Below are positions 1 to 64,000 of a stretch of 64,000 nucleotides of DNA, in pieces. Source of the DNA: an uncultured Actinomycetes bacterium. GTDB taxonomy: Bacteria; Actinomycetota; Thermoleophilia; RBG-16-64-13. Under the pieces are notes generated by a model. That model ran no database searches. It had not been told where the DNA came from and saw nothing but the letters and a program-made list of their open reading frames with translations. Each line of letters starts with the position of its first letter. Position 1 is the first letter of the stretch. Location of the stretch: contig CAWFCL010000010.1 of assembly GCA_963814365.1 (NCBI GenBank), positions 7,342 through 71,341 of the forward strand, given 5' to 3'. The position numbers and the translations under genes are program-made.

Positions 1-334
1 GCCGTCGTAGTCGCTTCTCGATCTCGATGCGCAACGCTACTAGTGCCAGGTTCGGATCGCCCTGGGCAACGTCGAGAAACTCAGGAAGGCTTGCTGGGCC
101 CGGGCGGCCAGATATCTGAGGTGTGATCTTCTCCCCAGCCTCTTTCAGATCCCGGAACTTTATCTCCCACCCTCCGGGGAACTTGGCGCTCTCGATCAGC
201 CTTGAAAGCCAGGGCAGGATGGCGACTATCAGAAGGCCGATCGCAATTGCATCCACCGGCAGACGTGGCCATATCAGGTGCACCGTGACTAGGGCGATTG
301 CCGCGAGTGAGATTATCAGTTTCAACCAGAACAC
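1..334 (-). CDS. hypothetical membrane-anchored protein, 3' end beyond window; possible fourth integron cassette ORF
   Basis: Own translation of the minus strand from GTG at 334 (GGGGGG 6 nt upstream) gives MFWLKLIISLAAIALVTVHLIWPRLPVDAIAIGLLIVAILPWLSRLIESAKFPGGWEIKFRDLKEAGEK...DPNLALVALRIEIEKRLRR, open to position 1. It has two hydrophobic helices. It is absent from the ORF track, presumably because it runs off the edge. Tracked ORFs 81..341(-) and 123..350(+) look like wrong frames. Confidence 0.5.
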   Translation of the reverse strand, partial: MFWLKLIISLAAIALVTVHLIWPRLPVDAIAIGLLIVAILPWLSRLIESAKFPGGWEIKFRDLKEAGEKITPQISGRPGPASLPEFLDVAQGDPNLALVALRIEIEKRLRR

Positions 335-340
335 AGGCCA

Positions 341-445
341 CCCCCCGTAAGGCTAACGTCTCTGCGCTTCAGCGGCTCCCGTTGGCCATGGTACTCCATG
401 CATTAGCCAGCGCAGGAAGTCCGGCTGCTAGCGCTTGTTAGCGTT
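341..445 (-). repeat. attC-like imperfect palindromic repeat (after cassette ORF 457..1518)
   Basis: Bounded by GGCTAAC (351-357) and GTTAGCG (437-443). It shares the core GTTGGCCATGGTACTCCATGC with the copies at 1621-1727 and 4027-4128, and its arms are complementary. Confidence 0.6.
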
Positions 446-456
446 CACCCTCACGA

Positions 457-1518
457 CTAATTGTCTACGGGTATCTCGTAGGTGTTGGAACCTGGTTGAC
501 CGCCCTCGTACACTTGGTACCATCCCGGGTCCGCCATATCGTGGAAGACGCCATACGTCTTGCCAGACTCAGAGTATGAACCAACTGCATACGTGCCACC
601 ATCCCCCCAGTACGCTACCTCGTTCCGCACGGTTGCGGCTTCGGGCGCGAGTGCAGCCTCGGCGCTACTGACTACGACGAACACAATGCTCGGCTGGATC
701 TCATTCAGCACGTTGGGTGTCACGACCGAGGGATCACACGTCCCCAGTTCACTGTATGCCTCTTCAATAGCGTGCTTCGCGTTCTCAACAAGCCCTTCAC
801 AGTCCGCGTCCTGTGCATATTTCTCCTGGTCGACGGTCTGCTTCGGGACATCGTATGGGGGCTTGACGGCGGCGGTATGCACGCTTGCCGCGAAGACGGC
901 TTCCAAGACGGCGTCGGGCCGGCCAACGTATGTGTAGTAGAACTCGTACATGTACTCTTGGGTGGCCATGAACACGATGTGTCGCTGGAGCGGCATGTCT
1001 GTCCCCAGAAGGTGGAGTGTCACATACGCTCTATCTTCTGTCAGGCTCTCAACCGACCATTCCGATTCTTCGTACACGAACATCTCCGCGCCCACGAGCG
1101 CTTCCATGGAAGAGTCACCGTCAGTCTGGACCAAGAGCCCTCCCTCTATGGGGAAACGTCTGACTTGAACACCCGGGATCGATCCGTCCTTGTCTGGCTG
1201 GCCCAACACAACAAGCAGGGGACCCAAGTTCTCGAGGCTGTAGTCATTGCGCTCTTGGATATCGGCCTTGAGACCCGACAGGTAGGACTGCATAGAGCTG
1301 CGGCTGCCTGGATCGGGATTAGACGCGGCTCGCTTCTCAAGCGCAGCCATCACGTCCGGATCTGCCGGATCGCCACCGACGAACGAACCTGGCAGTTGCA
1401 GAGAAACGTACTCACTATGGAAAGTGACTGACTCAGAAGATCGCGTGGAGCAACCGCTGAGCACCAACGCCAAGACCAGGAACGTGCCCAGAGCCATGAA
1501 GCATGATTTCCGCATCAC
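457..1518 (-). CDS. secreted lipoprotein, unknown function (cassette ORF)
   Basis: 353 aa ORF with N-terminus MMRKSCFMALGTFLVLALVLSGCSTRSS (signal peptide plus lipobox LSGC). It sits between two attC-like repeats. Confidence 0.75.
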   Translation of the reverse strand: MMRKSCFMALGTFLVLALVLSGCSTRSSESVTFHSEYVSLQLPGSFVGGDPADPDVMAALEKRAASNPDPGSRSSMQSYLSGLKADIQERNDYSLENLGPLLVVLGQPDKDGSIPGVQVRRFPIEGGLLVQTDGDSSMEALVGAEMFVYEESEWSVESLTEDRAYVTLHLLGTDMPLQRHIVFMATQEYMYEFYYTYVGRPDAVLEAVFAASVHTAAVKPPYDVPKQTVDQEKYAQDADCEGLVENAKHAIEEAYSELGTCDPSVVTPNVLNEIQPSIVFVVVSSAEAALAPEAATVRNEVAYWGDGGTYAVGSYSESGKTYGVFHDMADPGWYQVYEGGQPGSNTYEIPVDN

Positions 1519-1620
1519 GATGTGGCCCCCTCACGAGGAGACGTACTGACTCTCCGGAAAGAGCACGATACGCCGCTACTCAAGATGCAGTGTGACATTC
1601 GACTCTCCATCAGAACTCCG

Positions 1621-1727
1621 CCCCCCTTTGTAACGCTAACGTTCTAGCGCGTCAGCCGCGCCCGTTGGCCATGGTACTCCATGCGATAGCCAGCGCAGGA
1701 TGTCGGCTGCACGCGCTTGTTAGCGGT
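1621..1727 (-). repeat. attC-like imperfect palindromic repeat (belongs to cassette with ORF 2989..3990, now separated from it by IS30)
   Basis: CGCTAAC (1635-1641) ... GTTAGCG (1719-1725). The first ~34 nt are identical to the copy at 4027-4128. The central hairpin is CATGG-AGTA-CCATG. Confidence 0.6.
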
Positions 1728-1733
1728 CGCGAA

Positions 1734-2830
1734 TTCAGATACTAACTGCAACACCCCGCGGACCTCAAGGTGAGGCGACCTGGGACACTTCAGGTTCCTC
1801 CCATCCGCCAAGAAAAGGGGAACCGTTGCAGAAGTATCACCAGATCACCTCAGAGGAAAGATACGCCATCGCAGCTCTAAGGCGGCGAAGATTGTCCCTG
1901 CGCGAGATCTCGCGCGAGCTGGGTCGAGCTCCATCGACCGTGTCGCGAGAGATCAGGCGCAACCGTCGCGCCGACGGTGGGTACCGGGCCCAAGCGGCCT
2001 GTGAGCACACCAGCGCACGCCGTAGACGCTCAAGACGCAACGAGCGCATCGGACCTGAGGCATGGAGGCTCGTGGAGCGCCATCTGCGCCTGGACTGGAG
2101 CCCGGAGCAGGTCGCCGGCCACCTGCGCAAGGAGGGTCTCCTCAGAGTCAGCCACGAGACCATCTACGTGCGCATATGGAGCGACAAACGTGCCGGCGGA
2201 GACCTATACATGCATCTGCGCCAGGCCTCCAAGAAGCGCCGCAAACGCTACGGCGCTTATGACTCGCGGGGACGACTCCCTGGTAAACGCCACATATCGG
2301 AGCGACCGAGCGAGGTCGAGACCCGGCGGACGGTGGGCCACTGGGAGATCGATTCGGTCATGGGCACCGAGCATGGCCGCAACAGCGTGATCACCATGGT
2401 GGAGAGGGCCACAGGGTATCTCGTGATGGGCAAGCTCGAACGACACTGCGCGCTGGACGCCACCCAGTGCATCGTGGGGCTCATCGACGCGCATGCCGGC
2501 CGGGTGGCGACCATCACCGCAGACAATGGCACGGAGTTCCACTCCTACCGGGAGATCGAAGCGGCCACGGGTGTGCGGTTCTACTTCGCCACTCCGCACC
2601 ACTCCTGGGAGCGCGGCACCAACGAGAACACCAACGGCCTCATCCGTCAGTACTTGCCCAAGAAGACCAGCTTCGCCCATCTGACCCAAGCTGACTGCGA
2701 CGCCATCGCAGCCAAGCTCAACTCACGGCCCAGGAAGCGGCTGGGCTACAAGACTCCGGAGGAATGCTATGTACAAGCCGGGTAGAAGAGAGCGTCCTGC
2801 TCAGAGGAAACGTTGCACTTCAAACTTGAA
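1734..2830 (+). mobile_element. IS30-family insertion sequence (~1.1 kb)
   Basis: Contains a single IS30-type transposase ORF. Candidate imperfect terminal inverted repeats are TTCAGATACTAACTGCAAC (1734-1752) and GTTGCACTTCAAACTTGAA (2812-2830), with 13/19 matches. The exact ends and target duplication are not resolved. Confidence 0.7.
1826..2785 (+). CDS. IS30 family transposase
   Basis: 319 aa. N-terminal HTH: ITSEERYAIAALRRRRLSLREISRELGRAPSTVSREIRRN. DDE core: WEIDSV...TADNGTEF...HHSWERGTNENTNGLIRQYLPK. RBS GGGGAA lies upstream of the TTG start. Confidence 0.95.
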   Translation: MQKYHQITSEERYAIAALRRRRLSLREISRELGRAPSTVSREIRRNRRADGGYRAQAACEHTSARRRRSRRNERIGPEAWRLVERHLRLDWSPEQVAGHLRKEGLLRVSHETIYVRIWSDKRAGGDLYMHLRQASKKRRKRYGAYDSRGRLPGKRHISERPSEVETRRTVGHWEIDSVMGTEHGRNSVITMVERATGYLVMGKLERHCALDATQCIVGLIDAHAGRVATITADNGTEFHSYREIEAATGVRFYFATPHHSWERGTNENTNGLIRQYLPKKTSFAHLTQADCDAIAAKLNSRPRKRLGYKTPEECYVQAG

Positions 2831-2988
2831 CTTACAGGTCGGACTCACTCCTGAGTGATCCCCAGAGGTCTGCAAGGTATTGCAGCATTGCGTGAGTGGC
2901 GGGCCCCCTGCTTCTCCCACAACTCCTAGAGGTAGAAGCTTCGCTCTTCAGCGGGGCTTCTTGAACCGGCTCGAATACATGATGGCCC

Positions 2989-3990
2989 TCAGGGGAGAAT
3001 GCGGAAGCTATTGGCGCTCAGGTCGAAGTCGGCCAGTCTTGCCTGCAACTTCGTGCTAGGCACAGCATAGCGGACTATCCAGACGCCTGCGGGCGCTTTC
3101 ACGAAGTAGTCCACGAATGATGTGGGGTCTCCCTCCACCACGACCCGGGTTGCCTCCCGCCCGTCAATAGTAAGATCAGTCCTGCTTCGAAGCTTCGCCC
3201 CGGAGACCTGATAGTTCGCCCGATCAACGTATTCTTCGAGGGAAGGGTCCTCTGGTCCCGGCGGGATGGCAAACGCCTCCACAAGACTGAGGCCCTCGTA
3301 TTCGGTCAAACTTACGGAGTCGAGGACGTAGATGGGCTCCTTGAGATTCTCGAACTGGCTGGCGAAACTTCCCGGTCCCATCGCTTGGAGGCTGGAGACT
3401 GTCGTCGGGTCCTTCATATTCCAGTCGAAGTAGGGAGGCAGGTAGATTTCAGCACCTCCCCCCGAGACTTTGGTCCAGTCTGCGGGGGGTTCTGCCGGCA
3501 GACCCGATTCAGGAGCGATTGGAGATTGGTCCGACTCGGTTTTCGACAAATCGATCTGATTGGTGGCCCTCTCAATCGCGAAATTCCCGCTCGCCTTCTC
3601 TCCCTGGGCAACGATCTGGTCGAAGCTTGGCGTTTGCCATACTCCCGCAGGCTCTACAGGGTCAGGCAGCCAATAGAGTTCGTAGGTGTACTTTCCAGGA
3701 GATAAACCTCCCAGCTCGATTGAGTGGGAGGGGACGGGGGCCATGGAGTTTGAGTAGTTAGAAGACTCCCATGCAACGTTGCCGTTGGTATCGACAACAC
3801 GAACGGCGTAGGCGCCCACGGGGCCATCTGACCTGAGAGATATGGTTGCCTGCTGGGTATCGTCGTCCACAGAGATGGTCGCCTTCAGAGGGCCGATCTG
3901 CGTCTCGTTCGACGAACAGCCAGCCAAGAGGAATATGACGACCAGCGCTGATAGAGCCGCAAGAACCCTGATCTCTCTTCGCCAGGTCAT
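2989..3990 (-). CDS. secreted lipoprotein, unknown function (cassette ORF)
   Basis: 333 aa ORF with VLAALSALVVIFLLAGCSSNE lipobox. No recognisable catalytic motif. Confidence 0.75.
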   Translation of the reverse strand: MTWRREIRVLAALSALVVIFLLAGCSSNETQIGPLKATISVDDDTQQATISLRSDGPVGAYAVRVVDTNGNVAWESSNYSNSMAPVPSHSIELGGLSPGKYTYELYWLPDPVEPAGVWQTPSFDQIVAQGEKASGNFAIERATNQIDLSKTESDQSPIAPESGLPAEPPADWTKVSGGGAEIYLPPYFDWNMKDPTTVSSLQAMGPGSFASQFENLKEPIYVLDSVSLTEYEGLSLVEAFAIPPGPEDPSLEEYVDRANYQVSGAKLRSRTDLTIDGREATRVVVEGDPTSFVDYFVKAPAGVWIVRYAVPSTKLQARLADFDLSANSFRILP

Positions 3991-4026
3991 GCATCCCCCT
4001 CTCCAATACAGAATCGCTTGATTGCG

Positions 4027-4128
4027 CCCCCGTACCGCTAACGTTCTAGCGCGTCAGCCGCGCCCGTTGCCCATGGTACTCCATGCAGTAGGCAGCGCCG
4101 GTGTCGGACTGCACGCGCTGGTTAGCCT
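4027..4128 (-). repeat. attC-like imperfect palindromic repeat (end of cassette with ORF 4046..5293)
   Basis: CGCTAAC (4036-4042) ... GTTAGCC (4121-4127), with the same core as the other copies. The upstream ORF reads through it and stops at TAG 3 nt before the GTTAGCG box on the minus strand. Confidence 0.6.
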
Positions 4129-5293
4129 GGGGCATGAACTTTCCCACGAAAATCTCCAACCCCGAGTAGTTCGATTGCTCGCCAGCCCAGCCAATCCACG
4201 CCACTAGGTCTCCACATACGGCAGGGAACCAATCTTGGTAGTCGTTCTGGGTAAGCCGTCCGATACCGCCCGAAGGCGTCCAGACGTATATCTCCATGTC
4301 AGCGACCTCGTCATCATCTGAGCCGCTATACCAGACGACGCGATCTCCGGATACCGTCGGGAAGAGGTCATAGCGGTCGTCGGAGGTGAGCCGAGTCACA
4401 CCCTCCGACGGAGCCCACGTGAATACCTCGCTGCTCGTCATATCGTCGCCTAGGTCATCATCCCAGACCACACGATCGCCATCGACAAGAACCTCCGACC
4501 CGGAGGAGATGCTGAGTGTCGCCAATTGGACAACCCCGTCGGTCGGTGTCCAGCTAAGAACTCCGAAGCCGAGTTCGCCCTCCCCCTTCCACACAACCCT
4601 ATCGCCCGATACGTCGGGGATGCCTGTACTGTTCCCACTCTTGTTCAGTTCAACGACCCCGCCGGTGGGCGTCCAGGTGAATACTTTGTGGTAGTTGTTC
4701 TCGTCGTGGCTGCTTTCAATCCAGACCACTCGCTCCCCCGATATCTGTGGATAGCCGCAGAAATGGCCCTCCTGAGTGAGCTGGACTACGCCGGCGTCTG
4801 CTCTCCACATGAAGATCTCATGGCCTTTGCCGCTAGCGACATCACCATTGCCCATCCACACCACTCGGTCGCCGGAAACCTGTGGGACCTTGTCTTCGTA
4901 GTCGTTGGTCGTGAGTTGCAGAATGCCGTCCGCCAGCGTCCAGACGAATACTTCGTTGTCTTCTCCGCCGTCCGTACCACCAGGTGCCTGCCAGGCGATC
5001 AACTCGTCAGAGACCGCGATCGCCTCCTCGTCTACTTCGTTCACAGTCACCTGAACGACACAATCAGATGCCGTCCATGTGAAGACTTCCCAATCACGAT
5101 TCGCGTCAATGCCACCGCGGCCGCTCCACACCACACGTTCACCACAGACGAGCGGCGCTTGAACACTGTACGCGTCAGTCGTGAGCCGTGTGACTTCAAA
5201 ACCTTCCACGACGCCAGGTGAACACGCAGACACCGAGAAGAGAGAAAGACTCAGTAGGACAAACAGCACGATAGAAGTCTGGTAACGCTTCAA
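4046..5293 (-). CDS. lipoprotein with ~8 tandem beta-propeller-like repeats (SGDRVVW signature) (cassette ORF)
   Basis: 415 aa. TTG start with AGAGGGGGA RBS. Lipobox LFSVSACSPG. The recurring motif (V/I)SG(D/E)RVVW...E(I/V)F.W has ~45-50 aa periodicity. The last ~27 aa are encoded by the attC-like repeat. Confidence 0.8.
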   Translation of the reverse strand: MKRYQTSIVLFVLLSLSLFSVSACSPGVVEGFEVTRLTTDAYSVQAPLVCGERVVWSGRGGIDANRDWEVFTWTASDCVVQVTVNEVDEEAIAVSDELIAWQAPGGTDGGEDNEVFVWTLADGILQLTTNDYEDKVPQVSGDRVVWMGNGDVASGKGHEIFMWRADAGVVQLTQEGHFCGYPQISGERVVWIESSHDENNYHKVFTWTPTGGVVELNKSGNSTGIPDVSGDRVVWKGEGELGFGVLSWTPTDGVVQLATLSISSGSEVLVDGDRVVWDDDLGDDMTSSEVFTWAPSEGVTRLTSDDRYDLFPTVSGDRVVWYSGSDDDEVADMEIYVWTPSGGIGRLTQNDYQDWFPAVCGDLVAWIGWAGEQSNYSGLEIFVGKFMPQANQRVQSDTGAAYCMEYHGQRARLTR

Positions 5294-5304
5294 ATTCCCC
5301 CTCT

Positions 5305-5415
5305 GGCTAACAGTACTTCTGTAGTCTGCGCCAATAGACTGCGACAGCAGATCGGTGCCCGCATACTCCCAGAAATGTGACTCTCACTGCCCCCTCGGCT
5401 CCCGCGTCGTTAGCC
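5305..5415 (-). other. candidate attI/attC-type recombination site between integrase relic and first cassette
   Basis: 111 nt segment bounded on the plus strand by GGCTAAC (5305-5311) and GTTAGCC (5409-5415). On the cassette (minus) strand the GTTAGCC box lies 11 nt before the first cassette ORF start. The internal sequence is unrelated to the other three repeats. Confidence 0.35.
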
Positions 5416-5474
5416 TGAATCGGCACGGATGATGGTCCTCGAAAGCCGATGTTATGCAGACTGTATAGACAGAG

Positions 5475-5782
5475 CTACATCGAGTCAAGCGGGCTTCGGA
5501 CCCCAAGGCAACCTCGATTCAGCACGCGCGTAGATCATTACTGTGCTGAGGTCCACGTGACCGGGACGCTCTTGGGTAGTCTGCTCAACACCTCCTTCGC
5601 GGCGCATTGCACCAGCGTCTCGTGGACATGAGGGCGCGGATCTCGACCGGAGGGCGGAGGTGGTAAGACTGTATGTAGCGGCTCACTCAGGCGAGGTGAG
5701 CGCGCTCCTCCGTGCCGCGGCTGCAGTTCCGCGCACGTAGAGCGTCACGAACCTGGTCCAGGAGTCTTGGTGGTCGGTCCAC
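5475..5782 (-). pseudogene. intI: integron-type tyrosine recombinase relic (internal deletion, nonsense codon, frameshifts)
   Basis: Own translation. The N-terminal SAM-like segment is (GTG 5782) DRPPRLLDQVRDALRARNCSRGTEERAHLA-TGA(5687-5689, where Trp is expected)-VSRYIQSYHLRPPVEI. It then jumps to the extreme C-terminus EGGVEQTTQERPGHVDLSTVMIYAR / LNRGCLGVRSPLDSM* (stop 5475-5477). The catalytic core between them is missing. Confidence 0.7.
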
Positions 5783-5817
5783 GCCTGCCCGATGTCCAGA
5801 TGCGCAGCTCTTTGCCG

Positions 5818-6456
5818 CTAAGACTGGGCGATGGCCGCGGTTATGCCGTGTATCAGCATCTGCACCCCTATGACAGCAAGGATGAGACCCATCAGACGAG
5901 TCACTACCTTTATGCCGTTGTCGCCGATGTACTTCACGAAGCGCCCTCCGAAGACGAAGAAGACGTAGCTGATGACGCACAGCACCAAGAACGCTACGAC
6001 GGTCACGACGAAGTTCGATACACCCCCGGCCGAAGCGAAATTCATAGCGGTAGCGATAGTGCCGGGTCCCGCAAGAATGGGCATCGCTAACGGCGTTATG
6101 GCCACCTCCATCTCGGCCTCCAAGCTCTTCTGCTTGTCTTGCTCACTGGGGTGTTGGATGGGAGAGTGTTCGCCCCCCTGCAGCATGTGATAGCCGATGA
6201 TCGCGACCAGCGCCCCGCCTGTGATCTGAAAGGCCGCCAGCGTGATGCCGAAGAGTTCGAATATCAATTTCCCCGCAGCTGCGAATACAGTGACGATGAT
6301 GAAGCTCAGGATGAGTGCTTTGGCCGCGATCTTGCGTGTGGTTCTCCGGTCGTCCTGCGCGGTGAGGGCCAGAAACACGGGTGTATTGGCGATAGGATTC
6401 ATGATCGCAAAGAACCCCATGAATACCGAGATGGCGTGAGTGATGCTCGCGCTCAT
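5818..6456 (-). CDS. MarC family (UPF0056) integral membrane protein
   Basis: MSASITHAISVFMGFFAIMNPIANTPVFLALT... is the typical MarC N-terminus, and the protein has multiple TM segments. ATG at 6456 is chosen over the tracked upstream start. Confidence 0.85.
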   Translation of the reverse strand: MSASITHAISVFMGFFAIMNPIANTPVFLALTAQDDRRTTRKIAAKALILSFIIVTVFAAAGKLIFELFGITLAAFQITGGALVAIIGYHMLQGGEHSPIQHPSEQDKQKSLEAEMEVAITPLAMPILAGPGTIATAMNFASAGGVSNFVVTVVAFLVLCVISYVFFVFGGRFVKYIGDNGIKVVTRLMGLILAVIGVQMLIHGITAAIAQS

Positions 6457-6464
6457 GACGCCTG

Positions 6465-7235
6465 CTACGCCCCGTACCCGCAGGCCAGCCATCCACCGTC
6501 GACCGGCAGGACGGTGCCTGTGATGAAGTCCGCGTCATCTGACGCCATGAAGAGGATGGCCTTGGCCACCTCCTCCGGTTCGGCGGCACGACCCATGGGG
6601 CACCGCTTGGCTATCTCTTCATCAGAGGTGACGCCCTTGTCGATGGCGGTCTCCAGGCGCAGGGTTCGCGTCCAACAGGGCGCCACGCAGTTGACATTGA
6701 TGTTGAACTTGGCCCACTCCACCGCGAGGCTGCGGGTCAGGTTGTGGACGGCCGCTTTGGAGGGGCCGTAAGCATTCACGTAGGGTTGGCCGGCGACGCC
6801 GGTCTGCGAACCCACGTTGACGATCTTGCCGCCGCCGTGGTCTTTCATCCATTTCGCCGCCTGCTGCGAGCAGATGAAGACGCTGCGCACGTTGACATCC
6901 CAGACCTTGTCCCAGGCGTCCCAGTCATCGAAGTCAAACGTGTCACCCGCGGGCTTCGGGACGCCGGCGTTGTTCACCAAGATGTCCAGTCCGCCGAAGG
7001 CGGCGATGGCCTTTGCCATCATGTCCTTGGTCTGTGCGGGGTCGCCCAGGTCGGCGGCCAGGGCGACCGCCGTGCCACCGGCGCGCGTAATCTCGGCCAC
7101 CGTGGTGTCAGCCTCGGCTTGACTTAGGTCGGCTACCACCACGTTCGCGCCCTCTTGCGCGAAGAGCAGTGCGGTGGCTCGGCCTATGCCGCGGCCCGCC
7201 CCGGTCACCAGTGCCTTCTTGCCCTCAAGCCTCAT
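6465..7235 (-). CDS. SDR family oxidoreductase (FabG-like)
   Basis: TGAGRGIG Rossmann motif, NNAG, and the S...YGPSK catalytic triad region. 256 aa. Confidence 0.9.
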   Translation of the reverse strand: MRLEGKKALVTGAGRGIGRATALLFAQEGANVVVADLSQAEADTTVAEITRAGGTAVALAADLGDPAQTKDMMAKAIAAFGGLDILVNNAGVPKPAGDTFDFDDWDAWDKVWDVNVRSVFICSQQAAKWMKDHGGGKIVNVGSQTGVAGQPYVNAYGPSKAAVHNLTRSLAVEWAKFNINVNCVAPCWTRTLRLETAIDKGVTSDEEIAKRCPMGRAAEPEEVAKAILFMASDDADFITGTVLPVDGGWLACGYGA

Positions 7236-8196
7236 GTTCGGCGCCTCTGGTCACGATTACCTGAGGTCCCCTCATCGCCGCTCGCCGGCTCCCGCTGAAG
7301 GCGATGGCCGCAAGCGCTCCGGCCAGCAATAGGGGAACATTCCCGATCACCAAGAAGAAAGCATAGGCCGCGACCGCTGCATCATCGCCTGCAACAGCGG
7401 GCGCGTAGGTGACTATCGCCGCGGCGACAAGCAAGGCTTGGACCAGAGCAATCAAGATAGCCGATATCAACAGGAGCCCCTCTCTGCGGACAAGCCAATA
7501 CCCGTCTTCGTGGGCGGGCTCGTCGGGTCTGGTGACGACCGAGGCGGCAGCGGCTCCGTGGAAGGCATGCGATGCCACGCCAGCGGCCACCATGATGACC
7601 GCAAGGCTCACAAGAAGTGCCACCAGGGTAATATTCATGTCGTCGTACAAGTGTGCGATGCCGAAGAGAATCAGAAACGCCGCCAGAGCGAGCCCCGCCA
7701 TGACCGCGTACCAAGTCGCGGCAGAGCCCAAACGGTTGTTGCGCGTCTCCCTATCCTCGGTCGAGAACGCGCCTGCCAGGTACGCAAAGGGTGGTAAGAC
7801 TAGGGCAGCGAGCAGGACCGCAACAAGGACATCAAGCCAGAAGTAGCCGTCTCCCCCCGTGCGTCCAAGCACTGCCGCCACGATAGCCAGGATCACACCG
7901 GTCATGGCGATCAAGGCGCCGCGGCGCACTCCGCGAGTCCTGGGACACAATAGCCCCACAAGGGCCAGGCCCACCATCACTGCGCCGGTGGCCTCGACTA
8001 GGAGACCTGCCATCTGAAATCCAAGAGTCGCGACATCCCTTGCACCCTTGATATCGCTGGCGGCCCAGGCGATTGCCAAGGCGACCGCCGCTATGATCGA
8101 TTGCGCCCCGAACAGAATGCCCGCCGAACCTAGCAGCTTGTCACGTCTTGTCGTACTAGTCATACCCTCGTCGCACCCCTGTCCCTCTGAGATCAC
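7225..8196 (-). CDS. polytopic membrane protein, unknown function
   Basis: 323 aa, Ala/Leu/Val-rich with ~8 hydrophobic segments. The start is uncertain (alternative ATG at 8163). Confidence 0.6.
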   Translation of the reverse strand: MISEGQGCDEGMTSTTRRDKLLGSAGILFGAQSIIAAVALAIAWAASDIKGARDVATLGFQMAGLLVEATGAVMVGLALVGLLCPRTRGVRRGALIAMTGVILAIVAAVLGRTGGDGYFWLDVLVAVLLAALVLPPFAYLAGAFSTEDRETRNNRLGSAATWYAVMAGLALAAFLILFGIAHLYDDMNITLVALLVSLAVIMVAAGVASHAFHGAAAASVVTRPDEPAHEDGYWLVRREGLLLISAILIALVQALLVAAAIVTYAPAVAGDDAAVAAYAFFLVIGNVPLLLAGALAAIAFSGSRRAAMRGPQVIVTRGAEHEA

Positions 8197-8437
8197 GATC
8201 CCCCTCCGTTCGGCTCGGTATGGCGAAGTGCCCTGTTCATACTAGAGATGCCGCGTGCCTATGTGAAGAGCCGCCCGGCGCCGGTAGCCACGCGGCGGAC
8301 AAGGCGGCCGGATTTGCGTCTCTTGTCCCTGCCGGGCTAAAGTAACCGTCTGCGTGACCGGAAGCCCGGGCGCACCAACCGACTAAGGAGATGGTCACGT
8401 TGCCTGATCTGTCCAGCACCGCGACGGGAAGCCGGCA

Positions 8438-9738
8438 GTGAGGGTCACAGAGAAGCTAGTCCTACGCAGGCCTCGCATCTTCTATGGATGGTACGTACTG
8501 GCGGCCTCTTTCGCGCTGCTCTTCGTCGGCGCGGCAGCCCAGGCGCTCTTCGGACTCCTGGTGAAACCCATGCAGGTCGAATTCGATTGGAGCCGCGGCG
8601 CGGTCACCTCCGCCGCGCTCGTCAATCTCACCGTCTACGCCGTGTCCCTGTTGGTGACGGGCCGCCTTTACGATCGCTGGGGCCCAAAGTGGGTAGTAGC
8701 CGGATCGGCGGTTTTGGTCGCGCTGGGCTACTCGCTGATGTCCACCATCCATTCCCTCTGGCAGTTCCTTCTCTACTACGGCGTCCTGGCCGCCGCCGGT
8801 TTTGGCGGGACGTCCATAGCGCTCTTCGGCTCCATCATGGGGCGTTGGTTCGAGAAGCGCAGGGGATTAGCCATAAGCCTAGCCCTGGCCGGTTACCCTA
8901 TCGGCCAGTTCGTCCTGATACCCCTGCTTTCCGATGCCATCGCGATCGACGGCTGGCGCTCCACCTGCCTGTGGATAGCCGCGATAACGCTGGTAGCCAC
9001 CCTCGCGCTCACCTTTGGAGTCATACGCGGCGACCCCGCCAAGTTGAAGATGAGGCCATATGGCAGCGACTCCCCAGACTCAGGTCCGGGGGACACGGCG
9101 CCCCGACTGCTGGAGAGACTGTCGATGCGCTGCAAGTCGCGATTCCCGCCGACGACTTGTCGCTGACCCAAGCCATGCGCACGCGGTCACTGTGGCTCTT
9201 TACCGTGGTCATGTTCGTCTGCGGAGCGGGTGACTACCTGCTGGTCAACCACCTCGTAGCCATGGTGACCGACTACGGCATCTCGGAGGCGGCAGGGGCC
9301 GGCATGCTGGCCTGGTCGGGGCTGATGGGGCTAGCGGGGCTGCTGATCGCCGGCCCCGTCGTCGACGCCGTGGGCAACAAGCTGCCTGTCGCCGCTACCT
9401 TCGCGCTCAGGACCATCCTGTTCGCCATGCTGCTCTTCACCAAGGGCACGGCCGTCTTCTGGGTGTTCGCGCTGGGCATGGGCTTCACCCTGCCTATCAC
9501 GGCGCCCATACTGCCCACCCTGGTGGGCAAGCTCTATGGCATCCGCCACATAGGCTTCATATGCGGGTTCGTGACCACCGTCCACATGCTGGGCGGAGGA
9601 TTGTGGTCGTATCTGGGCGGAGTCATCTTCGACCACACTCAGAAGTACGACATGGTCATGCTCATCTCCGCCATCGCGTCGGCCGTGGCAGTGGTCTGCA
9701 CCCTGCTGATCCGCGAGGAACGGCATCTGCCCCGATAG
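8438..9738 (+). pseudogene. MFS transporter (oxalate/formate antiporter-like), one frameshift as assembled
   Basis: The N-half is in the frame of 8438..9166 (YGWYVLAASFALLFVGAAAQALFGLL...). The C-half is in the frame of 8488..9738 (DDLSLTQAMRTRSLWLFTVVMFVCGAGDYLLVNHL...). The switch lies somewhere in ~9085-9150. Confidence 0.8.
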
Positions 9739-9800
9739 GGCGCCTCGCGCCGAACCGCGTGGCGCGCGACGCCGCGGCGGCCCTGACGGTGCGCCGTCCG

Positions 9801-10643
9801 CTACATCTTGGCCATCTTGTCGTCTTTGTACTCGACCTTGTCGAACTCGTGCGACGACTTCACCAGGTTGAACGAGTACATCTCGGCATAGACGTGCTGA
9901 CGCAGGTTCTGCTCCACCACTTCGCGCCACGGGCGCGCGGCCACGTGATGGGTCAGGCGGCGGGTGGAGCGGCTGGTCTTCATGAGTATGCGGGCGATCT
10001 CCCAAGCGCGTTCGACGATCTGGTCGCGCTCGACGATCTCGTTCACCGCGCCCAGCCGCAGGCAGGTCTCGGCGTCGATGCCCTGGTTCAGGTAGCTCAT
10101 GTAGTTGCCGCGCTTGATGCCCAGGATCTTCTGCAACGCCAGGGTCATGCCGTCACCGGGCACATGGCCCATGAGGAAGTGGTCGTCTTGCAGGATGAAG
10201 TCCGGGGTGCACAGGGTGATGTCGCTCATCATGGCCATCTCCCAGTGGATGCCCCGGCCGTTGATGGCGGTGATGGTGGGGATCTCGATGTCGTTGACGA
10301 AGTTCTCGACCACCTTCAGCGTGTCGTAGATCTGCACGTTGAAGCGCTGGTCGTCGTCGTCGGACTGCTCCACGTCCTTGAACGAACTCGCGTCCACCTC
10401 GTTGATCCACTTCTCGCCGGTGGCCGTGAAGATGAGGATCTCGTTCTTGGTGTCGTGGCCGATCTGAGTCCAGAGCTCGGAGATGGCATGGTGCATCTGA
10501 TAACTCCAGCGCACGTGGCTATCCAAGGTGTGCATGCGCACCTCGAGGATGCCGTCCTCGGACCTCTTGAACTTGAAGAAGCGCTCGAACCGCTTTGAGT
10601 ACTCCTCAAGCGTGGGCATGTGGACGTAGTCTTGTTCCGCCAT
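9801..10643 (-). CDS. enoyl-CoA hydratase/isomerase (crotonase) superfamily protein
   Basis: 280 aa with a crotonase-fold pattern: ILIFTATGEKW..., PTITAINGRGIHWEMAMMSDITL. Confidence 0.8.
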   Translation of the reverse strand: MAEQDYVHMPTLEEYSKRFERFFKFKRSEDGILEVRMHTLDSHVRWSYQMHHAISELWTQIGHDTKNEILIFTATGEKWINEVDASSFKDVEQSDDDDQRFNVQIYDTLKVVENFVNDIEIPTITAINGRGIHWEMAMMSDITLCTPDFILQDDHFLMGHVPGDGMTLALQKILGIKRGNYMSYLNQGIDAETCLRLGAVNEIVERDQIVERAWEIARILMKTSRSTRRLTHHVAARPWREVVEQNLRQHVYAEMYSFNLVKSSHEFDKVEYKDDKMAKM

Positions 10644-10804
10644 CGCTGCTCACTCCTGTGTTTGGAAAGATTCGGGTCACGCAGTCTGGACGACCTCGCA
10701 CCCGGGACTAGTGGGTGAACAGTATAGCGCCGGCAAAGGTGCCCATGGCGCCGGCGCCCATCACAGCGATGCGGCCGCCGAGCGTGCGTCGTTCTGCGCT
10801 CAAC

Positions 10805-11143
10805 CTAGGACTGTTCCTTGTCTCGAATGCGCCTGAGGATGTCCCGATAGTACTTCAGATGCCAGCTGAGGTGGAACAGTGAGACCACCGTCATCACGAC
10901 CCCCGCCTCGACGTGCCAGAACAGCAGGTTGACGGGCGAACTGAACAGCAAAAGGTAGTCTCGCCGGATAGCCAGGATCAGACCGAATACCGCCGTCGTC
11001 AGGAACGTGACAAGCAAGAGCACGTTCCACACCTTGCGATGAGTGGTGACTCGGATAAGCTTCGTCTTGTAGAGGACGAAGCTCACGGCATAGATGGCGA
11101 ACAGGGCGATAGCGATGGGGCTGACGTTGTAGTGAGTGGACAA
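10805..11143 (-). CDS. small 3-4 TM membrane protein with conserved His, partner of the adjacent Moco protein
   Basis: 112 aa, hydrophobic, with His in TM segments (HRKVW, WHVEAG, FHLSWH). It lies immediately downstream of the YedY-like gene. I recall such proteins as DUF4405-like, but this is unverified. Confidence 0.6.
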   Translation of the reverse strand: MSTHYNVSPIAIALFAIYAVSFVLYKTKLIRVTTHRKVWNVLLLVTFLTTAVFGLILAIRRDYLLLFSSPVNLLFWHVEAGVVMTVVSLFHLSWHLKYYRDILRRIRDKEQS

Positions 11144-11204
11144 GGACAGCCCCTATGCGCCCAGGGACGCGCGGGCGCCTCGAGATAGCCGGAGTTGAAC
11201 CGAC

Positions 11205-11909
11205 CTACTCAAAAGCGGGCCCGCCGACCTCAGCGTCGTTGCTGTAGCCGCCGCGCTCCCAGAAGCCCCGGAACTCCGTGTCAGCCGACAACTCTATCCT
11301 GGTGACCCATTTGGCCCACTTGTAGCCGTACTTGCTCTTGGCCACCACCTGGAACGGGAACCCTCTGGAGTAGGGCAAGGTGATGTCGTTCAGCTTCAGC
11401 GCAAGAATGATGTCGTTCTGCAGTATGTAGTCCAGGGTAAGTGAGGTGTAGCCGGTGGGCACGTCCGCCGAGTAGAAGATCGCGATTAGCGCTTCGGGTT
11501 CGACCCCGGCGTCCGCCAATATCTCGCCGAGCTTCGGCCCCGTCCACTTCGCCGTGAAACTCCAGCCCTCTACGCAGTCAAGATCCATCAACCAGGACTG
11601 CTGCTGGTATGCCTGCAGGTCGGCGTACGAGAGAGATAGGGGCGTCTCCACCAAACCATCCACCGTGAGCGTGTAGGTGTCCTTGTCTATGACCTGCGTG
11701 CCCGCCAACGCGTTGTTGCGCTGCTGGTCTATGGGCGTCAGCTGGACGCCCTCGAACTCGGTGGCTTCGACCTCGCCGGTCACCTGCGGGCCTGAATTGT
11801 CGCCATCCGCTGCAGACCCGCCACTCCCGCAGCCTTGGACCATCAGCCCCGCACCAAGCATCATCGACACGAACATCAGCGTGACCACGGTAGTCTTCTT
11901 GGTACTCAT
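11205..11909 (-). CDS. molybdopterin-binding oxidoreductase domain protein (sulfite-oxidase/YedY-MsrP fold), lipoprotein
   Basis: LDCVEGWSFTAKWTGPKLGEIL...GFPFQVVAKSKYGYKWAKWVTRIEL is typical of the SUOX-fold Moco domain. Lipobox LMVQGCGSGG. ATG at 11909 is preceded by GGGGGA. Confidence 0.8.
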   Translation of the reverse strand: MSTKKTTVVTLMFVSMMLGAGLMVQGCGSGGSAADGDNSGPQVTGEVEATEFEGVQLTPIDQQRNNALAGTQVIDKDTYTLTVDGLVETPLSLSYADLQAYQQQSWLMDLDCVEGWSFTAKWTGPKLGEILADAGVEPEALIAIFYSADVPTGYTSLTLDYILQNDIILALKLNDITLPYSRGFPFQVVAKSKYGYKWAKWVTRIELSADTEFRGFWERGGYSNDAEVGGPAFE

Positions 11910-12032
11910 CGATCCCCCATTCTGTGGGTGTGCCTCACTCGTACCCATGCGACGGGGAAAGAATGCCTGCGGGTCCCCTCATGCGGCACCGGCGCAGAGG
12001 CACCGGCAGCGCCTGTGCTCGGGCGGCCCGCC

Positions 12033-12683
12033 CTAGCCCAAGTACTCCGCGTCGCCGGTCACAAAGTAGCGCACCTGTTCGGCCAGGTTGACCGCGTGAT
12101 CTCCGACCCGCTCGAAGTAGCGCCCCAGCATCGCCAGCCTGATGGCCCCCGCGACCGCCTCGTCGCCCTTCAGTTCTAGAATGGCCGCGATCACCTGCCC
12201 GTGTAGCTCATCGGAGCGGTCGTCTTGCCGCTCGACACTCGCGGCCAGGGTCTCGTCCTTCTGCGCCCAGGCATCTATGCTGGCGGCCAGTACCTCGGCC
12301 GATGCGGCGCCCAGTTGCGCCAGCAGGCTGCGCACCTCTTTGAACCCCTGCTCCGGAACGCATTCCGCCTGCACCAGCTTGGCGACGTTGTAGGCGATAT
12401 CTCCGGTGCGCTCCAACTCGCTTATCGCCCCCAGTATGGCGACCACCAGCCGCAGGTCGCCGGCCACCGGAGCCTGCTGGGCCATCAAGGCCAGGCAGCG
12501 CTTCTCGATGTCCATGAACATTGCGTCTATCTCATCGTCGCCATCACGCACTCGCTGGGCAAGCGCCTTGTCGTCCTCGATGAAGGCCTTCGTGGCTAGG
12601 TGGACACTCTTCTCCACCATAGCCCCCATGGCGACCACGCCTTGGTCGAGACTCTCCAGCTCCTTGTGAAACGCATCTCTCAT
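12033..12683 (-). CDS. phoU: phosphate signalling complex protein PhoU
   Basis: 216 aa with two PhoU repeats (E.R...D.I..) and pst operon context. Confidence 0.9.
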   Translation of the reverse strand: MRDAFHKELESLDQGVVAMGAMVEKSVHLATKAFIEDDKALAQRVRDGDDEIDAMFMDIEKRCLALMAQQAPVAGDLRLVVAILGAISELERTGDIAYNVAKLVQAECVPEQGFKEVRSLLAQLGAASAEVLAASIDAWAQKDETLAASVERQDDRSDELHGQVIAAILELKGDEAVAGAIRLAMLGRYFERVGDHAVNLAEQVRYFVTGDAEYLG

Positions 12684-12702
12684 CTCATGCCCTCCTGGGC
12701 TT

Positions 12703-13599
12703 CTAGCCGAAGCGGCCCGATACGTAGTCGTCCGTGCGCTTGTCTCGCGGTCGCGTGAATATCTGCCCTGTCTCGCCGAACTCCACTAGTATCCCCCAGC
12801 GGGCGGACGATGCTTCGTCCACCTCGGTGTAGAGAAAGGCGGTCTCGTCTGATACGCGCGCTGCCTGCTGCATGTTGTGCGTCACTATGATGATGGAGTA
12901 GTCCTGTTTGAGTTCCTGCATCAGGTCTTCGACGCGAGTGGTGGCAATAGGGTCGAGGGCCGAGGCCGGCTCATCCATCAGGATAACGTCCGGCTCGACG
13001 GCGATCGCCCGCGCGATACACAGGCGTTGCTGCTGGCCGCCCGATAGATCCAAGGCGCTCTTCTTGAGCTTCCCCTTGACCTCGTCCCACAGAGCGGCAC
13101 GCTGCAAAGACCGTTCGACCAGTTCGTCCATATCGCCCTTATACCCGTTGATCTTGGCGCCGAAGGCGACGTTGTCATAGATGCTCTTGGGGAAGGGGTT
13201 CGGACGCTGGAAGACCATCCCGATACGACGGCGCACCGCCACCGGGTCGACTCCCGGAGCGTAGATGTCCTCGCCGTGATAGAGCACCTGGCCGGACACC
13301 TGCGCACCGGGGATCAGTTCGTTCATGCGATTGAAACAGCGTATGAGCGTGCTCTTGCCACAGCCAGACGGACCGATGATGGCCGTGATGCGCCGCGGCT
13401 TGATGTCCATGGTCACGCCCTTTAGGGCCAAGCTCTTGCCGTAGTGCACGCCCAAGTCCTTGACCGAGAAGACGGGCTTCTCGTCCGCCGCTCTCGCCCG
13501 CCCGCTGTCGGAATCCGACCGGGCAGCCACCTCGGCCAGCGATCGTGTTTCGGGGCGCTCCACTTCCGCACCCGCCGTAGAAAGGGTCTCCTGATTCAT
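12703..13599 (-). CDS. pstB: phosphate ABC transporter ATP-binding protein PstB
   Basis: Walker [10 protein letters not shown], signature LSGGQQQRL, Walker B ILMDEP, and the PstB-specific [13 protein letters not shown] at 13599 (MNQETL). The tracked 594-aa ORF carries a spurious upstream extension. Confidence 0.95.
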
Positions 13600-14585
13600 G
13601 CTGACACTCGACTCCTTGAAGACATGATGCGCGCGACCACCGTGAACACCAACACTATAAAGAGCAGTTCCAAAGCGCCGGCCCAGGCCCGAGCCTGGGC
13701 GGCTGCGAACGGCTGGCCCGCACCGCTGTAGATGAGAAGGGTGAGCGACGAGATAGGTGCGTCGGTGAGCTTGGTCACCAGGTGCAGCGAGCCCAGCGCT
13801 GTCATTATCAGCGGCGCGGTCTCGCCCGCGGCGCGGGCCACCGCCAACATCACGCCGGTGGTGAGCCCCGGCGCCGCCGAAGGCAGCACGACTTTGGTGA
13901 CGGTCTTCCACTTGGGCGCCCCGAGCGCGTAGCTGGCATCCTTGAGCTCGTTGGGCACCAGCTTGAGCATCTCTTCGCTCGAGCGGACGATGATGGGCAT
14001 CATGATCAACGCCAGTGACGCCGCCCCCATCAGGGCTCCGTACTTGAACTTCACCACCAACGCCGTGTAGACGAACACACCCACAAAGATGCTGGGCACG
14101 CCGGTCATCACGTCGCTGAAGAAGCGGATGAGCTTGGCCAGGAAGTTGGTCTTGCCATATTCCACCAGGTATACGGCGGCCAGGATCCCAAAAGGTATAG
14201 AGACCACACACGCTAGACCCACCATGATGGCCGTGCCTACCAAGCCGTTCAGGAAACCGCCGCCCTCTTTCATCATGCTGAAGGGCAAGGACTGGCTCAG
14301 GAACTCCCAGCTCATGGCCGAGCCACCTTTGATGACTATCTGCACGATGATCCACACCACAGGGATGAGCGTGAGCCCGACAGAGATGGCTATGAGTGTG
14401 GTCAGGCTGCGGTCGCGCACCAACCTGTGCCTGGCCGGCCGGGCTCCCTTGAGGCCCGCACCGAGGTCGGCGTGAGGTCCGGCCCACCGAGCCGACCGGC
14501 TCCCGGCATCCACGCCGGGTGTGGTCGCACCCGAGACCCGGTCGCTCGCGCGGTTCGTGTCCTTCTTTCGTAGTCTGATGTTCAT
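13596..14585 (-). CDS. pstA: phosphate ABC transporter permease PstA
   Basis: Starts at ATG 14585 (MNIRLRKKD), overlapping the corrected pstC stop (ATGA). Permease EAA-type motif [11 protein letters not shown]. Confidence 0.9.
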
Positions 14586-15536
14586 CAGTTCTTGAACCGC
14601 CAGACCATGGCCCTCGCGGCCATGTTGACGATGATGGTTATGACGAACAGCACCACACCGGCGCCCACCAGGGCGCTCACCGTGCAGACCGGTGGCCTCG
14701 CCCCAGCTGTTGGCTATCAGTCCGGCGATGGAGCCGCCCGGCTTGAAGATAGAGGCGCTTATGGTCGGGCTGGAGCCGATGAGCAGAGCCACCACTATGG
14801 TCTCGCCCAGGGCCCGACCCAGACCCAGCATGGTCGCGCCCACCACTCCGCCCTTACTGCGCGGCAGTACCGCCTGCTTGATCATCTCCCACCTGGTAGC
14901 GCCCAGCGCGAAGGCGGCGTGCCTGTCGGCGACAGGTACCGCACGGAACACCTCCCGCGTCAGCGAGGTGATGATGGGCAGGATCATGATGGCCAGGATG
15001 ATGCCGGCAGCGAAGTAGGAGAGACCGGTGGACGGGCCGCCGAAGATGGGTATGAAGCCCAGGTACTTGGCCAGGAAGTCGCTCACCGGCCGCAGCACCC
15101 ACGGCAGCACCACCCACACTCCCCAGAGTCCGTAGATGACGCTGGGCACCGCGGCCAGCAGGTCGACTGCGTATTCGATAGGAGACCGCAGCCACTTGGG
15201 CGCGTACTCGGTAAGGAACAGGGCCACCCCCATGCTCATCGGGACGGCCAGTATCAGGGCGATGATCGAGGTGACGACGGTTCCGTAGATGAAGGGCAGT
15301 ATCTCGTACGACCCCTTGCTGGGAGCCCATTCACTGCCGGTGACAAAGGAGATGCCCTCCGCTTGAAACACGGGCACGGCCGTGCGTGTGGTGGAGATGA
15401 CCATCCAGGCAAGGGCAAACAGCACCAAGAGTCCGCAAGCGCCCGCGAGGATGGCGAAGAGGGAGTCGGCCCTGCGGCCGACCCCCTTCTTCTTCCAGAT
15501 ACTCGCGGATCTGCGGGTATCGGGGAGGGAGGACAT
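14585..15536 (-). pseudogene. pstC: phosphate ABC transporter permease PstC; 1-nt frameshift ~30 codons before the stop fuses it in frame to pstA as assembled
   Basis: After ...NSWGEATGLH the given frame reads GERPGGRRCG.... Removing one G in the run at ~14680 gives [31 protein letters not shown] with stop at 14585-14587. Confidence 0.85.
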
Positions 15537-15543
15537 GTCCGCG

Positions 15544-16654
15544 CTACTGGCCAATCAGTTCCACCTTCGCCAGAGCTGCCGCCTTGAGTGACTCGGGCAG
15601 GGGAGCGTAGCCCAAGTTGCGTGGCTATCGCGGTGCCGTCGTCGCCCAGCGCCCACACCAAGAAGGCTTTGAGAGCCTCAGCCTTGGCCGCATCGGGCAT
15701 CTTGTCGTAAGCCAGGATGTAGGTGCCGGTCACGATAGGGTAGGCCTGCGGGTTGGCGCTGTTGCTCACCAGCGCCAGCAGGTCCAGGTCCTCGGGGATC
15801 TCGATGCCGTCGGCGGCTGCAGAGGTGCTCTCCAGGCTGGGAGCGATGAAGTTACCCGAAGAGTTCTCCATCTCCGCCATGGTCATGTCGGCCAGCACCG
15901 CGTAGGCAAGCTCCAGGTAGCCGATCGAGCCCTCGGTCTGAAGTACCACGGCAGCCACGCCGTCGTTGCCCTTGCCGCCGACCCCCACGGGCCAGCTGAC
16001 TTCTTTACCCTTGCCTGGACCGGCCTCCCATTCAGCGTTGACCGCCGTCAGGTAGCTGGTAAAGGCGTTGGTGGTGCCCGAGGAGTCAGAACGATGCACG
16101 GTCTGGATAGCCTCGCTCGGCAGGGCCACGCCAGGGTTGAGAGCAGCTATGGCCGGATCGTCCCAACTGTTGATCGTTCCAAGGAAGATGCCCGCCGCTG
16201 TATCGGAGTCCAGCCTCAGCTCGTCCACGCCGGGCAGGTTGTAGGCGAGCACGATAGCCCCAAAGACCGTGGGGATGTGTATGACCGTGGCCCCAGGACG
16301 AGCAGCTTCAGCGGCGCTGAGCTCCTCAGCCTTCATGTAGGCGTCGGTGGCGCCGAAATCGACGGTCTGAGATGTGAACTGCTCGATGCCGGCACCTGAG
16401 CCGACGCCCTGATAGTTGACCCTTACGCCGGGGTTGGCCGTCTGGAAGCCGCCGATCCACTCGACGTAGACCGGCTGGGGAAAGGTTGCGCCGGCGCCGT
16501 TGAGGTCGGCAGACAGACCAGTGTCATCCGTGCCCGCTGTACTCCCGGCGGAGCCGCATCCGGCCGCCAGAACGCTCACGACCGAAACGACCACCACTGC
16601 CGCGACCACCATGACCGCTAAGCCCTTGCGCTTCTTCGAACGATACGGAGTCAT
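15544..16654 (-). pseudogene. pstS: phosphate-binding lipoprotein PstS; 1-nt frameshift near the 3' end as assembled
   Basis: MTPYRSKKRKGLAVMVV...LAAGCGS lipobox, and GAGATFPQPVY, SGAGIEQF, SDSSGTT motifs. After ...AIATQLG the corrected frame (one base fewer in the GGG run at 15611-15613) gives YAPLPESLKAAALAKVELIGQ* with stop at 15544-15546. Confidence 0.85.
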
Positions 16655-16693
16655 CCCTGTCTTCCTCACTTTCGCTGTCTTCTTCTTACATCG

Positions 16694-16712
16694 GTGGACA
16701 ACCTTTGTCCAC
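16694..16712. promoter_or_regulatory. perfect 8-3-8 palindrome in the pstS / response-regulator divergent promoter region
   Basis: GTGGACAA-CCT-TTGTCCAC, followed by TTGACA at 16715-16720. Candidate operator; its identity is unknown. Confidence 0.3.
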
Positions 16713-16831
16713 GATTGACAGCGTAATCCCTTCACTGCAATCTGGTGTTAACGCTCGGTTACCTATATGTTAAAAGTCGGGTCACGCCAGATCGACTGGC
16801 CAAGCCACAACTGAGAGCGGAGGTGGCGCGG

Positions 16832-17536
16832 ATGGAGCCGGAGAGCAAGTGCATCCTCCTGGTCGAGGACGACCCGACCATCTCCGACCTCCTGGCCTAC
16901 AACCTGACCCGCGCCGGATACGAGGTGCTGCAAGAAGGCAACGGTCGCGCGGGGCTCGAATCGGCCCTCAATCACCAGATAGACCTGGTGCTCATGGACC
17001 TCATGCTCCCCGGGCTGGACGGCATGACGGCGGCCAAAGAGGTCCGCCGGCGCAAGCCGGACGTCCCCATCATAATGCTCACCGCTCGCGGAGAGCGCGA
17101 GACCATCTTGGAGGGCTTCGAATCCGGTGCCGACGACTACGTGACCAAGCCGTTCGACCTGGACGTGCTGCTGGCCCGCATAGCCGCGCGCCTGCGGCGC
17201 AGCCCGTCCGCGTCGCCGCCGGCCGAGGCGGCCGCGGCTCCCCTGGTGATAGAAGACCTGACGCTGGATAGCGACGCCCACGAGGCGCACACCAGTCTGG
17301 GTAAGATCGCCCTCAACCCAAAGGAGCACGACCTCCTCGCCCTGCTGCTGTCTCGGCCCGGCCATCTCTTCCCTCGCGAGGAGATAGTCCAGAAGGTCTG
17401 GCACCAACGCTACATGCCGGCCTCCCGTACGCTCGACGTGCATGTGCGCCACGTGCGCGCCAAGCTCGAGGAGATACAAGCCAAAGTCACCATCCTCGCC
17501 GTTCGCGGCGTGGGTTACAGGCTGGGGCCAGTCTGA
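16832..17536 (+). CDS. OmpR/PhoB-family response regulator (Pho-type by context)
   Basis: ATG at 16832 with GAGCGGAGG RBS. Receiver ILLVEDDPTISDLL...DLVLMDLMLPGLDG...TKPF. Winged-helix C-terminus LRTLDVHVRHVRAKLE...VRGVGYRL. Confidence 0.9.
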   Translation: MEPESKCILLVEDDPTISDLLAYNLTRAGYEVLQEGNGRAGLESALNHQIDLVLMDLMLPGLDGMTAAKEVRRRKPDVPIIMLTARGERETILEGFESGADDYVTKPFDLDVLLARIAARLRRSPSASPPAEAAAAPLVIEDLTLDSDAHEAHTSLGKIALNPKEHDLLALLLSRPGHLFPREEIVQKVWHQRYMPASRTLDVHVRHVRAKLEEIQAKVTILAVRGVGYRLGPV

Positions 17537-19316
17537 TGCGCCTGCGCTGGAGACTACCCCTGGCTTTCGTGCTGGCGACTGCCGTTCTCGCGGGCGCGGT
17601 GGCACTGGTCTCGGCCCTGATGCTGCGGGGACTGTTTCTAGACCGCTTGCAGGACGACATGGCTCGACACGCGCAGCAATACGCAGCCGTCCTTTCCTTG
17701 GCAGGCGACGAGGCCACCACCCCGGATTCCCTACAGGCACTCACGAAGGCTACCGGCTCGGCGAGCGAGGTCAGACTGACCCTGATATCCAAGGACGGTA
17801 CGGTGCTGGCAGACTCCGAGGCCGAACCCGCTGCCCTGGACAACCACGCGACCAGGCCCGAGGTAGCTCAGGCGTTGGCCGGACACGAAGGCAGAGCCCG
17901 CCGCGACTCGGCCACCTTGGGTGTGGCGGAAGTCTACGTGGCCATCCCGCTGCCACAGAGTGAGTATCCCTGGTCGCAGGGAGCCCTCCGCGCCGCGCTC
18001 CCTGCCACTCGCGTCGATGAGACGGTGTCGGCCTCTTGGCGCATCCCCCTGATCGTCTGGGCCGTGCTACTGCTGCCTACCATCGCTATCGCCTACCTCT
18101 TCTCCCGCTCGCTCACTCGGCCCATAGGTCGCCTGGTGGGCGTGGCCGGCCGCGTAGCCGACGGCGACCTCGCCGCCCGCAATGCGGAGCTCCGCCGCGA
18201 CGAGTTGGGCCAGCTGGCGCGCGAACTCAACCGCATGACCGAACAACTGGAGCGCCGCGCCGACGAACTGGCCCGTGAGTCCGAACGCTCACGCGGAGTG
18301 CTGCGAGCCATGACCGAGGGCGTGGTACTGGTGGACGGCGACGGCAATCTGGTGCGCAGCAACCCGGCCACCACCGCGATACTGGGCGTCGAACTCGAGG
18401 GCAAAGAGGGCAAGCCGCTGGTGCACCTGGCCCGAGCCTTCCCCGCCGTCCGGCTTGCCCAGGCCGCCCGCGAAGCGGGCCGGCCCCTCACCGAGACAGT
18501 CGACTTACCCGACGGGCGGTCGCTCATGGTGGAGACGGTACCGCTTGGGTCCACGGCCAGAGAGCAGGGGCATACCCTCTTCGTCGTCCGCGACGAGACC
18601 GAACGCCGCAACACCGAAGCCATGCGACGCGACTTCGTCGCCAACGCCTCTCACGAGCTCAAGACCCCGCTCGCGGGCCTTTGTCTTACTCACCGACACT
18701 CTTGATGTCGCCCTGGGTGATGATCCTGAGAAGGCTCTGCAGTGTGTCGAGCGCCTGCGCACGGAGACTCAACGCCTCACCAACCTGACCAGCGATCTGC
18801 TCACCCTCTCTCAACTGGAAGAGCCGGAGACCCTCTGGGTCGACCACGTCGGCCCCGTGGACCTCGCCGCACTCGCGCGCGACGCCATCGAAGAAGTCAA
18901 GCCTCTCGCCGAGGCCAAACACCAGGAGTTGATCGTCGAAGCCCCCGCCGAGCTCGAACTCCAGGGCGACTCGGCGGCTCTGACCACGCTTATCCGCAAC
19001 CTACTGGACAACGCCATCCGCTATACCGACGAATCCGGTCACATCAGCCCTCCGTCTGCAGACGGCTGAAGACCCAGCCGGACACGGCTTCGCGATGCTG
19101 ACGGTGGAGGACGACGGACCCGGCATACCCGCCGCCGATCAGGCACGCATCTTCGAGCGCTTCTACCGAGTGGACAAGGCTCGCTCAAGAGAGACCGGCG
19201 GCACCGGTCTAGGACTCAGCATCGTCAAGCACGTGGTCGATAACCACGCAGGTCAGGTGACCGTCCAGAGCACGCTGGGCGTGGGCTCCACCTTCACCGT
19301 CACTTTGCCCAGGTAG
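17536..19316 (+). pseudogene. PhoR/SenX3-like sensor histidine kinase (TM-HAMP-PAS-HisKA-HATPase), two frameshifts as assembled
   Basis: There are three consecutive ORF pieces. H-box FVANASHELKTPLAG|(shift ~18680, TTT run)|LLTDTLDVAL. N/G boxes ...[16 protein letters not shown]|(shift at CCC 19048-19050)|[27 protein letters not shown]...[11 protein letters not shown]. Confidence 0.85.
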
Positions 19317-19994
19317 CGCCCGCCACAGACTCAAAGTCGTAGTCCACCCTCACCTCCACCGCCTCGATCCCGGCGCTCCGTAGCGCTGAGCACTGCATAC
19401 CCAGCCCGTGGGTCGCCATCCTTGGGACGGCCCACAGTGCCCGACGTTCACAAACAGCACCCCGCCGAATCGCTGCTGCCAGAACTGGTGCGTGTGCCCG
19501 AAGGCGAGCACGTCGTCGGTCTCAGAGGCAGCAAGACGCTCGTAGGTCTTCTGGTCGCGGTCGCGCAGAAGGTACTCGTTGATGCGTCGCGGACTCCCGT
19601 GCACCAGATGCACGCGCTCGTCGCCCAGTGCCAGGTGAGCCTCCCTGGGCAGACTGCGGAGATACTCTTTTCGGTCGCTGGTGACTTCGGCGACGGTGAA
19701 CGAGTATGAGGCCTTGCCCACTTCTTCCGCGGCCTTGTCCGGGTAGAAGCACCCACAATCGCCGGTCTCCTGACCCACACCCTCGTCATAGTTGCCCAAC
19801 AGACTCGGGATGCCGCGCTCGCGCATCAGGTCGATGACACCGTTGGGGTCCGGACCGTATCCCACTAGGTCGCCCAGGCAGTGCACCCGTGATATGCCTC
19901 GGGCGGCCACGTCGGCCAGGACCGCCTCCAGGGCTGGTAGATTGCCGTGAACATCGGAAAAGAGAGCCAGCCTCTCGCCGGTAGGTCCTGTCAT
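19300..19994 (-). pseudogene. metallophosphoesterase (YfcE/MJ0936-like), C-terminal frameshifts as assembled
   Basis: Motifs LFSDVHGN, CLGDLVGYGPDPN, GNYD, LVHGSPR, FGHTH. After FVNVG the corrected frames give TVGRPKDGDPRAGYAVLSATE then GIEAVEVRVDYDFESVA. The shifts are at CCC runs ~19441 and ~19370. The start ATG overlaps the acr3 stop (ATGA). Confidence 0.75.
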
Positions 19995-21088
19995 GTCTCC
20001 TCCGTCCGCTTGCCCCGCCAGTACCGGCGCTGGAACCAGAAGGCCACGTTCACCAGGCCTATCATCACCGGCACCTCTACCAGCGGTCCGATCACCGCCG
20101 CGAACGCCTGCGCCGAGCCCAGTCCGAACACCGCGACCGCCACGGCGATGGCAAGCTCGAAGTTGTTCGAGGCGGCAGTGAAGGCCAGCGTGGTGCTCTT
20201 GCCATAGTCGGCCCCTACCTTCTTGCCCATGTAGAAGCTCACCAGGAACATCACCACGAAGTAGACCAGCAGAGGCGCCGCCACGCGCAGCACGTCGAGC
20301 GGCAGCTGCACGATGATCTCGCCCTTTAGCGAGAACATGACCAAGATGGTGAAGAGCAGAGCGATCAGAGTGATGGGGCTGATGCGGGGGATGAACTCCT
20401 TCTCGTACCACTCCTTGGTCTTGAAGCGCAGCAGTACCACCCGCGTGAGGATGCCGGCCACGAAGGGGATACCCAGGTAGATGGCCACGCTCTTGGCGAT
20501 CTCGGCTATAGATACGCCCACGGCCGCGCCCTCGAGCCCGAACCAACCAGGCAGCACCGTGATGAACACGTAGGCATACACCGAGTAGAAGAGCACCTGA
20601 AAGACCGAGTTGAAGGCCACCAGACCGGCCGCATACTCCCGGTCGCCCTTGGCCAGGTCGTTCCACACGATCACCATGGCGATGCAGCGGGCCAAGCCGA
20701 TCATGATGACGCCCTGCATAAGACCCGGCTTGTCGAAGAGCATGAGGATGGCCAAGAAGAACATGAGCAGAGGCCCGATGATCCAGTTCTGGATGAGCGA
20801 CAGGCCCAGGATCCGCCAGTTGCGGAACACATCGCCCAGCTCCTCATAGTGCACCTTAGCCAGCGGCGGGTACATCATGACGATCAGACCGATGGCGATG
20901 GGGATGGAGGTGGTACCGATAGAGGCGCTCTCGATGGCCCGCCCGATAGACGGCCACAGGTAGCCGGCACCCACGCCGATGCCCATGGCCAGGAAGATCC
21001 ACAGCGTCAGATAGCGGTCAAGGAACCCGAGGCGGGGGAGCTTACGGACTTCCGCTTGCTCAAGGTGTCGGTTCTTCCGATCCGGCAT
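19991..21088 (-). CDS. acr3: ACR3 family arsenite efflux transporter
   Basis: 365 aa. [20 protein letters not shown]...MMYPPLAKV...[17 protein letters not shown] is typical of ACR3. Confidence 0.95.
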
Positions 21089-21402
21089 CAGAGATCCTCC
21101 ACCAGCTTCTTAAGCCGCGCGATCCCCTGAGGATCGAGACAGTAGCAGACACGAGGCCCCTCGACCTCGCCCTTGACCAACCCAGCTGCTTTGAGAATAC
21201 GCAGGTGCTCCGACACGGTCGACTGCGCCAGCGGCAGCAGATCGACTATCTCTCCACAGACGCATGCGGACCGAGCACTGAGCAAGCGCAGTATCTGCAG
21301 CCTCACAGGGTGCGCGACTGCCTTGGCGAGGGCGGCGAGCTCCTCATCCTTCTCGTCAAACGCCGAGCTCCCGAAGATCCAGCGCGGAGCAGGGTCCACC
21401 AA
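21088..21402 (-). CDS. arsR: ArsR family metalloregulator
   Basis: [15 protein letters not shown] with the CVCGEIV metalloid-binding motif. Its stop overlaps the acr3 start (ATGA). Confidence 0.9.
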
Positions 21403-21429
21403 GGGGATCTTCTGAGTGCTTCACCGTTC

Positions 21430-21445
21430 ATCGTCGATTGACGAT
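21430..21445. promoter_or_regulatory. candidate ArsR operator palindrome
   Basis: ATCGTC-GATT-GACGAT lies 28 nt upstream of the arsR start. Confidence 0.3.
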
Positions 21446-21563
21446 AGCAGGACATGAGCCTCTGGTCAATACGAAGACCGCTGGTCTCTGTGATAGAAGC
21501 GTGGGCGGCCCCGATCGTCACCGACCAGAGCCGCCCACGCGACTGAAGGTGTCTATCTAGGTC

Positions 21564-22709
21564 TTACTGAGCAGAGTACTGCTTGACCAGCTCGTTGACC
21601 TTATCCATGATCTCTTGAGAGGGAAGCTTCGACGCGTAGTCGGTGACCCACTTGTCCAACACCGGCTGCACTGCCGTCTTCCACAGGGCCTTGTCGTCGT
21701 CGGTCAGCACGTAGATGGAGCCACCAGCGGCCTCAGCTGCCGCCACGTCGGCCGCATAGTTATCGCCCGTCTCGTTGACAGCCACGTTGTCGTTGTTGTA
21801 CTCGACCGACTGCTCCAAGCCACTTGCATCCAGGAACATCTGTTGAATCGTGGTGGGTAGGCTGTCCCACTTCTCCTTGTTCATGGCAAGGATGAACATC
21901 CGATACTGAAGATCGGCCTGGGTGAAGTCAGTGGCCCAAGTATTGGCGCCCGTCACGTTCATGTACGCCCAAGAAAGGAAGATGCCGTCGAAAGGCACGA
22001 CCAAGTCTGGGGTCTTCTGAAGACTGTTCGTCTTGGTATCCCAGTAGACGAACGGGGGCACTTCCGTATCGACCGGGTTGGCACCCAAAGCGGCCATAGT
22101 GTCGTGCTCGGCCGAACCGGCCGACCTAAAGTTCATGCCGACCATGTCGGAGGGTGTATGCACCGGCGCCAGCCCGCAGTACTCAGAAGGAGTCAGGCTC
22201 ACGAGCCCCAGCATCTTGACGTCCTTCAGTTCGTCCGCCGCGTACTCGTTGAGGATATCCCACATGACCCTGGTAGCTACTTCGGGGCTCGGGAACAGCA
22301 TCGGCAGATAGGCCAACTCAAAGACTGGGAGTTCTCCTGGGACGAACTCCGTCGAAATCAGAGTCAGGTCGGCTTCACCGGCAATAAGATTCGGAAACTG
22401 CAGTGCTTCCTCGTAGAGTGCACTGTCCGGATACTCCGTGATGGTTATCCGGCCATTGGACCCGTCTTGCACGGCCGCCATCCACGGCATGAGATACGTG
22501 GAGTACAGGCTCGCCATCTGAGACATGGCGTGCGAGAAGATGAACTCGTAGTTCTCTCCTGTATCCGGGATAGTAACGGTCGTAGTCGGCGCCTCTGTGG
22601 TACTCGTAGTGGTCTCTTCGGTGGTGCCGCAGCCCACCGCCGCGAAGGCCACCAACCCTAGGATAAGGGCAACGGTCAGAACCATACCGATCCATCTCGC
22701 CTTCTTCAT
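21564..22709 (-). CDS. TRAP-type (DctP-like) solute-binding lipoprotein, orphan (no DctQM adjacent)
   Basis: ATG at 22709 preceded by AAGGAGGAGGAGGA. Lipobox AAVGCGTT. DctP-like stretches: ITITEYPDSALYEE...LIAGEADL...FELAYLPMLF...GMNFRSAGS. Confidence 0.65.
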   Translation of the reverse strand: MKKARWIGMVLTVALILGLVAFAAVGCGTTEETTTSTTEAPTTTVTIPDTGENYEFIFSHAMSQMASLYSTYLMPWMAAVQDGSNGRITITEYPDSALYEEALQFPNLIAGEADLTLISTEFVPGELPVFELAYLPMLFPSPEVATRVMWDILNEYAADELKDVKMLGLVSLTPSEYCGLAPVHTPSDMVGMNFRSAGSAEHDTMAALGANPVDTEVPPFVYWDTKTNSLQKTPDLVVPFDGIFLSWAYMNVTGANTWATDFTQADLQYRMFILAMNKEKWDSLPTTIQQMFLDASGLEQSVEYNNDNVAVNETGDNYAADVAAAEAAGGSIYVLTDDDKALWKTAVQPVLDKWVTDYASKLPSQEIMDKVNELVKQYSAQ

Positions 22710-22840
22710 ATCCTCCTCCTCCTTTGCCTTGCCCACAGACTGAAACGACTGTGTGGACTGTGATTCAGTCAGAGTAGGGGGCTATGATGAAAGGCAGATG
22801 AAAGAATGAAGTCGATCCCAGCCGGCTGTTGAGGCCCGGT

Positions 22841-24262
22841 CTAGTCCGTCCCTCTCGGCAGAGTGACCGTGAACGTGGAGCCCTCGCCCTCGCGGCTGTG
22901 GGCTGTCAGTGCCCCCATGTGGTTCTCGGCGATCTGCTGGGCAAGGGCTAGGCCCAGGCCTGCCCCAGGGGTCGAACGCGAAAGGTCGCCTCTGTAGAAG
23001 CGCTCAAAGATGTGGGGCAGCCGCTCGGCCGCTATCCCCACGCCCGTGTCGATTACCTCGACCACCACGCTGCCCTGTCTTGAGAATACAGAGACTGTGA
23101 TCCCGCCCCGGTCAGTAAACTTGATCGCATTCTCCACCAGGTTCACCAAGAGCCTTATCAGACTGTCGCTGTCACCCCGGACGATGAGGCCGGGCTCCAG
23201 CCGGCACTCCACTGTCAGCTCCTTGGCCTGTGAAAGCGGACGCAACGCCTCGCACACGTCATGCACCAGACTCGTCACGTCCAAGGGCGTGAACTCGGTG
23301 GCCGCAGCCCGGCCGCTGCGCGCCAACTCCAGCAATCTCTCCACCAGGGCGCGTAGTCGCGCGGCTTCGTCAGCCAGGTCATCCAGAGCCTGCTCGTAGT
23401 CCGCCGCCGCGCGTGGCTCCGACCTCACCACTCCGAGTATGGCTTCCATAGCGGCCAAGGGCGTACGCAGTTCATGAGACGCGTCGGCCGCGAACCGGCG
23501 CTCTCGCTGAAACGACTGGTCGAGCCGTTCGAGCATCTCATCAAAAGTAGAGGCCAAGCAACCGACCTCGTCACCGGATTCCGAGAGGTCCAACCTAGCC
23601 GATAGATCCTGCGCAGAGATACGTCTGGCGGTCTTGGTCATCGCACCCAGGGGCGCGAGGGCGCGCCTAGCTACCAGGTAGCCCACGAGACCAGTCACCA
23701 GCGCCACTACTCCGCCGCCTATCAGGAGGGCATCAAGCAGGCTACTCATAGCCTGCTTCAGAGATTTGGAGTCACGCAGAGCCTGGACGAACCCCACTAC
23801 CTCGCCGCCTCGCACCAAGGGCATCGTGTAGACACGATAGTCGCGACCGCTGACCTCGTCGACGGTGTACGAGAAGGCGCTCGTGCCGCTACGCACGGCT
23901 GCGAGAGCGGCCGGGTCCAACGGCAGGCTCCCCCATACCCCATAGCCCGCTACAACTCTCCCGGCAGTATCAAGATACTTGATCGAGTCACCCTGGGCGA
24001 GCAAGACCTCCAGCTCCAGGTTCACCTCCTCCATGCTCTCTGTGATGACAAGCTCTCCCTCCGCCACACTGACGTCCGAGGAGGCAAGTAAAGCACTGAC
24101 CTGGAGCGCATCATCGAAAGTGCGGAGCAGCGAGCGCTCCACCTGAAAGTACGCAAAGACGCCAAACACCAGCAGCGCCACCAACACTAGAGCGGCCGCC
24201 CACAGGCCTAGACGGGTTCGCAGCGAGCGAACGCGTGGCAGAGACAGCTTCGTCAGCCGCAC
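22841..24262 (-). CDS. membrane sensor histidine kinase (2 TM, HAMP, HisKA, HATPase_c)
   Basis: H-box FAADASHELRTPLAAM, N-box LVNLVENAIKFT, G-boxes DTGVGI and GAGLGLALA. Confidence 0.9.
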   Translation of the reverse strand: MRLTKLSLPRVRSLRTRLGLWAAALVLVALLVFGVFAYFQVERSLLRTFDDALQVSALLASSDVSVAEGELVITESMEEVNLELEVLLAQGDSIKYLDTAGRVVAGYGVWGSLPLDPAALAAVRSGTSAFSYTVDEVSGRDYRVYTMPLVRGGEVVGFVQALRDSKSLKQAMSSLLDALLIGGGVVALVTGLVGYLVARRALAPLGAMTKTARRISAQDLSARLDLSESGDEVGCLASTFDEMLERLDQSFQRERRFAADASHELRTPLAAMEAILGVVRSEPRAAADYEQALDDLADEAARLRALVERLLELARSGRAAATEFTPLDVTSLVHDVCEALRPLSQAKELTVECRLEPGLIVRGDSDSLIRLLVNLVENAIKFTDRGGITVSVFSRQGSVVVEVIDTGVGIAAERLPHIFERFYRGDLSRSTPGAGLGLALAQQIAENHMGALTAHSREGEGSTFTVTLPRGTD

Positions 24263-24272
24263 GCCGGACGCT

Positions 24273-24956
24273 CTAGCTCTTCGGCCCGGCGGTGAACTGG
24301 TAGCCGATACCCCTTATGGTCTGGATCAGCTTCGGCTCAAAATCGTCGTCCATCTTTCTCCGCAGAGTACGGACGTACACGTCCACGGCATTCGATTGAT
24401 GAAAGACATTGTAGTCCCACACGTGCTCGGTGATCATGGTGCGAGTCAATACTCGGCCGGCATTGCGCATCAGATACTCCAATATTGCGAACTCCCGGGC
24501 CGAGAGAACGATGTCCTTGCCCGCCCGAGTGACCTGATGCTTCGAAGGATCCAAGGAGAGGTCGGCGATGCTGAGAGTCGTACTCCGGGAGCCATCCGTG
24601 GCCCGTCGCGCTAGCGCGCGCAGCCGCGCCAGAAGCTCCTTCATGGCGAAGGGCTTGACGAGGTAGTCATCCGCTCCCGCGTCGAGACCGGCTACGCGAT
24701 CATCGACTGTGTCCCGAGCGGACAGCATGAGAACCGTGGCTTTCATCCCCCGCTTGCGTATCTCCCTGCACACCGTGAGACCGTCCACCTCCGGCAGCAG
24801 GATATCGAGGATCATAGCATCATAATCTGCCTTCTCTACCCAGTCCAAGGCCTCCGAGCCCGTATACGCAACATCTACGGCATAACCCGCTTCTTCCAGC
24901 CCCCGTCGCAGATAGGCCGATATCTTCCGTTCGTCTTCGACAAGAAGGACTCTCAT
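24273..24956 (-). CDS. OmpR-family DNA-binding response regulator
   Basis: MRVLLVEDERKI...DAMILDILLPEVDG...VKPF, with winged helix VDVYVRTLRRKMD...IRGIGYQF. Confidence 0.95.
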   Translation of the reverse strand: MRVLLVEDERKISAYLRRGLEEAGYAVDVAYTGSEALDWVEKADYDAMILDILLPEVDGLTVCREIRKRGMKATVLMLSARDTVDDRVAGLDAGADDYLVKPFAMKELLARLRALARRATDGSRSTTLSIADLSLDPSKHQVTRAGKDIVLSAREFAILEYLMRNAGRVLTRTMITEHVWDYNVFHQSNAVDVYVRTLRRKMDDDFEPKLIQTIRGIGYQFTAGPKS

Positions 24957-25051
24957 GGTCGGACATTATCGCTGAAACATGAAGAATAGATGAAGACATG
25001 AGCCGTGCCGACAGGTCGGCTCGGTGTCCAGCGACGATCCCCCAGTCGTTC

Positions 25052-26500
25052 CTACCCCGGCAGCGACACCGAGAAGGTCGAACCCACACCCTCTTCACTC
25101 GCCACGTCGAGGCGTCCACCGGCTCGCTCGACCAGGCGCTTGGCTATGGTCAGACCCAGCCCGCTGCCCTCCAGCCCTCGCGTCTGCGGACGTTTCTCGC
25201 GGAAGAACTCGGTCAGCACTCGGTCGAGGTTCTCACTGGAGATGCCTATGCCGGTGTCCTTGACGTCTATGCGCACCCACTCCCCGTCACGCAGTGCGGT
25301 CACGGTCACAGAGCCGCCGTCGCGGTTGTACTTCACCGCGTTGCCCACCAGATTCGAGAGCACCAGCTCCAGATCGCCGTCTGGCAATAGCACAGGCGGA
25401 AGCTCCGGCTCCAGATCCGTCCGCACGGTGATGTCGCGGGCAGCGAGCCTATCCGCCTCGAGGCCCAAGACCGCGTCCACGGCCGAGGCGACGTCCTGTA
25501 GTCGTGGCTCGGTTTGGGGCTGCTCGCTGCGCGAGAGCGACAGCAGGTCGCCGATGAGCTGCACCAGGCTGTCGATGCGGTCCTCCGCCCGGCGCAGCAT
25601 GGGCAAGTAGCTATCCAGGTCCTCACCCAGGCTCTTGTCGGTGGCCACCTCGATCATCGCGCGCACGGCTCCTAACGGCGACTTCATCTCGTGCACCATG
25701 GTACGGATGAAGCGCTCCTTCTCCATGGCCAGACGCCGGACCTGGGAGATGTCCGACAAGGTAAGGATGCGCCCCAGCGCAGTGCCGTCCTCGGCCCTGA
25801 AGGTGACGATGCTGGTCATGTAGGTCTCGTCCCCGATGGCGAGCTGGCCCACAGTGCGATCCTTCTGGGGAGCCGCCAGAGCCTCGCTCAGCGAGGACAA
25901 GGGACCTTCCTGCAGCAGTTCGACGGCGGACCGACGGAGCGCCTCTTCTTCGGGAAGCCCAAGCAAGACGGTCATGGCCCGGTTGGCGAGCACCACGTCT
26001 CCGTCGCGGTTCACCACCATCACTGCGTCACGCAGCGAGCTGACCAGAGAGTGCGTCTGAGTCTTCTCCTCGGCCAGGGCCAGCAGCCCGGCTTCGTGTT
26101 CCACGCGGAGCCGCTCGGCCTCGTCGCGCGCCCGTTTGTGCCTCACCAGGGTCTCGACCACGCCCAGCAGGTCGTCAGGCAGGAACGGCTTGGGCAGGAA
26201 GAAGTCGACGCCCTCCCGGGTGGCGGCGATGGCGGTGTCGATGTTCGCGTAGGCGGTGATCATGCAGGTCATCAACTGCATGCCCTCGCTCTTGATGGCC
26301 TGTTGGATGGTGAGACCGTCCATGTCGGGCAGACGGTAGTCCAGCAGTCCGACGTCGTAGTCGCTGCTGCGCAGGAGCGTGAGGGCCTCCTCGCCCGTAG
26401 CCGCCTCTTCTACCTCGTACCCTTCGATCTCGAGTATCTGGCGGATGCCGGAGCGCACGCCGTACTCATCGTCTACCACTAGGATGCGGGCCGTGTTCAT
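25052..26500 (-). CDS. hybrid receiver-PAS-histidine kinase
   Basis: ATG at 26500 (MNTARILVVDDEYGVRSG) overlaps the upstream gene's stop. It has a receiver domain, a PAS-like segment, H-box MVHEMKSPLGAV, N-box LVGNAVKYN and G-box GSGLGLTIA. Confidence 0.9.
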   Translation of the reverse strand: MNTARILVVDDEYGVRSGIRQILEIEGYEVEEAATGEEALTLLRSSDYDVGLLDYRLPDMDGLTIQQAIKSEGMQLMTCMITAYANIDTAIAATREGVDFFLPKPFLPDDLLGVVETLVRHKRARDEAERLRVEHEAGLLALAEEKTQTHSLVSSLRDAVMVVNRDGDVVLANRAMTVLLGLPEEEALRRSAVELLQEGPLSSLSEALAAPQKDRTVGQLAIGDETYMTSIVTFRAEDGTALGRILTLSDISQVRRLAMEKERFIRTMVHEMKSPLGAVRAMIEVATDKSLGEDLDSYLPMLRRAEDRIDSLVQLIGDLLSLSRSEQPQTEPRLQDVASAVDAVLGLEADRLAARDITVRTDLEPELPPVLLPDGDLELVLSNLVGNAVKYNRDGGSVTVTALRDGEWVRIDVKDTGIGISSENLDRVLTEFFREKRPQTRGLEGSGLGLTIAKRLVERAGGRLDVASEEGVGSTFSVSLPG

Positions 26501-26926
26501 GCCGGGACGGTCACAGAGTGATCGTCGGAAGCGCCGCCCAGGAACTCCTGAGCTATGCCCAGCAACTGCTTGCCGGTGGCGGGCTTGTCTACGAACCGGT
26601 CCAAGCGGGTCCATGACAAGAGTCCCTTGCCCTCTTGGTCGAAGCGCTCACCGGTCTCTCTCGCGACCCCGCTCAACATCACCAGCGGCACGTGGGCGAA
26701 CTGCTCGCGCTTGCGTATCTCGTAGGCCAGGCGGAAACCGCTGTCGTAGCGCTCCATCATCAGGTCGATGAAGATCAGGTCGGGAGTGTTCGTCGCCAGG
26801 AACTCGTAGAGCTTCTTCGCTGCTCTCGACGGTGTGCACGGTGTGACCGCGGCTGCCGAAGAACGCTGACTGGGCAAGCAAGAAGTCCCGGTCGTCATCT
26901 ACGAAGAGGATGTTCCAGCCGCTCAT
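26497..26926 (-). pseudogene. single-domain CheY-like response regulator, one frameshift as assembled
   Basis: MSGWNILFVDDDRDFLLAQSAFFGSRGHTVHTVESS|(shift ~26815-26825)|AKKLYEFLATNTPDLIFIDLMMERYDSGF...PLVMLSG...DKP. Both ends overlap their neighbours by ATGA. Confidence 0.8.
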
Positions 26927-28947
26927 ACGGGGCTCCTTTCGCCGCCTGCACGGACCATGGGTATCTCGACATGAAAAGTGGTGCCGGCACCGGGTTCTGA
27001 ATCGAACCAGATGTTGCCTTGGTGCATCTTGACGATGCCGTACGAGATGGGCAGCCCCAGACCCGTACCCTTGCCGATACTCTTGGTGGTAAAGAAGGGT
27101 TGAAAGACCTTGTCAGCGGCCCCGGCGCCTATGCCGCTACCTTGATCGGACACGCTGAAGCGCACCCGCCCAGTATCGAGGTGCGTGCGGGCGATCACTC
27201 GTACCTCGCCCGAGCTACCCTCCATGGACTCCACCCCGTTCTTGATCAGGTTGACGAGCACCTGCGTCATCTGGTCGCGATCGAGGTCCGCGTACGATCC
27301 CGGCGTGACATCCACGACTATCTCGACCTCGCGGTCGGGACCCGGCGGCAGATTGCAGGCCGCTCCATCAGCGGCCGACGCCACCAACTCCTCCAACGAC
27401 ACGGACTCGATGCGAACGCGACTCTGCCGGGCGAAGTCCAACAGGCTGCCGATGATCTTCTTGCAGCGCTCCGACTCCTCAGACATCAGCTTGAGATCGT
27501 GGTCCAGGTCGCCGCGATCCTGTAGCTTGCGCTGCAGTATGTGGGAGTAGAGCAGGATGGTGCTGAGAGGATTGTTGAGCTCATGAGCCACGCCCGCCGC
27601 CATCTGGCCCATCGACGCAAGCTTCTCGCTGTTGATGAGGTGGCGATGCACGTCGCGCAGGTTGTTCCACGGCACGTTCAGCTCGCTGCAGACCCGTTCA
27701 GACTGGTCGATTATGAACGGTAGACACATGGCTTCCTCGGCCATGCCTTCGTAGACTGCCCTGGCTTTTGTCCGGCACGTCGCGTATCCGCAGGCGCCGC
27801 AATTGAGTTCGTCCTCGGGGAAGAACTTGTTGGTGTGAGCCAAGATCTCGCGGATCTCTTCCTCAGTGGGACCCACCGACCTCTGGTCGTCAGGCTCGAA
27901 GCGGCGAATCAGCGACAAGGACGCGCCGCCGGACTCGTAGGCCGGCATGGCACCTTCGTCTTGGCGATGCCGGCTGGCCTCGGCGAATTCGGCCACGCGG
28001 CGCCGGCGGGTCACCCCAGGCTCGTCGCTCCCGGCGCCGGGTCCCGCATAGCAGCCTCGGCACATCAGGGCCTCTACCAGTAGGGGGCCGGCCAATTTGC
28101 TGGAGAGGCTATCCAGCGTCTCCACCGTCTCGTCCTTGCCACTCACCACCACCAGGCGGGGGTCCATGACACCGTCCCCTATGCCGGCGCTCTCGAACAT
28201 GCCGCCCGGGACCGGATAGATGCGAGCCGTGCCCGCATACGGCGGGTCAAAATCCTTCGGCGGCGCTAGGGCCGGGTCCGCACCCCGCGCGGCCAGGACA
28301 CGGTGCACCTCGTCCAACGTCAACACCTCATCCACGACCCCGACGATCTCTGGGTCCAGTATCTCCGCCTTTTTGGCCACGCAGGGGCCGATGAAGACGC
28401 AACGTACATCCTGCCCGTAGCGCCGCTTGACCGCCAGGGCGGTCGCCACCATGGGCGAGACCAGGGGCATGATGGAGGCTGTGAGCTCCGGGTGATACTT
28501 GCGCACGTAAGACACGACCGCCGGGCAAGCGCTTGCGATGTGTAGACCCGTCGGGTCGCTCGCCAAGAGGTCGCGGCAGGCTTCGTTCACTAGGTCGGCT
28601 CCGTACGCCACCTCGACCACATACGTGAAACCGGCCTTGCGTAGAGCGCCGACGATCTGTTCCGGCGGCGCCGTGAACCCTACCGGGAACGAGGGAGCCA
28701 ACAGCGCGGCGGCGATGCCGCGATCGAGAAGGGCGAGAGTGCCCTCGATACTGCTCGTGTACGCTTTGGCACCCTGCGAGCACACCATGGTGCAGTTGCC
28801 ACAGCTGATGCAGCGGTCGGCCACCACCGAGGCCTGGCCGTCCTCGATGCGGATTGCCTTGGCCGGGCAGTCCCGCACGCAGGTGTAGCAGCGACGACAG
28901 TTCTGTTTGATAGTGGTTATGACGCCGGTCATGGTCTCTTGGCTCAC
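26923..28947 (-). CDS. sensory [FeFe]-hydrogenase-like domain (HydS-type) fused to a histidine kinase
   Basis: 674 aa intact ORF. It contains two 4Fe-4S ferredoxin motifs (CRRCYTCVRDCP, CISCGNCTMVC). The H-domain motifs are ASACP (canonical TSCCP), GPCVAKKAE (MPCxxKxxE) and EALMCRGCYAGPG (ExMxCxxGCxxG). CGACGYATC-x16-C forms a Cx2Cx4Cx16C motif. This is followed by HisKA (AAGVAHELNNPLSTI) and HATPase_c (NLIKNGVES, DQGSGI, GTGLGLPISY). Confidence 0.85.
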   Translation of the reverse strand: MSQETMTGVITTIKQNCRRCYTCVRDCPAKAIRIEDGQASVVADRCISCGNCTMVCSQGAKAYTSSIEGTLALLDRGIAAALLAPSFPVGFTAPPEQIVGALRKAGFTYVVEVAYGADLVNEACRDLLASDPTGLHIASACPAVVSYVRKYHPELTASIMPLVSPMVATALAVKRRYGQDVRCVFIGPCVAKKAEILDPEIVGVVDEVLTLDEVHRVLAARGADPALAPPKDFDPPYAGTARIYPVPGGMFESAGIGDGVMDPRLVVVSGKDETVETLDSLSSKLAGPLLVEALMCRGCYAGPGAGSDEPGVTRRRRVAEFAEASRHRQDEGAMPAYESGGASLSLIRRFEPDDQRSVGPTEEEIREILAHTNKFFPEDELNCGACGYATCRTKARAVYEGMAEEAMCLPFIIDQSERVCSELNVPWNNLRDVHRHLINSEKLASMGQMAAGVAHELNNPLSTILLYSHILQRKLQDRGDLDHDLKLMSEESERCKKIIGSLLDFARQSRVRIESVSLEELVASAADGAACNLPPGPDREVEIVVDVTPGSYADLDRDQMTQVLVNLIKNGVESMEGSSGEVRVIARTHLDTGRVRFSVSDQGSGIGAGAADKVFQPFFTTKSIGKGTGLGLPISYGIVKMHQGNIWFDSEPGAGTTFHVEIPMVRAGGERSPV

Positions 28948-30662
28948 TTGACCGCGGTAGTCTCTGCGAGCAGAGAACCGCTCCGGTCCACATAGCTACG
29001 ATGCAGCAGCCGGTGCGAGACCTCACCCAGCGGCCTGCCCAAGTACTCCTCGTACAGGGAGGCTACGCTCTGGTTCTGGTGCGAAGCGCGGGTCAGTGCC
29101 TGATCGTCGGTGTCGCGCAACTGATCGAGGCGCTTACGCAGATCGCCTGCTCCCGCCCCGTATGGCTGGCCCCCACCACCGGCGCACCCGCCCGGGCAGG
29201 ACATCACCTCGACGAAGTGCATGTCACGGAGCGTCTCCTCCAGAGCCTGACCGAGACGTCCCAGACCGTTCACCACCGCCAACTTGAGCGTGGTGTCGCC
29301 GGCCTCCACTGTGAAGCACTTGACCCCTTCCGGGCCGCGCGCCTCGGTAAGCGGACCTTCGGGCACCTCTGCCCCCACCATGGTGGCCGCTGTCCTGACC
29401 GCGGCCTCCATCACGCCTCCGGTGCCGCCGAACAGCCGGGCCGCGCCCGTCGCCTCGGCGAAGGGCGCGTCAAGAGGCATCCGCTCCTCACATCTGTCGA
29501 AGTCGATGCCGAACCGCTGCCATAGATCGCTCAGCTCACGGGTGGTGAGCACATAGTCCACGTCGCCCAAATCCTGAGCCTCGTACTTCTTGGCGGTGCA
29601 GGGCATCAGCGAGAGGATCACCAGCCGCTTGTGCCCTATGCCGGCGAGCTGGGGGTAGATCTCCTTGATGAGCGCCCCCGCCATCTGCTGGGGCGACTTG
29701 CAGCTGGACATGTGCGGTATCAGGTCCGGCCGATGCAACTCGACGTAGTTGACCCAGGCCGGAGAACAACTGGTGAACATGGGGAGCGGTCCGCCGTTCT
29801 GCAGTCTCTCGACCAGTTCGGTTGCCTCCTCCATGATGGTGAGGTCGGCCGCGAACCCGGTATCGAACACGGCAGCCACGCCGATGCGCTTGAGCGCAGC
29901 GGTCAGGTGTTCCAACATGGCGGGGACCGTGGGGGACTTGCTGCGCGCCGCCGCCAAGGTGGCCGGCACCGCCGGAGCGATCTGCGCCACCACGACCGTG
30001 TCGGGGTCGGCCAAGGCTGCGACCACCTCGTCCACGTGACTACGCTCCATCAAGGCTCCGGTGGGACAGACGCGCACGCATTGGCCGCAATAGGTGCAGC
30101 CCGAGACGTTGATGCCCTTGTAGAAGCCCGGACCCACTTGGGTGCGAAAGCCCCGATCGATGAAGTCGATGGCCCCGATACCCTGGATCTCATGGCACAT
30201 GGTCACACAACGACCACATAGCACGCACTTGTTGGGGTCGCGCCATATCGAGGGCGACGAGATGTCCAGCGGCTGGTCCTTCTTCATGCCCACGTACTGT
30301 CTGGGACGGGCGCCCACTTCTCGCGACAACTCGGCCAACTCGCAACTGCCGGAGCGGTGACACACCAAGCAGTCTTGCGGATGGTTGGCGACCAGAAGTT
30401 CGACTATTGCCCGGCGGGCCTTTAGGACGCGCGGCGTGTGCGTCTTGACAGACATGCCGTCCGCAGCGGTCAGCGTGCAGCTGGTCTGCAGCTTGGGCGA
30501 ACCTTCGACCTCCACCACGCACAGACGGCAAGAGGCGGAGGGACCGGGCGCCCCGTCCAAGGCACAGAGATGGGGGATATCTATGCCGGCTTTGCTCGCT
30601 ATCTTGAGTACCGTCTCGCCCGGCGCGAACTCGAGGACTCTTCCGTTGATGGTGATGCTCAC
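28944..30662 (-). CDS. hydA: [FeFe] hydrogenase catalytic subunit HydA (NuoG-like N-terminus)
   Basis: GTG start at 30662, 6 nt after AGGAGAG. N-terminal 2Fe-2S and His-ligated 4Fe-4S region (CRLCVVEV, HPQDCLVCHRSGSCEL), then 2x4Fe-4S (CVLCGRCVTMC, CTYCGQCVRVCP). H-cluster motifs are FTSCSPAW (non-canonical), MPCTAKKYE and EVMSCPGGCAGGGGQP. The tracked 701-aa ORF includes a spurious N-terminal extension over hydB. Confidence 0.9.
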   Translation of the reverse strand: MSITINGRVLEFAPGETVLKIASKAGIDIPHLCALDGAPGPSASCRLCVVEVEGSPKLQTSCTLTAADGMSVKTHTPRVLKARRAIVELLVANHPQDCLVCHRSGSCELAELSREVGARPRQYVGMKKDQPLDISSPSIWRDPNKCVLCGRCVTMCHEIQGIGAIDFIDRGFRTQVGPGFYKGINVSGCTYCGQCVRVCPTGALMERSHVDEVVAALADPDTVVVAQIAPAVPATLAAARSKSPTVPAMLEHLTAALKRIGVAAVFDTGFAADLTIMEEATELVERLQNGGPLPMFTSCSPAWVNYVELHRPDLIPHMSSCKSPQQMAGALIKEIYPQLAGIGHKRLVILSLMPCTAKKYEAQDLGDVDYVLTTRELSDLWQRFGIDFDRCEERMPLDAPFAEATGAARLFGGTGGVMEAAVRTAATMVGAEVPEGPLTEARGPEGVKCFTVEAGDTTLKLAVVNGLGRLGQALEETLRDMHFVEVMSCPGGCAGGGGQPYGAGAGDLRKRLDQLRDTDDQALTRASHQNQSVASLYEEYLGRPLGEVSHRLLHRSYVDRSGSLLAETTAVK

Positions 30663-30672
30663 GGCGACTCTC

Positions 30673-32664
30673 CTAGGCGACGAGGGCGATGGATTGTTTG
30701 GGACAAGCGTCGACACAGGCGCCGCAACCGATGCAGCGGTCGACCACGATGTAGTGAGCGGCCTTGCGCTCACCCACGATCGCCCCCGACGGGCACTGCT
30801 TCCTGCACGCCCCGCACCCGGTGCACGTCGCGTTATCCACGGCATAGATACGGAGCCCCTGACACACACCGGCAGGACAGCGGTCCTCCATGATGTGCGC
30901 CTCGTACTCATCGCGGAAGAAGCGGAGTGTGGACAGCACCGGATTGGCGGCCGACTGTCCCAGACCGCATAGCGACGTGTCCTTGATGGTCTCGGCCAAC
31001 TCTTCCAGATGGAGCAGTCCGCGGAAGCGCTCCAACCGCCCCACCTCATCGCCCACCGGGCGCTCCGTGAGAGCGGTCAGGATCTCGTGCATGCGGGTGG
31101 TGCCCTCGCGACAGGGGGCACACTTGCCACAAGACTCGTTGCGGATGAACTCCATGAAGTACTTGGCCACGTCCACCATGCAGGTGCGCTCGTCCATGAC
31201 CACCATGCCGCCCGAACCCATCATGGCGCCCAATTCCTGCAGCTTGCCGTAGTCGGTGGCCACGTCCAGGTGAGCTTCGGGGATGCAGCCCCCGCTGGGG
31301 CCACCTATCTGCACGGCCTTGATATCGTGACCCTCGGGTGCGCCCCCGCCGATGCCGCACACCAGGTCGCGCAGGGGCAGACCCACCGGCACCTCCACCA
31401 GACCGGTGTTGCGCACCCTGCCACTGAGCGCGAACACCTTGGTCCCAGCGGCCTCACCCAACCCCAGGTCGCGGAACCACTCCGCCCCGTTGCGCAGGAT
31501 GCCGGGGATGTTGGCCAGAGTCTCCACGTTGTTGAGCACGGTGGGCATGCCGTGAAGACCCGCTACCGCCGGGTACGGCGGCCGCGGCCGCGGCATACCC
31601 CGTCCGCCTTCGATGCTCGCCAAGATGGCGGTCTCTTCGCCACAGACAAACGCCCCGGCGCCCTGCTTGATCACCACATCAAAGTCGGTGAGACTGCCCA
31701 GGATGTTGGCGCCCAGGAGCCCGGCCGCCTTGCACTGCGCGATAGCGCTCTGCAGACGTTCGATAGCCAAGGGATACTCGGCGCGACAGTAGATGTAGCC
31801 CTTGCTCGCCCCGATAGTGTAGGCCGCGATGAGCATGCCTTCGAGCACGCGGAAGGGGTCACCCTCCAAGACTGCCCGGTCCATGAAAGCACCGGGGTCA
31901 CCCTCGTCGGCGTTGCAGATGAGGTACTTGGTGGCGGCCACTGTATCCAGGGCCACCTTCCACTTCTGCCCCGTGGGGAAGCCCGCCCCACCCCGTCCGC
32001 GCAGTCCGGACTCGATGACCAGGTCGCATACCTCTTCGCGGGTCATGGTGGTGAGCGCTCGGGCCGCTGCGGCGAAGCCGCCGGCGGCCAGGGCCGCATC
32101 CAACGAGGCGGGATCTACCAGCCCACAGTTGTCCAACACCACCCGGGTCTGGCGACTGAAGAACGGGGTGTCCATGACCAGGGGCACGTCCTCGAACCCC
32201 TCTGCCTGACCGTACCGTCCGTACAAGAAGCGATTGCGCAGGTCGCGCTTCTCAAAGACGGCCTCCAGGAACTCCCCGACGTTCTCGGGGCTCAGGTCGC
32301 AGTACGACAGGCGCGGACCGTCGTCGAGTCTGACGTCCACGAAGACCTCGCGCTGGCAGAACCCCACGCAACCGACCTCCACCAGGCTCGCCTGCACTGA
32401 GTGTTCCCGCAGATACGCTTCGATCTTGTCGATGACATGCAGGGCACCGTTCGCGCGGCCGCAGGTGCCGGCGCCGACGAAGAGCACGGTGCCCTCACCG
32501 CCACGCCGCGCGCTCTCCAGGCGCCGCCCCCTCAGGGCGCGGCACGCTTGGTCCGTATGACAGAGTGGTCCCGTCTCGACGCAGGCGATCAGATCTCTGC
32601 AAGGGCGTTCCGGCGAGTGCGTGCACTCATCACAGCAGGCCTCGACCAGCCGCGTCGCGCTCAT
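30673..32664 (-). CDS. hydB: NADH-binding FMN/Fe-S subunit HydB (NuoF-like) of bifurcating hydrogenase
   Basis: GLRGRGGAGFPTGQKW (FMN), ESCGKCAPCREG (N3 cluster), a thioredoxin-like 2Fe-2S N-domain (GTCGRANG ... GCVGFCQRE), and C-terminal 2x4Fe-4S (CTGCGACRKQCP, CIGCGACVDACP). Confidence 0.95.
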   Translation of the reverse strand: MSATRLVEACCDECTHSPERPCRDLIACVETGPLCHTDQACRALRGRRLESARRGGEGTVLFVGAGTCGRANGALHVIDKIEAYLREHSVQASLVEVGCVGFCQREVFVDVRLDDGPRLSYCDLSPENVGEFLEAVFEKRDLRNRFLYGRYGQAEGFEDVPLVMDTPFFSRQTRVVLDNCGLVDPASLDAALAAGGFAAAARALTTMTREEVCDLVIESGLRGRGGAGFPTGQKWKVALDTVAATKYLICNADEGDPGAFMDRAVLEGDPFRVLEGMLIAAYTIGASKGYIYCRAEYPLAIERLQSAIAQCKAAGLLGANILGSLTDFDVVIKQGAGAFVCGEETAILASIEGGRGMPRPRPPYPAVAGLHGMPTVLNNVETLANIPGILRNGAEWFRDLGLGEAAGTKVFALSGRVRNTGLVEVPVGLPLRDLVCGIGGGAPEGHDIKAVQIGGPSGGCIPEAHLDVATDYGKLQELGAMMGSGGMVVMDERTCMVDVAKYFMEFIRNESCGKCAPCREGTTRMHEILTALTERPVGDEVGRLERFRGLLHLEELAETIKDTSLCGLGQSAANPVLSTLRFFRDEYEAHIMEDRCPAGVCQGLRIYAVDNATCTGCGACRKQCPSGAIVGERKAAHYIVVDRCIGCGACVDACPKQSIALVA

Positions 32665-33118
32665 GCCGCCTCATCCTCGGCCGCGGACCCGCTGACCGCG
32701 TCCAGTAGCGCGTCGAGCTTCTCCACGGTCAGGTGCCCGTGGAACTCACCGTCCAATTTGATCACCGGAGCGATGGAACAGGCCCCGAGACACGCCACGC
32801 TCAACACCGAGAACCGGCCGTCGGCGGAGTTACCGTCGGAACGTAGCTTGAGCCTCCGCTGGAGGTGCTGCGCCAAGGTCAGGCTCTGCTTCACGTGGCA
32901 CGCCGTCCCCCTGCACACCTCTATGACGTGCTCACACAGAGGTACAAAGCGGAACTGGTTGTAGAAGGTGGCAACGCCGTACACACTGGCGACGGGAGTG
33001 CCCAAAGCCTCGGCCAACTCCGACCATAGCGGATTGCGCGAGGATACCCTTCTCTCTCTTGTAGCTCTTGCAGAAGGGGTATCAGGTCGTCCCGGCTGAG
33101 GTCGCTGCGTCCCTGCAA
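32661..33118 (-). pseudogene. hydC: 2Fe-2S subunit HydC (NuoE-like), one frameshift as assembled
   Basis: MQGRSDLSRDDLIPLLQELQEREGY|(shift at CCC 33047-33049)|SRNPLWSELAEALGTPVASVYGVATFYNQFRF...CRGTACHV...CLGACSIAPV. The stop overlaps the hydB start (ATGA). Confidence 0.85.
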
Positions 33119-33136
33119 GCATCGCCGCGACCGTGC

Positions 33137-33580
33137 TCACACCCGCCCGCCATTCTCGGGCAAGACGGCCCGCTCCGGGCTAGGACGGTCGAGCAGTTCC
33201 TTCACTTTGTCGGCAAGCTCGGCCAACTTCACCGGTTTCTGCATGAAGGTCTCTACCGGCAGGTCCTGCCCCAGCAGAGAGGCGATGACCTTCTCGCGGA
33301 CGTCTGTCTGCACGTTGAAGCCGGAGAGCATGAGGATAGGCATGTCGTGGGTCGGACCGTCGGTCTTGAGCGCACCGGCGAACACCATGCCTTCCTCGTC
33401 GTAGTCCATCATGACGTCCAAGATCATCAGATCGGGGCGTTTCTCGACGATGCGAGCGTAGGCCTCCTTGCTGTTTCCCGCCGTGACCACGGCATAGCCG
33501 CGCGCTGTTAGAAAGGCCTCCACCGACGCCACCAGGTCGGGGTCGTCGTCTACCACCAGGATCAACTTCTTGTCCATCAC
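33137..33580 (-). CDS. single-domain CheY-like response regulator
   Basis: KKLILVVDDDPDLVASV...DLMILDVMMDYDEEG...MLSG...QKPV. 147 aa. Confidence 0.9.
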   Translation of the reverse strand: MMDKKLILVVDDDPDLVASVEAFLTARGYAVVTAGNSKEAYARIVEKRPDLMILDVMMDYDEEGMVFAGALKTDGPTHDMPILMLSGFNVQTDVREKVIASLLGQDLPVETFMQKPVKLAELADKVKELLDRPSPERAVLPENGGRV

Positions 33581-33628
33581 AGCTCCTCTGACTCGCGGAT
33601 GTCGCTCTTGCTCAATGGGCGCGATCTA

Positions 33629-34275
33629 TCAGTCTTCACGGCGGCTCAAGAACGAGAGCTTCTCGAGCTTGGCCGAGATGTCCATCGGTTCGATGAAGCA
33701 GTCCGGCGGGGCGCTTATCATCTTGGGTACGAAGTTCATGAACCCGCGCACCCCAGCATCCGCCGCTCTGTCCACTAGCTCCTGCAGACCGTCGGCCTTG
33801 GCAGCCAGAACGAGTATGCGGACGTCCATCTCTGCTATCACACTCTCCAGGTCGTCAAGCGAGTAGCACCGACAACCAGCGAAAACCCGTCCGATCTTGT
33901 CAGGGTCGGTGTCGAAGGCCGCGACCACGCGGAAGCCCCGCTCCTCAAACCCTCGATAGGAGAGGAGAGCCTGACCCAGGTAGCCCACGCCCACCACCGC
34001 GATGTTCTGCACCACGTCGGTGCCGACGATGCGGCTGATGGTGAGCGACATCTCCCGCACGTCATAGCCTTTGGAGATGTTGCCGAAGCTGCCGCAGACT
34101 GGCCAGATCGCGCCGCAGTTGGGCGGGCGTGACTCCCACCAGACGCCGCCAGACGATGAGAGTGTACGAACTGCACCCCATCGTGGCCGAGTTCTTCGAG
34201 AGCCCGGCGATAGGCACTCAACCGTTCGATGGTCCGGAGCGAGACACCGCGATCATTGCGAGAAGAGCCTGTCAC
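33629..34275 (-). pseudogene. rex: redox-sensing transcriptional repressor Rex, two frameshifts as assembled
   Basis: RTIERLSAYRRALEELGHDGVQFVHSHRLAA|(~34140)|LVGVTPAQLRRDLAS|(~34100)|CGSFGNISKGYDVREMSLTISRIVGTD..NIAVVGVGYLGQALLSY...RGFRVVAAFDTDPDKIGR. This gives a winged helix plus an NAD(H) Rossmann domain. Confidence 0.85.
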
Positions 34276-34312
34276 AGTGAGTCGACACCTTGTCCCTTTG
34301 TGACACTTGTCA

Positions 34313-34330
34313 CTGTGAAGTCTTTCACAA
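34313..34330. promoter_or_regulatory. Rex operator upstream of rex
   Basis: CTGTGAAGTCTTTCACAA matches the known Rex box TTGTGAA-N4-TTCACAA at 17/18 positions. A second palindrome, GTGACA-CT-TGTCAC, lies at 34300-34313. Confidence 0.55.
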
Positions 34331-34371
34331 CCGTGGGCGTGCTGTCAAGCGGATTGCCCAAGAGAACTCGG

Positions 34372-35404
34372 CTAGGGCGCCACTGCCACCTTGACCAACG
34401 ACCGGTCGGCGAGCGAGACGTTCGAAGCCCCCCTCTACCAGGTCCTCCAGCGGGATCACGTCGGACAGCATGCCCGTGGCCTTCAACCGACCGTCAGCAA
34501 GGTACTCGACGCAGAGACTGCGCTTCGTCCGCAGTGTAGGCGAGGCTTGACACGAGACGGGTCTCCTGAAGGATCAGCATAGACACCGCCACCGGCACCG
34601 GCTCCGGACCGTGTCCCAGGACGACCACCTGACCGCCTCGCTTGGTCAGGCCTAGGCAGGTCTCCAGCGACTTGGCCGCTCCGGCGCACTCGAAGACCAG
34701 ATCGGCGCCCACGCCGCCGTAGAGCTGGGCCAACTTCCCTCAGGGAAGTCGCCTTCGACGGCCGGGTCGAGCGCTAGGTCGGCGCCGAACCTGACGGCGA
34801 GCTCGCGCTTCTCCGGGACTACGTCCAACGCGGTCACGTGTCTTGCTCCGCCCAGCTTGAGCAGTTGAACGGCCGAGAGACCGATCGAGCCCGCACCGGA
34901 GACCACCGCGCTGTCGCCGATCTTGAAGGCAGACTGCTGGATCCCGCGCAGGGCCACGGCCATGGAATCCATCGAGTACGGCGTCCTCAAAAGGCAGGTG
35001 GTCGGGCAACGGATGCAATTGGCGCACGTCTCTGACCAACAGGTACTCGGCCATACCGCCGTCCTGCCGCAGACCGGGGGTGTTCTCGAACCCGTACGCG
35101 CAGAGGTTGGGCCGCCCGTGCAGACACTGGTAGCAGTGCGCCGCAGGGACCCGGAGGTGCGGCCACCGCCACCCGGTCTCCCACCTTGAAGCCCTCGACC
35201 CCTGGCCCACCTGGTCGATGACTCCCACATTCTCGTGACCGGGAGTGATACCCGGAGGGAGGATCCCGGCGAAGTACATCTCGATGTCGGTACCGCATAT
35301 GCCGCAGAGAGCGATCTGGACCACCACTTCGCCCGGACCCGCCTCGGCTGAGGTCGGTCGATAAGGCGGAATGATTTCGTCCCCTCGTAGAGCCAGGCCT
35401 TCAT
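34372..35404 (-). pseudogene. zinc-dependent alcohol dehydrogenase (MDR family), at least 5 frame changes as assembled
   Basis: Pieces are spread over three frames: MKAWLYEGTKSFRLIDRPQP / GEVVVQIALCGICGTDIEMY..GHENVGVIDQVG / VEGFKVGDRVAVA / CYQCLHGRPNLC...GGMAEYLLV / VVSGAGSIGLSAVQLLKLGGARHVTALD / ADLVFECAGAAKSLETCL...GGQVVVLG / ...LVKVAVAP*. Confidence 0.8.
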
Positions 35405-35918
35405 AGCCGACCTCCTCGCAGTCGGTGCCGGCTGATCGGAGACTTAGCAGGCAACTCGACCGTGGCCCCACCCACCAACCAGATGTCACCGACGATGGTC
35501 TCGATCCACCGGGCGAGGTCCACGAGGAAGGCACCGTCGCAGTCGCACTTGTCGTATACGTAGGACTTGACCAGCGCCGGGTCGCCGGTGAGGCCGCGCG
35601 CGTTGCAGAACCTGTCCTCATGTGAGGGACCTTAGCCAGGAAGTCCTCAAGCCAAGGGTTGGCCGGTACCGGCTTGCCGGCGGCAGCAGAGGCCACGGCG
35701 GGCATGACGCCCCACCGTATGTTATGCAGCCAACCGTGGTAGCCCATCCAGTTGTTGACATGGCGCGCAGCGGTACCCGCCCACTCTGACAGAGATGGGC
35801 TGGATATGTCAATAGGTATCTCGATTGTTCCATTAGGAGGTTGGCGCGCGCGACACCGAAGTCGCTTGATCAGCACGTGGGCTAGAATCCTACGGACACT
35901 CGAGATAGCCAAGGACAT
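35403..35918 (-). pseudogene. hypothetical protein, at least one frameshift; stop overlaps the ADH start
   Basis: NWMGYHGWLHNIRWGVMPAV...NPWLEDFLAKV|shift|SHEDRFCNARGLTGDPALVKSYVYDKCDCDGAFLVDLARWIETIVGDIWLVGG.... I recognise no family, and the start is uncertain. Confidence 0.3.
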
Positions 35919-37428
35919 GTGACATCGACAGACTCACCTCCCAGAAGCTGGACACCGAGCTAGGACGTCATCGCTGGCAGATACTCATCCTGAGTTCTGT
36001 CGGCATGTTCATGGGGACCATGCTCACCACGATCGTCGCGGTAGCCCTACCCAATCACATGGCGCCCGATCTGGGGCTCACCTACTCGCAGGCGCTGTGG
36101 GTGCAGGCCATCTACCCGCTCACCATGGCCATCTGCCTCATCCCGGTCGGCCGACTGGCGCAAAGGGCGGGCTTGCTGCGCTTCTACTGCTGGGCGTTGC
36201 CATCAACGGCGGCTTCTCGATAGCCTGCGGTCTTGCCTTCTCCGGCCCCTTCCTGGTGGCCATGCGCTGCCTCCAGGCTAGCGGCGGAGCGATGATGTCC
36301 GCTACCGCCATGGCCCTGGTCACTACCGTCTTCCCTCCACAGGAGCGAGGACGCGGACTGGGCTTCAACGCCATGGCAGGCTACCTAGGCCTCACAGTGG
36401 GCCCGCCCCTCGGAGGCGTGATCGTAAGTCACGTGAGTTGGCGCTGCGATCTTCTTCATCCACATCCCCCTGATCCTTGGGACGTTGGTCTGGGGTTGGT
36501 TCTTCCTGGGGGCCGAGCGCCGCGATCGCACAGCCGCAAACGAGCCCACGTCCTTCCGGGGTGGTGCACGTTTGGACCTGACCGGGACCGTGCTCCTGGC
36601 CGCCGGCGCTGACGTGCCTCATGGTGCCGCTCATCTCGGTACCGTTCTGGGGTTGGACGAATCCGCTGACGCTGGGGCTGCTCGGCGGTTTCTTGCTGCT
36701 ATGGTCGTCTTTGTATGGGTGGAGTTGCGCGTGCATGATCCAGTGCTCGATCTCAATCTTGTGCGCAAGAACCGTGTCTTCGCGGCCGGTACCATAGCGG
36801 CCCTGCTCAACTACGCCGCGATATACGGAGTGACCACGCTGACGGCCGCCTTTCTCGAGATCGTCGAGGGAGTCTCCGCTCGCAGGCCGGCCTCGTGTTG
36901 CTCGCCTCCCCCGTGTTCATAGTCGCGCTCTCTGCCGTCTTCGGCAGACTCTCCGACCGCATCGGCCAACGTGTCCCCGCGACCGGGGGCATGCTCCTCG
37001 CCGGTGTGGGCACGATGCAATTGGGCCTGCTACCCTCGCCCGCTCCGCTTTGGCGGATCGTCGTGGCCCTCTGTTTCATCGGCTTCGGTATGGCCGCTTT
37101 TAGCTCGCCCAACAGCTCCTCCGTGATGGGCGCGGTGAAGCGCTCGGAACTGAGCCTGGCCTCGGGATTCCTGGGGACGATGCGCACGGGCGGTCAGGCG
37201 ATGTCCATAGGGCTGCTGGGCGCCATAGCCGCCTCCAGCCTGGGACCCACCGGTGGCCGTGTGCTCTTTCTGGGCGAAAAGGCCAGCGCGGCGGCGGCAG
37301 AGTCTTTCTCGGGAGGCTACCGCACGGCCATGCTCGTAGCTGCCGGGCTGGCGTTCGTGGGTGCGATGGTCTCTATGGTGAGGGGGCCTCGGGAGACTAC
37401 TGTCCGACGGGAGACTCCTGCTGAGTGA
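35919..37428 (+). pseudogene. MFS transporter (drug:H+ antiporter-like), at least 5 frame changes as assembled
   Basis: Consecutive pieces in different frames: RWQILILSSVGMFMGTMLTTIVAVALPN... / LLLLGVAINGGFSIACGL...LQASGGAMMSATAMALV / AIFFIHIPLILGTLVWGWFFLG / ...VFAAGTIAALLNYAAIYG / VFIVALSAVFGRLSDRIG...GFGMAAFSSPNSSSVMG. Confidence 0.75.
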
Positions 37429-38664
37429 CGGATGTCCGTCTGGCCGACCATGCGTAGCCCAGAGCCAGAAACAGCCCGACGGCAGTGAGTAGCGCCGCCA
37501 CCAAGAATGATCGGGAGTAGTCCCCGCATCCGCCTCGACGATCGCCGCCGCCAGGCGAGGTCCCCCGAAAGATGCCACCGCCACACTCAGATACATGATG
37601 CCGAAATTGACCGCGAAGTGCCTGTGACCGAAGGCCTCACCGGTCGACGGGCCTATGAGGGCAAGAAAGCCTCCATAACAAAGGCCCACTGCGAATATCC
37701 CCACTACCACAAGAGCGTATACGTTCGTCTGCCACAGCAAGATCAACGCGGCCACAGAGATCGCGAGCACGGACAGCAGTACAGCGACACGGCCGAGGCG
37801 GTCGGATAGCGCTCCCCAGACTATCTTGCCCGCGACCATCCCAAAGGCAAGGTAGCTCACGAAGGCCCCGGCCGCCGTGGCCGAGATCCCCAACTTCTGC
37901 TGGGCTATCGGCGAGGCGTGCGCGGTCACCATCATCCCGGACATCACGCCCAACACGAAGACAGCTGCCAGCAACCAGAAGGATATGGTCTGCAACATGC
38001 GCTTCCAGTCCAAGCTCAGGTGCTCTTCCGCCAAGGCGGACACCACCGCAGGGGCGATCCATCCGCGCGGCGCATACCCGACGGGCGCGATACTGACTAG
38101 CCGTGAGCAACTGGCGATGACGACGGCGAAGACGATGCCGAGAACGCGAAGAGACCAGACTAGACCGACTCGGTCTACCAGAAGCACGGTGACCGGTCCC
38201 CATACCATCGCCCCCACACCGAATCCTCCGGTAAGGATGCCCGAGACAAGTCCCCGCTTGTCCGGAAAGAAGTGCATCAGGTTCGCCATGGTCGCCCCTG
38301 GATACGCCATGCCGCCGAGCCCAGTGATGAAGGCGAAGGTGTAGAGGAGACCCAGCGAAGTCGCAAAACTGAGTAGGACAGTGCCTAGACCGAGGATGAT
38401 CCCAGCTAGCAGCAGTAGACTCGACGGCTTCATGTACTGCTGCAGCTTCCCCGCCAGCAACGCACACACAGCTGGGATGCCGACCAATATGGTGAAGGCC
38501 AGAGCCACTTGAGCCGAGGTCCAGCCGTACATCTGCATCATCGGCTTGGATAGCACGCTCCAAGCGTAGAAGAACCCGCAACACATGGCGGCCAAGGTGG
38601 AGGCACCTAGCGTCACCCAACGCCGGATGGCGTAGGGGTCGTGCTCTCTAGTCCTGCTGATCAA
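37397..38664 (-). pseudogene. MFS transporter (oxalate/formate antiporter family), one frameshift near the 3' end as assembled
   Basis: WVTLGASTLAAMCCGFFYAWSVLSKPM... has the typical OFA layout. After ...AAIVEADAG the corrected frame gives DYSRSFLVAALLTAVGLFLALGYAWSARRTSVTQQESPVGQ* (stop 37397-37399). The tracked 544-aa ORF tail is out of frame. Confidence 0.8.
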
Positions 38665-38728
38665 AGGTAGATCGGCCTCCCGGTACGCGAACGCTCCGCG
38701 GACCGGCTACCGACCTCCCCTCGTGCTG

Positions 38729-39685
38729 CTAGTCCTCCACGCAGATCTGCCGTCGCTTCACGCTTCTGACCGTGAAGAACGCCAGCGTCAGTATGACGGC
38801 GACCAGGGCGGCGAAGACCACAAAGGCTAGGTAATAGAAGAACCGCGTGTCGGTCTGATGGTACATGAGGATGCTCGCGATGGTGAGTGCCGCCAGCGGG
38901 AAAGAATACGCCCACCAAGATAGGAAGAAGCGCGCTCTGCGTAGCATGCGCAGTTGCACCAGCAAGAACACGAAGGTGAAGAGAGCGAAGTAGTAGAGCA
39001 CGTTGGCGAAGGCGTCCACCGAGCCGGTCAGCTTCACGTATGCGATGAAGCCCACCGCCGGCGGAGCCAGCAAGATGAAGAAGGTCGGCAGCAATCTCTC
39101 AGGCAACGGCCGGTGGAAGAAAACTCGGTAGAAGAAGAGCGTCTGCAGAACCACCCAGAAGACCAGCCCTACGCTAAAGAAGAACCAGGAGATCTCTTGA
39201 GGGGCGTGCTCTACCCCAGCGAGAGGCACCAAGATGTTGCCCACCACCGGGATAAACCAGGCCGGGTTCATGTGTGTGATCTCGAACTTCTCCTGTTGCA
39301 CCCAGATCGAAAGGACGGCCAGTGTCAACGCAAGGTGAAGGACGGTGCCAATGACCCAGAACACGAAGGATGTGGTCTCGCTGATGGACAAGAACGCGAT
39401 ACTAACCAACAGCAGACCGATGGAGAACGTGGGAAAGAAGCTGAGCCGCACCGGGTCGTTGAATTCGGCCACGACGAGATCCCTGTGGCGCATCAGCTTG
39501 TAGGCGTATGCCAAAGCAAGAATGAGAAAGACGAAGAGCGCCACACCGAGCAGCACCGTACTCGCGATGTCGCCAGCGCCCACCATGGTTTCGAGCTTCT
39601 GAGTAGCAATGGCTAGGCCGCAAAGGCCCATCACCACCGCGAAGAATGAAACGGGGAAGTTGGTGATCCTCTTCGATTCGCTCAT
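38729..39685 (-). CDS. TehA/SLAC1 (TDT) family anion channel/transporter
   Basis: 318 aa with 10 TM. The N-terminus ITNFPVSFFAVVMGLCGLAIA is typical of the tellurite-resistance/dicarboxylate transporter family. Confidence 0.85.
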   Translation of the reverse strand: MSESKRITNFPVSFFAVVMGLCGLAIATQKLETMVGAGDIASTVLLGVALFVFLILALAYAYKLMRHRDLVVAEFNDPVRLSFFPTFSIGLLLVSIAFLSISETTSFVFWVIGTVLHLALTLAVLSIWVQQEKFEITHMNPAWFIPVVGNILVPLAGVEHAPQEISWFFFSVGLVFWVVLQTLFFYRVFFHRPLPERLLPTFFILLAPPAVGFIAYVKLTGSVDAFANVLYYFALFTFVFLLVQLRMLRRARFFLSWWAYSFPLAALTIASILMYHQTDTRFFYYLAFVVFAALVAVILTLAFFTVRSVKRRQICVED

Positions 39686-39694
39686 CTTGACCCC

Positions 39695-39946
39695 CTACTC
39701 GCAACTCCGCCGATTCTCATCCAGCTCCGCGTAGGCGCTGCAGCAACAGCAGCTGCCCTTGTAGCGTGCGTTTCGTAGAGACTCCTCGGTGAACAACGGG
39801 CCGTTGCGCAGGTAGCTCTTAAAAGTCTGGTGTACGGCGTCGGTGCCGCACTCCGGACAATGCTTGTCGTCCTCGACCCAAGCTGAGTCCGACTCTACGT
39901 GATAGCGATGCCTGCAATCGTTACATATCAGGTCGAACGACCTCAT
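39695..39946 (-). CDS. FmdB-like zinc-ribbon protein with C-terminal CCCC motif
   Basis: CNDC...CPECG zinc ribbon, then KGSCCCCSAY. The ATG overlaps the ferredoxin stop (TGATG). Confidence 0.6.
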   Translation of the reverse strand: MRSFDLICNDCRHRYHVESDSAWVEDDKHCPECGTDAVHQTFKSYLRNGPLFTEESLRNARYKGSCCCCSAYAELDENRRSCE

Positions 39947-40140
39947 CAGCACACCCCCACTTCATCGGGCACCATGGCGAACACGCGGCAGATGCGAGTG
40001 CACGCTCCGCAACCGGTGCAAAGCTCCTGGTCTACGCGCGGAGCCGAGAAGATGTCGTCTTGCAAGATCGCCCCCTCGGGGCACCGGCTGCTGGCAGGGC
40101 AGGCATGGTTCTTTGGACAGTAGTCGGGATTGGCAACCAT
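39946..40140 (-). CDS. small 4Fe-4S ferredoxin-type protein
   Basis: 64 aa from ATG 40140 (overlaps the ArsR-family stop, ATGA). Motifs CPKNHACPASSRCPEGA and CTGCGACTRIC. Confidence 0.7.
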   Translation of the reverse strand: MVANPDYCPKNHACPASSRCPEGAILQDDIFSAPRVDQELCTGCGACTRICRVFAMVPDEVGVC

Positions 40141-40460
40141 CACTTCGCTAGGACCTCCATCTTCTGGGCCAACTGTTGAGATAGCACCTCGTCGATCAAC
40201 TCGCACGCTTGCGAAAGCCGCGGGTCGATGACCTCCCAAGTCACCCGCCGACCCTGTCGAGAACGAGTCACCAGACCCTCTCGCTGAAGCAGGGCCAGGT
40301 GCTGAGAGACGTTCGGCCGACTGAGCTCCAACTCTTCGGCCAGTTCGCTGGGCGTCCGACCACCCTTGCACAACATGTGCATGAGTTCGTGGCGTTTAGG
40401 ATGAGCCAAAGCACCAAACACGGCCGCATGCAGCACGCAACGCTGTCGATCTAAGTTCAT
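40140..40460 (-). CDS. ArsR/SmtB family transcriptional regulator
   Basis: ALAHPKRHELMHMLCKGGRTPSELAEELELSRPNVSQHLALLQREGLV. Confidence 0.9.
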   Translation of the reverse strand: MNLDRQRCVLHAAVFGALAHPKRHELMHMLCKGGRTPSELAEELELSRPNVSQHLALLQREGLVTRSRQGRRVTWEVIDPRLSQACELIDEVLSQQLAQKMEVLAK

Positions 40461-40572
40461 GCTCGTATTATTGCACGATTTCTAAATCTTGAAACTATTG
40501 TTTGCCTGTTTCTCGTCCGATATCTGATCGAGAGCTATTGATTCATCGTCTCGGTCGCGCGTTAATGGTCCG

Positions 40573-41487
40573 GTGACACTCTGCGGCGGTATAGAGACAG
40601 GCGGCACCACAGTCGGCTGCATCATCGGCAGTGGACCAGACAACGTGGTCGCCGAGAAGCGCTTCGCCACCACCACCCCCGACGAGACGCTCGCCTGCAT
40701 CGTCGGTTTCTTTAGGGAGCACGGCGCCACTCATCCCGTCTCGACTATCGGCATCGGGGCCTTCGGACCTCTGGACCTCGATCCCATATCCGACACCTTC
40801 GGTTTCGTCACCACCACTCCCAAGCCCGGCTGGCAGCAAGTGGATCTGTGCGGCCCTCTCGAGGACGCACTGGAGGTAGCGGTGGTTATCGACACTGACG
40901 TCAACGCAGCCGCTCTGGGCGAGTACTTGTGGGGAGGGCACGGCCAGTCCGAGCGGCCAGACCCACTGCTGTATCTCACAGTGGGCACGGGCATAGGTCT
41001 TGGCGTCGTCGTCGGGGGCAAGCCGCTGCATGGTCTCGTGCATCCGGAAGCCGGGCACATGCTCATTCCCCACGACCGCGAGCGCGACCCTTTTGCCGGC
41101 AGCTGTCCCTATCACTATGACTGCTGGGAGGGTTTGGCCTCTGGAGCAGCCCTGGCCCAACGCTGGGGAAGACCCGCGGAAGAACTGTCTGCGGACCACC
41201 CCGCCTGGGAGCTGGAGGCCCACTACTTGGGACTTGGGATAGCCAACTTGATCTACTGCTTCTCGCCGAAGAAAGTGGTGGTGGGTGGCGGGGTGGCCAC
41301 CCGACCGGGGCTGCTCGATAGAATGCGCCGCGAGACCCAGAGCGCAATACGCGGCTACCTGCAGTCGGCGACACTACAAGGGGAAGTCGACCGGCTTCTG
41401 GTGTCACCCACTCTGGGCGCGCGTGCGGGAGTCTTAGGTGCGTTGGCGCTGGCTCTGTGCCCCCAACATCTGGATACCGCGATATAG
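40573..41487 (+). CDS. ROK family sugar kinase (fructokinase/glucokinase-like)
   Basis: GIETGGTTVGC, DTDVNAAALGE, GTGIGLGVVVGGK, and the Zn motif HPEAGH...CPYHYDCWE. Confidence 0.85.
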   Translation: MTLCGGIETGGTTVGCIIGSGPDNVVAEKRFATTTPDETLACIVGFFREHGATHPVSTIGIGAFGPLDLDPISDTFGFVTTTPKPGWQQVDLCGPLEDALEVAVVIDTDVNAAALGEYLWGGHGQSERPDPLLYLTVGTGIGLGVVVGGKPLHGLVHPEAGHMLIPHDRERDPFAGSCPYHYDCWEGLASGAALAQRWGRPAEELSADHPAWELEAHYLGLGIANLIYCFSPKKVVVGGGVATRPGLLDRMRRETQSAIRGYLQSATLQGEVDRLLVSPTLGARAGVLGALALALCPQHLDTAI

Positions 41488-41531
41488 TATTCACCGTTCG
41501 TTTCAGCCACGATGCCCGAAGGGGATTGTTC

Positions 41532-42266
41532 TTGAACAGGTTCGCAAGCAAGAGCGGGTCTCTTCCCGCCAACCACCTACCTCGGCTCGCGGCGTTGCTG
41601 CTTTCGGTCATCATTCTGTCGCTGGCGACGTTGGGCTGCGGCGTCGGCTCCAGCGGAACGCCCGACTTGACCGGGATCTCCCTGGACGAGGCACAGAAGG
41701 CCGCCGCCGATGCCGGTCTGGACTTGGTGCAGGATGAGGAGGTGCCCAGCTTCTTGCCGGCGGGCACGGTGCTGGCGCAGGACCCACTGCCTGGAACAGC
41801 ATCCGGCGACGGCACCATGCGGGTCACAATCAGCCGCGATCCGATACCCGTAGCGGTCGACCGCTTGGCAGCCTACGATCCTGACGGTGCCCCTACCACC
41901 GAAAACGACGAGCTCCTCCCCAGACTGTACGACGGAAACCTCGATACCTATTGGTCGACCGACACCAACTACAGGACTCCTGATTTCGAAGGGCTCGGTA
42001 ACAAGATCGGGGTAGGCTTCTCCTTCTGGCTGGAGGAAGGGGCCACGATGCTCAAGATCAGCTATACCCTCACCGGCTGGGAGGGTGAGGTGCAGAGGAT
42101 CAGCTCCAGCGAACTGGCTATCGCGATTGCACAGCTGACCAACAAGCAGCAGGTCAGTTGGCGCGATCCGGTCACCAGCGGCCGCATCTGGTTCACGCGG
42201 CTCGCGCCGTTGCCCGACAGCAACAGCTACGGCGCTGTGATCAACGAGGTCGAGTTCTACCGGTAG
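41532..42266 (+). CDS. lipoprotein with PASTA-like and discoidin (F5/8 type C)-like domains
   Basis: TTG at 41532, 6 nt after GAAGGGGA. Lipobox LATLGCG. LTGISLDEAQKAAADAGL...VLAQDP is PASTA-like. YDGNLDTYWST...INEVEFYR is discoidin-like. The start is uncertain. Confidence 0.55.
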   Translation: MNRFASKSGSLPANHLPRLAALLLSVIILSLATLGCGVGSSGTPDLTGISLDEAQKAAADAGLDLVQDEEVPSFLPAGTVLAQDPLPGTASGDGTMRVTISRDPIPVAVDRLAAYDPDGAPTTENDELLPRLYDGNLDTYWSTDTNYRTPDFEGLGNKIGVGFSFWLEEGATMLKISYTLTGWEGEVQRISSSELAIAIAQLTNKQQVSWRDPVTSGRIWFTRLAPLPDSNSYGAVINEVEFYR

Positions 42267-42298
42267 TCCACAACCCGAACCCAGCCGAGTCCGCACCT

Positions 42299-43499
42299 AT
42301 GGACAGACTCAGGTACCACGACATCCTTTACGACGACACCCAGCTGGGTCCGTATCCGGACCACCTTCTCAAGCGTGTGGCCGAGCCCACCAACCGGATA
42401 CCCGGGCCGATAGAGCGCCGCTCCGAAAGAGAGAACGTCTTCAACAAATCGCTGATGGGTGACTTCGGTGACGAGACCCAGCGCGAGTTCAAGCGACTCT
42501 CAGAACGCTACCCCATCGTCGCTGCGATCCACGATCTGCAGACGCACATCGCCGCCTAGGGCAAGAACCGCACCCCGGTCGCCGCAAAGAAGGCGCCCAT
42601 CCCCGAAAACCCTCGAGTGATGAGCCGCCACCTCAAGGCTCTCGGCTATTACCTAGGCGCGGACCAAGTGCGTATCGGGCCTCTGCCGCCGTCGGCCGTC
42701 TACACCGAAAACGTGATGGGCAAGCCCATCGACGCTCCCTACAAGTACGCCATCGTGTTCGCCTGTCGCAAGAACCCCCAGGCCATGACCGCCTCCAACG
42801 GCTGGGACAACATCGTCAGCCCTCTCAGCCACCAGGTCTATCAGAAACTGGCAGTCATCACCGAGGTCGCCACCGGCTACTTCGTCGGCTGGGTATCGAT
42901 GCGGTGCCCTCGTATTTCCGCGGCTACGTGACTCTGATGCCGGAGATAGTGCTGCGGGCCGGTATGGGCGAAGTCTCGCGCATGGGCATCGTCCTCAACC
43001 CGTTCTTCGGTTGCCACTGCAAGTACGCGGCAGTGCTGACCGACCTCGAGCTCGAGCCGGACGGCTGCGTCGACTTCGGTCTGCAGCAGTACTGCGACGA
43101 CTGCACCATCTGCTCCGAGCAGTGCCCGTCACGGGCCATCCCTCGCGGGAAACAGACCCTGCACAACGGTTACTACACCTGGAAGCTGAACGCACGCGCC
43201 TGCTCCGACTTCGGCATCCTGAACAAGGAAGGCACCGTCTGCGGTCGCTGCACCAAGGTGTGCCCTGGAACCGCCCCGACATGGGTCCCCGCGATTTCGC
43301 CGAATGGGACGGAAGCTTGGAGTGGCTGCACAAGACCGTGAACGAACAACGTGAGCGCAATATCGCGAACGATTTCGTCGACCCACGCGAGTACACTCAT
43401 AAGTGGTGGTTCCGCCTAGAGGACCGTGACGGTGAGGTCATACGACCCTCAGACAAGAACTCGCAGAGAATCTGCCGGGAATACCCGATACAGGAGTGA
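42299..43499 (+). pseudogene. reductive-dehalogenase-like (RdhA/QueG superfamily) Fe-S protein without Tat signal; in-frame TAG plus two frameshifts
   Basis: MDRLRYHD... then TAG at 42557-42559 in frame. It continues RVMSRHLKALGYYLGADQVRIGPLP...YKYAIVFA. After a shift at ~42900 it reads ...GMGEVSRMGIVLNPFFGCHCKYAAVLTDLELEPD..FCDDCTICSEQCPSRAI...CGRCTKVCP, and after a shift at ~43270 it reads WNRPD.... Confidence 0.55.
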
Positions 43500-43503
43500 T
43501 GTC

Positions 43504-43874
43504 ATGGACGCATTCGCACCTCTGACCACTACTACCGACATGTCGCCGGGAAGCATGAAGCTGGTCTCTCTAGGTGGACAAGACTACCTGGTGGCCCGAG
43601 TCGCAGACGAGTACTTCGTCACCGACAGTAGGTGCCCCCACCTGGGCGGGCATCTCGACAAGGGCACGCTTCAGGGTGCAGTGATCACCTGCCCGCGCCA
43701 CGGCTCACAGTTCGACCTGCGGGACGGACGCGTCGGCGGTGGACTGACTGGCAGGGAGCCACACTCAAGGTCGCCACGACGATCAAACATCCGCGTGGGC
43801 TGAAGACCTACGCCGTGAGGGTCGACGGCGACACCTTGCTGGTGGGACCCGAGGTGGCTGCCCCGGCCGACTGA
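43504..43874 (+). pseudogene. Rieske [2Fe-2S] ferredoxin-like protein, one frameshift as assembled
   Basis: CPHLGG...CPRHGSQFDLRDGRV|(~43735)|RWTDWQGATLKV...LKTYAVRVDGDTLLVG. Confidence 0.7.
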
Positions 43875-43928
43875 CCAGCCAGGAGGGGGCGCCGGGCAAA
43901 GTCAGCGCCGCGTGAGCCGCAACGCCTG

Positions 43929-44127
43929 CTACTTGTCCTCGAGCATCTGCTCCACCTCCGACATGCGGCCTTCGGCCAGCTCTTCAGAGATGTAGACCTT
44001 CCCGCACTTGGGGCAGGCGGGGACCTCGTGAGCGACGGTGTGCCCCATGTACTCGAACACCACCTTCTCTAGCTGCCAACTCCCGGTCGCACTTCATGCA
44101 CCTCAGCACCGGCTCTTCCGCGCTCAC
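43929..44127 (-). pseudogene. small zinc-ribbon protein (YgiT/MqsA-type finger-like), one frameshift; not in ORF track
   Basis: Own translation from GTG 44127 (overlaps the corrected stop of the upstream oxidoreductase, GTGA): SAEEPVLRCMKCDREL|(~44070)|EKVVFEYMGHTVAHEVPACPKCGKVYISEELAEGRMSEVEQMLEDK*. Confidence 0.5.
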
Positions 44128-46409
44128 TTGGAATCCCCCCCTTGTTCGAAGCGCATGCGGTGGTAGTACGCCCGGACGACCTCATATGTCGCCGGGTCCC
44201 GCCTGCCTGTAGCGGACCCAGTAGGTGACCACCTGCTTGATCATGCTGCAAACATAGGTGTCGTCAGCTGCGTCATAGAACTTGTCCCCAGACTCCTCCG
44301 CCAGCCAGATGGCCTCCCTGAGGTCGGCGGCGGATATGAGCTGGCCGTCCAATCTCCTGCTGCAGCTCGTCGCCTATGACCAGGGTCAAGCGCATCCCAG
44401 GGGTGAGACTCCGGCTGGAAGTCCAGGTCTTGCATCTGCTTCATCAGCTCCCTCTTCACCCTCAGGCTGTTGTCACGCTTCTGCTGCAGGCTCGGCACTC
44501 GCGCGCCTGGGTCCAGTCCAAAGACCACATCCAGCACATGGGCGCACGGCTTGCCCCGGGAGACGAACACCTCTTTACAGTTGGCACAATATACGATGTA
44601 CGGGCTGTCGCCGGCCTCCGCTCTATGCCGGGTGATCTCGTCATACAGGCCAGGGTTTGCCACCCGGATGTGGCCGCCGTGCCCACAGCAACGATTGTGC
44701 TCTTTGAGCTCCTCCAGCTCCACCCCTGCCTTGCCGGCCAACTCCCTTACCCCGGACTCCATCCCCGTATCACCTCTAGCCGCGCAGGGATCGAACACCG
44801 CCGCCTTGGCGTAGGGCGCCCCGGGCGCGGAAGCCGCCGGGGACGCTGAAGGCGCAACGCTATCTGCCTGAGCAAGCAGCTCATAGAGCGAGACCCCGGG
44901 AACCTCCGGCAAGAACGAGCGGAAGAGACTCACACAGGTGGCGCAGGCGAACACCAGCGTGGGCTTGCCGAGGTCGTCCCAGGTCCTCTTGGTCGCCTCC
45001 AGGTTGGCCTGCAGACGGACGTCGTCACCCGCCCAGTAGGCCGGGGCTCCGCAACACCCCAGCATCACACCCGCCTCGTGGGTCTCTCGCAAGAAGTCGT
45101 ATGCCCGCAGCACGTGCTCGGGGTTCGACGCGCCCAGTTGGCAACCGGGATAGAAGGCGTATTCGCACGTCTGCTTCCCCTCCGGCGCGGAGGCGAACGC
45201 ACCCTCGGCGGTAGCGAAGTCCATCTCGCGCAGCCAGAAGTCGTGCAGCGCAGCCGGATGCACACCGGCGCTCATCCGAGCGGACCGGGAGAACTGCAGC
45301 AGCGCTCCCATATCCACGTCCACCGGGCAAACGGATTTGCAGTAGCCGCAGATGTTGCAGGAGTAGGTCTCCCTGGTGAGGGAACGGCTTGATAGTGGGG
45401 GGCTCGCGCCCATGTCCGTGAACACCTCGTCCGCGATCTTGTGTGGGTCCTTACGGAAGGCCTTGAGCATCTCGCAGGCCTCTATACACGTTTCGCAGTC
45501 GCACAGCATGCACCGAGAAGCTTCGCGTTTCGCCTCCTCTTCCGTGTAGCCGTCAGGACCGGAGGGCTGCACCAGAGGCGCAGAAGCCACCCCGCGATGC
45601 TCCAAGAAACGACCACAGCCTTCCTGGTCTTCGCGCTCGTGCACCCGCGCAGGCTTGCCCGTCTGCAAGAAGGCCTCGATCACCCGAGAGGCGCCGGCCC
45701 CCTGGGCGATGCCCTCCATCAGCCCGGCTCCGCACATCGCACCTCCCGCGAACACTTTGGGCACCGCGGTGGTGAACAGATCGCCGTCCCATCCGGAACA
45801 TAGGCCAAAGGAGTCGCCCGCCGAGCCCGCGGCCACATAGACCGCGTCAAAGTCGGCGACTTCGGCGAGATCCCGGACTTCGGCGCCGTAGCGGAAGTCC
45901 ACCTGCACGGCCGAGAACTGCAGGGCGATGTCCGCGTCGAACTCGGCGAAGCGAGGGTGCGAGCGCAGGGCCCCGCCCCACCCCTCCTGTCTGTCAAACA
46001 CAGTGACCTGGTACCGCTTCTGGGCCAGATGCAGAGCGCAGGAGAGCCCCGCCGGTCCCGCTCCGATCACGGCGACACGCTGGCTCTTGGGGGGTATCAC
46101 ATACGACTGCGGCTTCCGTTCACGCACGTGTCGCAGACAGGCGGCCTCCAAGTCGCGCAGTGCCAAAGGTTCATCGCCGAGTACCACTCGCTGGCAGCAC
46201 TCCCTGCATGGCTGCTCGCAAAGCGCGCTGACGATAGCCGGGAACACGGTGGCATCGCGCAACACCTTGTAAGCGGCGCCCCACCTACCCTTGGCCGTCT
46301 TGTCCAGAAGAGACCGGATGTCCATGCGAAAGGGGCACGCATACGAGCAGGAGGCAGGCTCCCCTCGAAAGCAGGCCGCGGTGTACGCCGTGGCGTCCTC
46401 TGGTCTCAC
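44124..46409 (-). pseudogene. FAD/NAD(P)-dependent oxidoreductase (GltD-like) fused to Fe-S and CCG (HdrD-like) domains; three frame changes in the last ~100 codons
   Basis: VAVIGAGPAGLSCA dinucleotide fold; CMLCDCETCIEAC and CNICGYCKSVCP clusters; CCG motifs GCCGAP and NRCCGHGG. The corrected tail is ...ESHPWDAL/TLVIGDELQQEIGR/QLISAADLREAIWLAEESGDKFYDAADDTYVCSMIKQVVTYWVRYRQAGPGD/EVVRAYYHRMRFEQGGDSK*. Confidence 0.8.
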
Positions 46410-46431
46410 TGGTGCACGACCCGACCAGCCC

Positions 46432-49259
46432 TTATAGCGGGTTGGCTTTGATCATCTCCAGCTCTTCCTCGAAGTCGGTGCCCAGATAGTACTTGGGCGG
46501 AGTCAGGTCCTCGCCGCGCTGCTTGGCTTCCCACCCAGCCTTCACCTTCTCGGGCGTGGCCGGTAGGGCAGTAGATCCGCACTCCGCAAGCATTGTTGAT
46601 GGCGTTGATCACAGCCATATGGTTTGAGCTCTGGAACACCTCCGAGCACCCGCACGAACCATGCGGCCCCGCCGGACGGGGAGTCTCAAGGAACACGACG
46701 TTGATGTCGTCCGGGATCACGTCCACCGTCGGGATGCCGCAGCCGATCATGTTGCCGTGCTTGTCCTGGGCGTCGTAGTCCTCACTCAGCGCGAAGCCGA
46801 TGGAGTGGGAGAGTCCACCGTAGCCCTGCCCCTCCACAGAGAGCATGTTGCCTACGACCCCCACATCTCCCACCCAGGTGAACCTGAGCACCTGCGTCTT
46901 GCCGGTCTGCACGTCCACCTCCACCAGAGCGACGTTGACCCCGTACATGTAGGTGGGGTTCTTCTCCCCGTGGCCGGTGTTGGGGTCCAGCCCCGGAGGC
47001 AGGCCAATGTTGAATTGGTCGTAGTGACCCAAATACTTGGTGGGGATGCCCTCCGCCACCATCTCTTCGTAGGTGCGGTACGTGCCGTCCTCTTTGCGCA
47101 TGGCCTCCATCAACTTGTTGGCGCCGTCGATGGTGGCGTTGCCGGCCATGTAGTGGGAGCGGCTGGCCGCGGCCAGGTTGGTGTCGGGGCAGGTCTTGCT
47201 GTCGTTCATCACCAGCCGTACTTGTTCGGGCTTGATGCCTAGCGGAGCGAGCGCCTTGACGGTGTGAGTGAGCGTCCCGATGTCGCCGCCTTGGCCCATG
47301 TCCTCCCACGTGTTGAAGTGGGTGATGGTGCCGTCGGGGTTCAACTCCAGTGCTATCTCGGCCGAGTCGAACATGCCTATGGTGATGATGAACCCGCCCA
47401 GGCCTAGGCCTACTCCCACATGCCGACCCTCAGCCTTGGCCGCTTCGGCCTCAGCCTTGTACTTGTCGTAGATGGGCTTGGCCATCTCCAGCAGTTTGGG
47501 ATACACGTAGTCGTGATAAGGGGCGCTGTTGATGGTGAGATCGCCTGGCCGCGCGGCGTTCTTGTACCGGAACTCCCAAGGGTCGATACCGGCCTTCTCC
47601 GCGGCCATGTCGATGAGGGCCTCTGTGGTCGTGTACACCTGAGGAGAGCCGAACCCGCGATATGCAGTGTTGAAGTTGTGGTTGGTGGTGCCTCCGCGGG
47701 CGAGCGCCTTGAAGTTCGGGATGTTGTAGCCGTGAAAGCCCACCGAGACCAGGTTCATGAAGATGGGCACGGTACCGTAGGCGCCTTGGTCCAAAGCTAT
47801 GTCGTACTCGGCGGCGATGATCTTGCCGTCCGAATCGCAGGCCAGCCGGCCGTTGGAGTAAGTGGCCGATCTCTTGCCGGTGGCATGATTGAACTCGTCG
47901 TAGCTGAGGCTCAAGGTGCAGGGCATATCCAGGTTCTGAGCAGCTGTGGCCACAAGAGCGTGGATATTCGGGGCTATGGTGTATCCGAAAGAGCCGCCGA
48001 CGGTGTTCAGGATCATGCGGATGTTCTCTGTGGGGATGCCACATGCCTGAGCCACAAGCCCGGAGTTCTCGGAGAGGTTCTGGCACTTGCACTGTATGGT
48101 CATCATGCCATCGACGCCCCAATAAGCCTGGACGACATCAGGCTCGATGGGCAGGTGGGGCTCGTGCTGAGAATGGAAGCTGCCCTCCACCACCACCGGC
48201 GCCGTCTCGAACAGCTCGACGGTGTCCTCACCTTTGAACACCGGCTGCTCCAAGTACCAATTGGGCAAGGTCTCGTGCAGCTGAATGGCGTTGGGCATGA
48301 CCGCCTCGGGGAAGGTCATGTAAGAGGGCAGCACCTCCAGGTCCTGCTTCACCTTCTTGGCGGCCTCGCGAGCGTGCTCCTCGGTATCTGCCGCGACCAG
48401 CGCGACCACATCGCCCCGCCGGTTGATCTTCTTGCCGGCGATCACCGGGAACTCCGTGACTCCTCTGCCCTTCTGCCGAGGCACGTGCGCAGGCCCGGCC
48501 ACGTTGTTGGTGCCCTTCACGTCTGCGGCGGTCAGGACCCTGATGACACCGGGCATCTTCTCCGCTTCTGAGGTGTCGATGCCGTTGATCTTCGCGTGGT
48601 GGGCCTCGGCGAGCACGACGGCCAGATGGGCGACCCCTTCGGGCATCTGCAGAGCCACGTCCCTACCGTAGTCGGCCAGACCTGTCACCTTGGCCAGAGC
48701 AGTGGGTCGCGGATGGTTCGATCCGTAGATCTCCTCTTCGCTCTCGAAGTCGTAAGTGATGTCCTGCATGGTGGCCTCGCCCCGCATCACCTTGGCCGCC
48801 TCCATCACGGCATCCACCAGCGGCTTGTAGCCGGTACAGCGACAGACGTTGTGATGAGCCTTGAACCAGTCGCGGACTTCCTCGCGAGTCGGTGAGAGGT
48901 TCTCCGCCAGCAGTCCGTACGAGGAGACGATGAAACCCGGGGAGCAGAAGCCACATTGCGCCCCACCGTAGGTGATCCAAGCCTGCTGTAGAGGATGCAG
49001 ATGTTGCGGAGTGCCTATGCCCTCGATCGTGGTGATCTCGCTGTGTTCGGGCACCCGCTTCATCTTCTTGGTGCACGAACGAACCACCTCGCCGTTCAGG
49101 ATGCACCGAGCAGGCTCCGCACACCCCCGTGCCGCACCCGACCTTGACTCCAGTCAGACCCATGCGACGGAGGACTTCCGCCAGCGAGTCTTTCTCGGGA
49201 TCACACAGAACGAATCTCTCGACGCCGTTGATCTTGTAGCCCAGTCTCGCGAGTCTCAT
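46432..49259 (-). pseudogene. mop: Mop-type aldehyde oxidoreductase (2x[2Fe-2S] + molybdopterin, no FAD domain); one frameshift near each end as assembled
   Basis: N-terminus MRLARLGYKINGVERF...GLTGVKVGCGTGVCGACSV|(~49103)|ILNGEVVRSCTKKMKRV...GGAQCGFCSPGFIV...CRCTGYKPLVDAV closely parallels Desulfovibrio gigas MOP as I recall it. The central 893-aa ORF is intact. The C-terminus GVRIYC|(GGG run 46566-46568)|LPATPEKVKAGWEAKQRGEDLTPPKYYLGTDFEEELEMIKANPL* has its stop at 46432-46434. Confidence 0.9.
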
Positions 49260-49261
49260 GC

Positions 49262-49375
49262 TTCCCTCTCCGTATCGTGTCAGGAATAGAGTCTGCTCCC
49301 GGTCACCTGCGCCGCGCGCCTACTTGTATAGTCTAGCGCACGGTTCCAGGCGGGCGCCATATCTATATAGGCTCG
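49262..49375 (-). promoter_or_regulatory. candidate structured 5' leader of mop (possible Moco-riboswitch-like element)
   Basis: The 103-nt intergenic region reads on the minus strand ...ACCCGAGAGGCGAGCC-UAUAUAGAUAU-GGCGCCCGCCUGG-AACCGUGCGC-UAGACUAUACAAGUAG-GCGCGCGG-CGCAGGUGACCGGGAGC.... It has GC stems with AT-rich loops, and the CGAGCC and GCCUGG elements are reminiscent of the Moco motif. This rests on memory only; no covariance model was run. Confidence 0.25.
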
Positions 49376-50733
49376 CCTCTCGGGTACAGACGCGCACCCG
49401 TCGAACTGGTGAGATTCCACAGGCAAAATGGTACGAGTCCTCGCTCCGGTACCAGCACGTGGATGCAGCAACGTCGAACTCGCTCCAGGTCGACAGTCCA
49501 TGCATCCTGGAACACCATGCCCGAGATGCAAAGGATCCTGTCCCCCTGCTCCAGCAGACGGTCGAACCCGTCACTCTCTCCCGTTCCTTTGCCCATCGCC
49601 TTGCCTGGCGCGCCCGTCGTCGGGCGCCTACCCCACTGTCGCGAAGTGGCCTTGATGGCCCGACGCGCAGCCCCCTCTGTCTCCGGCTGACAACACGAAC
49701 GGGTCGAGCTCAGCAGTTCCAACCCGCCGTCTTCGCGCAGCCAGTAACGCGCCCGGAACGAGCAGCGCACATGCTCGCAACAACTGGGAGAGAAGTCGCC
49801 CACCCGCACGCTGCCGGATGTCTGCTCCTCTAGGAGCCGCAGAGCCTCGGGCAACGTGAGTCGAGGACGGTCGCCTTGCGCGAACCTGCCGAAGTAGCTC
49901 ACCGGTTGCAGATGAACGCCACGCACCACACCCGGCCACTGGGTGGCCAGGCGGACAAGTGCACCCACCTCATGGTCGTTGACTCCCGGGACCACCGTGG
50001 GCACCAACACCACCGCAAGACCGGCTTCAGCGCAGCGCCGCAAAGCTGACATCTTCTGGGCGGCCAGAGGCCGCCCCCTGAGCGTGCGATACACCGCGTC
50101 GCTGACACCGTCGAACTGCAAGAACACAGACACCAAGCCGGCGTCACGCAGTCTCTCCGCGTACCCGGCTTCCGCCGCCAGCCGCAGGCCGTTGGTGTTC
50201 AGCTGCACGAAAGTGAAACCGACCTCTCTGACAGTACGGATGATGTCCGGCAGGTCGTCCCGCACCGTAGGTTCTCCACCGGACAACTGGATGTTCACCG
50301 CACCTTGGGAGGCAAACAGCTCCCGCAACATCCCCTCCATCTGCGGGAGCGAAGGGTCAGGCTCCACTGCGTCCGACGCAGATTCGGCGAAACATATGGG
50401 GCAACCCAGGTCACACCGGCGCGTCACCTCTAAGAGCGCAGTGCAGGTGTGCTGCTCGTGTCGCTCGCAGAGCCCGCACTCCCCGGGACAACTGTGCGAG
50501 ACAAGGCCATCGGCGTCGGTAGCGGCCCGGGCGGCGTCGCGCCTGTCGCCCCGGGCGGCGCCCGGAGCGGCGCTCGGGCCGCACCAGGACTCCATCGAGG
50601 GCGGGCCTATCCAGACAGGGGTGCTCCACTCCCCGTGATCGGGGCATCGCCCGCGCAGAGTCACCGTCTCCCCATGCGTCTGCAGCTCAGCCGGTACCGC
50701 GCTGAGACAGACCGGGCATAGGCTCTCCGTCAA
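49363..50733 (-). CDS. radical SAM protein with N-terminal zinc-ribbon and C-terminal Cys-rich domain
   Basis: CDLGCPIC (CX3CX2C) followed by the GGEPT motif (LSGGEPTV). The N-terminus has CPVCL...CPDHG and the C-terminus has CCIHVLVPERGLVPFCLWN. 456 aa, intact. Confidence 0.85.
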   Translation of the reverse strand: MTESLCPVCLSAVPAELQTHGETVTLRGRCPDHGEWSTPVWIGPPSMESWCGPSAAPGAARGDRRDAARAATDADGLVSHSCPGECGLCERHEQHTCTALLEVTRRCDLGCPICFAESASDAVEPDPSLPQMEGMLRELFASQGAVNIQLSGGEPTVRDDLPDIIRTVREVGFTFVQLNTNGLRLAAEAGYAERLRDAGLVSVFLQFDGVSDAVYRTLRGRPLAAQKMSALRRCAEAGLAVVLVPTVVPGVNDHEVGALVRLATQWPGVVRGVHLQPVSYFGRFAQGDRPRLTLPEALRLLEEQTSGSVRVGDFSPSCCEHVRCSFRARYWLREDGGLELLSSTRSCCQPETEGAARRAIKATSRQWGRRPTTGAPGKAMGKGTGESDGFDRLLEQGDRILCISGMVFQDAWTVDLERVRRCCIHVLVPERGLVPFCLWNLTSSTGARLYPRGEPI

Positions 50734-50750
50734 GCGGACACCGGCGGCCG

Positions 50751-51478
50751 TCAGACGCCTGCCCGCGGTCGTGCCACCATCAGGTAGTATCCCGGCCGAG
50801 AGGCCTCGACGGCCGCTGCGGAGCTCGGCGTCGTCGCCCAGCGCAGCCTCCCAGAAGTCGCGCTGCCGACCCGTACGCGAAGATCAACGAGGCCATGAGT
50901 CTCTTGAGCGTCTCCGATCTGTCTTGCCAGACGCATATCTCAAAACCGGCGCTCTCGAAGAGCGCGATGGTCACCTCCTGCCCGGATGCTCCTCGCAGAC
51001 AATTTGCCGTAGCGATCGCTCCGAGCGGTGCACCTTCTTCCGGTGCCCTTAGATACAGGTCGGTCACACCCAGCACCCCGTTGGGCCGTAGGATGCGCCG
51101 CACCTCGCGCAGCACAAGCGCCGGATCATCCAACGCAGACAAGAGACACTCACAGAAGCAGGCGTCGAAGTAGCCGTCGGGATAGCCGATATCCTCGGCC
51201 CGGCCCAGCACCCAAGTGACTTGCTGGTCACGCGCCCCGGCTTCCGCGATGGATGCAGCAGAGCCGTCCAGGCCTACGGCGGTCACACCGCATGTACGAG
51301 TCAAGAAGGACGCGGTCGCTCCCACCCCACAACCTACGTCTAGGACCCGCTGACCCGCCTCAAGAGCACATGCGAAGGCAAGTTCTGCGGTCAGGTCCAA
51401 ACCGCCGGGGCGGAGCTCCGCACCTGAGGCGATTCGGAAGCGGGGCTGTTCGTATAGGCTACGGGTAATCTGTGGCAC
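50751..51478 (-). pseudogene. class I SAM-dependent methyltransferase, two frame changes in the last ~40 codons
   Basis: VLDVGCGVGATASFL motif I; LRPNGVLGVTD. The corrected tail is ...LIFAYGSAA/DFWEAALGDDAELRS/AVEASRPGYYLMVARPRAGV* (stop 50751-50753). Confidence 0.8.
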
Positions 51479-51570
51479 GCATCACTCCCACACCGCCGCT
51501 TGGTCGCTTTCCGACCTATCCAGAGTTACCATTCTGCCACAGTCTCGTGTCCTAACCGGAGGAGAGGGCC

Positions 51571-52020
51571 ATGAACAGGAGTGAGCATGCAGCGGAGCGG
51601 CTGCGTTCGGGACTCAACTGCGCGCAATCCGTCCTGGGAGAATTCGCCGAGGGGTTGGGACTCGATCTGGACCTAGCCGACCAGGTGGCCTGCGGTTTCG
51701 GAGGTGGCATGGGGGGCCTGGGGGGAGCGTGCGGAGCCTTAACCGGCGGCATCATGACGATAGGCCTGACTGTGTGCGGCTCCGGCGCCGGTGACCAATC
51801 TCCTAACGAGCGCATAGACGGCCTTGTCCAAGAGTTCGTCGGCCGGTTTGAGAAAGAGCACGGCTCCACCCTATGCCGTGAGCTCATAGGTTGCGATGTG
51901 AGCACCCCGGAGGGCCTCGCACAGGCTCAGAGCCAGGGACTTTTCGCCACGCTCTGCCCCCGGTTCGTGGGATATGCGGCCGGCATCCTGCAAGAGATGT
52001 TCCCAGAAGAGCTATCGTAG
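51571..52020 (+). CDS. C_GCAxxG_C_C family protein
   Basis: LNCAQSVL ... GGACGALTGG ... TLCREL ... ATLCPRFV gives the C / GCAxxG / C / C pattern. RBS GGAGGAGAGG. Confidence 0.85.
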   Translation: MNRSEHAAERLRSGLNCAQSVLGEFAEGLGLDLDLADQVACGFGGGMGGLGGACGALTGGIMTIGLTVCGSGAGDQSPNERIDGLVQEFVGRFEKEHGSTLCRELIGCDVSTPEGLAQAQSQGLFATLCPRFVGYAAGILQEMFPEELS

Positions 52021-52043
52021 AGCAGACGGGGCACTGCCAGCGA

Positions 52044-53384
52044 ATGCCCGTCTCCTTGACACCTCTCGAGCCTTGGATCGCCCACAAGATCGGACAGTCG
52101 GGCGGACCGCTGCATCGAGAGACGCTTGCCGCCTACCAACTGACGAATCTCAACCGGACGCTGGCCTTGGCCCAGACGCGAAGCCGGTTCTACGGTCGCC
52201 TCCTGGGCGCCGACGATATTCGACTGGCGCGGTTGGACGGACTGGCGGACCTGCCCTTCACCACCGCCGACGAGCTCCGAGCCGCACCACTCGACTTCCT
52301 GTGTGTACCTCAACAAGAAGTCGAGAGGATCGTCACCCTACCTACCTCTGGCACCACCGGAACGCCAAAGCGGATCTTCTTCAACGCCCGCGACCAAGAG
52401 CTGACCATAGACTTCTTCCATCGGGGCATGTCGACCATGGTCGTCCCCGGAGACAGAGTCCTGATACTCCTTCCGGGCAGCCTCCCTGGGAGCGTCGGGG
52501 CGCTTCTGCAAGAAGGCCTATCGCGTATGCAGGTGGAAGGCATCCCCCACGGTCCCGTGCGCGACCTCCGCCACACCCTGGAAGTCATAGAACAACAGCG
52601 GGTGACGGCGCTGGTGGGAATACCCATCCAGGTCCTGAACCTCGTCAAGCAGGCCCAAGCCGACCGTCGGCCTACGCCCTCGACGCTCAAGACTGTGCTC
52701 CTTACCACCGACAGAATGCCCCGCTCCGCGGTCCAGAAGATCGAACGGACCTGGGGCTGCGACGTCTACGATCACTACGGCACTACAGAGATGGGATTGG
52801 GCGGAGGCGTCGACTGCAGAGAGCGCGCCGGCTACCATCTGCGAGAGGCCGACCTTCTGTTCGAGATCGTCGACCCGGCCACAGGTCGCCTGATGCCCGA
52901 CGGAGAAGTCGGCGAGGTGGTCTTCAGCACTCTCACCCGCGAGGCCATGCCGCTGCTCCGCTACCGGACCGGCGACATGGGACGCTTCCTACCCGAGCCC
53001 TGCCCCTGCGGGACCACACTCAAACGGATGGCACACATCGACCGGCGAGTCTCGGGCGTCATCACCCTACCCGGCGGCCGCACGCTCAGCCAGGGCGACT
53101 TCGATGAGTCACTCCTTCCCGTAGACGGACTGGCTGATTTCAAGGTACTGTTCGACCACGGTCCCAGCGGGGCGAACATCGTCATCCGCGTCCGCGCGCT
53201 AGAGGGTACTGCCGGGCCAGACAGGGACGAGATTAGGCGGGGGCTCGACGGCATCCCGGCACTGGCCGCCGAGATGGACGAGGGGCGAGTGTCCGTCACT
53301 GTGTCGGACTGGGAGAAAAGTGGCGTGGTCAACTCCGGTACAGCGAAACGGACGATCGAGCACCTGCGGGAGACCGCCGTATGA
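52044..53384 (+). CDS. AMP-dependent CoA ligase, phenylacetate-CoA ligase (PaaK)-like
   Basis: ATG at 52044. TSGTTGTPK P-loop-like AMP motif, YGTTEMG, RYRTGDMGR. The tracked ORF start at 51891 overlaps the previous gene and is rejected. Confidence 0.85.
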   Translation: MPVSLTPLEPWIAHKIGQSGGPLHRETLAAYQLTNLNRTLALAQTRSRFYGRLLGADDIRLARLDGLADLPFTTADELRAAPLDFLCVPQQEVERIVTLPTSGTTGTPKRIFFNARDQELTIDFFHRGMSTMVVPGDRVLILLPGSLPGSVGALLQEGLSRMQVEGIPHGPVRDLRHTLEVIEQQRVTALVGIPIQVLNLVKQAQADRRPTPSTLKTVLLTTDRMPRSAVQKIERTWGCDVYDHYGTTEMGLGGGVDCRERAGYHLREADLLFEIVDPATGRLMPDGEVGEVVFSTLTREAMPLLRYRTGDMGRFLPEPCPCGTTLKRMAHIDRRVSGVITLPGGRTLSQGDFDESLLPVDGLADFKVLFDHGPSGANIVIRVRALEGTAGPDRDEIRRGLDGIPALAAEMDEGRVSVTVSDWEKSGVVNSGTAKRTIEHLRETAV

Positions 53385-54415
53385 ACCTGGACACCGCTCG
53401 TATGGGCCTCTCTCTCCTTGAGCAGGGAGAAGACTTCGCCTGGACGGCCATCCTTGTCACCCATGGATCTTCCCCCCGGCACACCGGAGCCTCCATGTTG
53501 GTGAGGGTCGACGGCTCGATTTCGGGCACCATAGGCGGTGGCCCCCTAGAGGCTACCTGCATCGCGCAGGCCGTGGACGCGATCAGGACCCACAGCAACC
53601 GGTTGGTGCAGTTCGATTCCGCCGAACTCGGGATGGCCTGCGGCGGTGGAGGCCGAGTGCTCATCGAATCCGTCCAGGCCGGCCGACCCGGCACGGCCGA
53701 CCTCTTGCGGGCCATAGTCCGGCTCTGGGAGCTGGGGACCAGAGGGTGGCTGGTCACGTCGGTGCCACAAGAGCAAGGCCTGGATGCCCCGATACGCCGA
53801 TGCCTTGTCCACTCAGATGGCTCAGTCACAGGCGAACCGGTCTGCGAGCCAGAGGATCTGCAGGTGTTGGCTGAGCGGGGTGGGACATATGACCGCCTGT
53901 TGGCGGATGACCCGGCCCGCATCCACATCCAGTCGATAGGCGCCAACGGGAAAGCGTATGTGTTCGGGGCCGGGCATTGCAGCCACAGCTTGGTGCCCGT
54001 GCTCTCGGCATTGGCCTTCTTCACCGTCGTCGTCGACGATCGCTCGGACTTCGCAAGCAGGGAGCGTTTCCCGACCGCGGATCAGATCCATATCCCCAGG
54101 TCGTTCGACAACGCCGTGGCACCGCTGTCCGTGGACGAAGACAGCTATCTGGTGATCGTCACCCGAGGTCACAATCACGATAGGAGCGTTCTCGCCCAAG
54201 CGCTTAGGACGCCGGCGGCCTACATCGGCATGATAGGCAGCAAGAAGAAGGTCGCGGCAACGTTCGCGGCCCTCAGCGAAGAAGGCTTCTCCAAGGACGA
54301 ACTGGCGCGCGTGCATGCGCCCATCGGGCTCCCCATAGGCGCGGAGACTCCCGAAGAGATCGCCATCAGCATCGCCGCCGAACTCATCCAGGTAAGAGCC
54401 GCCAAGAACCGGTGA
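53381..54415 (+). CDS. xdhC: XdhC/CoxI family molybdenum cofactor insertion chaperone
   Basis: GSSPRHTGASMLV...GTIGGG N-domain and a Rossmann-like C-domain (YVFGAGHCSHSLVP...IVTRGHNHD...YIGMIGSKKK...APIGL.IGAETPEEIAISIAAELI). The start overlaps the ligase stop. Confidence 0.9.
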   Translation: MNLDTARMGLSLLEQGEDFAWTAILVTHGSSPRHTGASMLVRVDGSISGTIGGGPLEATCIAQAVDAIRTHSNRLVQFDSAELGMACGGGGRVLIESVQAGRPGTADLLRAIVRLWELGTRGWLVTSVPQEQGLDAPIRRCLVHSDGSVTGEPVCEPEDLQVLAERGGTYDRLLADDPARIHIQSIGANGKAYVFGAGHCSHSLVPVLSALAFFTVVVDDRSDFASRERFPTADQIHIPRSFDNAVAPLSVDEDSYLVIVTRGHNHDRSVLAQALRTPAAYIGMIGSKKKVAATFAALSEEGFSKDELARVHAPIGLPIGAETPEEIAISIAAELIQVRAAKNR

Positions 54416-54443
54416 GGCTGATGTCATCGACCCGCGATTCCGG

Positions 54444-55595
54444 ATGATCCGCGGCGCGAAGACAGCGGCCATCGTCTTAGCGGCCGGTAGGTCGTCGCGC
54501 ATGGGGAGCTTCAAGCCCCTCCTGCCGCTTGGATCCTGCACAGTGCTGGAGCGAGTTGTCGGGGCCGTTACCGAGGCTGGTGTACAGGACATCGTAGTGG
54601 TCACCGGACACGAGTCCGCAAGACTCACGCCCGTGCTCGACAGGCTGCCGGTCCGATCCGCCCACAACGCCGACTACGACAGCGGGATGTTCTCCTCCGT
54701 GCTCGCGGGCGTAGCTGCCCTGCCGGCCGATGTAGAGGCATTCTTCGTACTACCGGCCGACTACCCTCTGGTGAGAAGCCAGGTCTGTAGCCGCCTGCTC
54801 GCCGCCTTTACTGATGGCGACTACGGGATCGTTCACCCCACCACTTGTGGGCGGCGCGGCCACCCTCCCCTGCTCGCCGGACGATACGCGAAGTCCCTGC
54901 TGCAAGACCCCGATGCACGCGACCTGGGCAGCTTCTTGCAGAGACACACCACGGACACAGGGCACGTGGAAGTCCAAGACCTCTCCATCCTGATCGATAT
55001 CGACACCGAAGACGACTACCGTAGGACGTGCCGATTGGCGGACCCCGATCCACAGAGGTGCTTGTCTCGCCAGGACGCCCTGTACCTTCTCGCGTTGCTC
55101 GGCACGCCAGAGCGCGTGCTCGAGCACTGCCAGGCCGTCTCTGCCGTCGGCGAGGCCCTGGCCCGCGCACTGCAGCCTCATGTGCCCACTCTGGACGTCG
55201 AACTCGTGAGCACGGCCGGCCTGCTGCACGACATGGCACACGCTTGCGAGAGACATGCCGAAGTAGGAGCGGCGCTGCTGTACAACCTCGGTCTGGACCA
55301 CCTGGCGTCAGTGGTGGAGTGCCACATGGTGCTGCCCGAGAGCCTTCAGCAGACTCGGGAACTCACGGAGGAGCATCTGGTCTATCTGGCCGACAAGTTG
55401 GTGGCCGGCAGCGAGTTGGTCGGTCTGGAAGAGAGGGCCGCCCGCAAGACCCGCGAACTGGGCGGCAGCGAAGCCAGCCCCGAAGCGCTCCAGGGTATGG
55501 GGGACAGGATGGCGGTAGCCCGCGCCATCCGCGACAAGGTGGAGGCGGCGCTGGGCGCCCCGATCCAAGAGGTGCTCACACGAGCGGTACAGTAG
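54444..55595 (+). CDS. MobA/MocA-like NTP transferase fused to an HD domain
   Basis: AAIVLAAGRSSRMGSFKPLLPL...VVTGH...LPADYPLV (nucleotidyltransferase), then GLLHDMAH...VVECHM (HD). Confidence 0.85.
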   Translation: MIRGAKTAAIVLAAGRSSRMGSFKPLLPLGSCTVLERVVGAVTEAGVQDIVVVTGHESARLTPVLDRLPVRSAHNADYDSGMFSSVLAGVAALPADVEAFFVLPADYPLVRSQVCSRLLAAFTDGDYGIVHPTTCGRRGHPPLLAGRYAKSLLQDPDARDLGSFLQRHTTDTGHVEVQDLSILIDIDTEDDYRRTCRLADPDPQRCLSRQDALYLLALLGTPERVLEHCQAVSAVGEALARALQPHVPTLDVELVSTAGLLHDMAHACERHAEVGAALLYNLGLDHLASVVECHMVLPESLQQTRELTEEHLVYLADKLVAGSELVGLEERAARKTRELGGSEASPEALQGMGDRMAVARAIRDKVEAALGAPIQEVLTRAVQ

Positions 55596-55597
55596 AC

Positions 55598-56242
55598 ATC
55601 GTCGTTTACCTGGTGCGGCACACCGAGCCGGCCTCGGCGGAAGGTCAGTGGCGCTTCCTGGGACGCGCGGACCCGCAGCTAAGCCCCGCCGGAGTCGAGC
55701 ACGCGCACAGACTGGCTCGGGCGCTCGGCCCAGTCCACTTCGACTCCATCTACAGCAGCGACCTGACCAGATGCCTGCAGACCGCGCAGATCATCGCGGG
55801 CTCGGGCGGCCCGCCGCACGCAGAGCGTGATGTCCCGGTGCAGCCGGACGCCCGGTTCAGAGAGATCGATGTCGGGCTGTGGGAAGGCCTCACGCGCGCA
55901 GAAGCGGCGGAACGCTACCCCAAGGAGTACGAGCGGCGAGAGCGCGACGTGGTCGCAAGTCCCTTCCCGGGCGGGGAGAGCTTCGCGGACGTCCGCGAAC
56001 GAGCACTGCCGGCTTTCTACGACATGGTCGCCCACAGCGGCGACAGCGTCCTTATCGTCGCCCACAAGGGAGTCAACCGAGTGCTCCTCTGTGAGTTCCT
56101 GGGCCTGCCCCTGGACCAGCTCTTCTCACTCCGCCAAGACTACGGCTGTGTGAATATCGTCAGGGCTTCTCGCCACGCCGACGGCCCCCTGAGCATAGAG
56201 GCCGTCGAACCCGACGTCCGTCTCGGCGGAGACTACTTGTAG
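55598..56242 (+). CDS. histidine phosphatase family protein (CobC/phosphoglycerate-mutase-like); start codon unresolved
   Basis: VYLVRHTEP (RH catalytic motif), REIDVGLWEG, IVAHKGVNR. There is no canonical in-frame start between the upstream stop (55593-55595) and the RH motif except GTG 55613, which would delete strand beta1. Confidence 0.75.
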   Translation: MVVYLVRHTEPASAEGQWRFLGRADPQLSPAGVEHAHRLARALGPVHFDSIYSSDLTRCLQTAQIIAGSGGPPHAERDVPVQPDARFREIDVGLWEGLTRAEAAERYPKEYERRERDVVASPFPGGESFADVRERALPAFYDMVAHSGDSVLIVAHKGVNRVLLCEFLGLPLDQLFSLRQDYGCVNIVRASRHADGPLSIEAVEPDVRLGGDYL

Positions 56243-56694
56243 GTAGTCTTCCCTTCATAGAGCGGATTCATCACGATCGAGAAGTGAAATATCGGCTTGC
56301 GGACTTCGAGGATCCGCATGGGGTTGTGAGTAGCATCGGACGGTATCCATATCATGGTGGAACGTGTGAGCCGGTGCGCCTCGCCGTTGATGGAGAACTC
56401 GATGACTCCGCCCAGCTCATAGGGATCGTCCGGGTCGCTGCCGTAGAATCCGATCAGCTCATCGTGACCGTGGGCGTGCTCCGTGAAGATAGGGTCTCTC
56501 GGGGGGACCGCGAAGTACCAAGCCGTGTTCATCTGAAAGGCACCCTCGCACACATTGCTGTCCATCCAGAGTATGCGTTTGGCGAACTTCTGGTACATCT
56601 CGCGGAACTCTGGCGTCCCCATGTTCGGGGGCTCCTTCAGTTCCTGCACAAAGCAGTGTGCGTATTCTCCGCCCGAATTATTCTCGTACACCAT
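56233..56694 (-). CDS. cupin-like small protein, unknown function
   Basis: 153 aa with the His-rich stretch EHAHGHDELIGFYG...GEAHRL, suggestive of a cupin metal site. The family was not recognised. Confidence 0.45.
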   Translation of the reverse strand: MVYENNSGGEYAHCFVQELKEPPNMGTPEFREMYQKFAKRILWMDSNVCEGAFQMNTAWYFAVPPRDPIFTEHAHGHDELIGFYGSDPDDPYELGGVIEFSINGEAHRLTRSTMIWIPSDATHNPMRILEVRKPIFHFSIVMNPLYEGKTTYK

Positions 56695-56707
56695 GGTCAG
56701 ACCTCTC

Positions 56708-57658
56708 TCACTCCTTGGGCATGTCCCAGTCGATGAAGCGCCAGTAGGGGGCGTTCACCCTCTTGCGGTACGCATCCATGTCCACATCGCGCCAGTCGTA
56801 GAAACCCACTCCGGTCTTGACGCCCAGGTCGCCTCTAGCGACTCTGTCGGCGACGGCCGGGGGGGCCTCCTTGGCGTCACTGAGCGTGGGGAACACGGCG
56901 TTGCAGGTGTGCATGTTCAGAGTCAGATCACCGTTGTCGAAGTGCTCGAACATGCCTATGGAGGTATAGCGCGGACAGAAGCTGTAGTTGAGGCAGGTAT
57001 CGACATCCCTAGGGTCGGCGATGCCGCTCTCCACCAGATTGAGGGCCTCCCTCCAGAGCGCGAACTGCAAACGGTTGCCTATGAACCCAGGCGCGGGCTT
57101 CTTGAGGATCACAGGCTTGCGGTCGAGCGACTCCAGCAGTGCCTTGGCGAACTCCAACACACCCGGGTCGGTGGCACCGCCGCCACACAGCTCAAAGAAG
57201 GGCACCATGTGGGCCGGGTTGAAGGGGTGTGTGACTATGATGCGGTCCTTGTACTTGGTGGCCTTCTCGGCCAGGACATCCGGCACTATGGATGAACTCA
57301 CCGAGCAGATGGCCCTCACCTGGGGACAAGTCTGTTCGATACGAGAGTAGATCTCGTGCTTCAGATCCTTGTTCTCGGTGACGCACTCAAAGATCACGTC
57401 ACAATCGGCCAGATCACCGTAGTCGCTGGAGTACTTCAGGTACCTGGAGCAGACCTCAAGCTGCTTCTCAGGCATCAGCCCCTGGTCGATCATCTGGCGG
57501 AAGTAGCCATCGTAGCCCTGCTTGAACTCGGGGAACATCTCCTCGCGGTTGTCCACGCTTGTGGTCCGGTAGCCGTGACCCGTGGTAAGCACCGCCAGAC
57601 TGTTGCCGATCATCCCCGCGCCGATTATGCCGACGTGTTCTACGCCTTGCAGCTTCAT
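56708..57658 (-). CDS. 3-hydroxyacyl-CoA dehydrogenase family protein (carnitine/3-hydroxybutyryl-CoA dehydrogenase-like)
   Basis: VGIIGAGMIGNS Rossmann motif, ECVTENKDLK, HPFNPAHMVPFFEL, PGFIGNRLQFALWREA. Confidence 0.85.
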   Translation of the reverse strand: MKLQGVEHVGIIGAGMIGNSLAVLTTGHGYRTTSVDNREEMFPEFKQGYDGYFRQMIDQGLMPEKQLEVCSRYLKYSSDYGDLADCDVIFECVTENKDLKHEIYSRIEQTCPQVRAICSVSSSIVPDVLAEKATKYKDRIIVTHPFNPAHMVPFFELCGGGATDPGVLEFAKALLESLDRKPVILKKPAPGFIGNRLQFALWREALNLVESGIADPRDVDTCLNYSFCPRYTSIGMFEHFDNGDLTLNMHTCNAVFPTLSDAKEAPPAVADRVARGDLGVKTGVGFYDWRDVDMDAYRKRVNAPYWRFIDWDMPKE

Positions 57659-57680
57659 CGTGAGCGTCCGTTTCTCCGCG

Positions 57681-58565
57681 TTACTTGAGCGGGCGAAGTT
57701 TAAGGATCTCTCTCGCTTCTTCGGGAGTGGCGACCTCCATTTCCAGTTCGTGGATGATCCGCACCATGCGCTCGACTAGTTGAGCGTTGCTCTTAGCCAA
57801 CTCCCCGTATGAGTAGTAGATGTTGTCCTCCATGCCCACCCGCGCGTTGCCGCCCTTGAGCAGTCCGTAGGTCACACCTTGCAGTTGGTGGGATCCGATA
57901 GCCATGGTGGACCAGTTGACGTAGCGGTCCTTGGGCAACAGGCTGATCATGAAGTCCAGGTTCTGTTGACTGAATGAGATAGCGCCCTGGCTGACCTTGT
58001 TCATGCCCATGACGAAGGTCAGCGAGGGGGGATCGGCGATCACGCCACCGGGGACCAGGACGTTGAATACATCCTCGACACTAGAGGGGTTGAAGACTTC
58101 CATCTCCGGCTTGATGCCCAAATCCATCATCTTCTGTGCGTTCTTGAGCAACCAGGCGCGTTCCCACCTGTAGATGAACGACATATCGCCCCACACAGTG
58201 GTGATGAGTGAGCAATCCAGAGAGCACATCTCCGGCAGACATGACTTGTCCTTCATCTCAAGCAGCGCCACACCGTCGTCCGCCTCGGAGCCGGGTTTGG
58301 TAGCCGGCGCCGTGGAATTCTGGATGATTATGGGGCACTTCGCTCGGATGCTGGTGTTGATCTCGGCGAATATCTCCGGGTCGTTGCTCGAATTACCTTG
58401 CTTGTCCCGAGCGTGTACATGCACGATCGCCGCACCGGCGTTGTAGCAGTCGTATGCCGAAGAGACGATCTCTGAGGGCTGTTCGGGCAGGTGAGGATTC
58501 GCGGCCTTGCCCTGAAAGTTGCCCGTCTGCGCAACGGTGATGATCACCTTTCTCTTGTCAGCCAA
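57681..58565 (-). CDS. beta-keto acid cleavage enzyme (BKACE / 3-keto-5-aminohexanoate cleavage, DUF849) family
   Basis: TTG at 58565 after GAAGGGAG. KVIITVAQTGN...PEQPSEIVSSAYDCYNAGAAIVHVHARD...GNARVGMEDNIYY is the typical BKACE pattern. Confidence 0.85.
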   Translation of the reverse strand: MADKRKVIITVAQTGNFQGKAANPHLPEQPSEIVSSAYDCYNAGAAIVHVHARDKQGNSSNDPEIFAEINTSIRAKCPIIIQNSTAPATKPGSEADDGVALLEMKDKSCLPEMCSLDCSLITTVWGDMSFIYRWERAWLLKNAQKMMDLGIKPEMEVFNPSSVEDVFNVLVPGGVIADPPSLTFVMGMNKVSQGAISFSQQNLDFMISLLPKDRYVNWSTMAIGSHQLQGVTYGLLKGGNARVGMEDNIYYSYGELAKSNAQLVERMVRIIHELEMEVATPEEAREILKLRPLK

Positions 58566-58732
58566 CGCCCACTCCCTTCTCTGCTCGCGCTCGAAAGCAA
58601 GAACGTGATGCGGATCCGTGATCCCGTAGCCTCTCCACTGTACATCCCCCCGGCGACTGGGCAAAGCCCCACAGCGAGAGCGACCGGCTGCGGCGGACCG
58701 GCCGGGACTCGACAGCCCCTCTGCCGGTCTAT

Positions 58733-61102
58733 ATGCTGGAGCCCATGCGTCAAGGTGGACAAGAACAGCAGCCTCTGTCGACTGTGGGCAAGAGCCTGCC
58801 CCGGGTGGACGCCCGCGACAAGGTGACCGGCACGGCGGAGTACGCCAGCGATCTGCAGTTGCCCGGGATGCTATACGCCAAGGTGCTGCGCAGCGCGCAC
58901 GCGCACGCCAAGATACTCTCTGTCGACACCAGTAGGGCGGTAGCCCTCCCCGGGGTCAAAGCGGTCATCACCGGCGCCGACATGCCCAAGGACCCGCCGC
59001 TGGAGGCCCTGCGCAAGGAGTTGTTCGCGGTCCCGCCCTACTCGCTGGCCACCGACAGAGCACGCTACACGGGCGAAGAGATCGCGGCGGTGGCAGCCAC
59101 AGACGAGCGCACAGCCCAGGAGGCGCTGAGTCTGATCGTCGTGGAATACGAGGAGCTGCCGGCGGTGGTCGATCCCATGGAGGCCATGAGACCTGGCGCC
59201 CCCCTCATCCATGACGACGCCCCGGACAACGTCCACTACCAGAACGAGTTCGAATATGGCGATGTTGACGGAGGGTTCGCTGAGGCCGACCGCATCTTCG
59301 AAGACACCTACAGCACCCAACTCGTGCACCCCAGTACGCTGGAGCGGACGGTATGCCTCGCCAGCTTCGACAGATTCGGGTATCTGACCTTCTACGACAA
59401 CTCCATCGACCCCTACAAGCAGAGCCGCTACCTGCCCAAGTTGTTGGGCATCGCGCCCAGCAACATGCGGATAGTGCAGAAGTCCAACGGCAGCAACTTC
59501 GGTGCCCTGCAGGGCAACCTCACCCCCTACATCATCTGCGCCCTGCTGGCCAAGAAGGCAGGCAGGCCGGTCAAGCTCGTCTACACTCGCGAAGAGGAGT
59601 TCGTGAACGCTGGGCCTAGGGCCGTCGCCGTGTGCCACCTAAAGACCGGCGTCAAGAATGACGGCACCATCACCGCCAGAGATATCCGAGTAGTCACCAA
59701 CGCCGGCGCCCATGCCTATCTGGGGCCGCCCATGATGATCAGTGGCTTCACCCCCTGTGCCGGTCTGTACCGCTGCCCCAACGTGCGCTTCGAGGGCAAG
59801 TGCGTCCACACCAACACAGCGGTGGTCTCGCCCTACCGGTCGTTCGGAGTCGTACCCGTCGCCTTCGCGGTGGAAGCGATGATGAACCTCATCGCCGAGG
59901 AGCTGGGCATCGACCCGGTGGAGCTCAGACTGAAGAACATGACCCAGCAGGGTGACGTCACCGTGGTCGGTCAGAAGATAGGCAGTTGCGGACTACCGGA
60001 GTGTATTCAAAGGGTCGCAGACCACATCGGCTGGAACGCTAAGCGGGGCCAGTTACCTGCCAATCGGGGAGTGGGCATGGCCTGCGGCATGTTCGATTCC
60101 GAGGTACGCAACGCACCTTTCTCAGGGTCGGTGGCCTACGTCAAGGTGCTGGAGGACGGCAAGGTCAAAGTGATCTCGGGCGAGTTCGAATGGGGACAAG
60201 GTTCGCACACGGTGCTTTCGCAGATCGCTGCCGAAGAACTGGGGGTCCCGCTCGACCAAGTGCTCTTCTCCGAGCTCGACACCGCGGCAGTCCCCTATGC
60301 CTTGGGCCCCTACGGGGGCGGACCAGTGACCATGCGCGGCGGCAACGCCGTACGCCTAGCCGCCATCGAAGCCCGCAGACAACTGCTGCAGACGGCCGCC
60401 GGCCTGCTGGCGGCGGACCCGGAAGACTTGGAGTTGGCCGAGCAGAGGATCACGGTAAAGACGGACCGCACCAAGTCGCTATCTGTGGCCGAGGTGGCTC
60501 ACCACGCCAAGTTCATCCTAGCCGAGGAGGTCATCGGCCGCGGGCACTTCGAGCCCGACACGGTGATGCGCGACCCCCGCAACTACTACGGCGACTACTC
60601 CAGTGGATACACCTTCACGGCGCAGACCATGGAGGTCGAGGTAGACCCCGATACCGGGCAGGTCAAGATCCTGGACGTCGCCTCGGCCATCGATCTGGGC
60701 AAGGCCATCAACCCGATGGCGGCCGAGGGTCAGAACGAAGGTTGTCTGGGCCAGGAGTTGGGCCCGGTGATGCTGGAGGGTATCGTCTACGACGGACAGG
60801 GCAGAGTGGTCAATCCCAACCTGATCGACTACCGGCTCCCGACGGCCCTGGACGTGCCGCCCATCAAGGGTTTCCTGGTGGAATCCCACGAGCCCAACGG
60901 ACCGTACGGCGCCAAGGCCTGCGGACAGGTAAGCAACATACCGCCCGCGGCCGCGCTGGTCAGCGCCATCTACGATGCAGTGGGGGTACGCATCAAGGAG
61001 CAGCCCATCACGCCAGAGAAGATCCTGAAGGCTCTCGCCGAGAAACGGCAGAACGAGAAGTCTGAGGGCGCGAAGGAAGCGGGGCGGGATGCGACTGCCT
61101 AA
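58733..61102 (+). CDS. xanthine dehydrogenase family molybdopterin-binding large subunit
   Basis: GKSLPRVDARDKVTGTAEYASD, GGNFG-type motif (SNGSNFGA), and a C-terminal dimerisation domain. 789 aa, intact. Confidence 0.9.
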   Translation: MLEPMRQGGQEQQPLSTVGKSLPRVDARDKVTGTAEYASDLQLPGMLYAKVLRSAHAHAKILSVDTSRAVALPGVKAVITGADMPKDPPLEALRKELFAVPPYSLATDRARYTGEEIAAVAATDERTAQEALSLIVVEYEELPAVVDPMEAMRPGAPLIHDDAPDNVHYQNEFEYGDVDGGFAEADRIFEDTYSTQLVHPSTLERTVCLASFDRFGYLTFYDNSIDPYKQSRYLPKLLGIAPSNMRIVQKSNGSNFGALQGNLTPYIICALLAKKAGRPVKLVYTREEEFVNAGPRAVAVCHLKTGVKNDGTITARDIRVVTNAGAHAYLGPPMMISGFTPCAGLYRCPNVRFEGKCVHTNTAVVSPYRSFGVVPVAFAVEAMMNLIAEELGIDPVELRLKNMTQQGDVTVVGQKIGSCGLPECIQRVADHIGWNAKRGQLPANRGVGMACGMFDSEVRNAPFSGSVAYVKVLEDGKVKVISGEFEWGQGSHTVLSQIAAEELGVPLDQVLFSELDTAAVPYALGPYGGGPVTMRGGNAVRLAAIEARRQLLQTAAGLLAADPEDLELAEQRITVKTDRTKSLSVAEVAHHAKFILAEEVIGRGHFEPDTVMRDPRNYYGDYSSGYTFTAQTMEVEVDPDTGQVKILDVASAIDLGKAINPMAAEGQNEGCLGQELGPVMLEGIVYDGQGRVVNPNLIDYRLPTALDVPPIKGFLVESHEPNGPYGAKACGQVSNIPPAAALVSAIYDAVGVRIKEQPITPEKILKALAEKRQNEKSEGAKEAGRDATA

Positions 61103-62111
61103 GTTCGACTACTTCGCCCCCGAAACCTTGCAGGAGGCCTGCAACCTGCTCTCGCGACCGGGTGCAAAGCTCATGGCAGGAGGCACCGAGCTGCTGATCA
61201 AACTCAAGCAAGGCATCGCCCAAGCCGACGCGGTGGTGACCCTTAAGGGCATAACCGGGCTCAACAAGATCCAGGCCGGCGCAGACGGGGGGCTGATCAT
61301 CGGTGCCACGGCCACCCTGCGGTCCGTAGCCGAGTCGCCTTTGGTGCTCGAGCGTTGCCCTCCGCTGGCGACCGCGGCCGCGAGCGTCGGTAGGCCACGC
61401 CTGCCCTATATGGCCACCTTGGGAGGCAATCTCTGCCTAGATGCTCGCTGCTTCTACTACAACCAGTCGTCGCTGTGGAAGCAGTCGCTGGCCCCCTGCT
61501 ACAAGGACGGGGGCGACCGCTGCCACGTGGTCAAAGGCAGCGATCACTGCAACGCCCTCTTTGTGGCCGACACGGCACCGATCTTGGTCGCGCTCGGCGC
61601 CCAGGTCACGATAGCCTCGGTCGACGGCGAGACACAGATGCCTCTTGCAGAGTTCTACTCCGGCACAGGGGAGCCCGTGAACGTCATGCGTGCAGGGCAG
61701 GTGCTGACCCAGATCAGCGTGCCGGCGCCGCCCACCCATGGCGCCACCGTCTATCTCCGACATAGCCCGCGCGCGGCCATCGACTTCGCCGTGGTCAGCG
61801 CCGCGGTGGCACTCCAGATAGACCCCGACAACGGATCGTGCGCTCAGACCCGGATCGTGTTGGGCAGCGTGTCCACCGCCCCGCTGCGAGCGACCGAGGC
61901 CGAAAGTGCCCTCAAGGGCAGGCCCCTGGACGAGACCACGGCTAGCGCCGCGGCTGCGCTTGCGGCCCGAGAGGCGCGCCCTCTTGGCCATCTGGGATTC
62001 TCCGCCGCATACAAGCGGTCCCTGGTCGAGACTCTGGTGCACAGAGCTGTGATGCAGGCCTGGCAGCAGACCTCCTCCGCGGCGACAACAGACAAGAGGG
62101 GTGCGGGTTGA
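61089..62111 (+). CDS. FAD-binding medium subunit with HcrB-type Cys-rich insertion
   Basis: LMAGGTELL FAD motif. The insertion is CLDARC-x15-C-x7-C-x8-C (CFYYNQSSLWKQSLAPCYKDGGDRCHVVKGSDHC). Confidence 0.9.
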   Translation: MRLPKFDYFAPETLQEACNLLSRPGAKLMAGGTELLIKLKQGIAQADAVVTLKGITGLNKIQAGADGGLIIGATATLRSVAESPLVLERCPPLATAAASVGRPRLPYMATLGGNLCLDARCFYYNQSSLWKQSLAPCYKDGGDRCHVVKGSDHCNALFVADTAPILVALGAQVTIASVDGETQMPLAEFYSGTGEPVNVMRAGQVLTQISVPAPPTHGATVYLRHSPRAAIDFAVVSAAVALQIDPDNGSCAQTRIVLGSVSTAPLRATEAESALKGRPLDETTASAAAALAAREARPLGHLGFSAAYKRSLVETLVHRAVMQAWQQTSSAATTDKRGAG

Positions 62112-62635
62112 CACCTGACATGAACAGCTCCCGCGCGCCCGGGGCCGATGATGCACCGGTGGGCAGCCCGGTCTCGCTGACCCTCCGAGTGAACGAACAG
62201 GGTCACACTCTGGTGGTCCAACCAAGCAAGACCCTGCTTGAGTTGTTGCGCGAAGACCTGGGTCTCATGGGCGCCCGAGAGGCCTGCGACACCGGCGGCT
62301 GCGGGGCCTGCACAGTCCTTGTGGATGATCTACCGGTGTACTCCTGCATGGTCTTAGCCTTGGACTGCCGTGACAAGAGCGTACTGACTATCGAGGGGCT
62401 CGCCCAAGATGGCCGGCTGCACGCTCTCCAGCAGGCCTTCATCGATCACGGCGCAATCCAGTGCGGCTTCTGCACGCCGGGCATGGTGCTCACAGCCAAG
62501 GCCCTGCTCGATGTCAATCCGAACCCCACCGAACAGGAAGTCCGGGAAGCCATCTCCGGCAACATCTGCCGGTGCACAGGCTACGTCAAGATCGTCGAGG
62601 CCATCATGGCAGTGGCCCAAGGAAGTACAGAATGA
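62108..62635 (+). CDS. [2Fe-2S]-binding small subunit
   Basis: CDTGGCGACTV and GAIQCGFCTPG...CRCTGY motifs. The start is uncertain (TTG 62108 or ATG 62120). Confidence 0.9.
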   Translation: MTPDMNSSRAPGADDAPVGSPVSLTLRVNEQGHTLVVQPSKTLLELLREDLGLMGAREACDTGGCGACTVLVDDLPVYSCMVLALDCRDKSVLTIEGLAQDGRLHALQQAFIDHGAIQCGFCTPGMVLTAKALLDVNPNPTEQEVREAISGNICRCTGYVKIVEAIMAVAQGSTE

Positions 62636-63606
62636 CTGGAACGCTTGTCCTGTGGCTGGCCATCTTCGCGGTGTCCGTGATCGCGCTGGTCAAGTCCGCG
62701 GACTGGTTCACCGAGGGGGCCGAGGAGCTCGGGGTGTTCCTGGGAGTTCCCGTCTACGTGGTCGGCTTGACGATAGTCGCCATGGGTACTTCGCTGCCCG
62801 AACTGGTCAGCTCCATATTCGCTGTGGTCGGCGGTTCATCAGAGATCGTGGCCGGCAATGCCATCGGCTCCAACATCACCAATATCTGCCTAGTCTTGGC
62901 CTTGGGAGCGATAGTCGCCGGGCGGCTGACCGTGGTCAGAGAGATCGTCCAGGTAGACCTGCCCATCCTGGCGAGCGCGACCGCCCTGCTCGGCCTTATG
63001 GCCCTGGACAGGACCATCAGTCGCCTGGACGGGGCTTTGCTTCTCGCTGGAGCGATCATCTACGGCTTCTACGGGTTGTTGATCTCCCGGCCTACTCGAG
63101 CGACCCAAGCCAAGGTGGAAGCGGTGGTCGAGGAGGATCTGAAGCCGGAACGAGGCCACCTACGCCCTCTGGTGTTCGTCAAGTTGATCGGCGGCGCCGC
63201 GGTCATCTACTTCGGTGCCGAATACACCATCAAGTCGGTGATCGAACTTTCCGACCTGCTCGATGTCGGCAAAGATGTGATCGCCATATCCGCGGTCGCT
63301 CTGGGGACCTCACTGCCGGAACTGGTGGTGAGCTTGGTGGCCGCACGACGAGGCAAGCTGGAGATAGCCATAGCCAACGTGTTGGGCTCCAACATATTCA
63401 ACTCGTTTGCGGTGGTCGGCATACCCGCTATGATCTCGCCGCTCAAGGTGACAGACCCCGTACTCACCATCGGTCTCCCCTTCATGGCGGTTTCGACGAT
63501 CCTCTACTTCTTCATGTCACAGGATCGCGAAGTCACGCGGTGGGAAGGCATGCCACTGGTGCTTATCTACATCCTGTTCTTGGCCACCCTGTTCGGGTTT
63601 GCCTAG
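62632..63606 (+). CDS. CaCA family Ca2+/Na+ antiporter (YrbG-like)
   Basis: ATG at 62632 overlaps the previous stop (ATGA). Two alpha-repeats: GTSLPELVSSI...GNAIGSNITN and GTSLPELVVSL...ANVLGSNIFN. Confidence 0.9.
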   Translation: MTGTLVLWLAIFAVSVIALVKSADWFTEGAEELGVFLGVPVYVVGLTIVAMGTSLPELVSSIFAVVGGSSEIVAGNAIGSNITNICLVLALGAIVAGRLTVVREIVQVDLPILASATALLGLMALDRTISRLDGALLLAGAIIYGFYGLLISRPTRATQAKVEAVVEEDLKPERGHLRPLVFVKLIGGAAVIYFGAEYTIKSVIELSDLLDVGKDVIAISAVALGTSLPELVVSLVAARRGKLEIAIANVLGSNIFNSFAVVGIPAMISPLKVTDPVLTIGLPFMAVSTILYFFMSQDREVTRWEGMPLVLIYILFLATLFGFA

Positions 63607-63621
63607 GCGCCCCGCGAGGGG

Positions 63622-64000
63622 TCAGTCGACGTTGGCGACGACGGTCGCCAGGGCATGCGCAGTGGGGTCGACGTGCCCCCCGAAGTCGGTGGTCCAGTAG
63701 TGGCCCCAGTCCGAGTCACTGTCGTGCACCAGCGCGATACCTATGACCTTGAAGTCCTCGCAGAGTAGGTTGGCGTCATGTGTGGGCGAGGCCTTGAGGG
63801 CTTCCAGGGCCTGCGCGGCAGTGGGTTGGCCGGCGGCCAGGTTCTCGCCCATGATGGTCCTGTAGTCGTAGCCGCAGGCGATCATGCGCTCGGCTGGGTC
63901 GGTGCCTGTCGAGAAGTACTCAGAACGCGTCCCGTCAAGAGGCAGGTCGCGACCGCTGGAGGCGCGGTAACAACCGGTGAAGTGATTCAAGAAGTCATAG
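63622..64000 (-). CDS. CAP/SCP (YkwD-like) domain protein, 5' end beyond window
   Basis: The C-terminal part MGENLAAGQPTAAQALEALKASPTHDANLL...IGIALVHDSDSDWGHYWTTDFG is typical of the CAP superfamily. Confidence 0.6.
   Translation of the reverse strand, partial: YDFLNHFTGCYRASSGRDLPLDGTRSEYFSTGTDPAERMIACGYDYRTIMGENLAAGQPTAAQALEALKASPTHDANLLCEDFKVIGIALVHDSDSDWGHYWTTDFGGHVDPTAHALATVVANVD

Follow-up and report, generated by a model that had tools for sequence, protein, structure and literature searches.

The locus considered here raises the question of why a Mop-type aldehyde oxidoreductase gene should lie among genes for a radical SAM protein, a methyltransferase, an adenylate-forming ligase and a phosphatase, and what these accessory genes do for the enzyme. 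Within the window, by which we mean the whole 64 000-nucleotide stretch analysed, probably from an uncultured anaerobic actinobacterium, positions 43929-56242 hold all eleven genes of the neighbourhood, arranged as two divergent operons. When searched with the NCBIfam models made for the DVU_1551-DVU_1559 neighbourhood of Desulfovibrio vulgaris (NF045663-NF045668, NF045645 and NF045646), nine of the eleven give matches, with Mop counted even though, scored as a fragment, it falls 48 bits below its cut-off; the other two match general families only. The locus belongs with the conserved Mop/TrsS aldehyde oxidoreductase neighbourhoods of this type, as a copy with a rearranged gene order. The ORFs and the NCBIfam and Pfam matches bear out the gene content, the coordinates and the two operons meeting at 51479-51570 proposed in the initial annotation, and its comparison with D. 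vulgaris holds for gene content but not for gene order. The canonical arrangement is a single co-directional operon, which is translationally coupled in the isolate P. indicus, whereas in the window the methyltransferase and TrsS genes lie upstream of mop and the C_GCAxxG_C_C gene is the first of the opposite operon. Nor are the families all named only after locus tags, as had been stated, since names of their own are in use for TrsS, credited to Haft and Tolstoy (2025), and for the 'XdhC family aldehyde oxidoreductase maturation factor'.

The minus-strand operon (43929-51478) encodes the DUF7479 protein, the FeS-flavoprotein, Mop, TrsS and the DVU_1556 methyltransferase. Mop (46432-49259, minus strand) has two [2Fe-2S] domains, a hammerhead domain and two MoCo-binding domains in Pfam, with no FAD domain, and matches the structures 1DGJ and 1SIJ/1VLB with E-values of about 1e-228. 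As assembled, the gene changes frame near 49103 and again near 46569, and tblastn with the intact proteins of loci L083 and L089 recovers it in three frames; the largest fragment (residues 55-891) scores 1052.5 bits against NF045668, the N-terminal piece adds 43 bits, and the C-terminal piece ends in EMIKANPL and a stop codon at 46432. The adjacent FeS-flavoprotein, of the 'diclust_near_Sec' family (44124-46409, minus strand), scores 585.5 bits against NF045663 (cut-off 530) over profile positions 5-667 of 759, and consists of a GltD/NfnB-like 4Fe-4S domain, an FAD domain, a 4Fe-4S dicluster and two CCG domains (Pfam Fer4_20, NAD_binding_8, Fer4_17 and CCG). Its FAD domain is without the NAD(P)H subdomain, the alignment skipping residues 300-454 of 8oh5_C, or about 155 aa; its C-terminal 90 or so residues are distributed over three frames, with about three 1-nt insertions (44190, 44353 and 44389). 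The flavoprotein gene overlaps that of the DUF7479 protein by 4 nt, both in the window and in P. indicus. This small zinc-ribbon protein of the DVU_1557 family (43929-44127, minus strand; about 65 aa) is read from ORF pieces in different frames (43984-44127 and 43929-44063) separated by one frameshift near 44066-44075, where the window has an extra base at 44075 relative to locus L154. The joined sequence scores 84 bits against NF045645 (cut-off 60) and 91 bits against PF24292 and contains two CxxC pairs and a C-terminal LEDK; the motif LE[D/E]K forms the exact C-terminal end of all 146 DUF7479 sequences compared.

TrsS (49363-50733, minus strand) is apparently intact and is of the Cys form, with matches to PF23545 and PF04055 and a score of 561.5 bits against NF045646 (cut-off 490). 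It has an N-terminal zinc ribbon, the radical-SAM motif CDLGCPIC and a Cys-rich insert at residues 317-389 (with C318-C319...C324). Selenoprotein forms exist in both the TrsS and the C_GCAxxG_C_C families, and in the TrsS relatives at L188 and L191 a TGA codon aligns at C319, to which the selenocysteine site therefore corresponds. The best fold match of the AF2 model (pLDDT 85.6) is 7TOM (TM 0.73), the archaeal glycerol dibiphytanyl glycerol tetraether/macrocyclic archaeol synthase GDGT-MAS; TrsS keeps the cluster cysteines of that enzyme and differs in its added Cys-rich insert. The DVU_1556-family class I SAM methyltransferase (50780-51478, minus strand) scores 201 bits against NF045667 (cut-off 155) over profile positions 3-194 of 213, and its final 20 or so residues may be out of frame. 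Across 99 family members the pair E110-C111 does not vary, and 75 % of them have C160; the best-matching named relatives include O-methyltransferases that act on fatty acids and on sugars.

The divergent intergenic region (51479-51570), as read from the sequence, contains a GGAGGAG ribosome-binding site before the ATG at 51571, and within it neither a sigma-70-like consensus nor an Rfam match was found. The plus-strand operon (51571-56242) opens with the C_GCAxxG_C_C family protein (51571-52020), which scores 75.5 bits against TIGR01909 (cut-off 47.4) and 103 bits against PF09719; it was left in the general family, since it reaches only 43 bits with the DVU_1555 subtype model NF045669 (cut-off 103). 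The DVU_1553-family PaaK-like adenylate-forming ligase (52044-53384, plus strand, start placed at ATG 52044) scores 459 bits against NF045666 (cut-off 300), matches the phenylacetate-CoA ligase 4R1L (E-value 5e-39) and carries the motifs TSGTTG and YRTGD; the orthologue in P. indicus (L242) has a faint match to LuxE acyl-protein synthetase. It is followed by the XdhC-family maturation factor (53381-54415, plus strand; NF045664 353.8 bits, cut-off 350; Pfam XdhC_CoxI and XdhC_C) and the DVU_1551-family MocA-like nucleotidyltransferase fused to an HD domain (54444-55595, plus strand; NF045665 365.7 bits, cut-off 315; Pfam NTP_transf_3 and HD), which matches the MocA model TIGR03310 with an E-value of 4e-41, under its cut-off. 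The last gene (about 55592-56242, plus strand) encodes a branch-1, CobC-like histidine phosphatase (PF00300, 175.8 bits). An assignment as CobC itself was rejected (TIGR03162, 151 against a cut-off of 162.9), and no canonical start was found upstream of the first beta strand, the sole in-frame start nearby being GTG 55613. The accessory genes had been placed outside the known Moco steps and, like the phosphatase with CobC and TrsS with the Tes model NF045702 (327.5 bits, cut-off 450), none of them exceeds the cut-off for any characterised pathway.

Across phyla, the accessory genes are inherited together with those for Mop-type enzymes, and the association of the neighbourhood is far above chance. 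In a set of 240 loci fetched from many phyla, the closest association is that of a trio, Mop with the FeS-flavoprotein and the DUF7479 zinc ribbon. TrsS and the C_GCAxxG_C_C protein come next, and after them the ligase and methyltransferase; least constant are XdhC, MocA-HD and the phosphatase, which are common only in Desulfobacterota. At TrsS-anchored bacterial loci with long flanks (n=25), Mop is found in 92 %, the flavoprotein and DUF7479 in 88 % each, the C_GCAxxG_C_C protein in 92 %, the ligase in 84 % and the methyltransferase in 64 %. The Mop clade of Desulfovibrio gigas type has 73-81 % identity to the crystallised enzyme, and at its loci (n=42; flavoprotein 95 %, TrsS 86 %, XdhC 81 %) the full cluster is almost always present. 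At eight of 35 window-type loci Mop, or Mop with the flavoprotein and DUF7479, stands alone within 10 kb flanks. Loci without TrsS include two with the trio, XdhC, MocA and the phosphatase (L181 and L194) and four with the trio and the ligase (L175, L185, L189 and L229), the ligase directly following DUF7479 in several such loci. From the eight loci and from L181 and L194, the accessory module is thus either not obligatory or located elsewhere in those genomes. Four Oscillospiraceae MAGs have TrsS and Mop-flavoprotein(-DUF7479) at separate loci, and TrsS detached from Mop adjoins a stand-alone HD protein matching the C-terminal half of the MocA-HD model, which ties TrsS to the maturation genes.

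About six single-base insertions (44075, 44190, 44353, 44389, 46569 and 49103), overlooked in the initial annotation, interrupt the mop, flavoprotein and zinc-ribbon genes. Their density, about six in 5.3 kb, is higher than in the rest of the cluster, and none lies in a homopolymer run; the TrsS, ligase, XdhC and MocA-HD frames are intact. This leaves room for real decay to a pseudogene cluster, in which genuine frameshifts would have inactivated Mop, the flavoprotein and DUF7479 and spared the accessory genes. We regard such decay as distinctly unlikely, since amino-acid identity to relatives is 80-96 % on either side of each shift with no stop-rich decay, and since there are further broken genes elsewhere in the window. 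The closest relatives, long-read Microflora Danica MAGs, are fragmented likewise, the relative L003 shows this kind of fragmentation at different places, and the shifts are therefore most likely long-read assembly errors.

As to what the accessory genes do, the initial annotation saw in them the shape of a pathway that makes or alters a cofactor or substrate of Mop, by steps reminiscent of nucleotide-loop assembly (adenylation and methylation, radical chemistry, attachment of a nucleotide, dephosphorylation). In favour of their acting on the pterin of Mop itself, the set of enzymes bears a formal resemblance to Hcg-type cofactor biosynthesis, the genes lie beside those for XdhC and MocA, and detached TrsS adjoins an HD protein of the MocA-HD family. 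The proposal fits poorly with the D. gigas and D. desulfuricans enzymes (1VLB and 1DGJ), which are described with ordinary molybdopterin cytosine dinucleotide (MCD) and two [2Fe-2S] centres (PMC10223205) even though their clade nearly always has the full cluster; a modified pterin in Mop is unlikely, and the model as a whole very unlikely. The phosphatase, moreover, is under the CobC cut-off, and the inconstancy of XdhC, MocA-HD and the phosphatase argues against a single obligatory pathway that joins them to TrsS. Small zinc-ribbon carriers such as LysW suggest a different role for DUF7479, whose LE[D/E]K tail would be charged by the PaaK/LuxE-like ligase, after which TrsS, the methyltransferase and Mop would process the tethered group. 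The strictly terminal motif, the ligase placed immediately after DUF7479 in several loci without TrsS and the faint LuxE match of the P. indicus orthologue are consistent with this, but DUF7479 tracks the flavoprotein more closely than the ligase, the tail could be a mere docking helix and loading of a protein C-terminal lysine is not known for any ANL-family enzyme; we find the idea highly doubtful.

It is hardly probable, too, that TrsS and the methyltransferase form an organo-arsenic, -selenium or -sulfur pair like ArsS/ArsM, to which the Mop complex would only supply low-potential electrons. Haloarchaea do have a TrsS-like gene and a DVU_1556-type methyltransferase as an isolated pair, the selenoprotein forms would suit such chemistry, and Cys111 and Cys160, judged by the ranges of the alignments, correspond in position to Cys174 and Cys224 of ArsM. 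However, similarity to ArsM is weak (E-values 1e-4 to 1e-6), the methyltransferase was not found to have the N-terminal cysteines of ArsM, no conserved arsenic resistance genes were found nearby, and the methyltransferase is missing from about one third of TrsS loci. A better case, though still an unlikely one, can be made for a small-molecule pathway in which Mop, the ligase, the methyltransferase and TrsS act serially on one organic acid or aldehyde (for example from aldehyde through acid to an acyl-adenylate or CoA ester, methylation of a carboxyl group, or radical C-C or C-S coupling) and the flavoprotein merely disposes of electrons. The single translationally coupled operon, a ligase with the intact motifs of a true PaaK-type adenylating enzyme, the faint LuxE match of its P. 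indicus orthologue, the O-methyltransferase relatives and the four trio-ligase loci without TrsS all suit such a route. It is at odds with L243, which keeps TrsS and the C_GCAxxG_C_C protein with Mop and has neither ligase nor methyltransferase, with the four Cys/Sec-rich members, odd for a carbon route, and with the broad aldehyde specificity of D. gigas Mop. Nor was a conserved transporter, regulator or further catabolic enzyme found in the neighbourhood, which argues for a service module rather than a catabolic route.

We favour, with about an even chance of its being right, a reading in which Mop is accompanied by a dedicated electron acceptor, a set of genes for MCD maturation and a service module of Cys/Sec radical-SAM type, the frameshifts being assembly errors. 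Mop would oxidise an aldehyde at its molybdenum-MCD centre, and its two [2Fe-2S] clusters would relay the electrons to the FAD of the neighbouring GltD/NfnB-like protein, which has lost its NAD(P)H-binding subdomain and bears additional 4Fe-4S clusters as well as two CCG domains of HdrD type; DUF7479 may be the small subunit of the flavoprotein or a thiol-type acceptor, and the two together would provide the flavin subunit missing from Mop. The deleted subdomain, the CCG and dicluster domains and the 4-nt gene overlap make the dedicated electron module suggested at the outset plausible. The XdhC-type chaperone, the MocA-type cytidylyltransferase fused to HD and the histidine phosphatase would mature the MCD, a role that XdhC and the MocA-like transferase fit as had been proposed. 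The accessory module, with TrsS and the C_GCAxxG_C_C protein as its core and usually the methyltransferase and ligase, would be a cysteine/selenocysteine-based system servicing the Mop-flavoprotein complex, either by maturing the redox partner or by making a thiol- or selenol-type group for its use, as the Cys insert and C319 selenocysteine site of TrsS and the E110-C111 of the methyltransferase suggest. In our reading it neither forms a catabolic route of its own nor modifies the Mop pterin. Counting against the three-module arrangement, D. gigas Mop was purified active without these partners, with flavodoxin as acceptor in vitro (PMC10223205), some Mop or trio loci have no accessory genes nearby (the eight of 35, L181 and L194), and Mop, the ligase and possibly an O-methyltransferase are three carboxyl/aldehyde enzymes that would also fit a small-molecule pathway. 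The gene cluster is widely conserved and already catalogued and curated, and hence is not new as such; what is new here is the flavoprotein without an NAD(P)H-binding subdomain, the correspondence of the selenocysteine site to Cys319 of TrsS, the Glu-Cys of the methyltransferase and the LE[D/E]K end of DUF7479.

The eleven genes of the cluster (43929-56242) form two divergent operons, which meet at 51479-51570; this arrangement, proposed in the initial annotation, was borne out by an ORF listing and HMM scans. The genes on either side are unrelated to it (a ROK kinase, a PASTA protein and a Rieske protein to the left; a 3-hydroxyacyl-CoA dehydrogenase, a BKACE enzyme and a second, CoxLMS-type molybdenum enzyme to the right), and the boundaries assigned to the cluster are therefore right. 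The Rieske [2Fe-2S] ORF is small and lies directly left of the cluster on the opposite strand (43426-43803, +), and the CoxL/CoxM/CoxS-type operon for a three-subunit molybdenum hydroxylase is located 2.5 kb to the right (58733-62632, +), with a Mo subunit of 789 aa, an FAD subunit (61029-62108) and a 2Fe-2S subunit (61946-62632). Elsewhere in the window, a [FeFe]-hydrogenase large subunit adjoins a NuoF-like flavoprotein (28947-32670, -), a HydA/HydB-type pair that fits anaerobic life and low-potential electron flow. Rfam gave no match over 42-58 kb, so there is no Moco riboswitch there, and promoter and terminator scans of the cluster yielded nothing informative.

When the NCBIfam models were run against the cluster, nine families were recognized at curated cut-offs, counting the aldehyde oxidoreductase Mop as a near miss. 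The leftward operon encodes a DVU_1556-family methyltransferase (NF045667, 201 bits; cut-off 155), the radical SAM protein TrsS in its Cys form (NF045646, 561.5 bits over its full length; cut-off 490), Mop itself (46432-49259), a GltD-like FeS-flavoprotein with dicluster and CCG domains (NF045663, 585.5 bits; cut-off 530) and the small zinc-ribbon protein DUF7479, which scores 84 bits with NF045645, 'DVU_1557 family redox protein' (cut-off 60), and 91 bits with PF24292 (cut-off 27) once its two frames are joined by hand. Mop reaches 1052.5 bits with NF045668 (curated cut-off 1100) from a fragment that is short of ~54 residues at the N-terminus and ~45 at the C-terminus, and its N-terminal piece adds 43. 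The rightward operon begins with a C_GCAxxG_C_C protein that belongs to the general family (TIGR01909, 75.5 bits; cut-off 47.4) and not to the DVU_1555 subtype (NF045669, 43 bits; cut-off 103); a search for a relative of solved structure found none. It is followed by a PaaK-like ligase of the DVU_1553 family (NF045666, 459 bits; cut-off 300), an XdhC-family aldehyde oxidoreductase maturation factor that is barely over its threshold (NF045664, 353.8 bits; cut-off 350), a MocA-like nucleotidyltransferase-HD fusion of the DVU_1551 family (NF045665, 365.7 bits; cut-off 315; Pfam NTP_transf_3 and HD) and a branch-1 histidine phosphatase. The phosphatase has no canonical start codon ahead of its first beta strand, and it falls short of the model for the alpha-ribazole phosphatase CobC (TIGR03162, 151 bits; cut-off 162.9).

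All eleven gene families are shared with a neighbourhood curated in NCBIfam (NF045663-NF045669, NF045645, NF045646). Nine dedicated models with near-consecutive accession numbers, one of them named 'diclust_near_Sec', indicate that the curators had already recognized it, and TrsS is attributed in a 2026 review (PMC13188914) to Haft and Tolstoy 2025, mSystems 10:e0141724. In the literature searched, which did not include Haft and Tolstoy 2025, we found no mention of DUF7479 or the DVU_155x families; a D. vulgaris RB-TnSeq fitness paper does not mention the DVU155x genes, and a history of the D. gigas aldehyde oxidoreductase (AOR) mentions no operon and treats flavodoxin as its partner. The neighbourhood is thus catalogued by curators and functionally a known unknown in that literature. 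The neighbourhood itself is not new; what is new here is a member from an actinobacterium, with its genes rearranged and its Mop in a clade apart. Relative to the curated Desulfovibrio vulgaris neighbourhood, the window differs in its actinobacterial host, its general-type C_GCAxxG_C_C protein and the frameshifts in three of its genes.

The isolate P. indicus carries the canonical form, a single operon with overlapping stops and starts in the order MoeA-like, Mop, flavoprotein, DUF7479, methyltransferase, C_GCAxxG_C_C, TrsS, ligase, XdhC, MocA-HD and phosphatase. The DVU numbers in the NCBIfam names imply an arrangement consistent with this one, and PMC10920352 gives DVU_1559 as Aor. The match to DVU_1551-DVU_1559 proposed in the initial annotation holds for the gene families and for two sub-blocks that keep the canonical order (Mop-flavoprotein-DUF7479 and ligase-XdhC-MocA/HD-phosphatase), but the remainder is rearranged: the window has two divergent operons, with methyltransferase and TrsS upstream of mop. 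The closest relative among the fetched loci, L154, has the same divergent layout.

The gene content assigned earlier stands, although frameshifts in the mop, flavoprotein and zinc-ribbon genes had been overlooked. As assembled, mop is not an uninterrupted reading frame but is split across three frames by shifts near 49103 and 46569; the flavoprotein gene has about three frame changes in its last ~90 codons (near 44389, 44353 and 44190), through which the C-terminal ~90 profile positions of the NF045663 match are lost; and the DUF7479 gene has one, near 44075. Every shift is one extra base in the window relative to L154. We think that these are mostly assembly errors, because protein identity to relatives is 80-96% on either side of each, because the nearest relatives are Microflora Danica long-read MAGs, of which L003 is likewise fragmented at other positions, and because further genes of the window are also broken. 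A gene of unknown type (42290-43500, +) is spread over three frames where L003 has one 315-aa ORF, a histidine kinase (17305-18702, +) stops within its HisKA domain, and a receiver-domain gene (26500-26898, -) is present only as a fragment; the basis of the window-wide claim is only these three genes outside the cluster, which point to indel errors beyond it. Codon-usage detection of frameshifts was noisy, and several overlapping ORF pairs considered as frameshifts were rejected as normal neighbouring genes. The shifts are denser across the Mop, flavoprotein and DUF7479 genes than in the remaining cluster genes, and real decay of these three therefore keeps a small share of the probability. 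The quality of the window sequence is doubtful.

Mop is similar to the single-chain enzymes without FAD, D. gigas MOP/AOR (1VLB, 1SIJ) and D. desulfuricans MOD (1DGJ), which have served for about 40 years as a structural model of the xanthine oxidase family. It contains the Pfam domains Fer2, Fer2_2, Ald_Xan_dh_C, MoCoBD_1 and MoCoBD_2 with no FAD_binding_5, aligns over its full length with 1DGJ and 1SIJ (E about 1e-228) and keeps the catalytic Glu. Nevertheless, it is only about 50% identical to the crystallized enzymes and falls in a separate clade (loci L081-L160), about 45-47% identical to the Desulfobacterota enzymes. This clade differs from the D. gigas type in a C-terminal extension of ~25 aa and in the active-site loop, GSxGCSE[CV][FY]QSS as against G[AS]GVGE[LM]PLT, with a conserved Cys placed two positions ahead of the catalytic Glu. 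Members from Actinomycetota, Acidobacteriota, Bacillota and Desulfobacterota share 64-96% identity, a pattern suggestive of horizontal spread and of several paralogues in a genome. For Desulfovibrio Mop, arguments about the physiological role and native electron acceptor still draw on in vitro experiments with flavodoxin (PMC10223205).

The flavoprotein retains FAD, an N-terminal FeS domain, the dicluster and two CCG domains. In alignments with the NfnB/GltD-like chains 8oh5_C and 9bov_A, the chain jumps from residue ~299 to ~455 at query residue 208, and this clean jump over about 155 residues shows that the NAD(P)H-binding subdomain is missing. The protein is thus not GltD, the small subunit of NADPH-dependent glutamate synthase, as it is without the NAD(P)H Rossmann subdomain and the GltD-type models score far under their cut-offs. 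The alignments fit a flavin that would be reduced by Mop and not by a pyridine nucleotide. The design logic is shared with the E. coli ygfK-xdhD-mocA(ygfJ)-yqeB region, which we take to encode an FAD-less Mo/FeS hydroxylase, a GltD-like FeS-flavoprotein, MocA and an XdhC-like factor. E. coli YgfK retains the NAD(P)H domain, and we know of no TrsS, methyltransferase, ligase, C_GCAxxG_C_C or DUF7479 genes in that region; its TIGRFAM models all match far below their cut-offs here.

TrsS has a radical-SAM CxxxCxxC motif (C107/C111/C114), the PF23545 N-terminal zinc ribbon and, at the selenocysteine site of the family, Cys319, where TGA is aligned in two Desulfobacterium MAGs (L188 and L191). Its closest likeness is to the tetraether lipid synthase GDGT-MAS/Tes (7TOL, 7TOM; E 3.6e-77), which is also the sole close fold match to its AF2 model (pLDDT 85.6; TM 0.73). 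The two have their cluster-binding cysteines in common (the C6/C9/C30/H33 N-terminal ribbon, CPxxCGLC, CDLGCPIC and a C-terminal CCIH...PFC), but residues 317-389 of TrsS are a Cys/Sec-rich insert and its context is Mop rather than lipid genes. We rejected its identification as Tes, since it scores 327.5 bits against a cut-off of 450 with NF045702 and only residues 2-320 and 390-441 align, and the setting beside Mop speaks against a role of this subfamily in lipid synthesis. In public annotations, TrsS homologues go under the names 'tetraether lipid synthase' or '7,8-dihydro-6-hydroxymethylpterin dimethyltransferase'. Zeng et al. 2022 reported 456 bacterial 'Tes homologs' as candidate brGDGT synthases with loose thresholds (PMC8941075); Mop-linked TrsS proteins would probably clear thresholds of this kind, and such counts may be too high as a result.

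In the methyltransferase family Glu110-Cys111 is invariant and Cys160 is present in 75% of members. Judged by alignment ranges and not residue by residue, Cys111 and Cys160 appear to be in register with ArsM Cys174 and Cys224, which is suggestive; these are two of the four As(III)-binding cysteines, and with a PRK11873 score of 47 against a cut-off of 263 the protein was rejected as an arsenite methyltransferase. The ligase keeps the N-terminal adenylation domain and motifs of the phenylacetate-CoA ligase PaaK (4R1L, 2Y27), although it scores 129-142 against PaaK cut-offs of 646-700 and its C-terminal domain diverges. Every one of the 146 DUF7479 sequences terminates in exactly LE[D/E]K.

Conservation was assessed in 240 fetched loci anchored on TrsS, window-type Mop or D. 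gigas-type Mop and searched with the window proteins and P. indicus seeds, with percentages taken from the long-flank loci. Among TrsS-anchored bacterial loci (n=25), Mop is present in 92%, the flavoprotein in 88%, DUF7479 in 88%, the C_GCAxxG_C_C protein in 92%, the ligase in 84%, the methyltransferase in 64% and XdhC in 24%. The corresponding values are 95% (flavoprotein), 71% (DUF7479), 86% (C_GCAxxG_C_C), 86% (TrsS) and 81% each for ligase, methyltransferase and XdhC at D. gigas-type Mop loci (n=42), and 80%, 80%, 40%, 63%, 60%, 40% and 17% in the same sequence at window-type Mop loci (n=35). The Mop/TrsS neighbourhood is real and strongly conserved, and the co-occurrence and synteny counts uphold the expectation that the accessory genes are kept with Mop. 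That the cluster accompanies FAD-less Mop enzymes is almost always true of the D. gigas type, but of the 35 window-type loci, five carry Mop by itself and another three no more than the trio of Mop, flavoprotein and DUF7479. Some of these are extra paralogues in genomes that hold a fuller cluster as well (e.g. CAYYTC01 and CAVZIK01).

One such actinobacterial genome has at least four Mop paralogues (L243; CAVZIK010000006.1, 1.80-1.83 Mb). The first is found with flavoprotein-DUF7479-TrsS and a divergent C_GCAxxG_C_C gene, without methyltransferase or ligase; of the others, one adjoins a MoeA-like gene, one has flavoprotein-DUF7479 only and one is solitary. TrsS and C_GCAxxG_C_C, as seen at L243, are the minimal accessory set. 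TrsS without Mop was found at 2 of the 25 TrsS-anchored loci, both in Oscillospiraceae MAGs with Mop-flavoprotein(-DUF7479) on another contig. In four MAGs of this family (L025, L026, L031 and L048), which likewise carry these genes on a different contig from TrsS, TrsS is followed by a stand-alone HD protein (e.g. L026, 9878-11927) that matches the C-terminal half of the MocA-HD model. Haloarchaea carry an isolated pair of a TrsS-like radical SAM protein and a DVU_1556-like methyltransferase (L054-L071; e.g. L063, 9872-12165), the former reaching 339 bits with the TrsS model, which is under the cut-off yet more than it scores with Tes; Mop, flavoprotein and ligase are absent nearby, and the neighbours (DUF547, MCP, kinase) offer no functional clue. 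A 568-aa C_GCAxxG_C_C-TrsS fusion (P0166; L241, 10001-11707) lies on a contig that also has a fragmented Mop; it may be an indel artefact joining two genes that normally overlap by 4 nt, and was dropped as evidence since the contig is error-prone.

Gene identities, linkage and domain features would be accommodated by three modules, a picture that we infer and hold, taken as a whole, to be evenly poised between right and wrong. Mop, the flavoprotein and DUF7479 would form a catalytic and electron-transfer core that provides the flavin subunit Mop itself lacks; XdhC, MocA-HD and the phosphatase would serve maturation of the molybdopterin cytosine dinucleotide (MCD); and TrsS with C_GCAxxG_C_C, with or without methyltransferase and ligase, would be a Cys/Sec-based radical-SAM module servicing the Mop complex. 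The role of this third module is the weakest part of the picture, and its target would most plausibly be the uncharacterized redox partner of Mop. The initial annotation had instead proposed that the accessory genes build or modify the pterin of Mop in the manner of nucleotide-loop assembly, which we now consider very improbable: the D. gigas-type clade almost always has the full cluster, yet its crystallized enzymes are reported to carry ordinary MCD (PMC10223205; 1VLB, 1DGJ). The locus of D. gigas mop was not among the matches listed, which were relatives of 73-81% identity, and a separate protein search gave no homologue above 79%, so this structural argument rests on the clade.

A sequential small-molecule pathway would account for the occurrence of three carboxyl- or aldehyde-handling enzymes in one operon and for loci with the ligase but without TrsS, but no transporter or further catabolic enzyme is conserved with them, and we regard such a pathway as possible though unlikely. 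Minor alternatives are that DUF7479 acts as a LysW-like carrier or that TrsS and the methyltransferase handle metalloids in the manner of ArsS/ArsM. A more specific and decidedly speculative reading has TrsS, C_GCAxxG_C_C, methyltransferase and ligase adding an unseen S/Se group, covalent or labile, or else assembling an intermediate carried by DUF7479 on its invariant LE[D/E]K tail, with the flavoprotein-DUF7479 partner of Mop as the target. If this were true, the 'flavin-less' Desulfovibrio aldehyde oxidoreductase would be part of a new aldehyde-driven thiol/selenol redox system, and that system would have its own radical-SAM maturation pathway.

In the genomic data, Desulfovibrio Mop/AOR is nearly always accompanied by a dedicated FeS-flavoprotein without an NAD(P)H site and by the DUF7479 zinc ribbon, and usually also by a radical SAM relative of the tetraether synthase of archaea. 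Should the accessory module serve to mature or feed the redox partner, it would represent a new maturation route for a molybdenum hydroxylase system.
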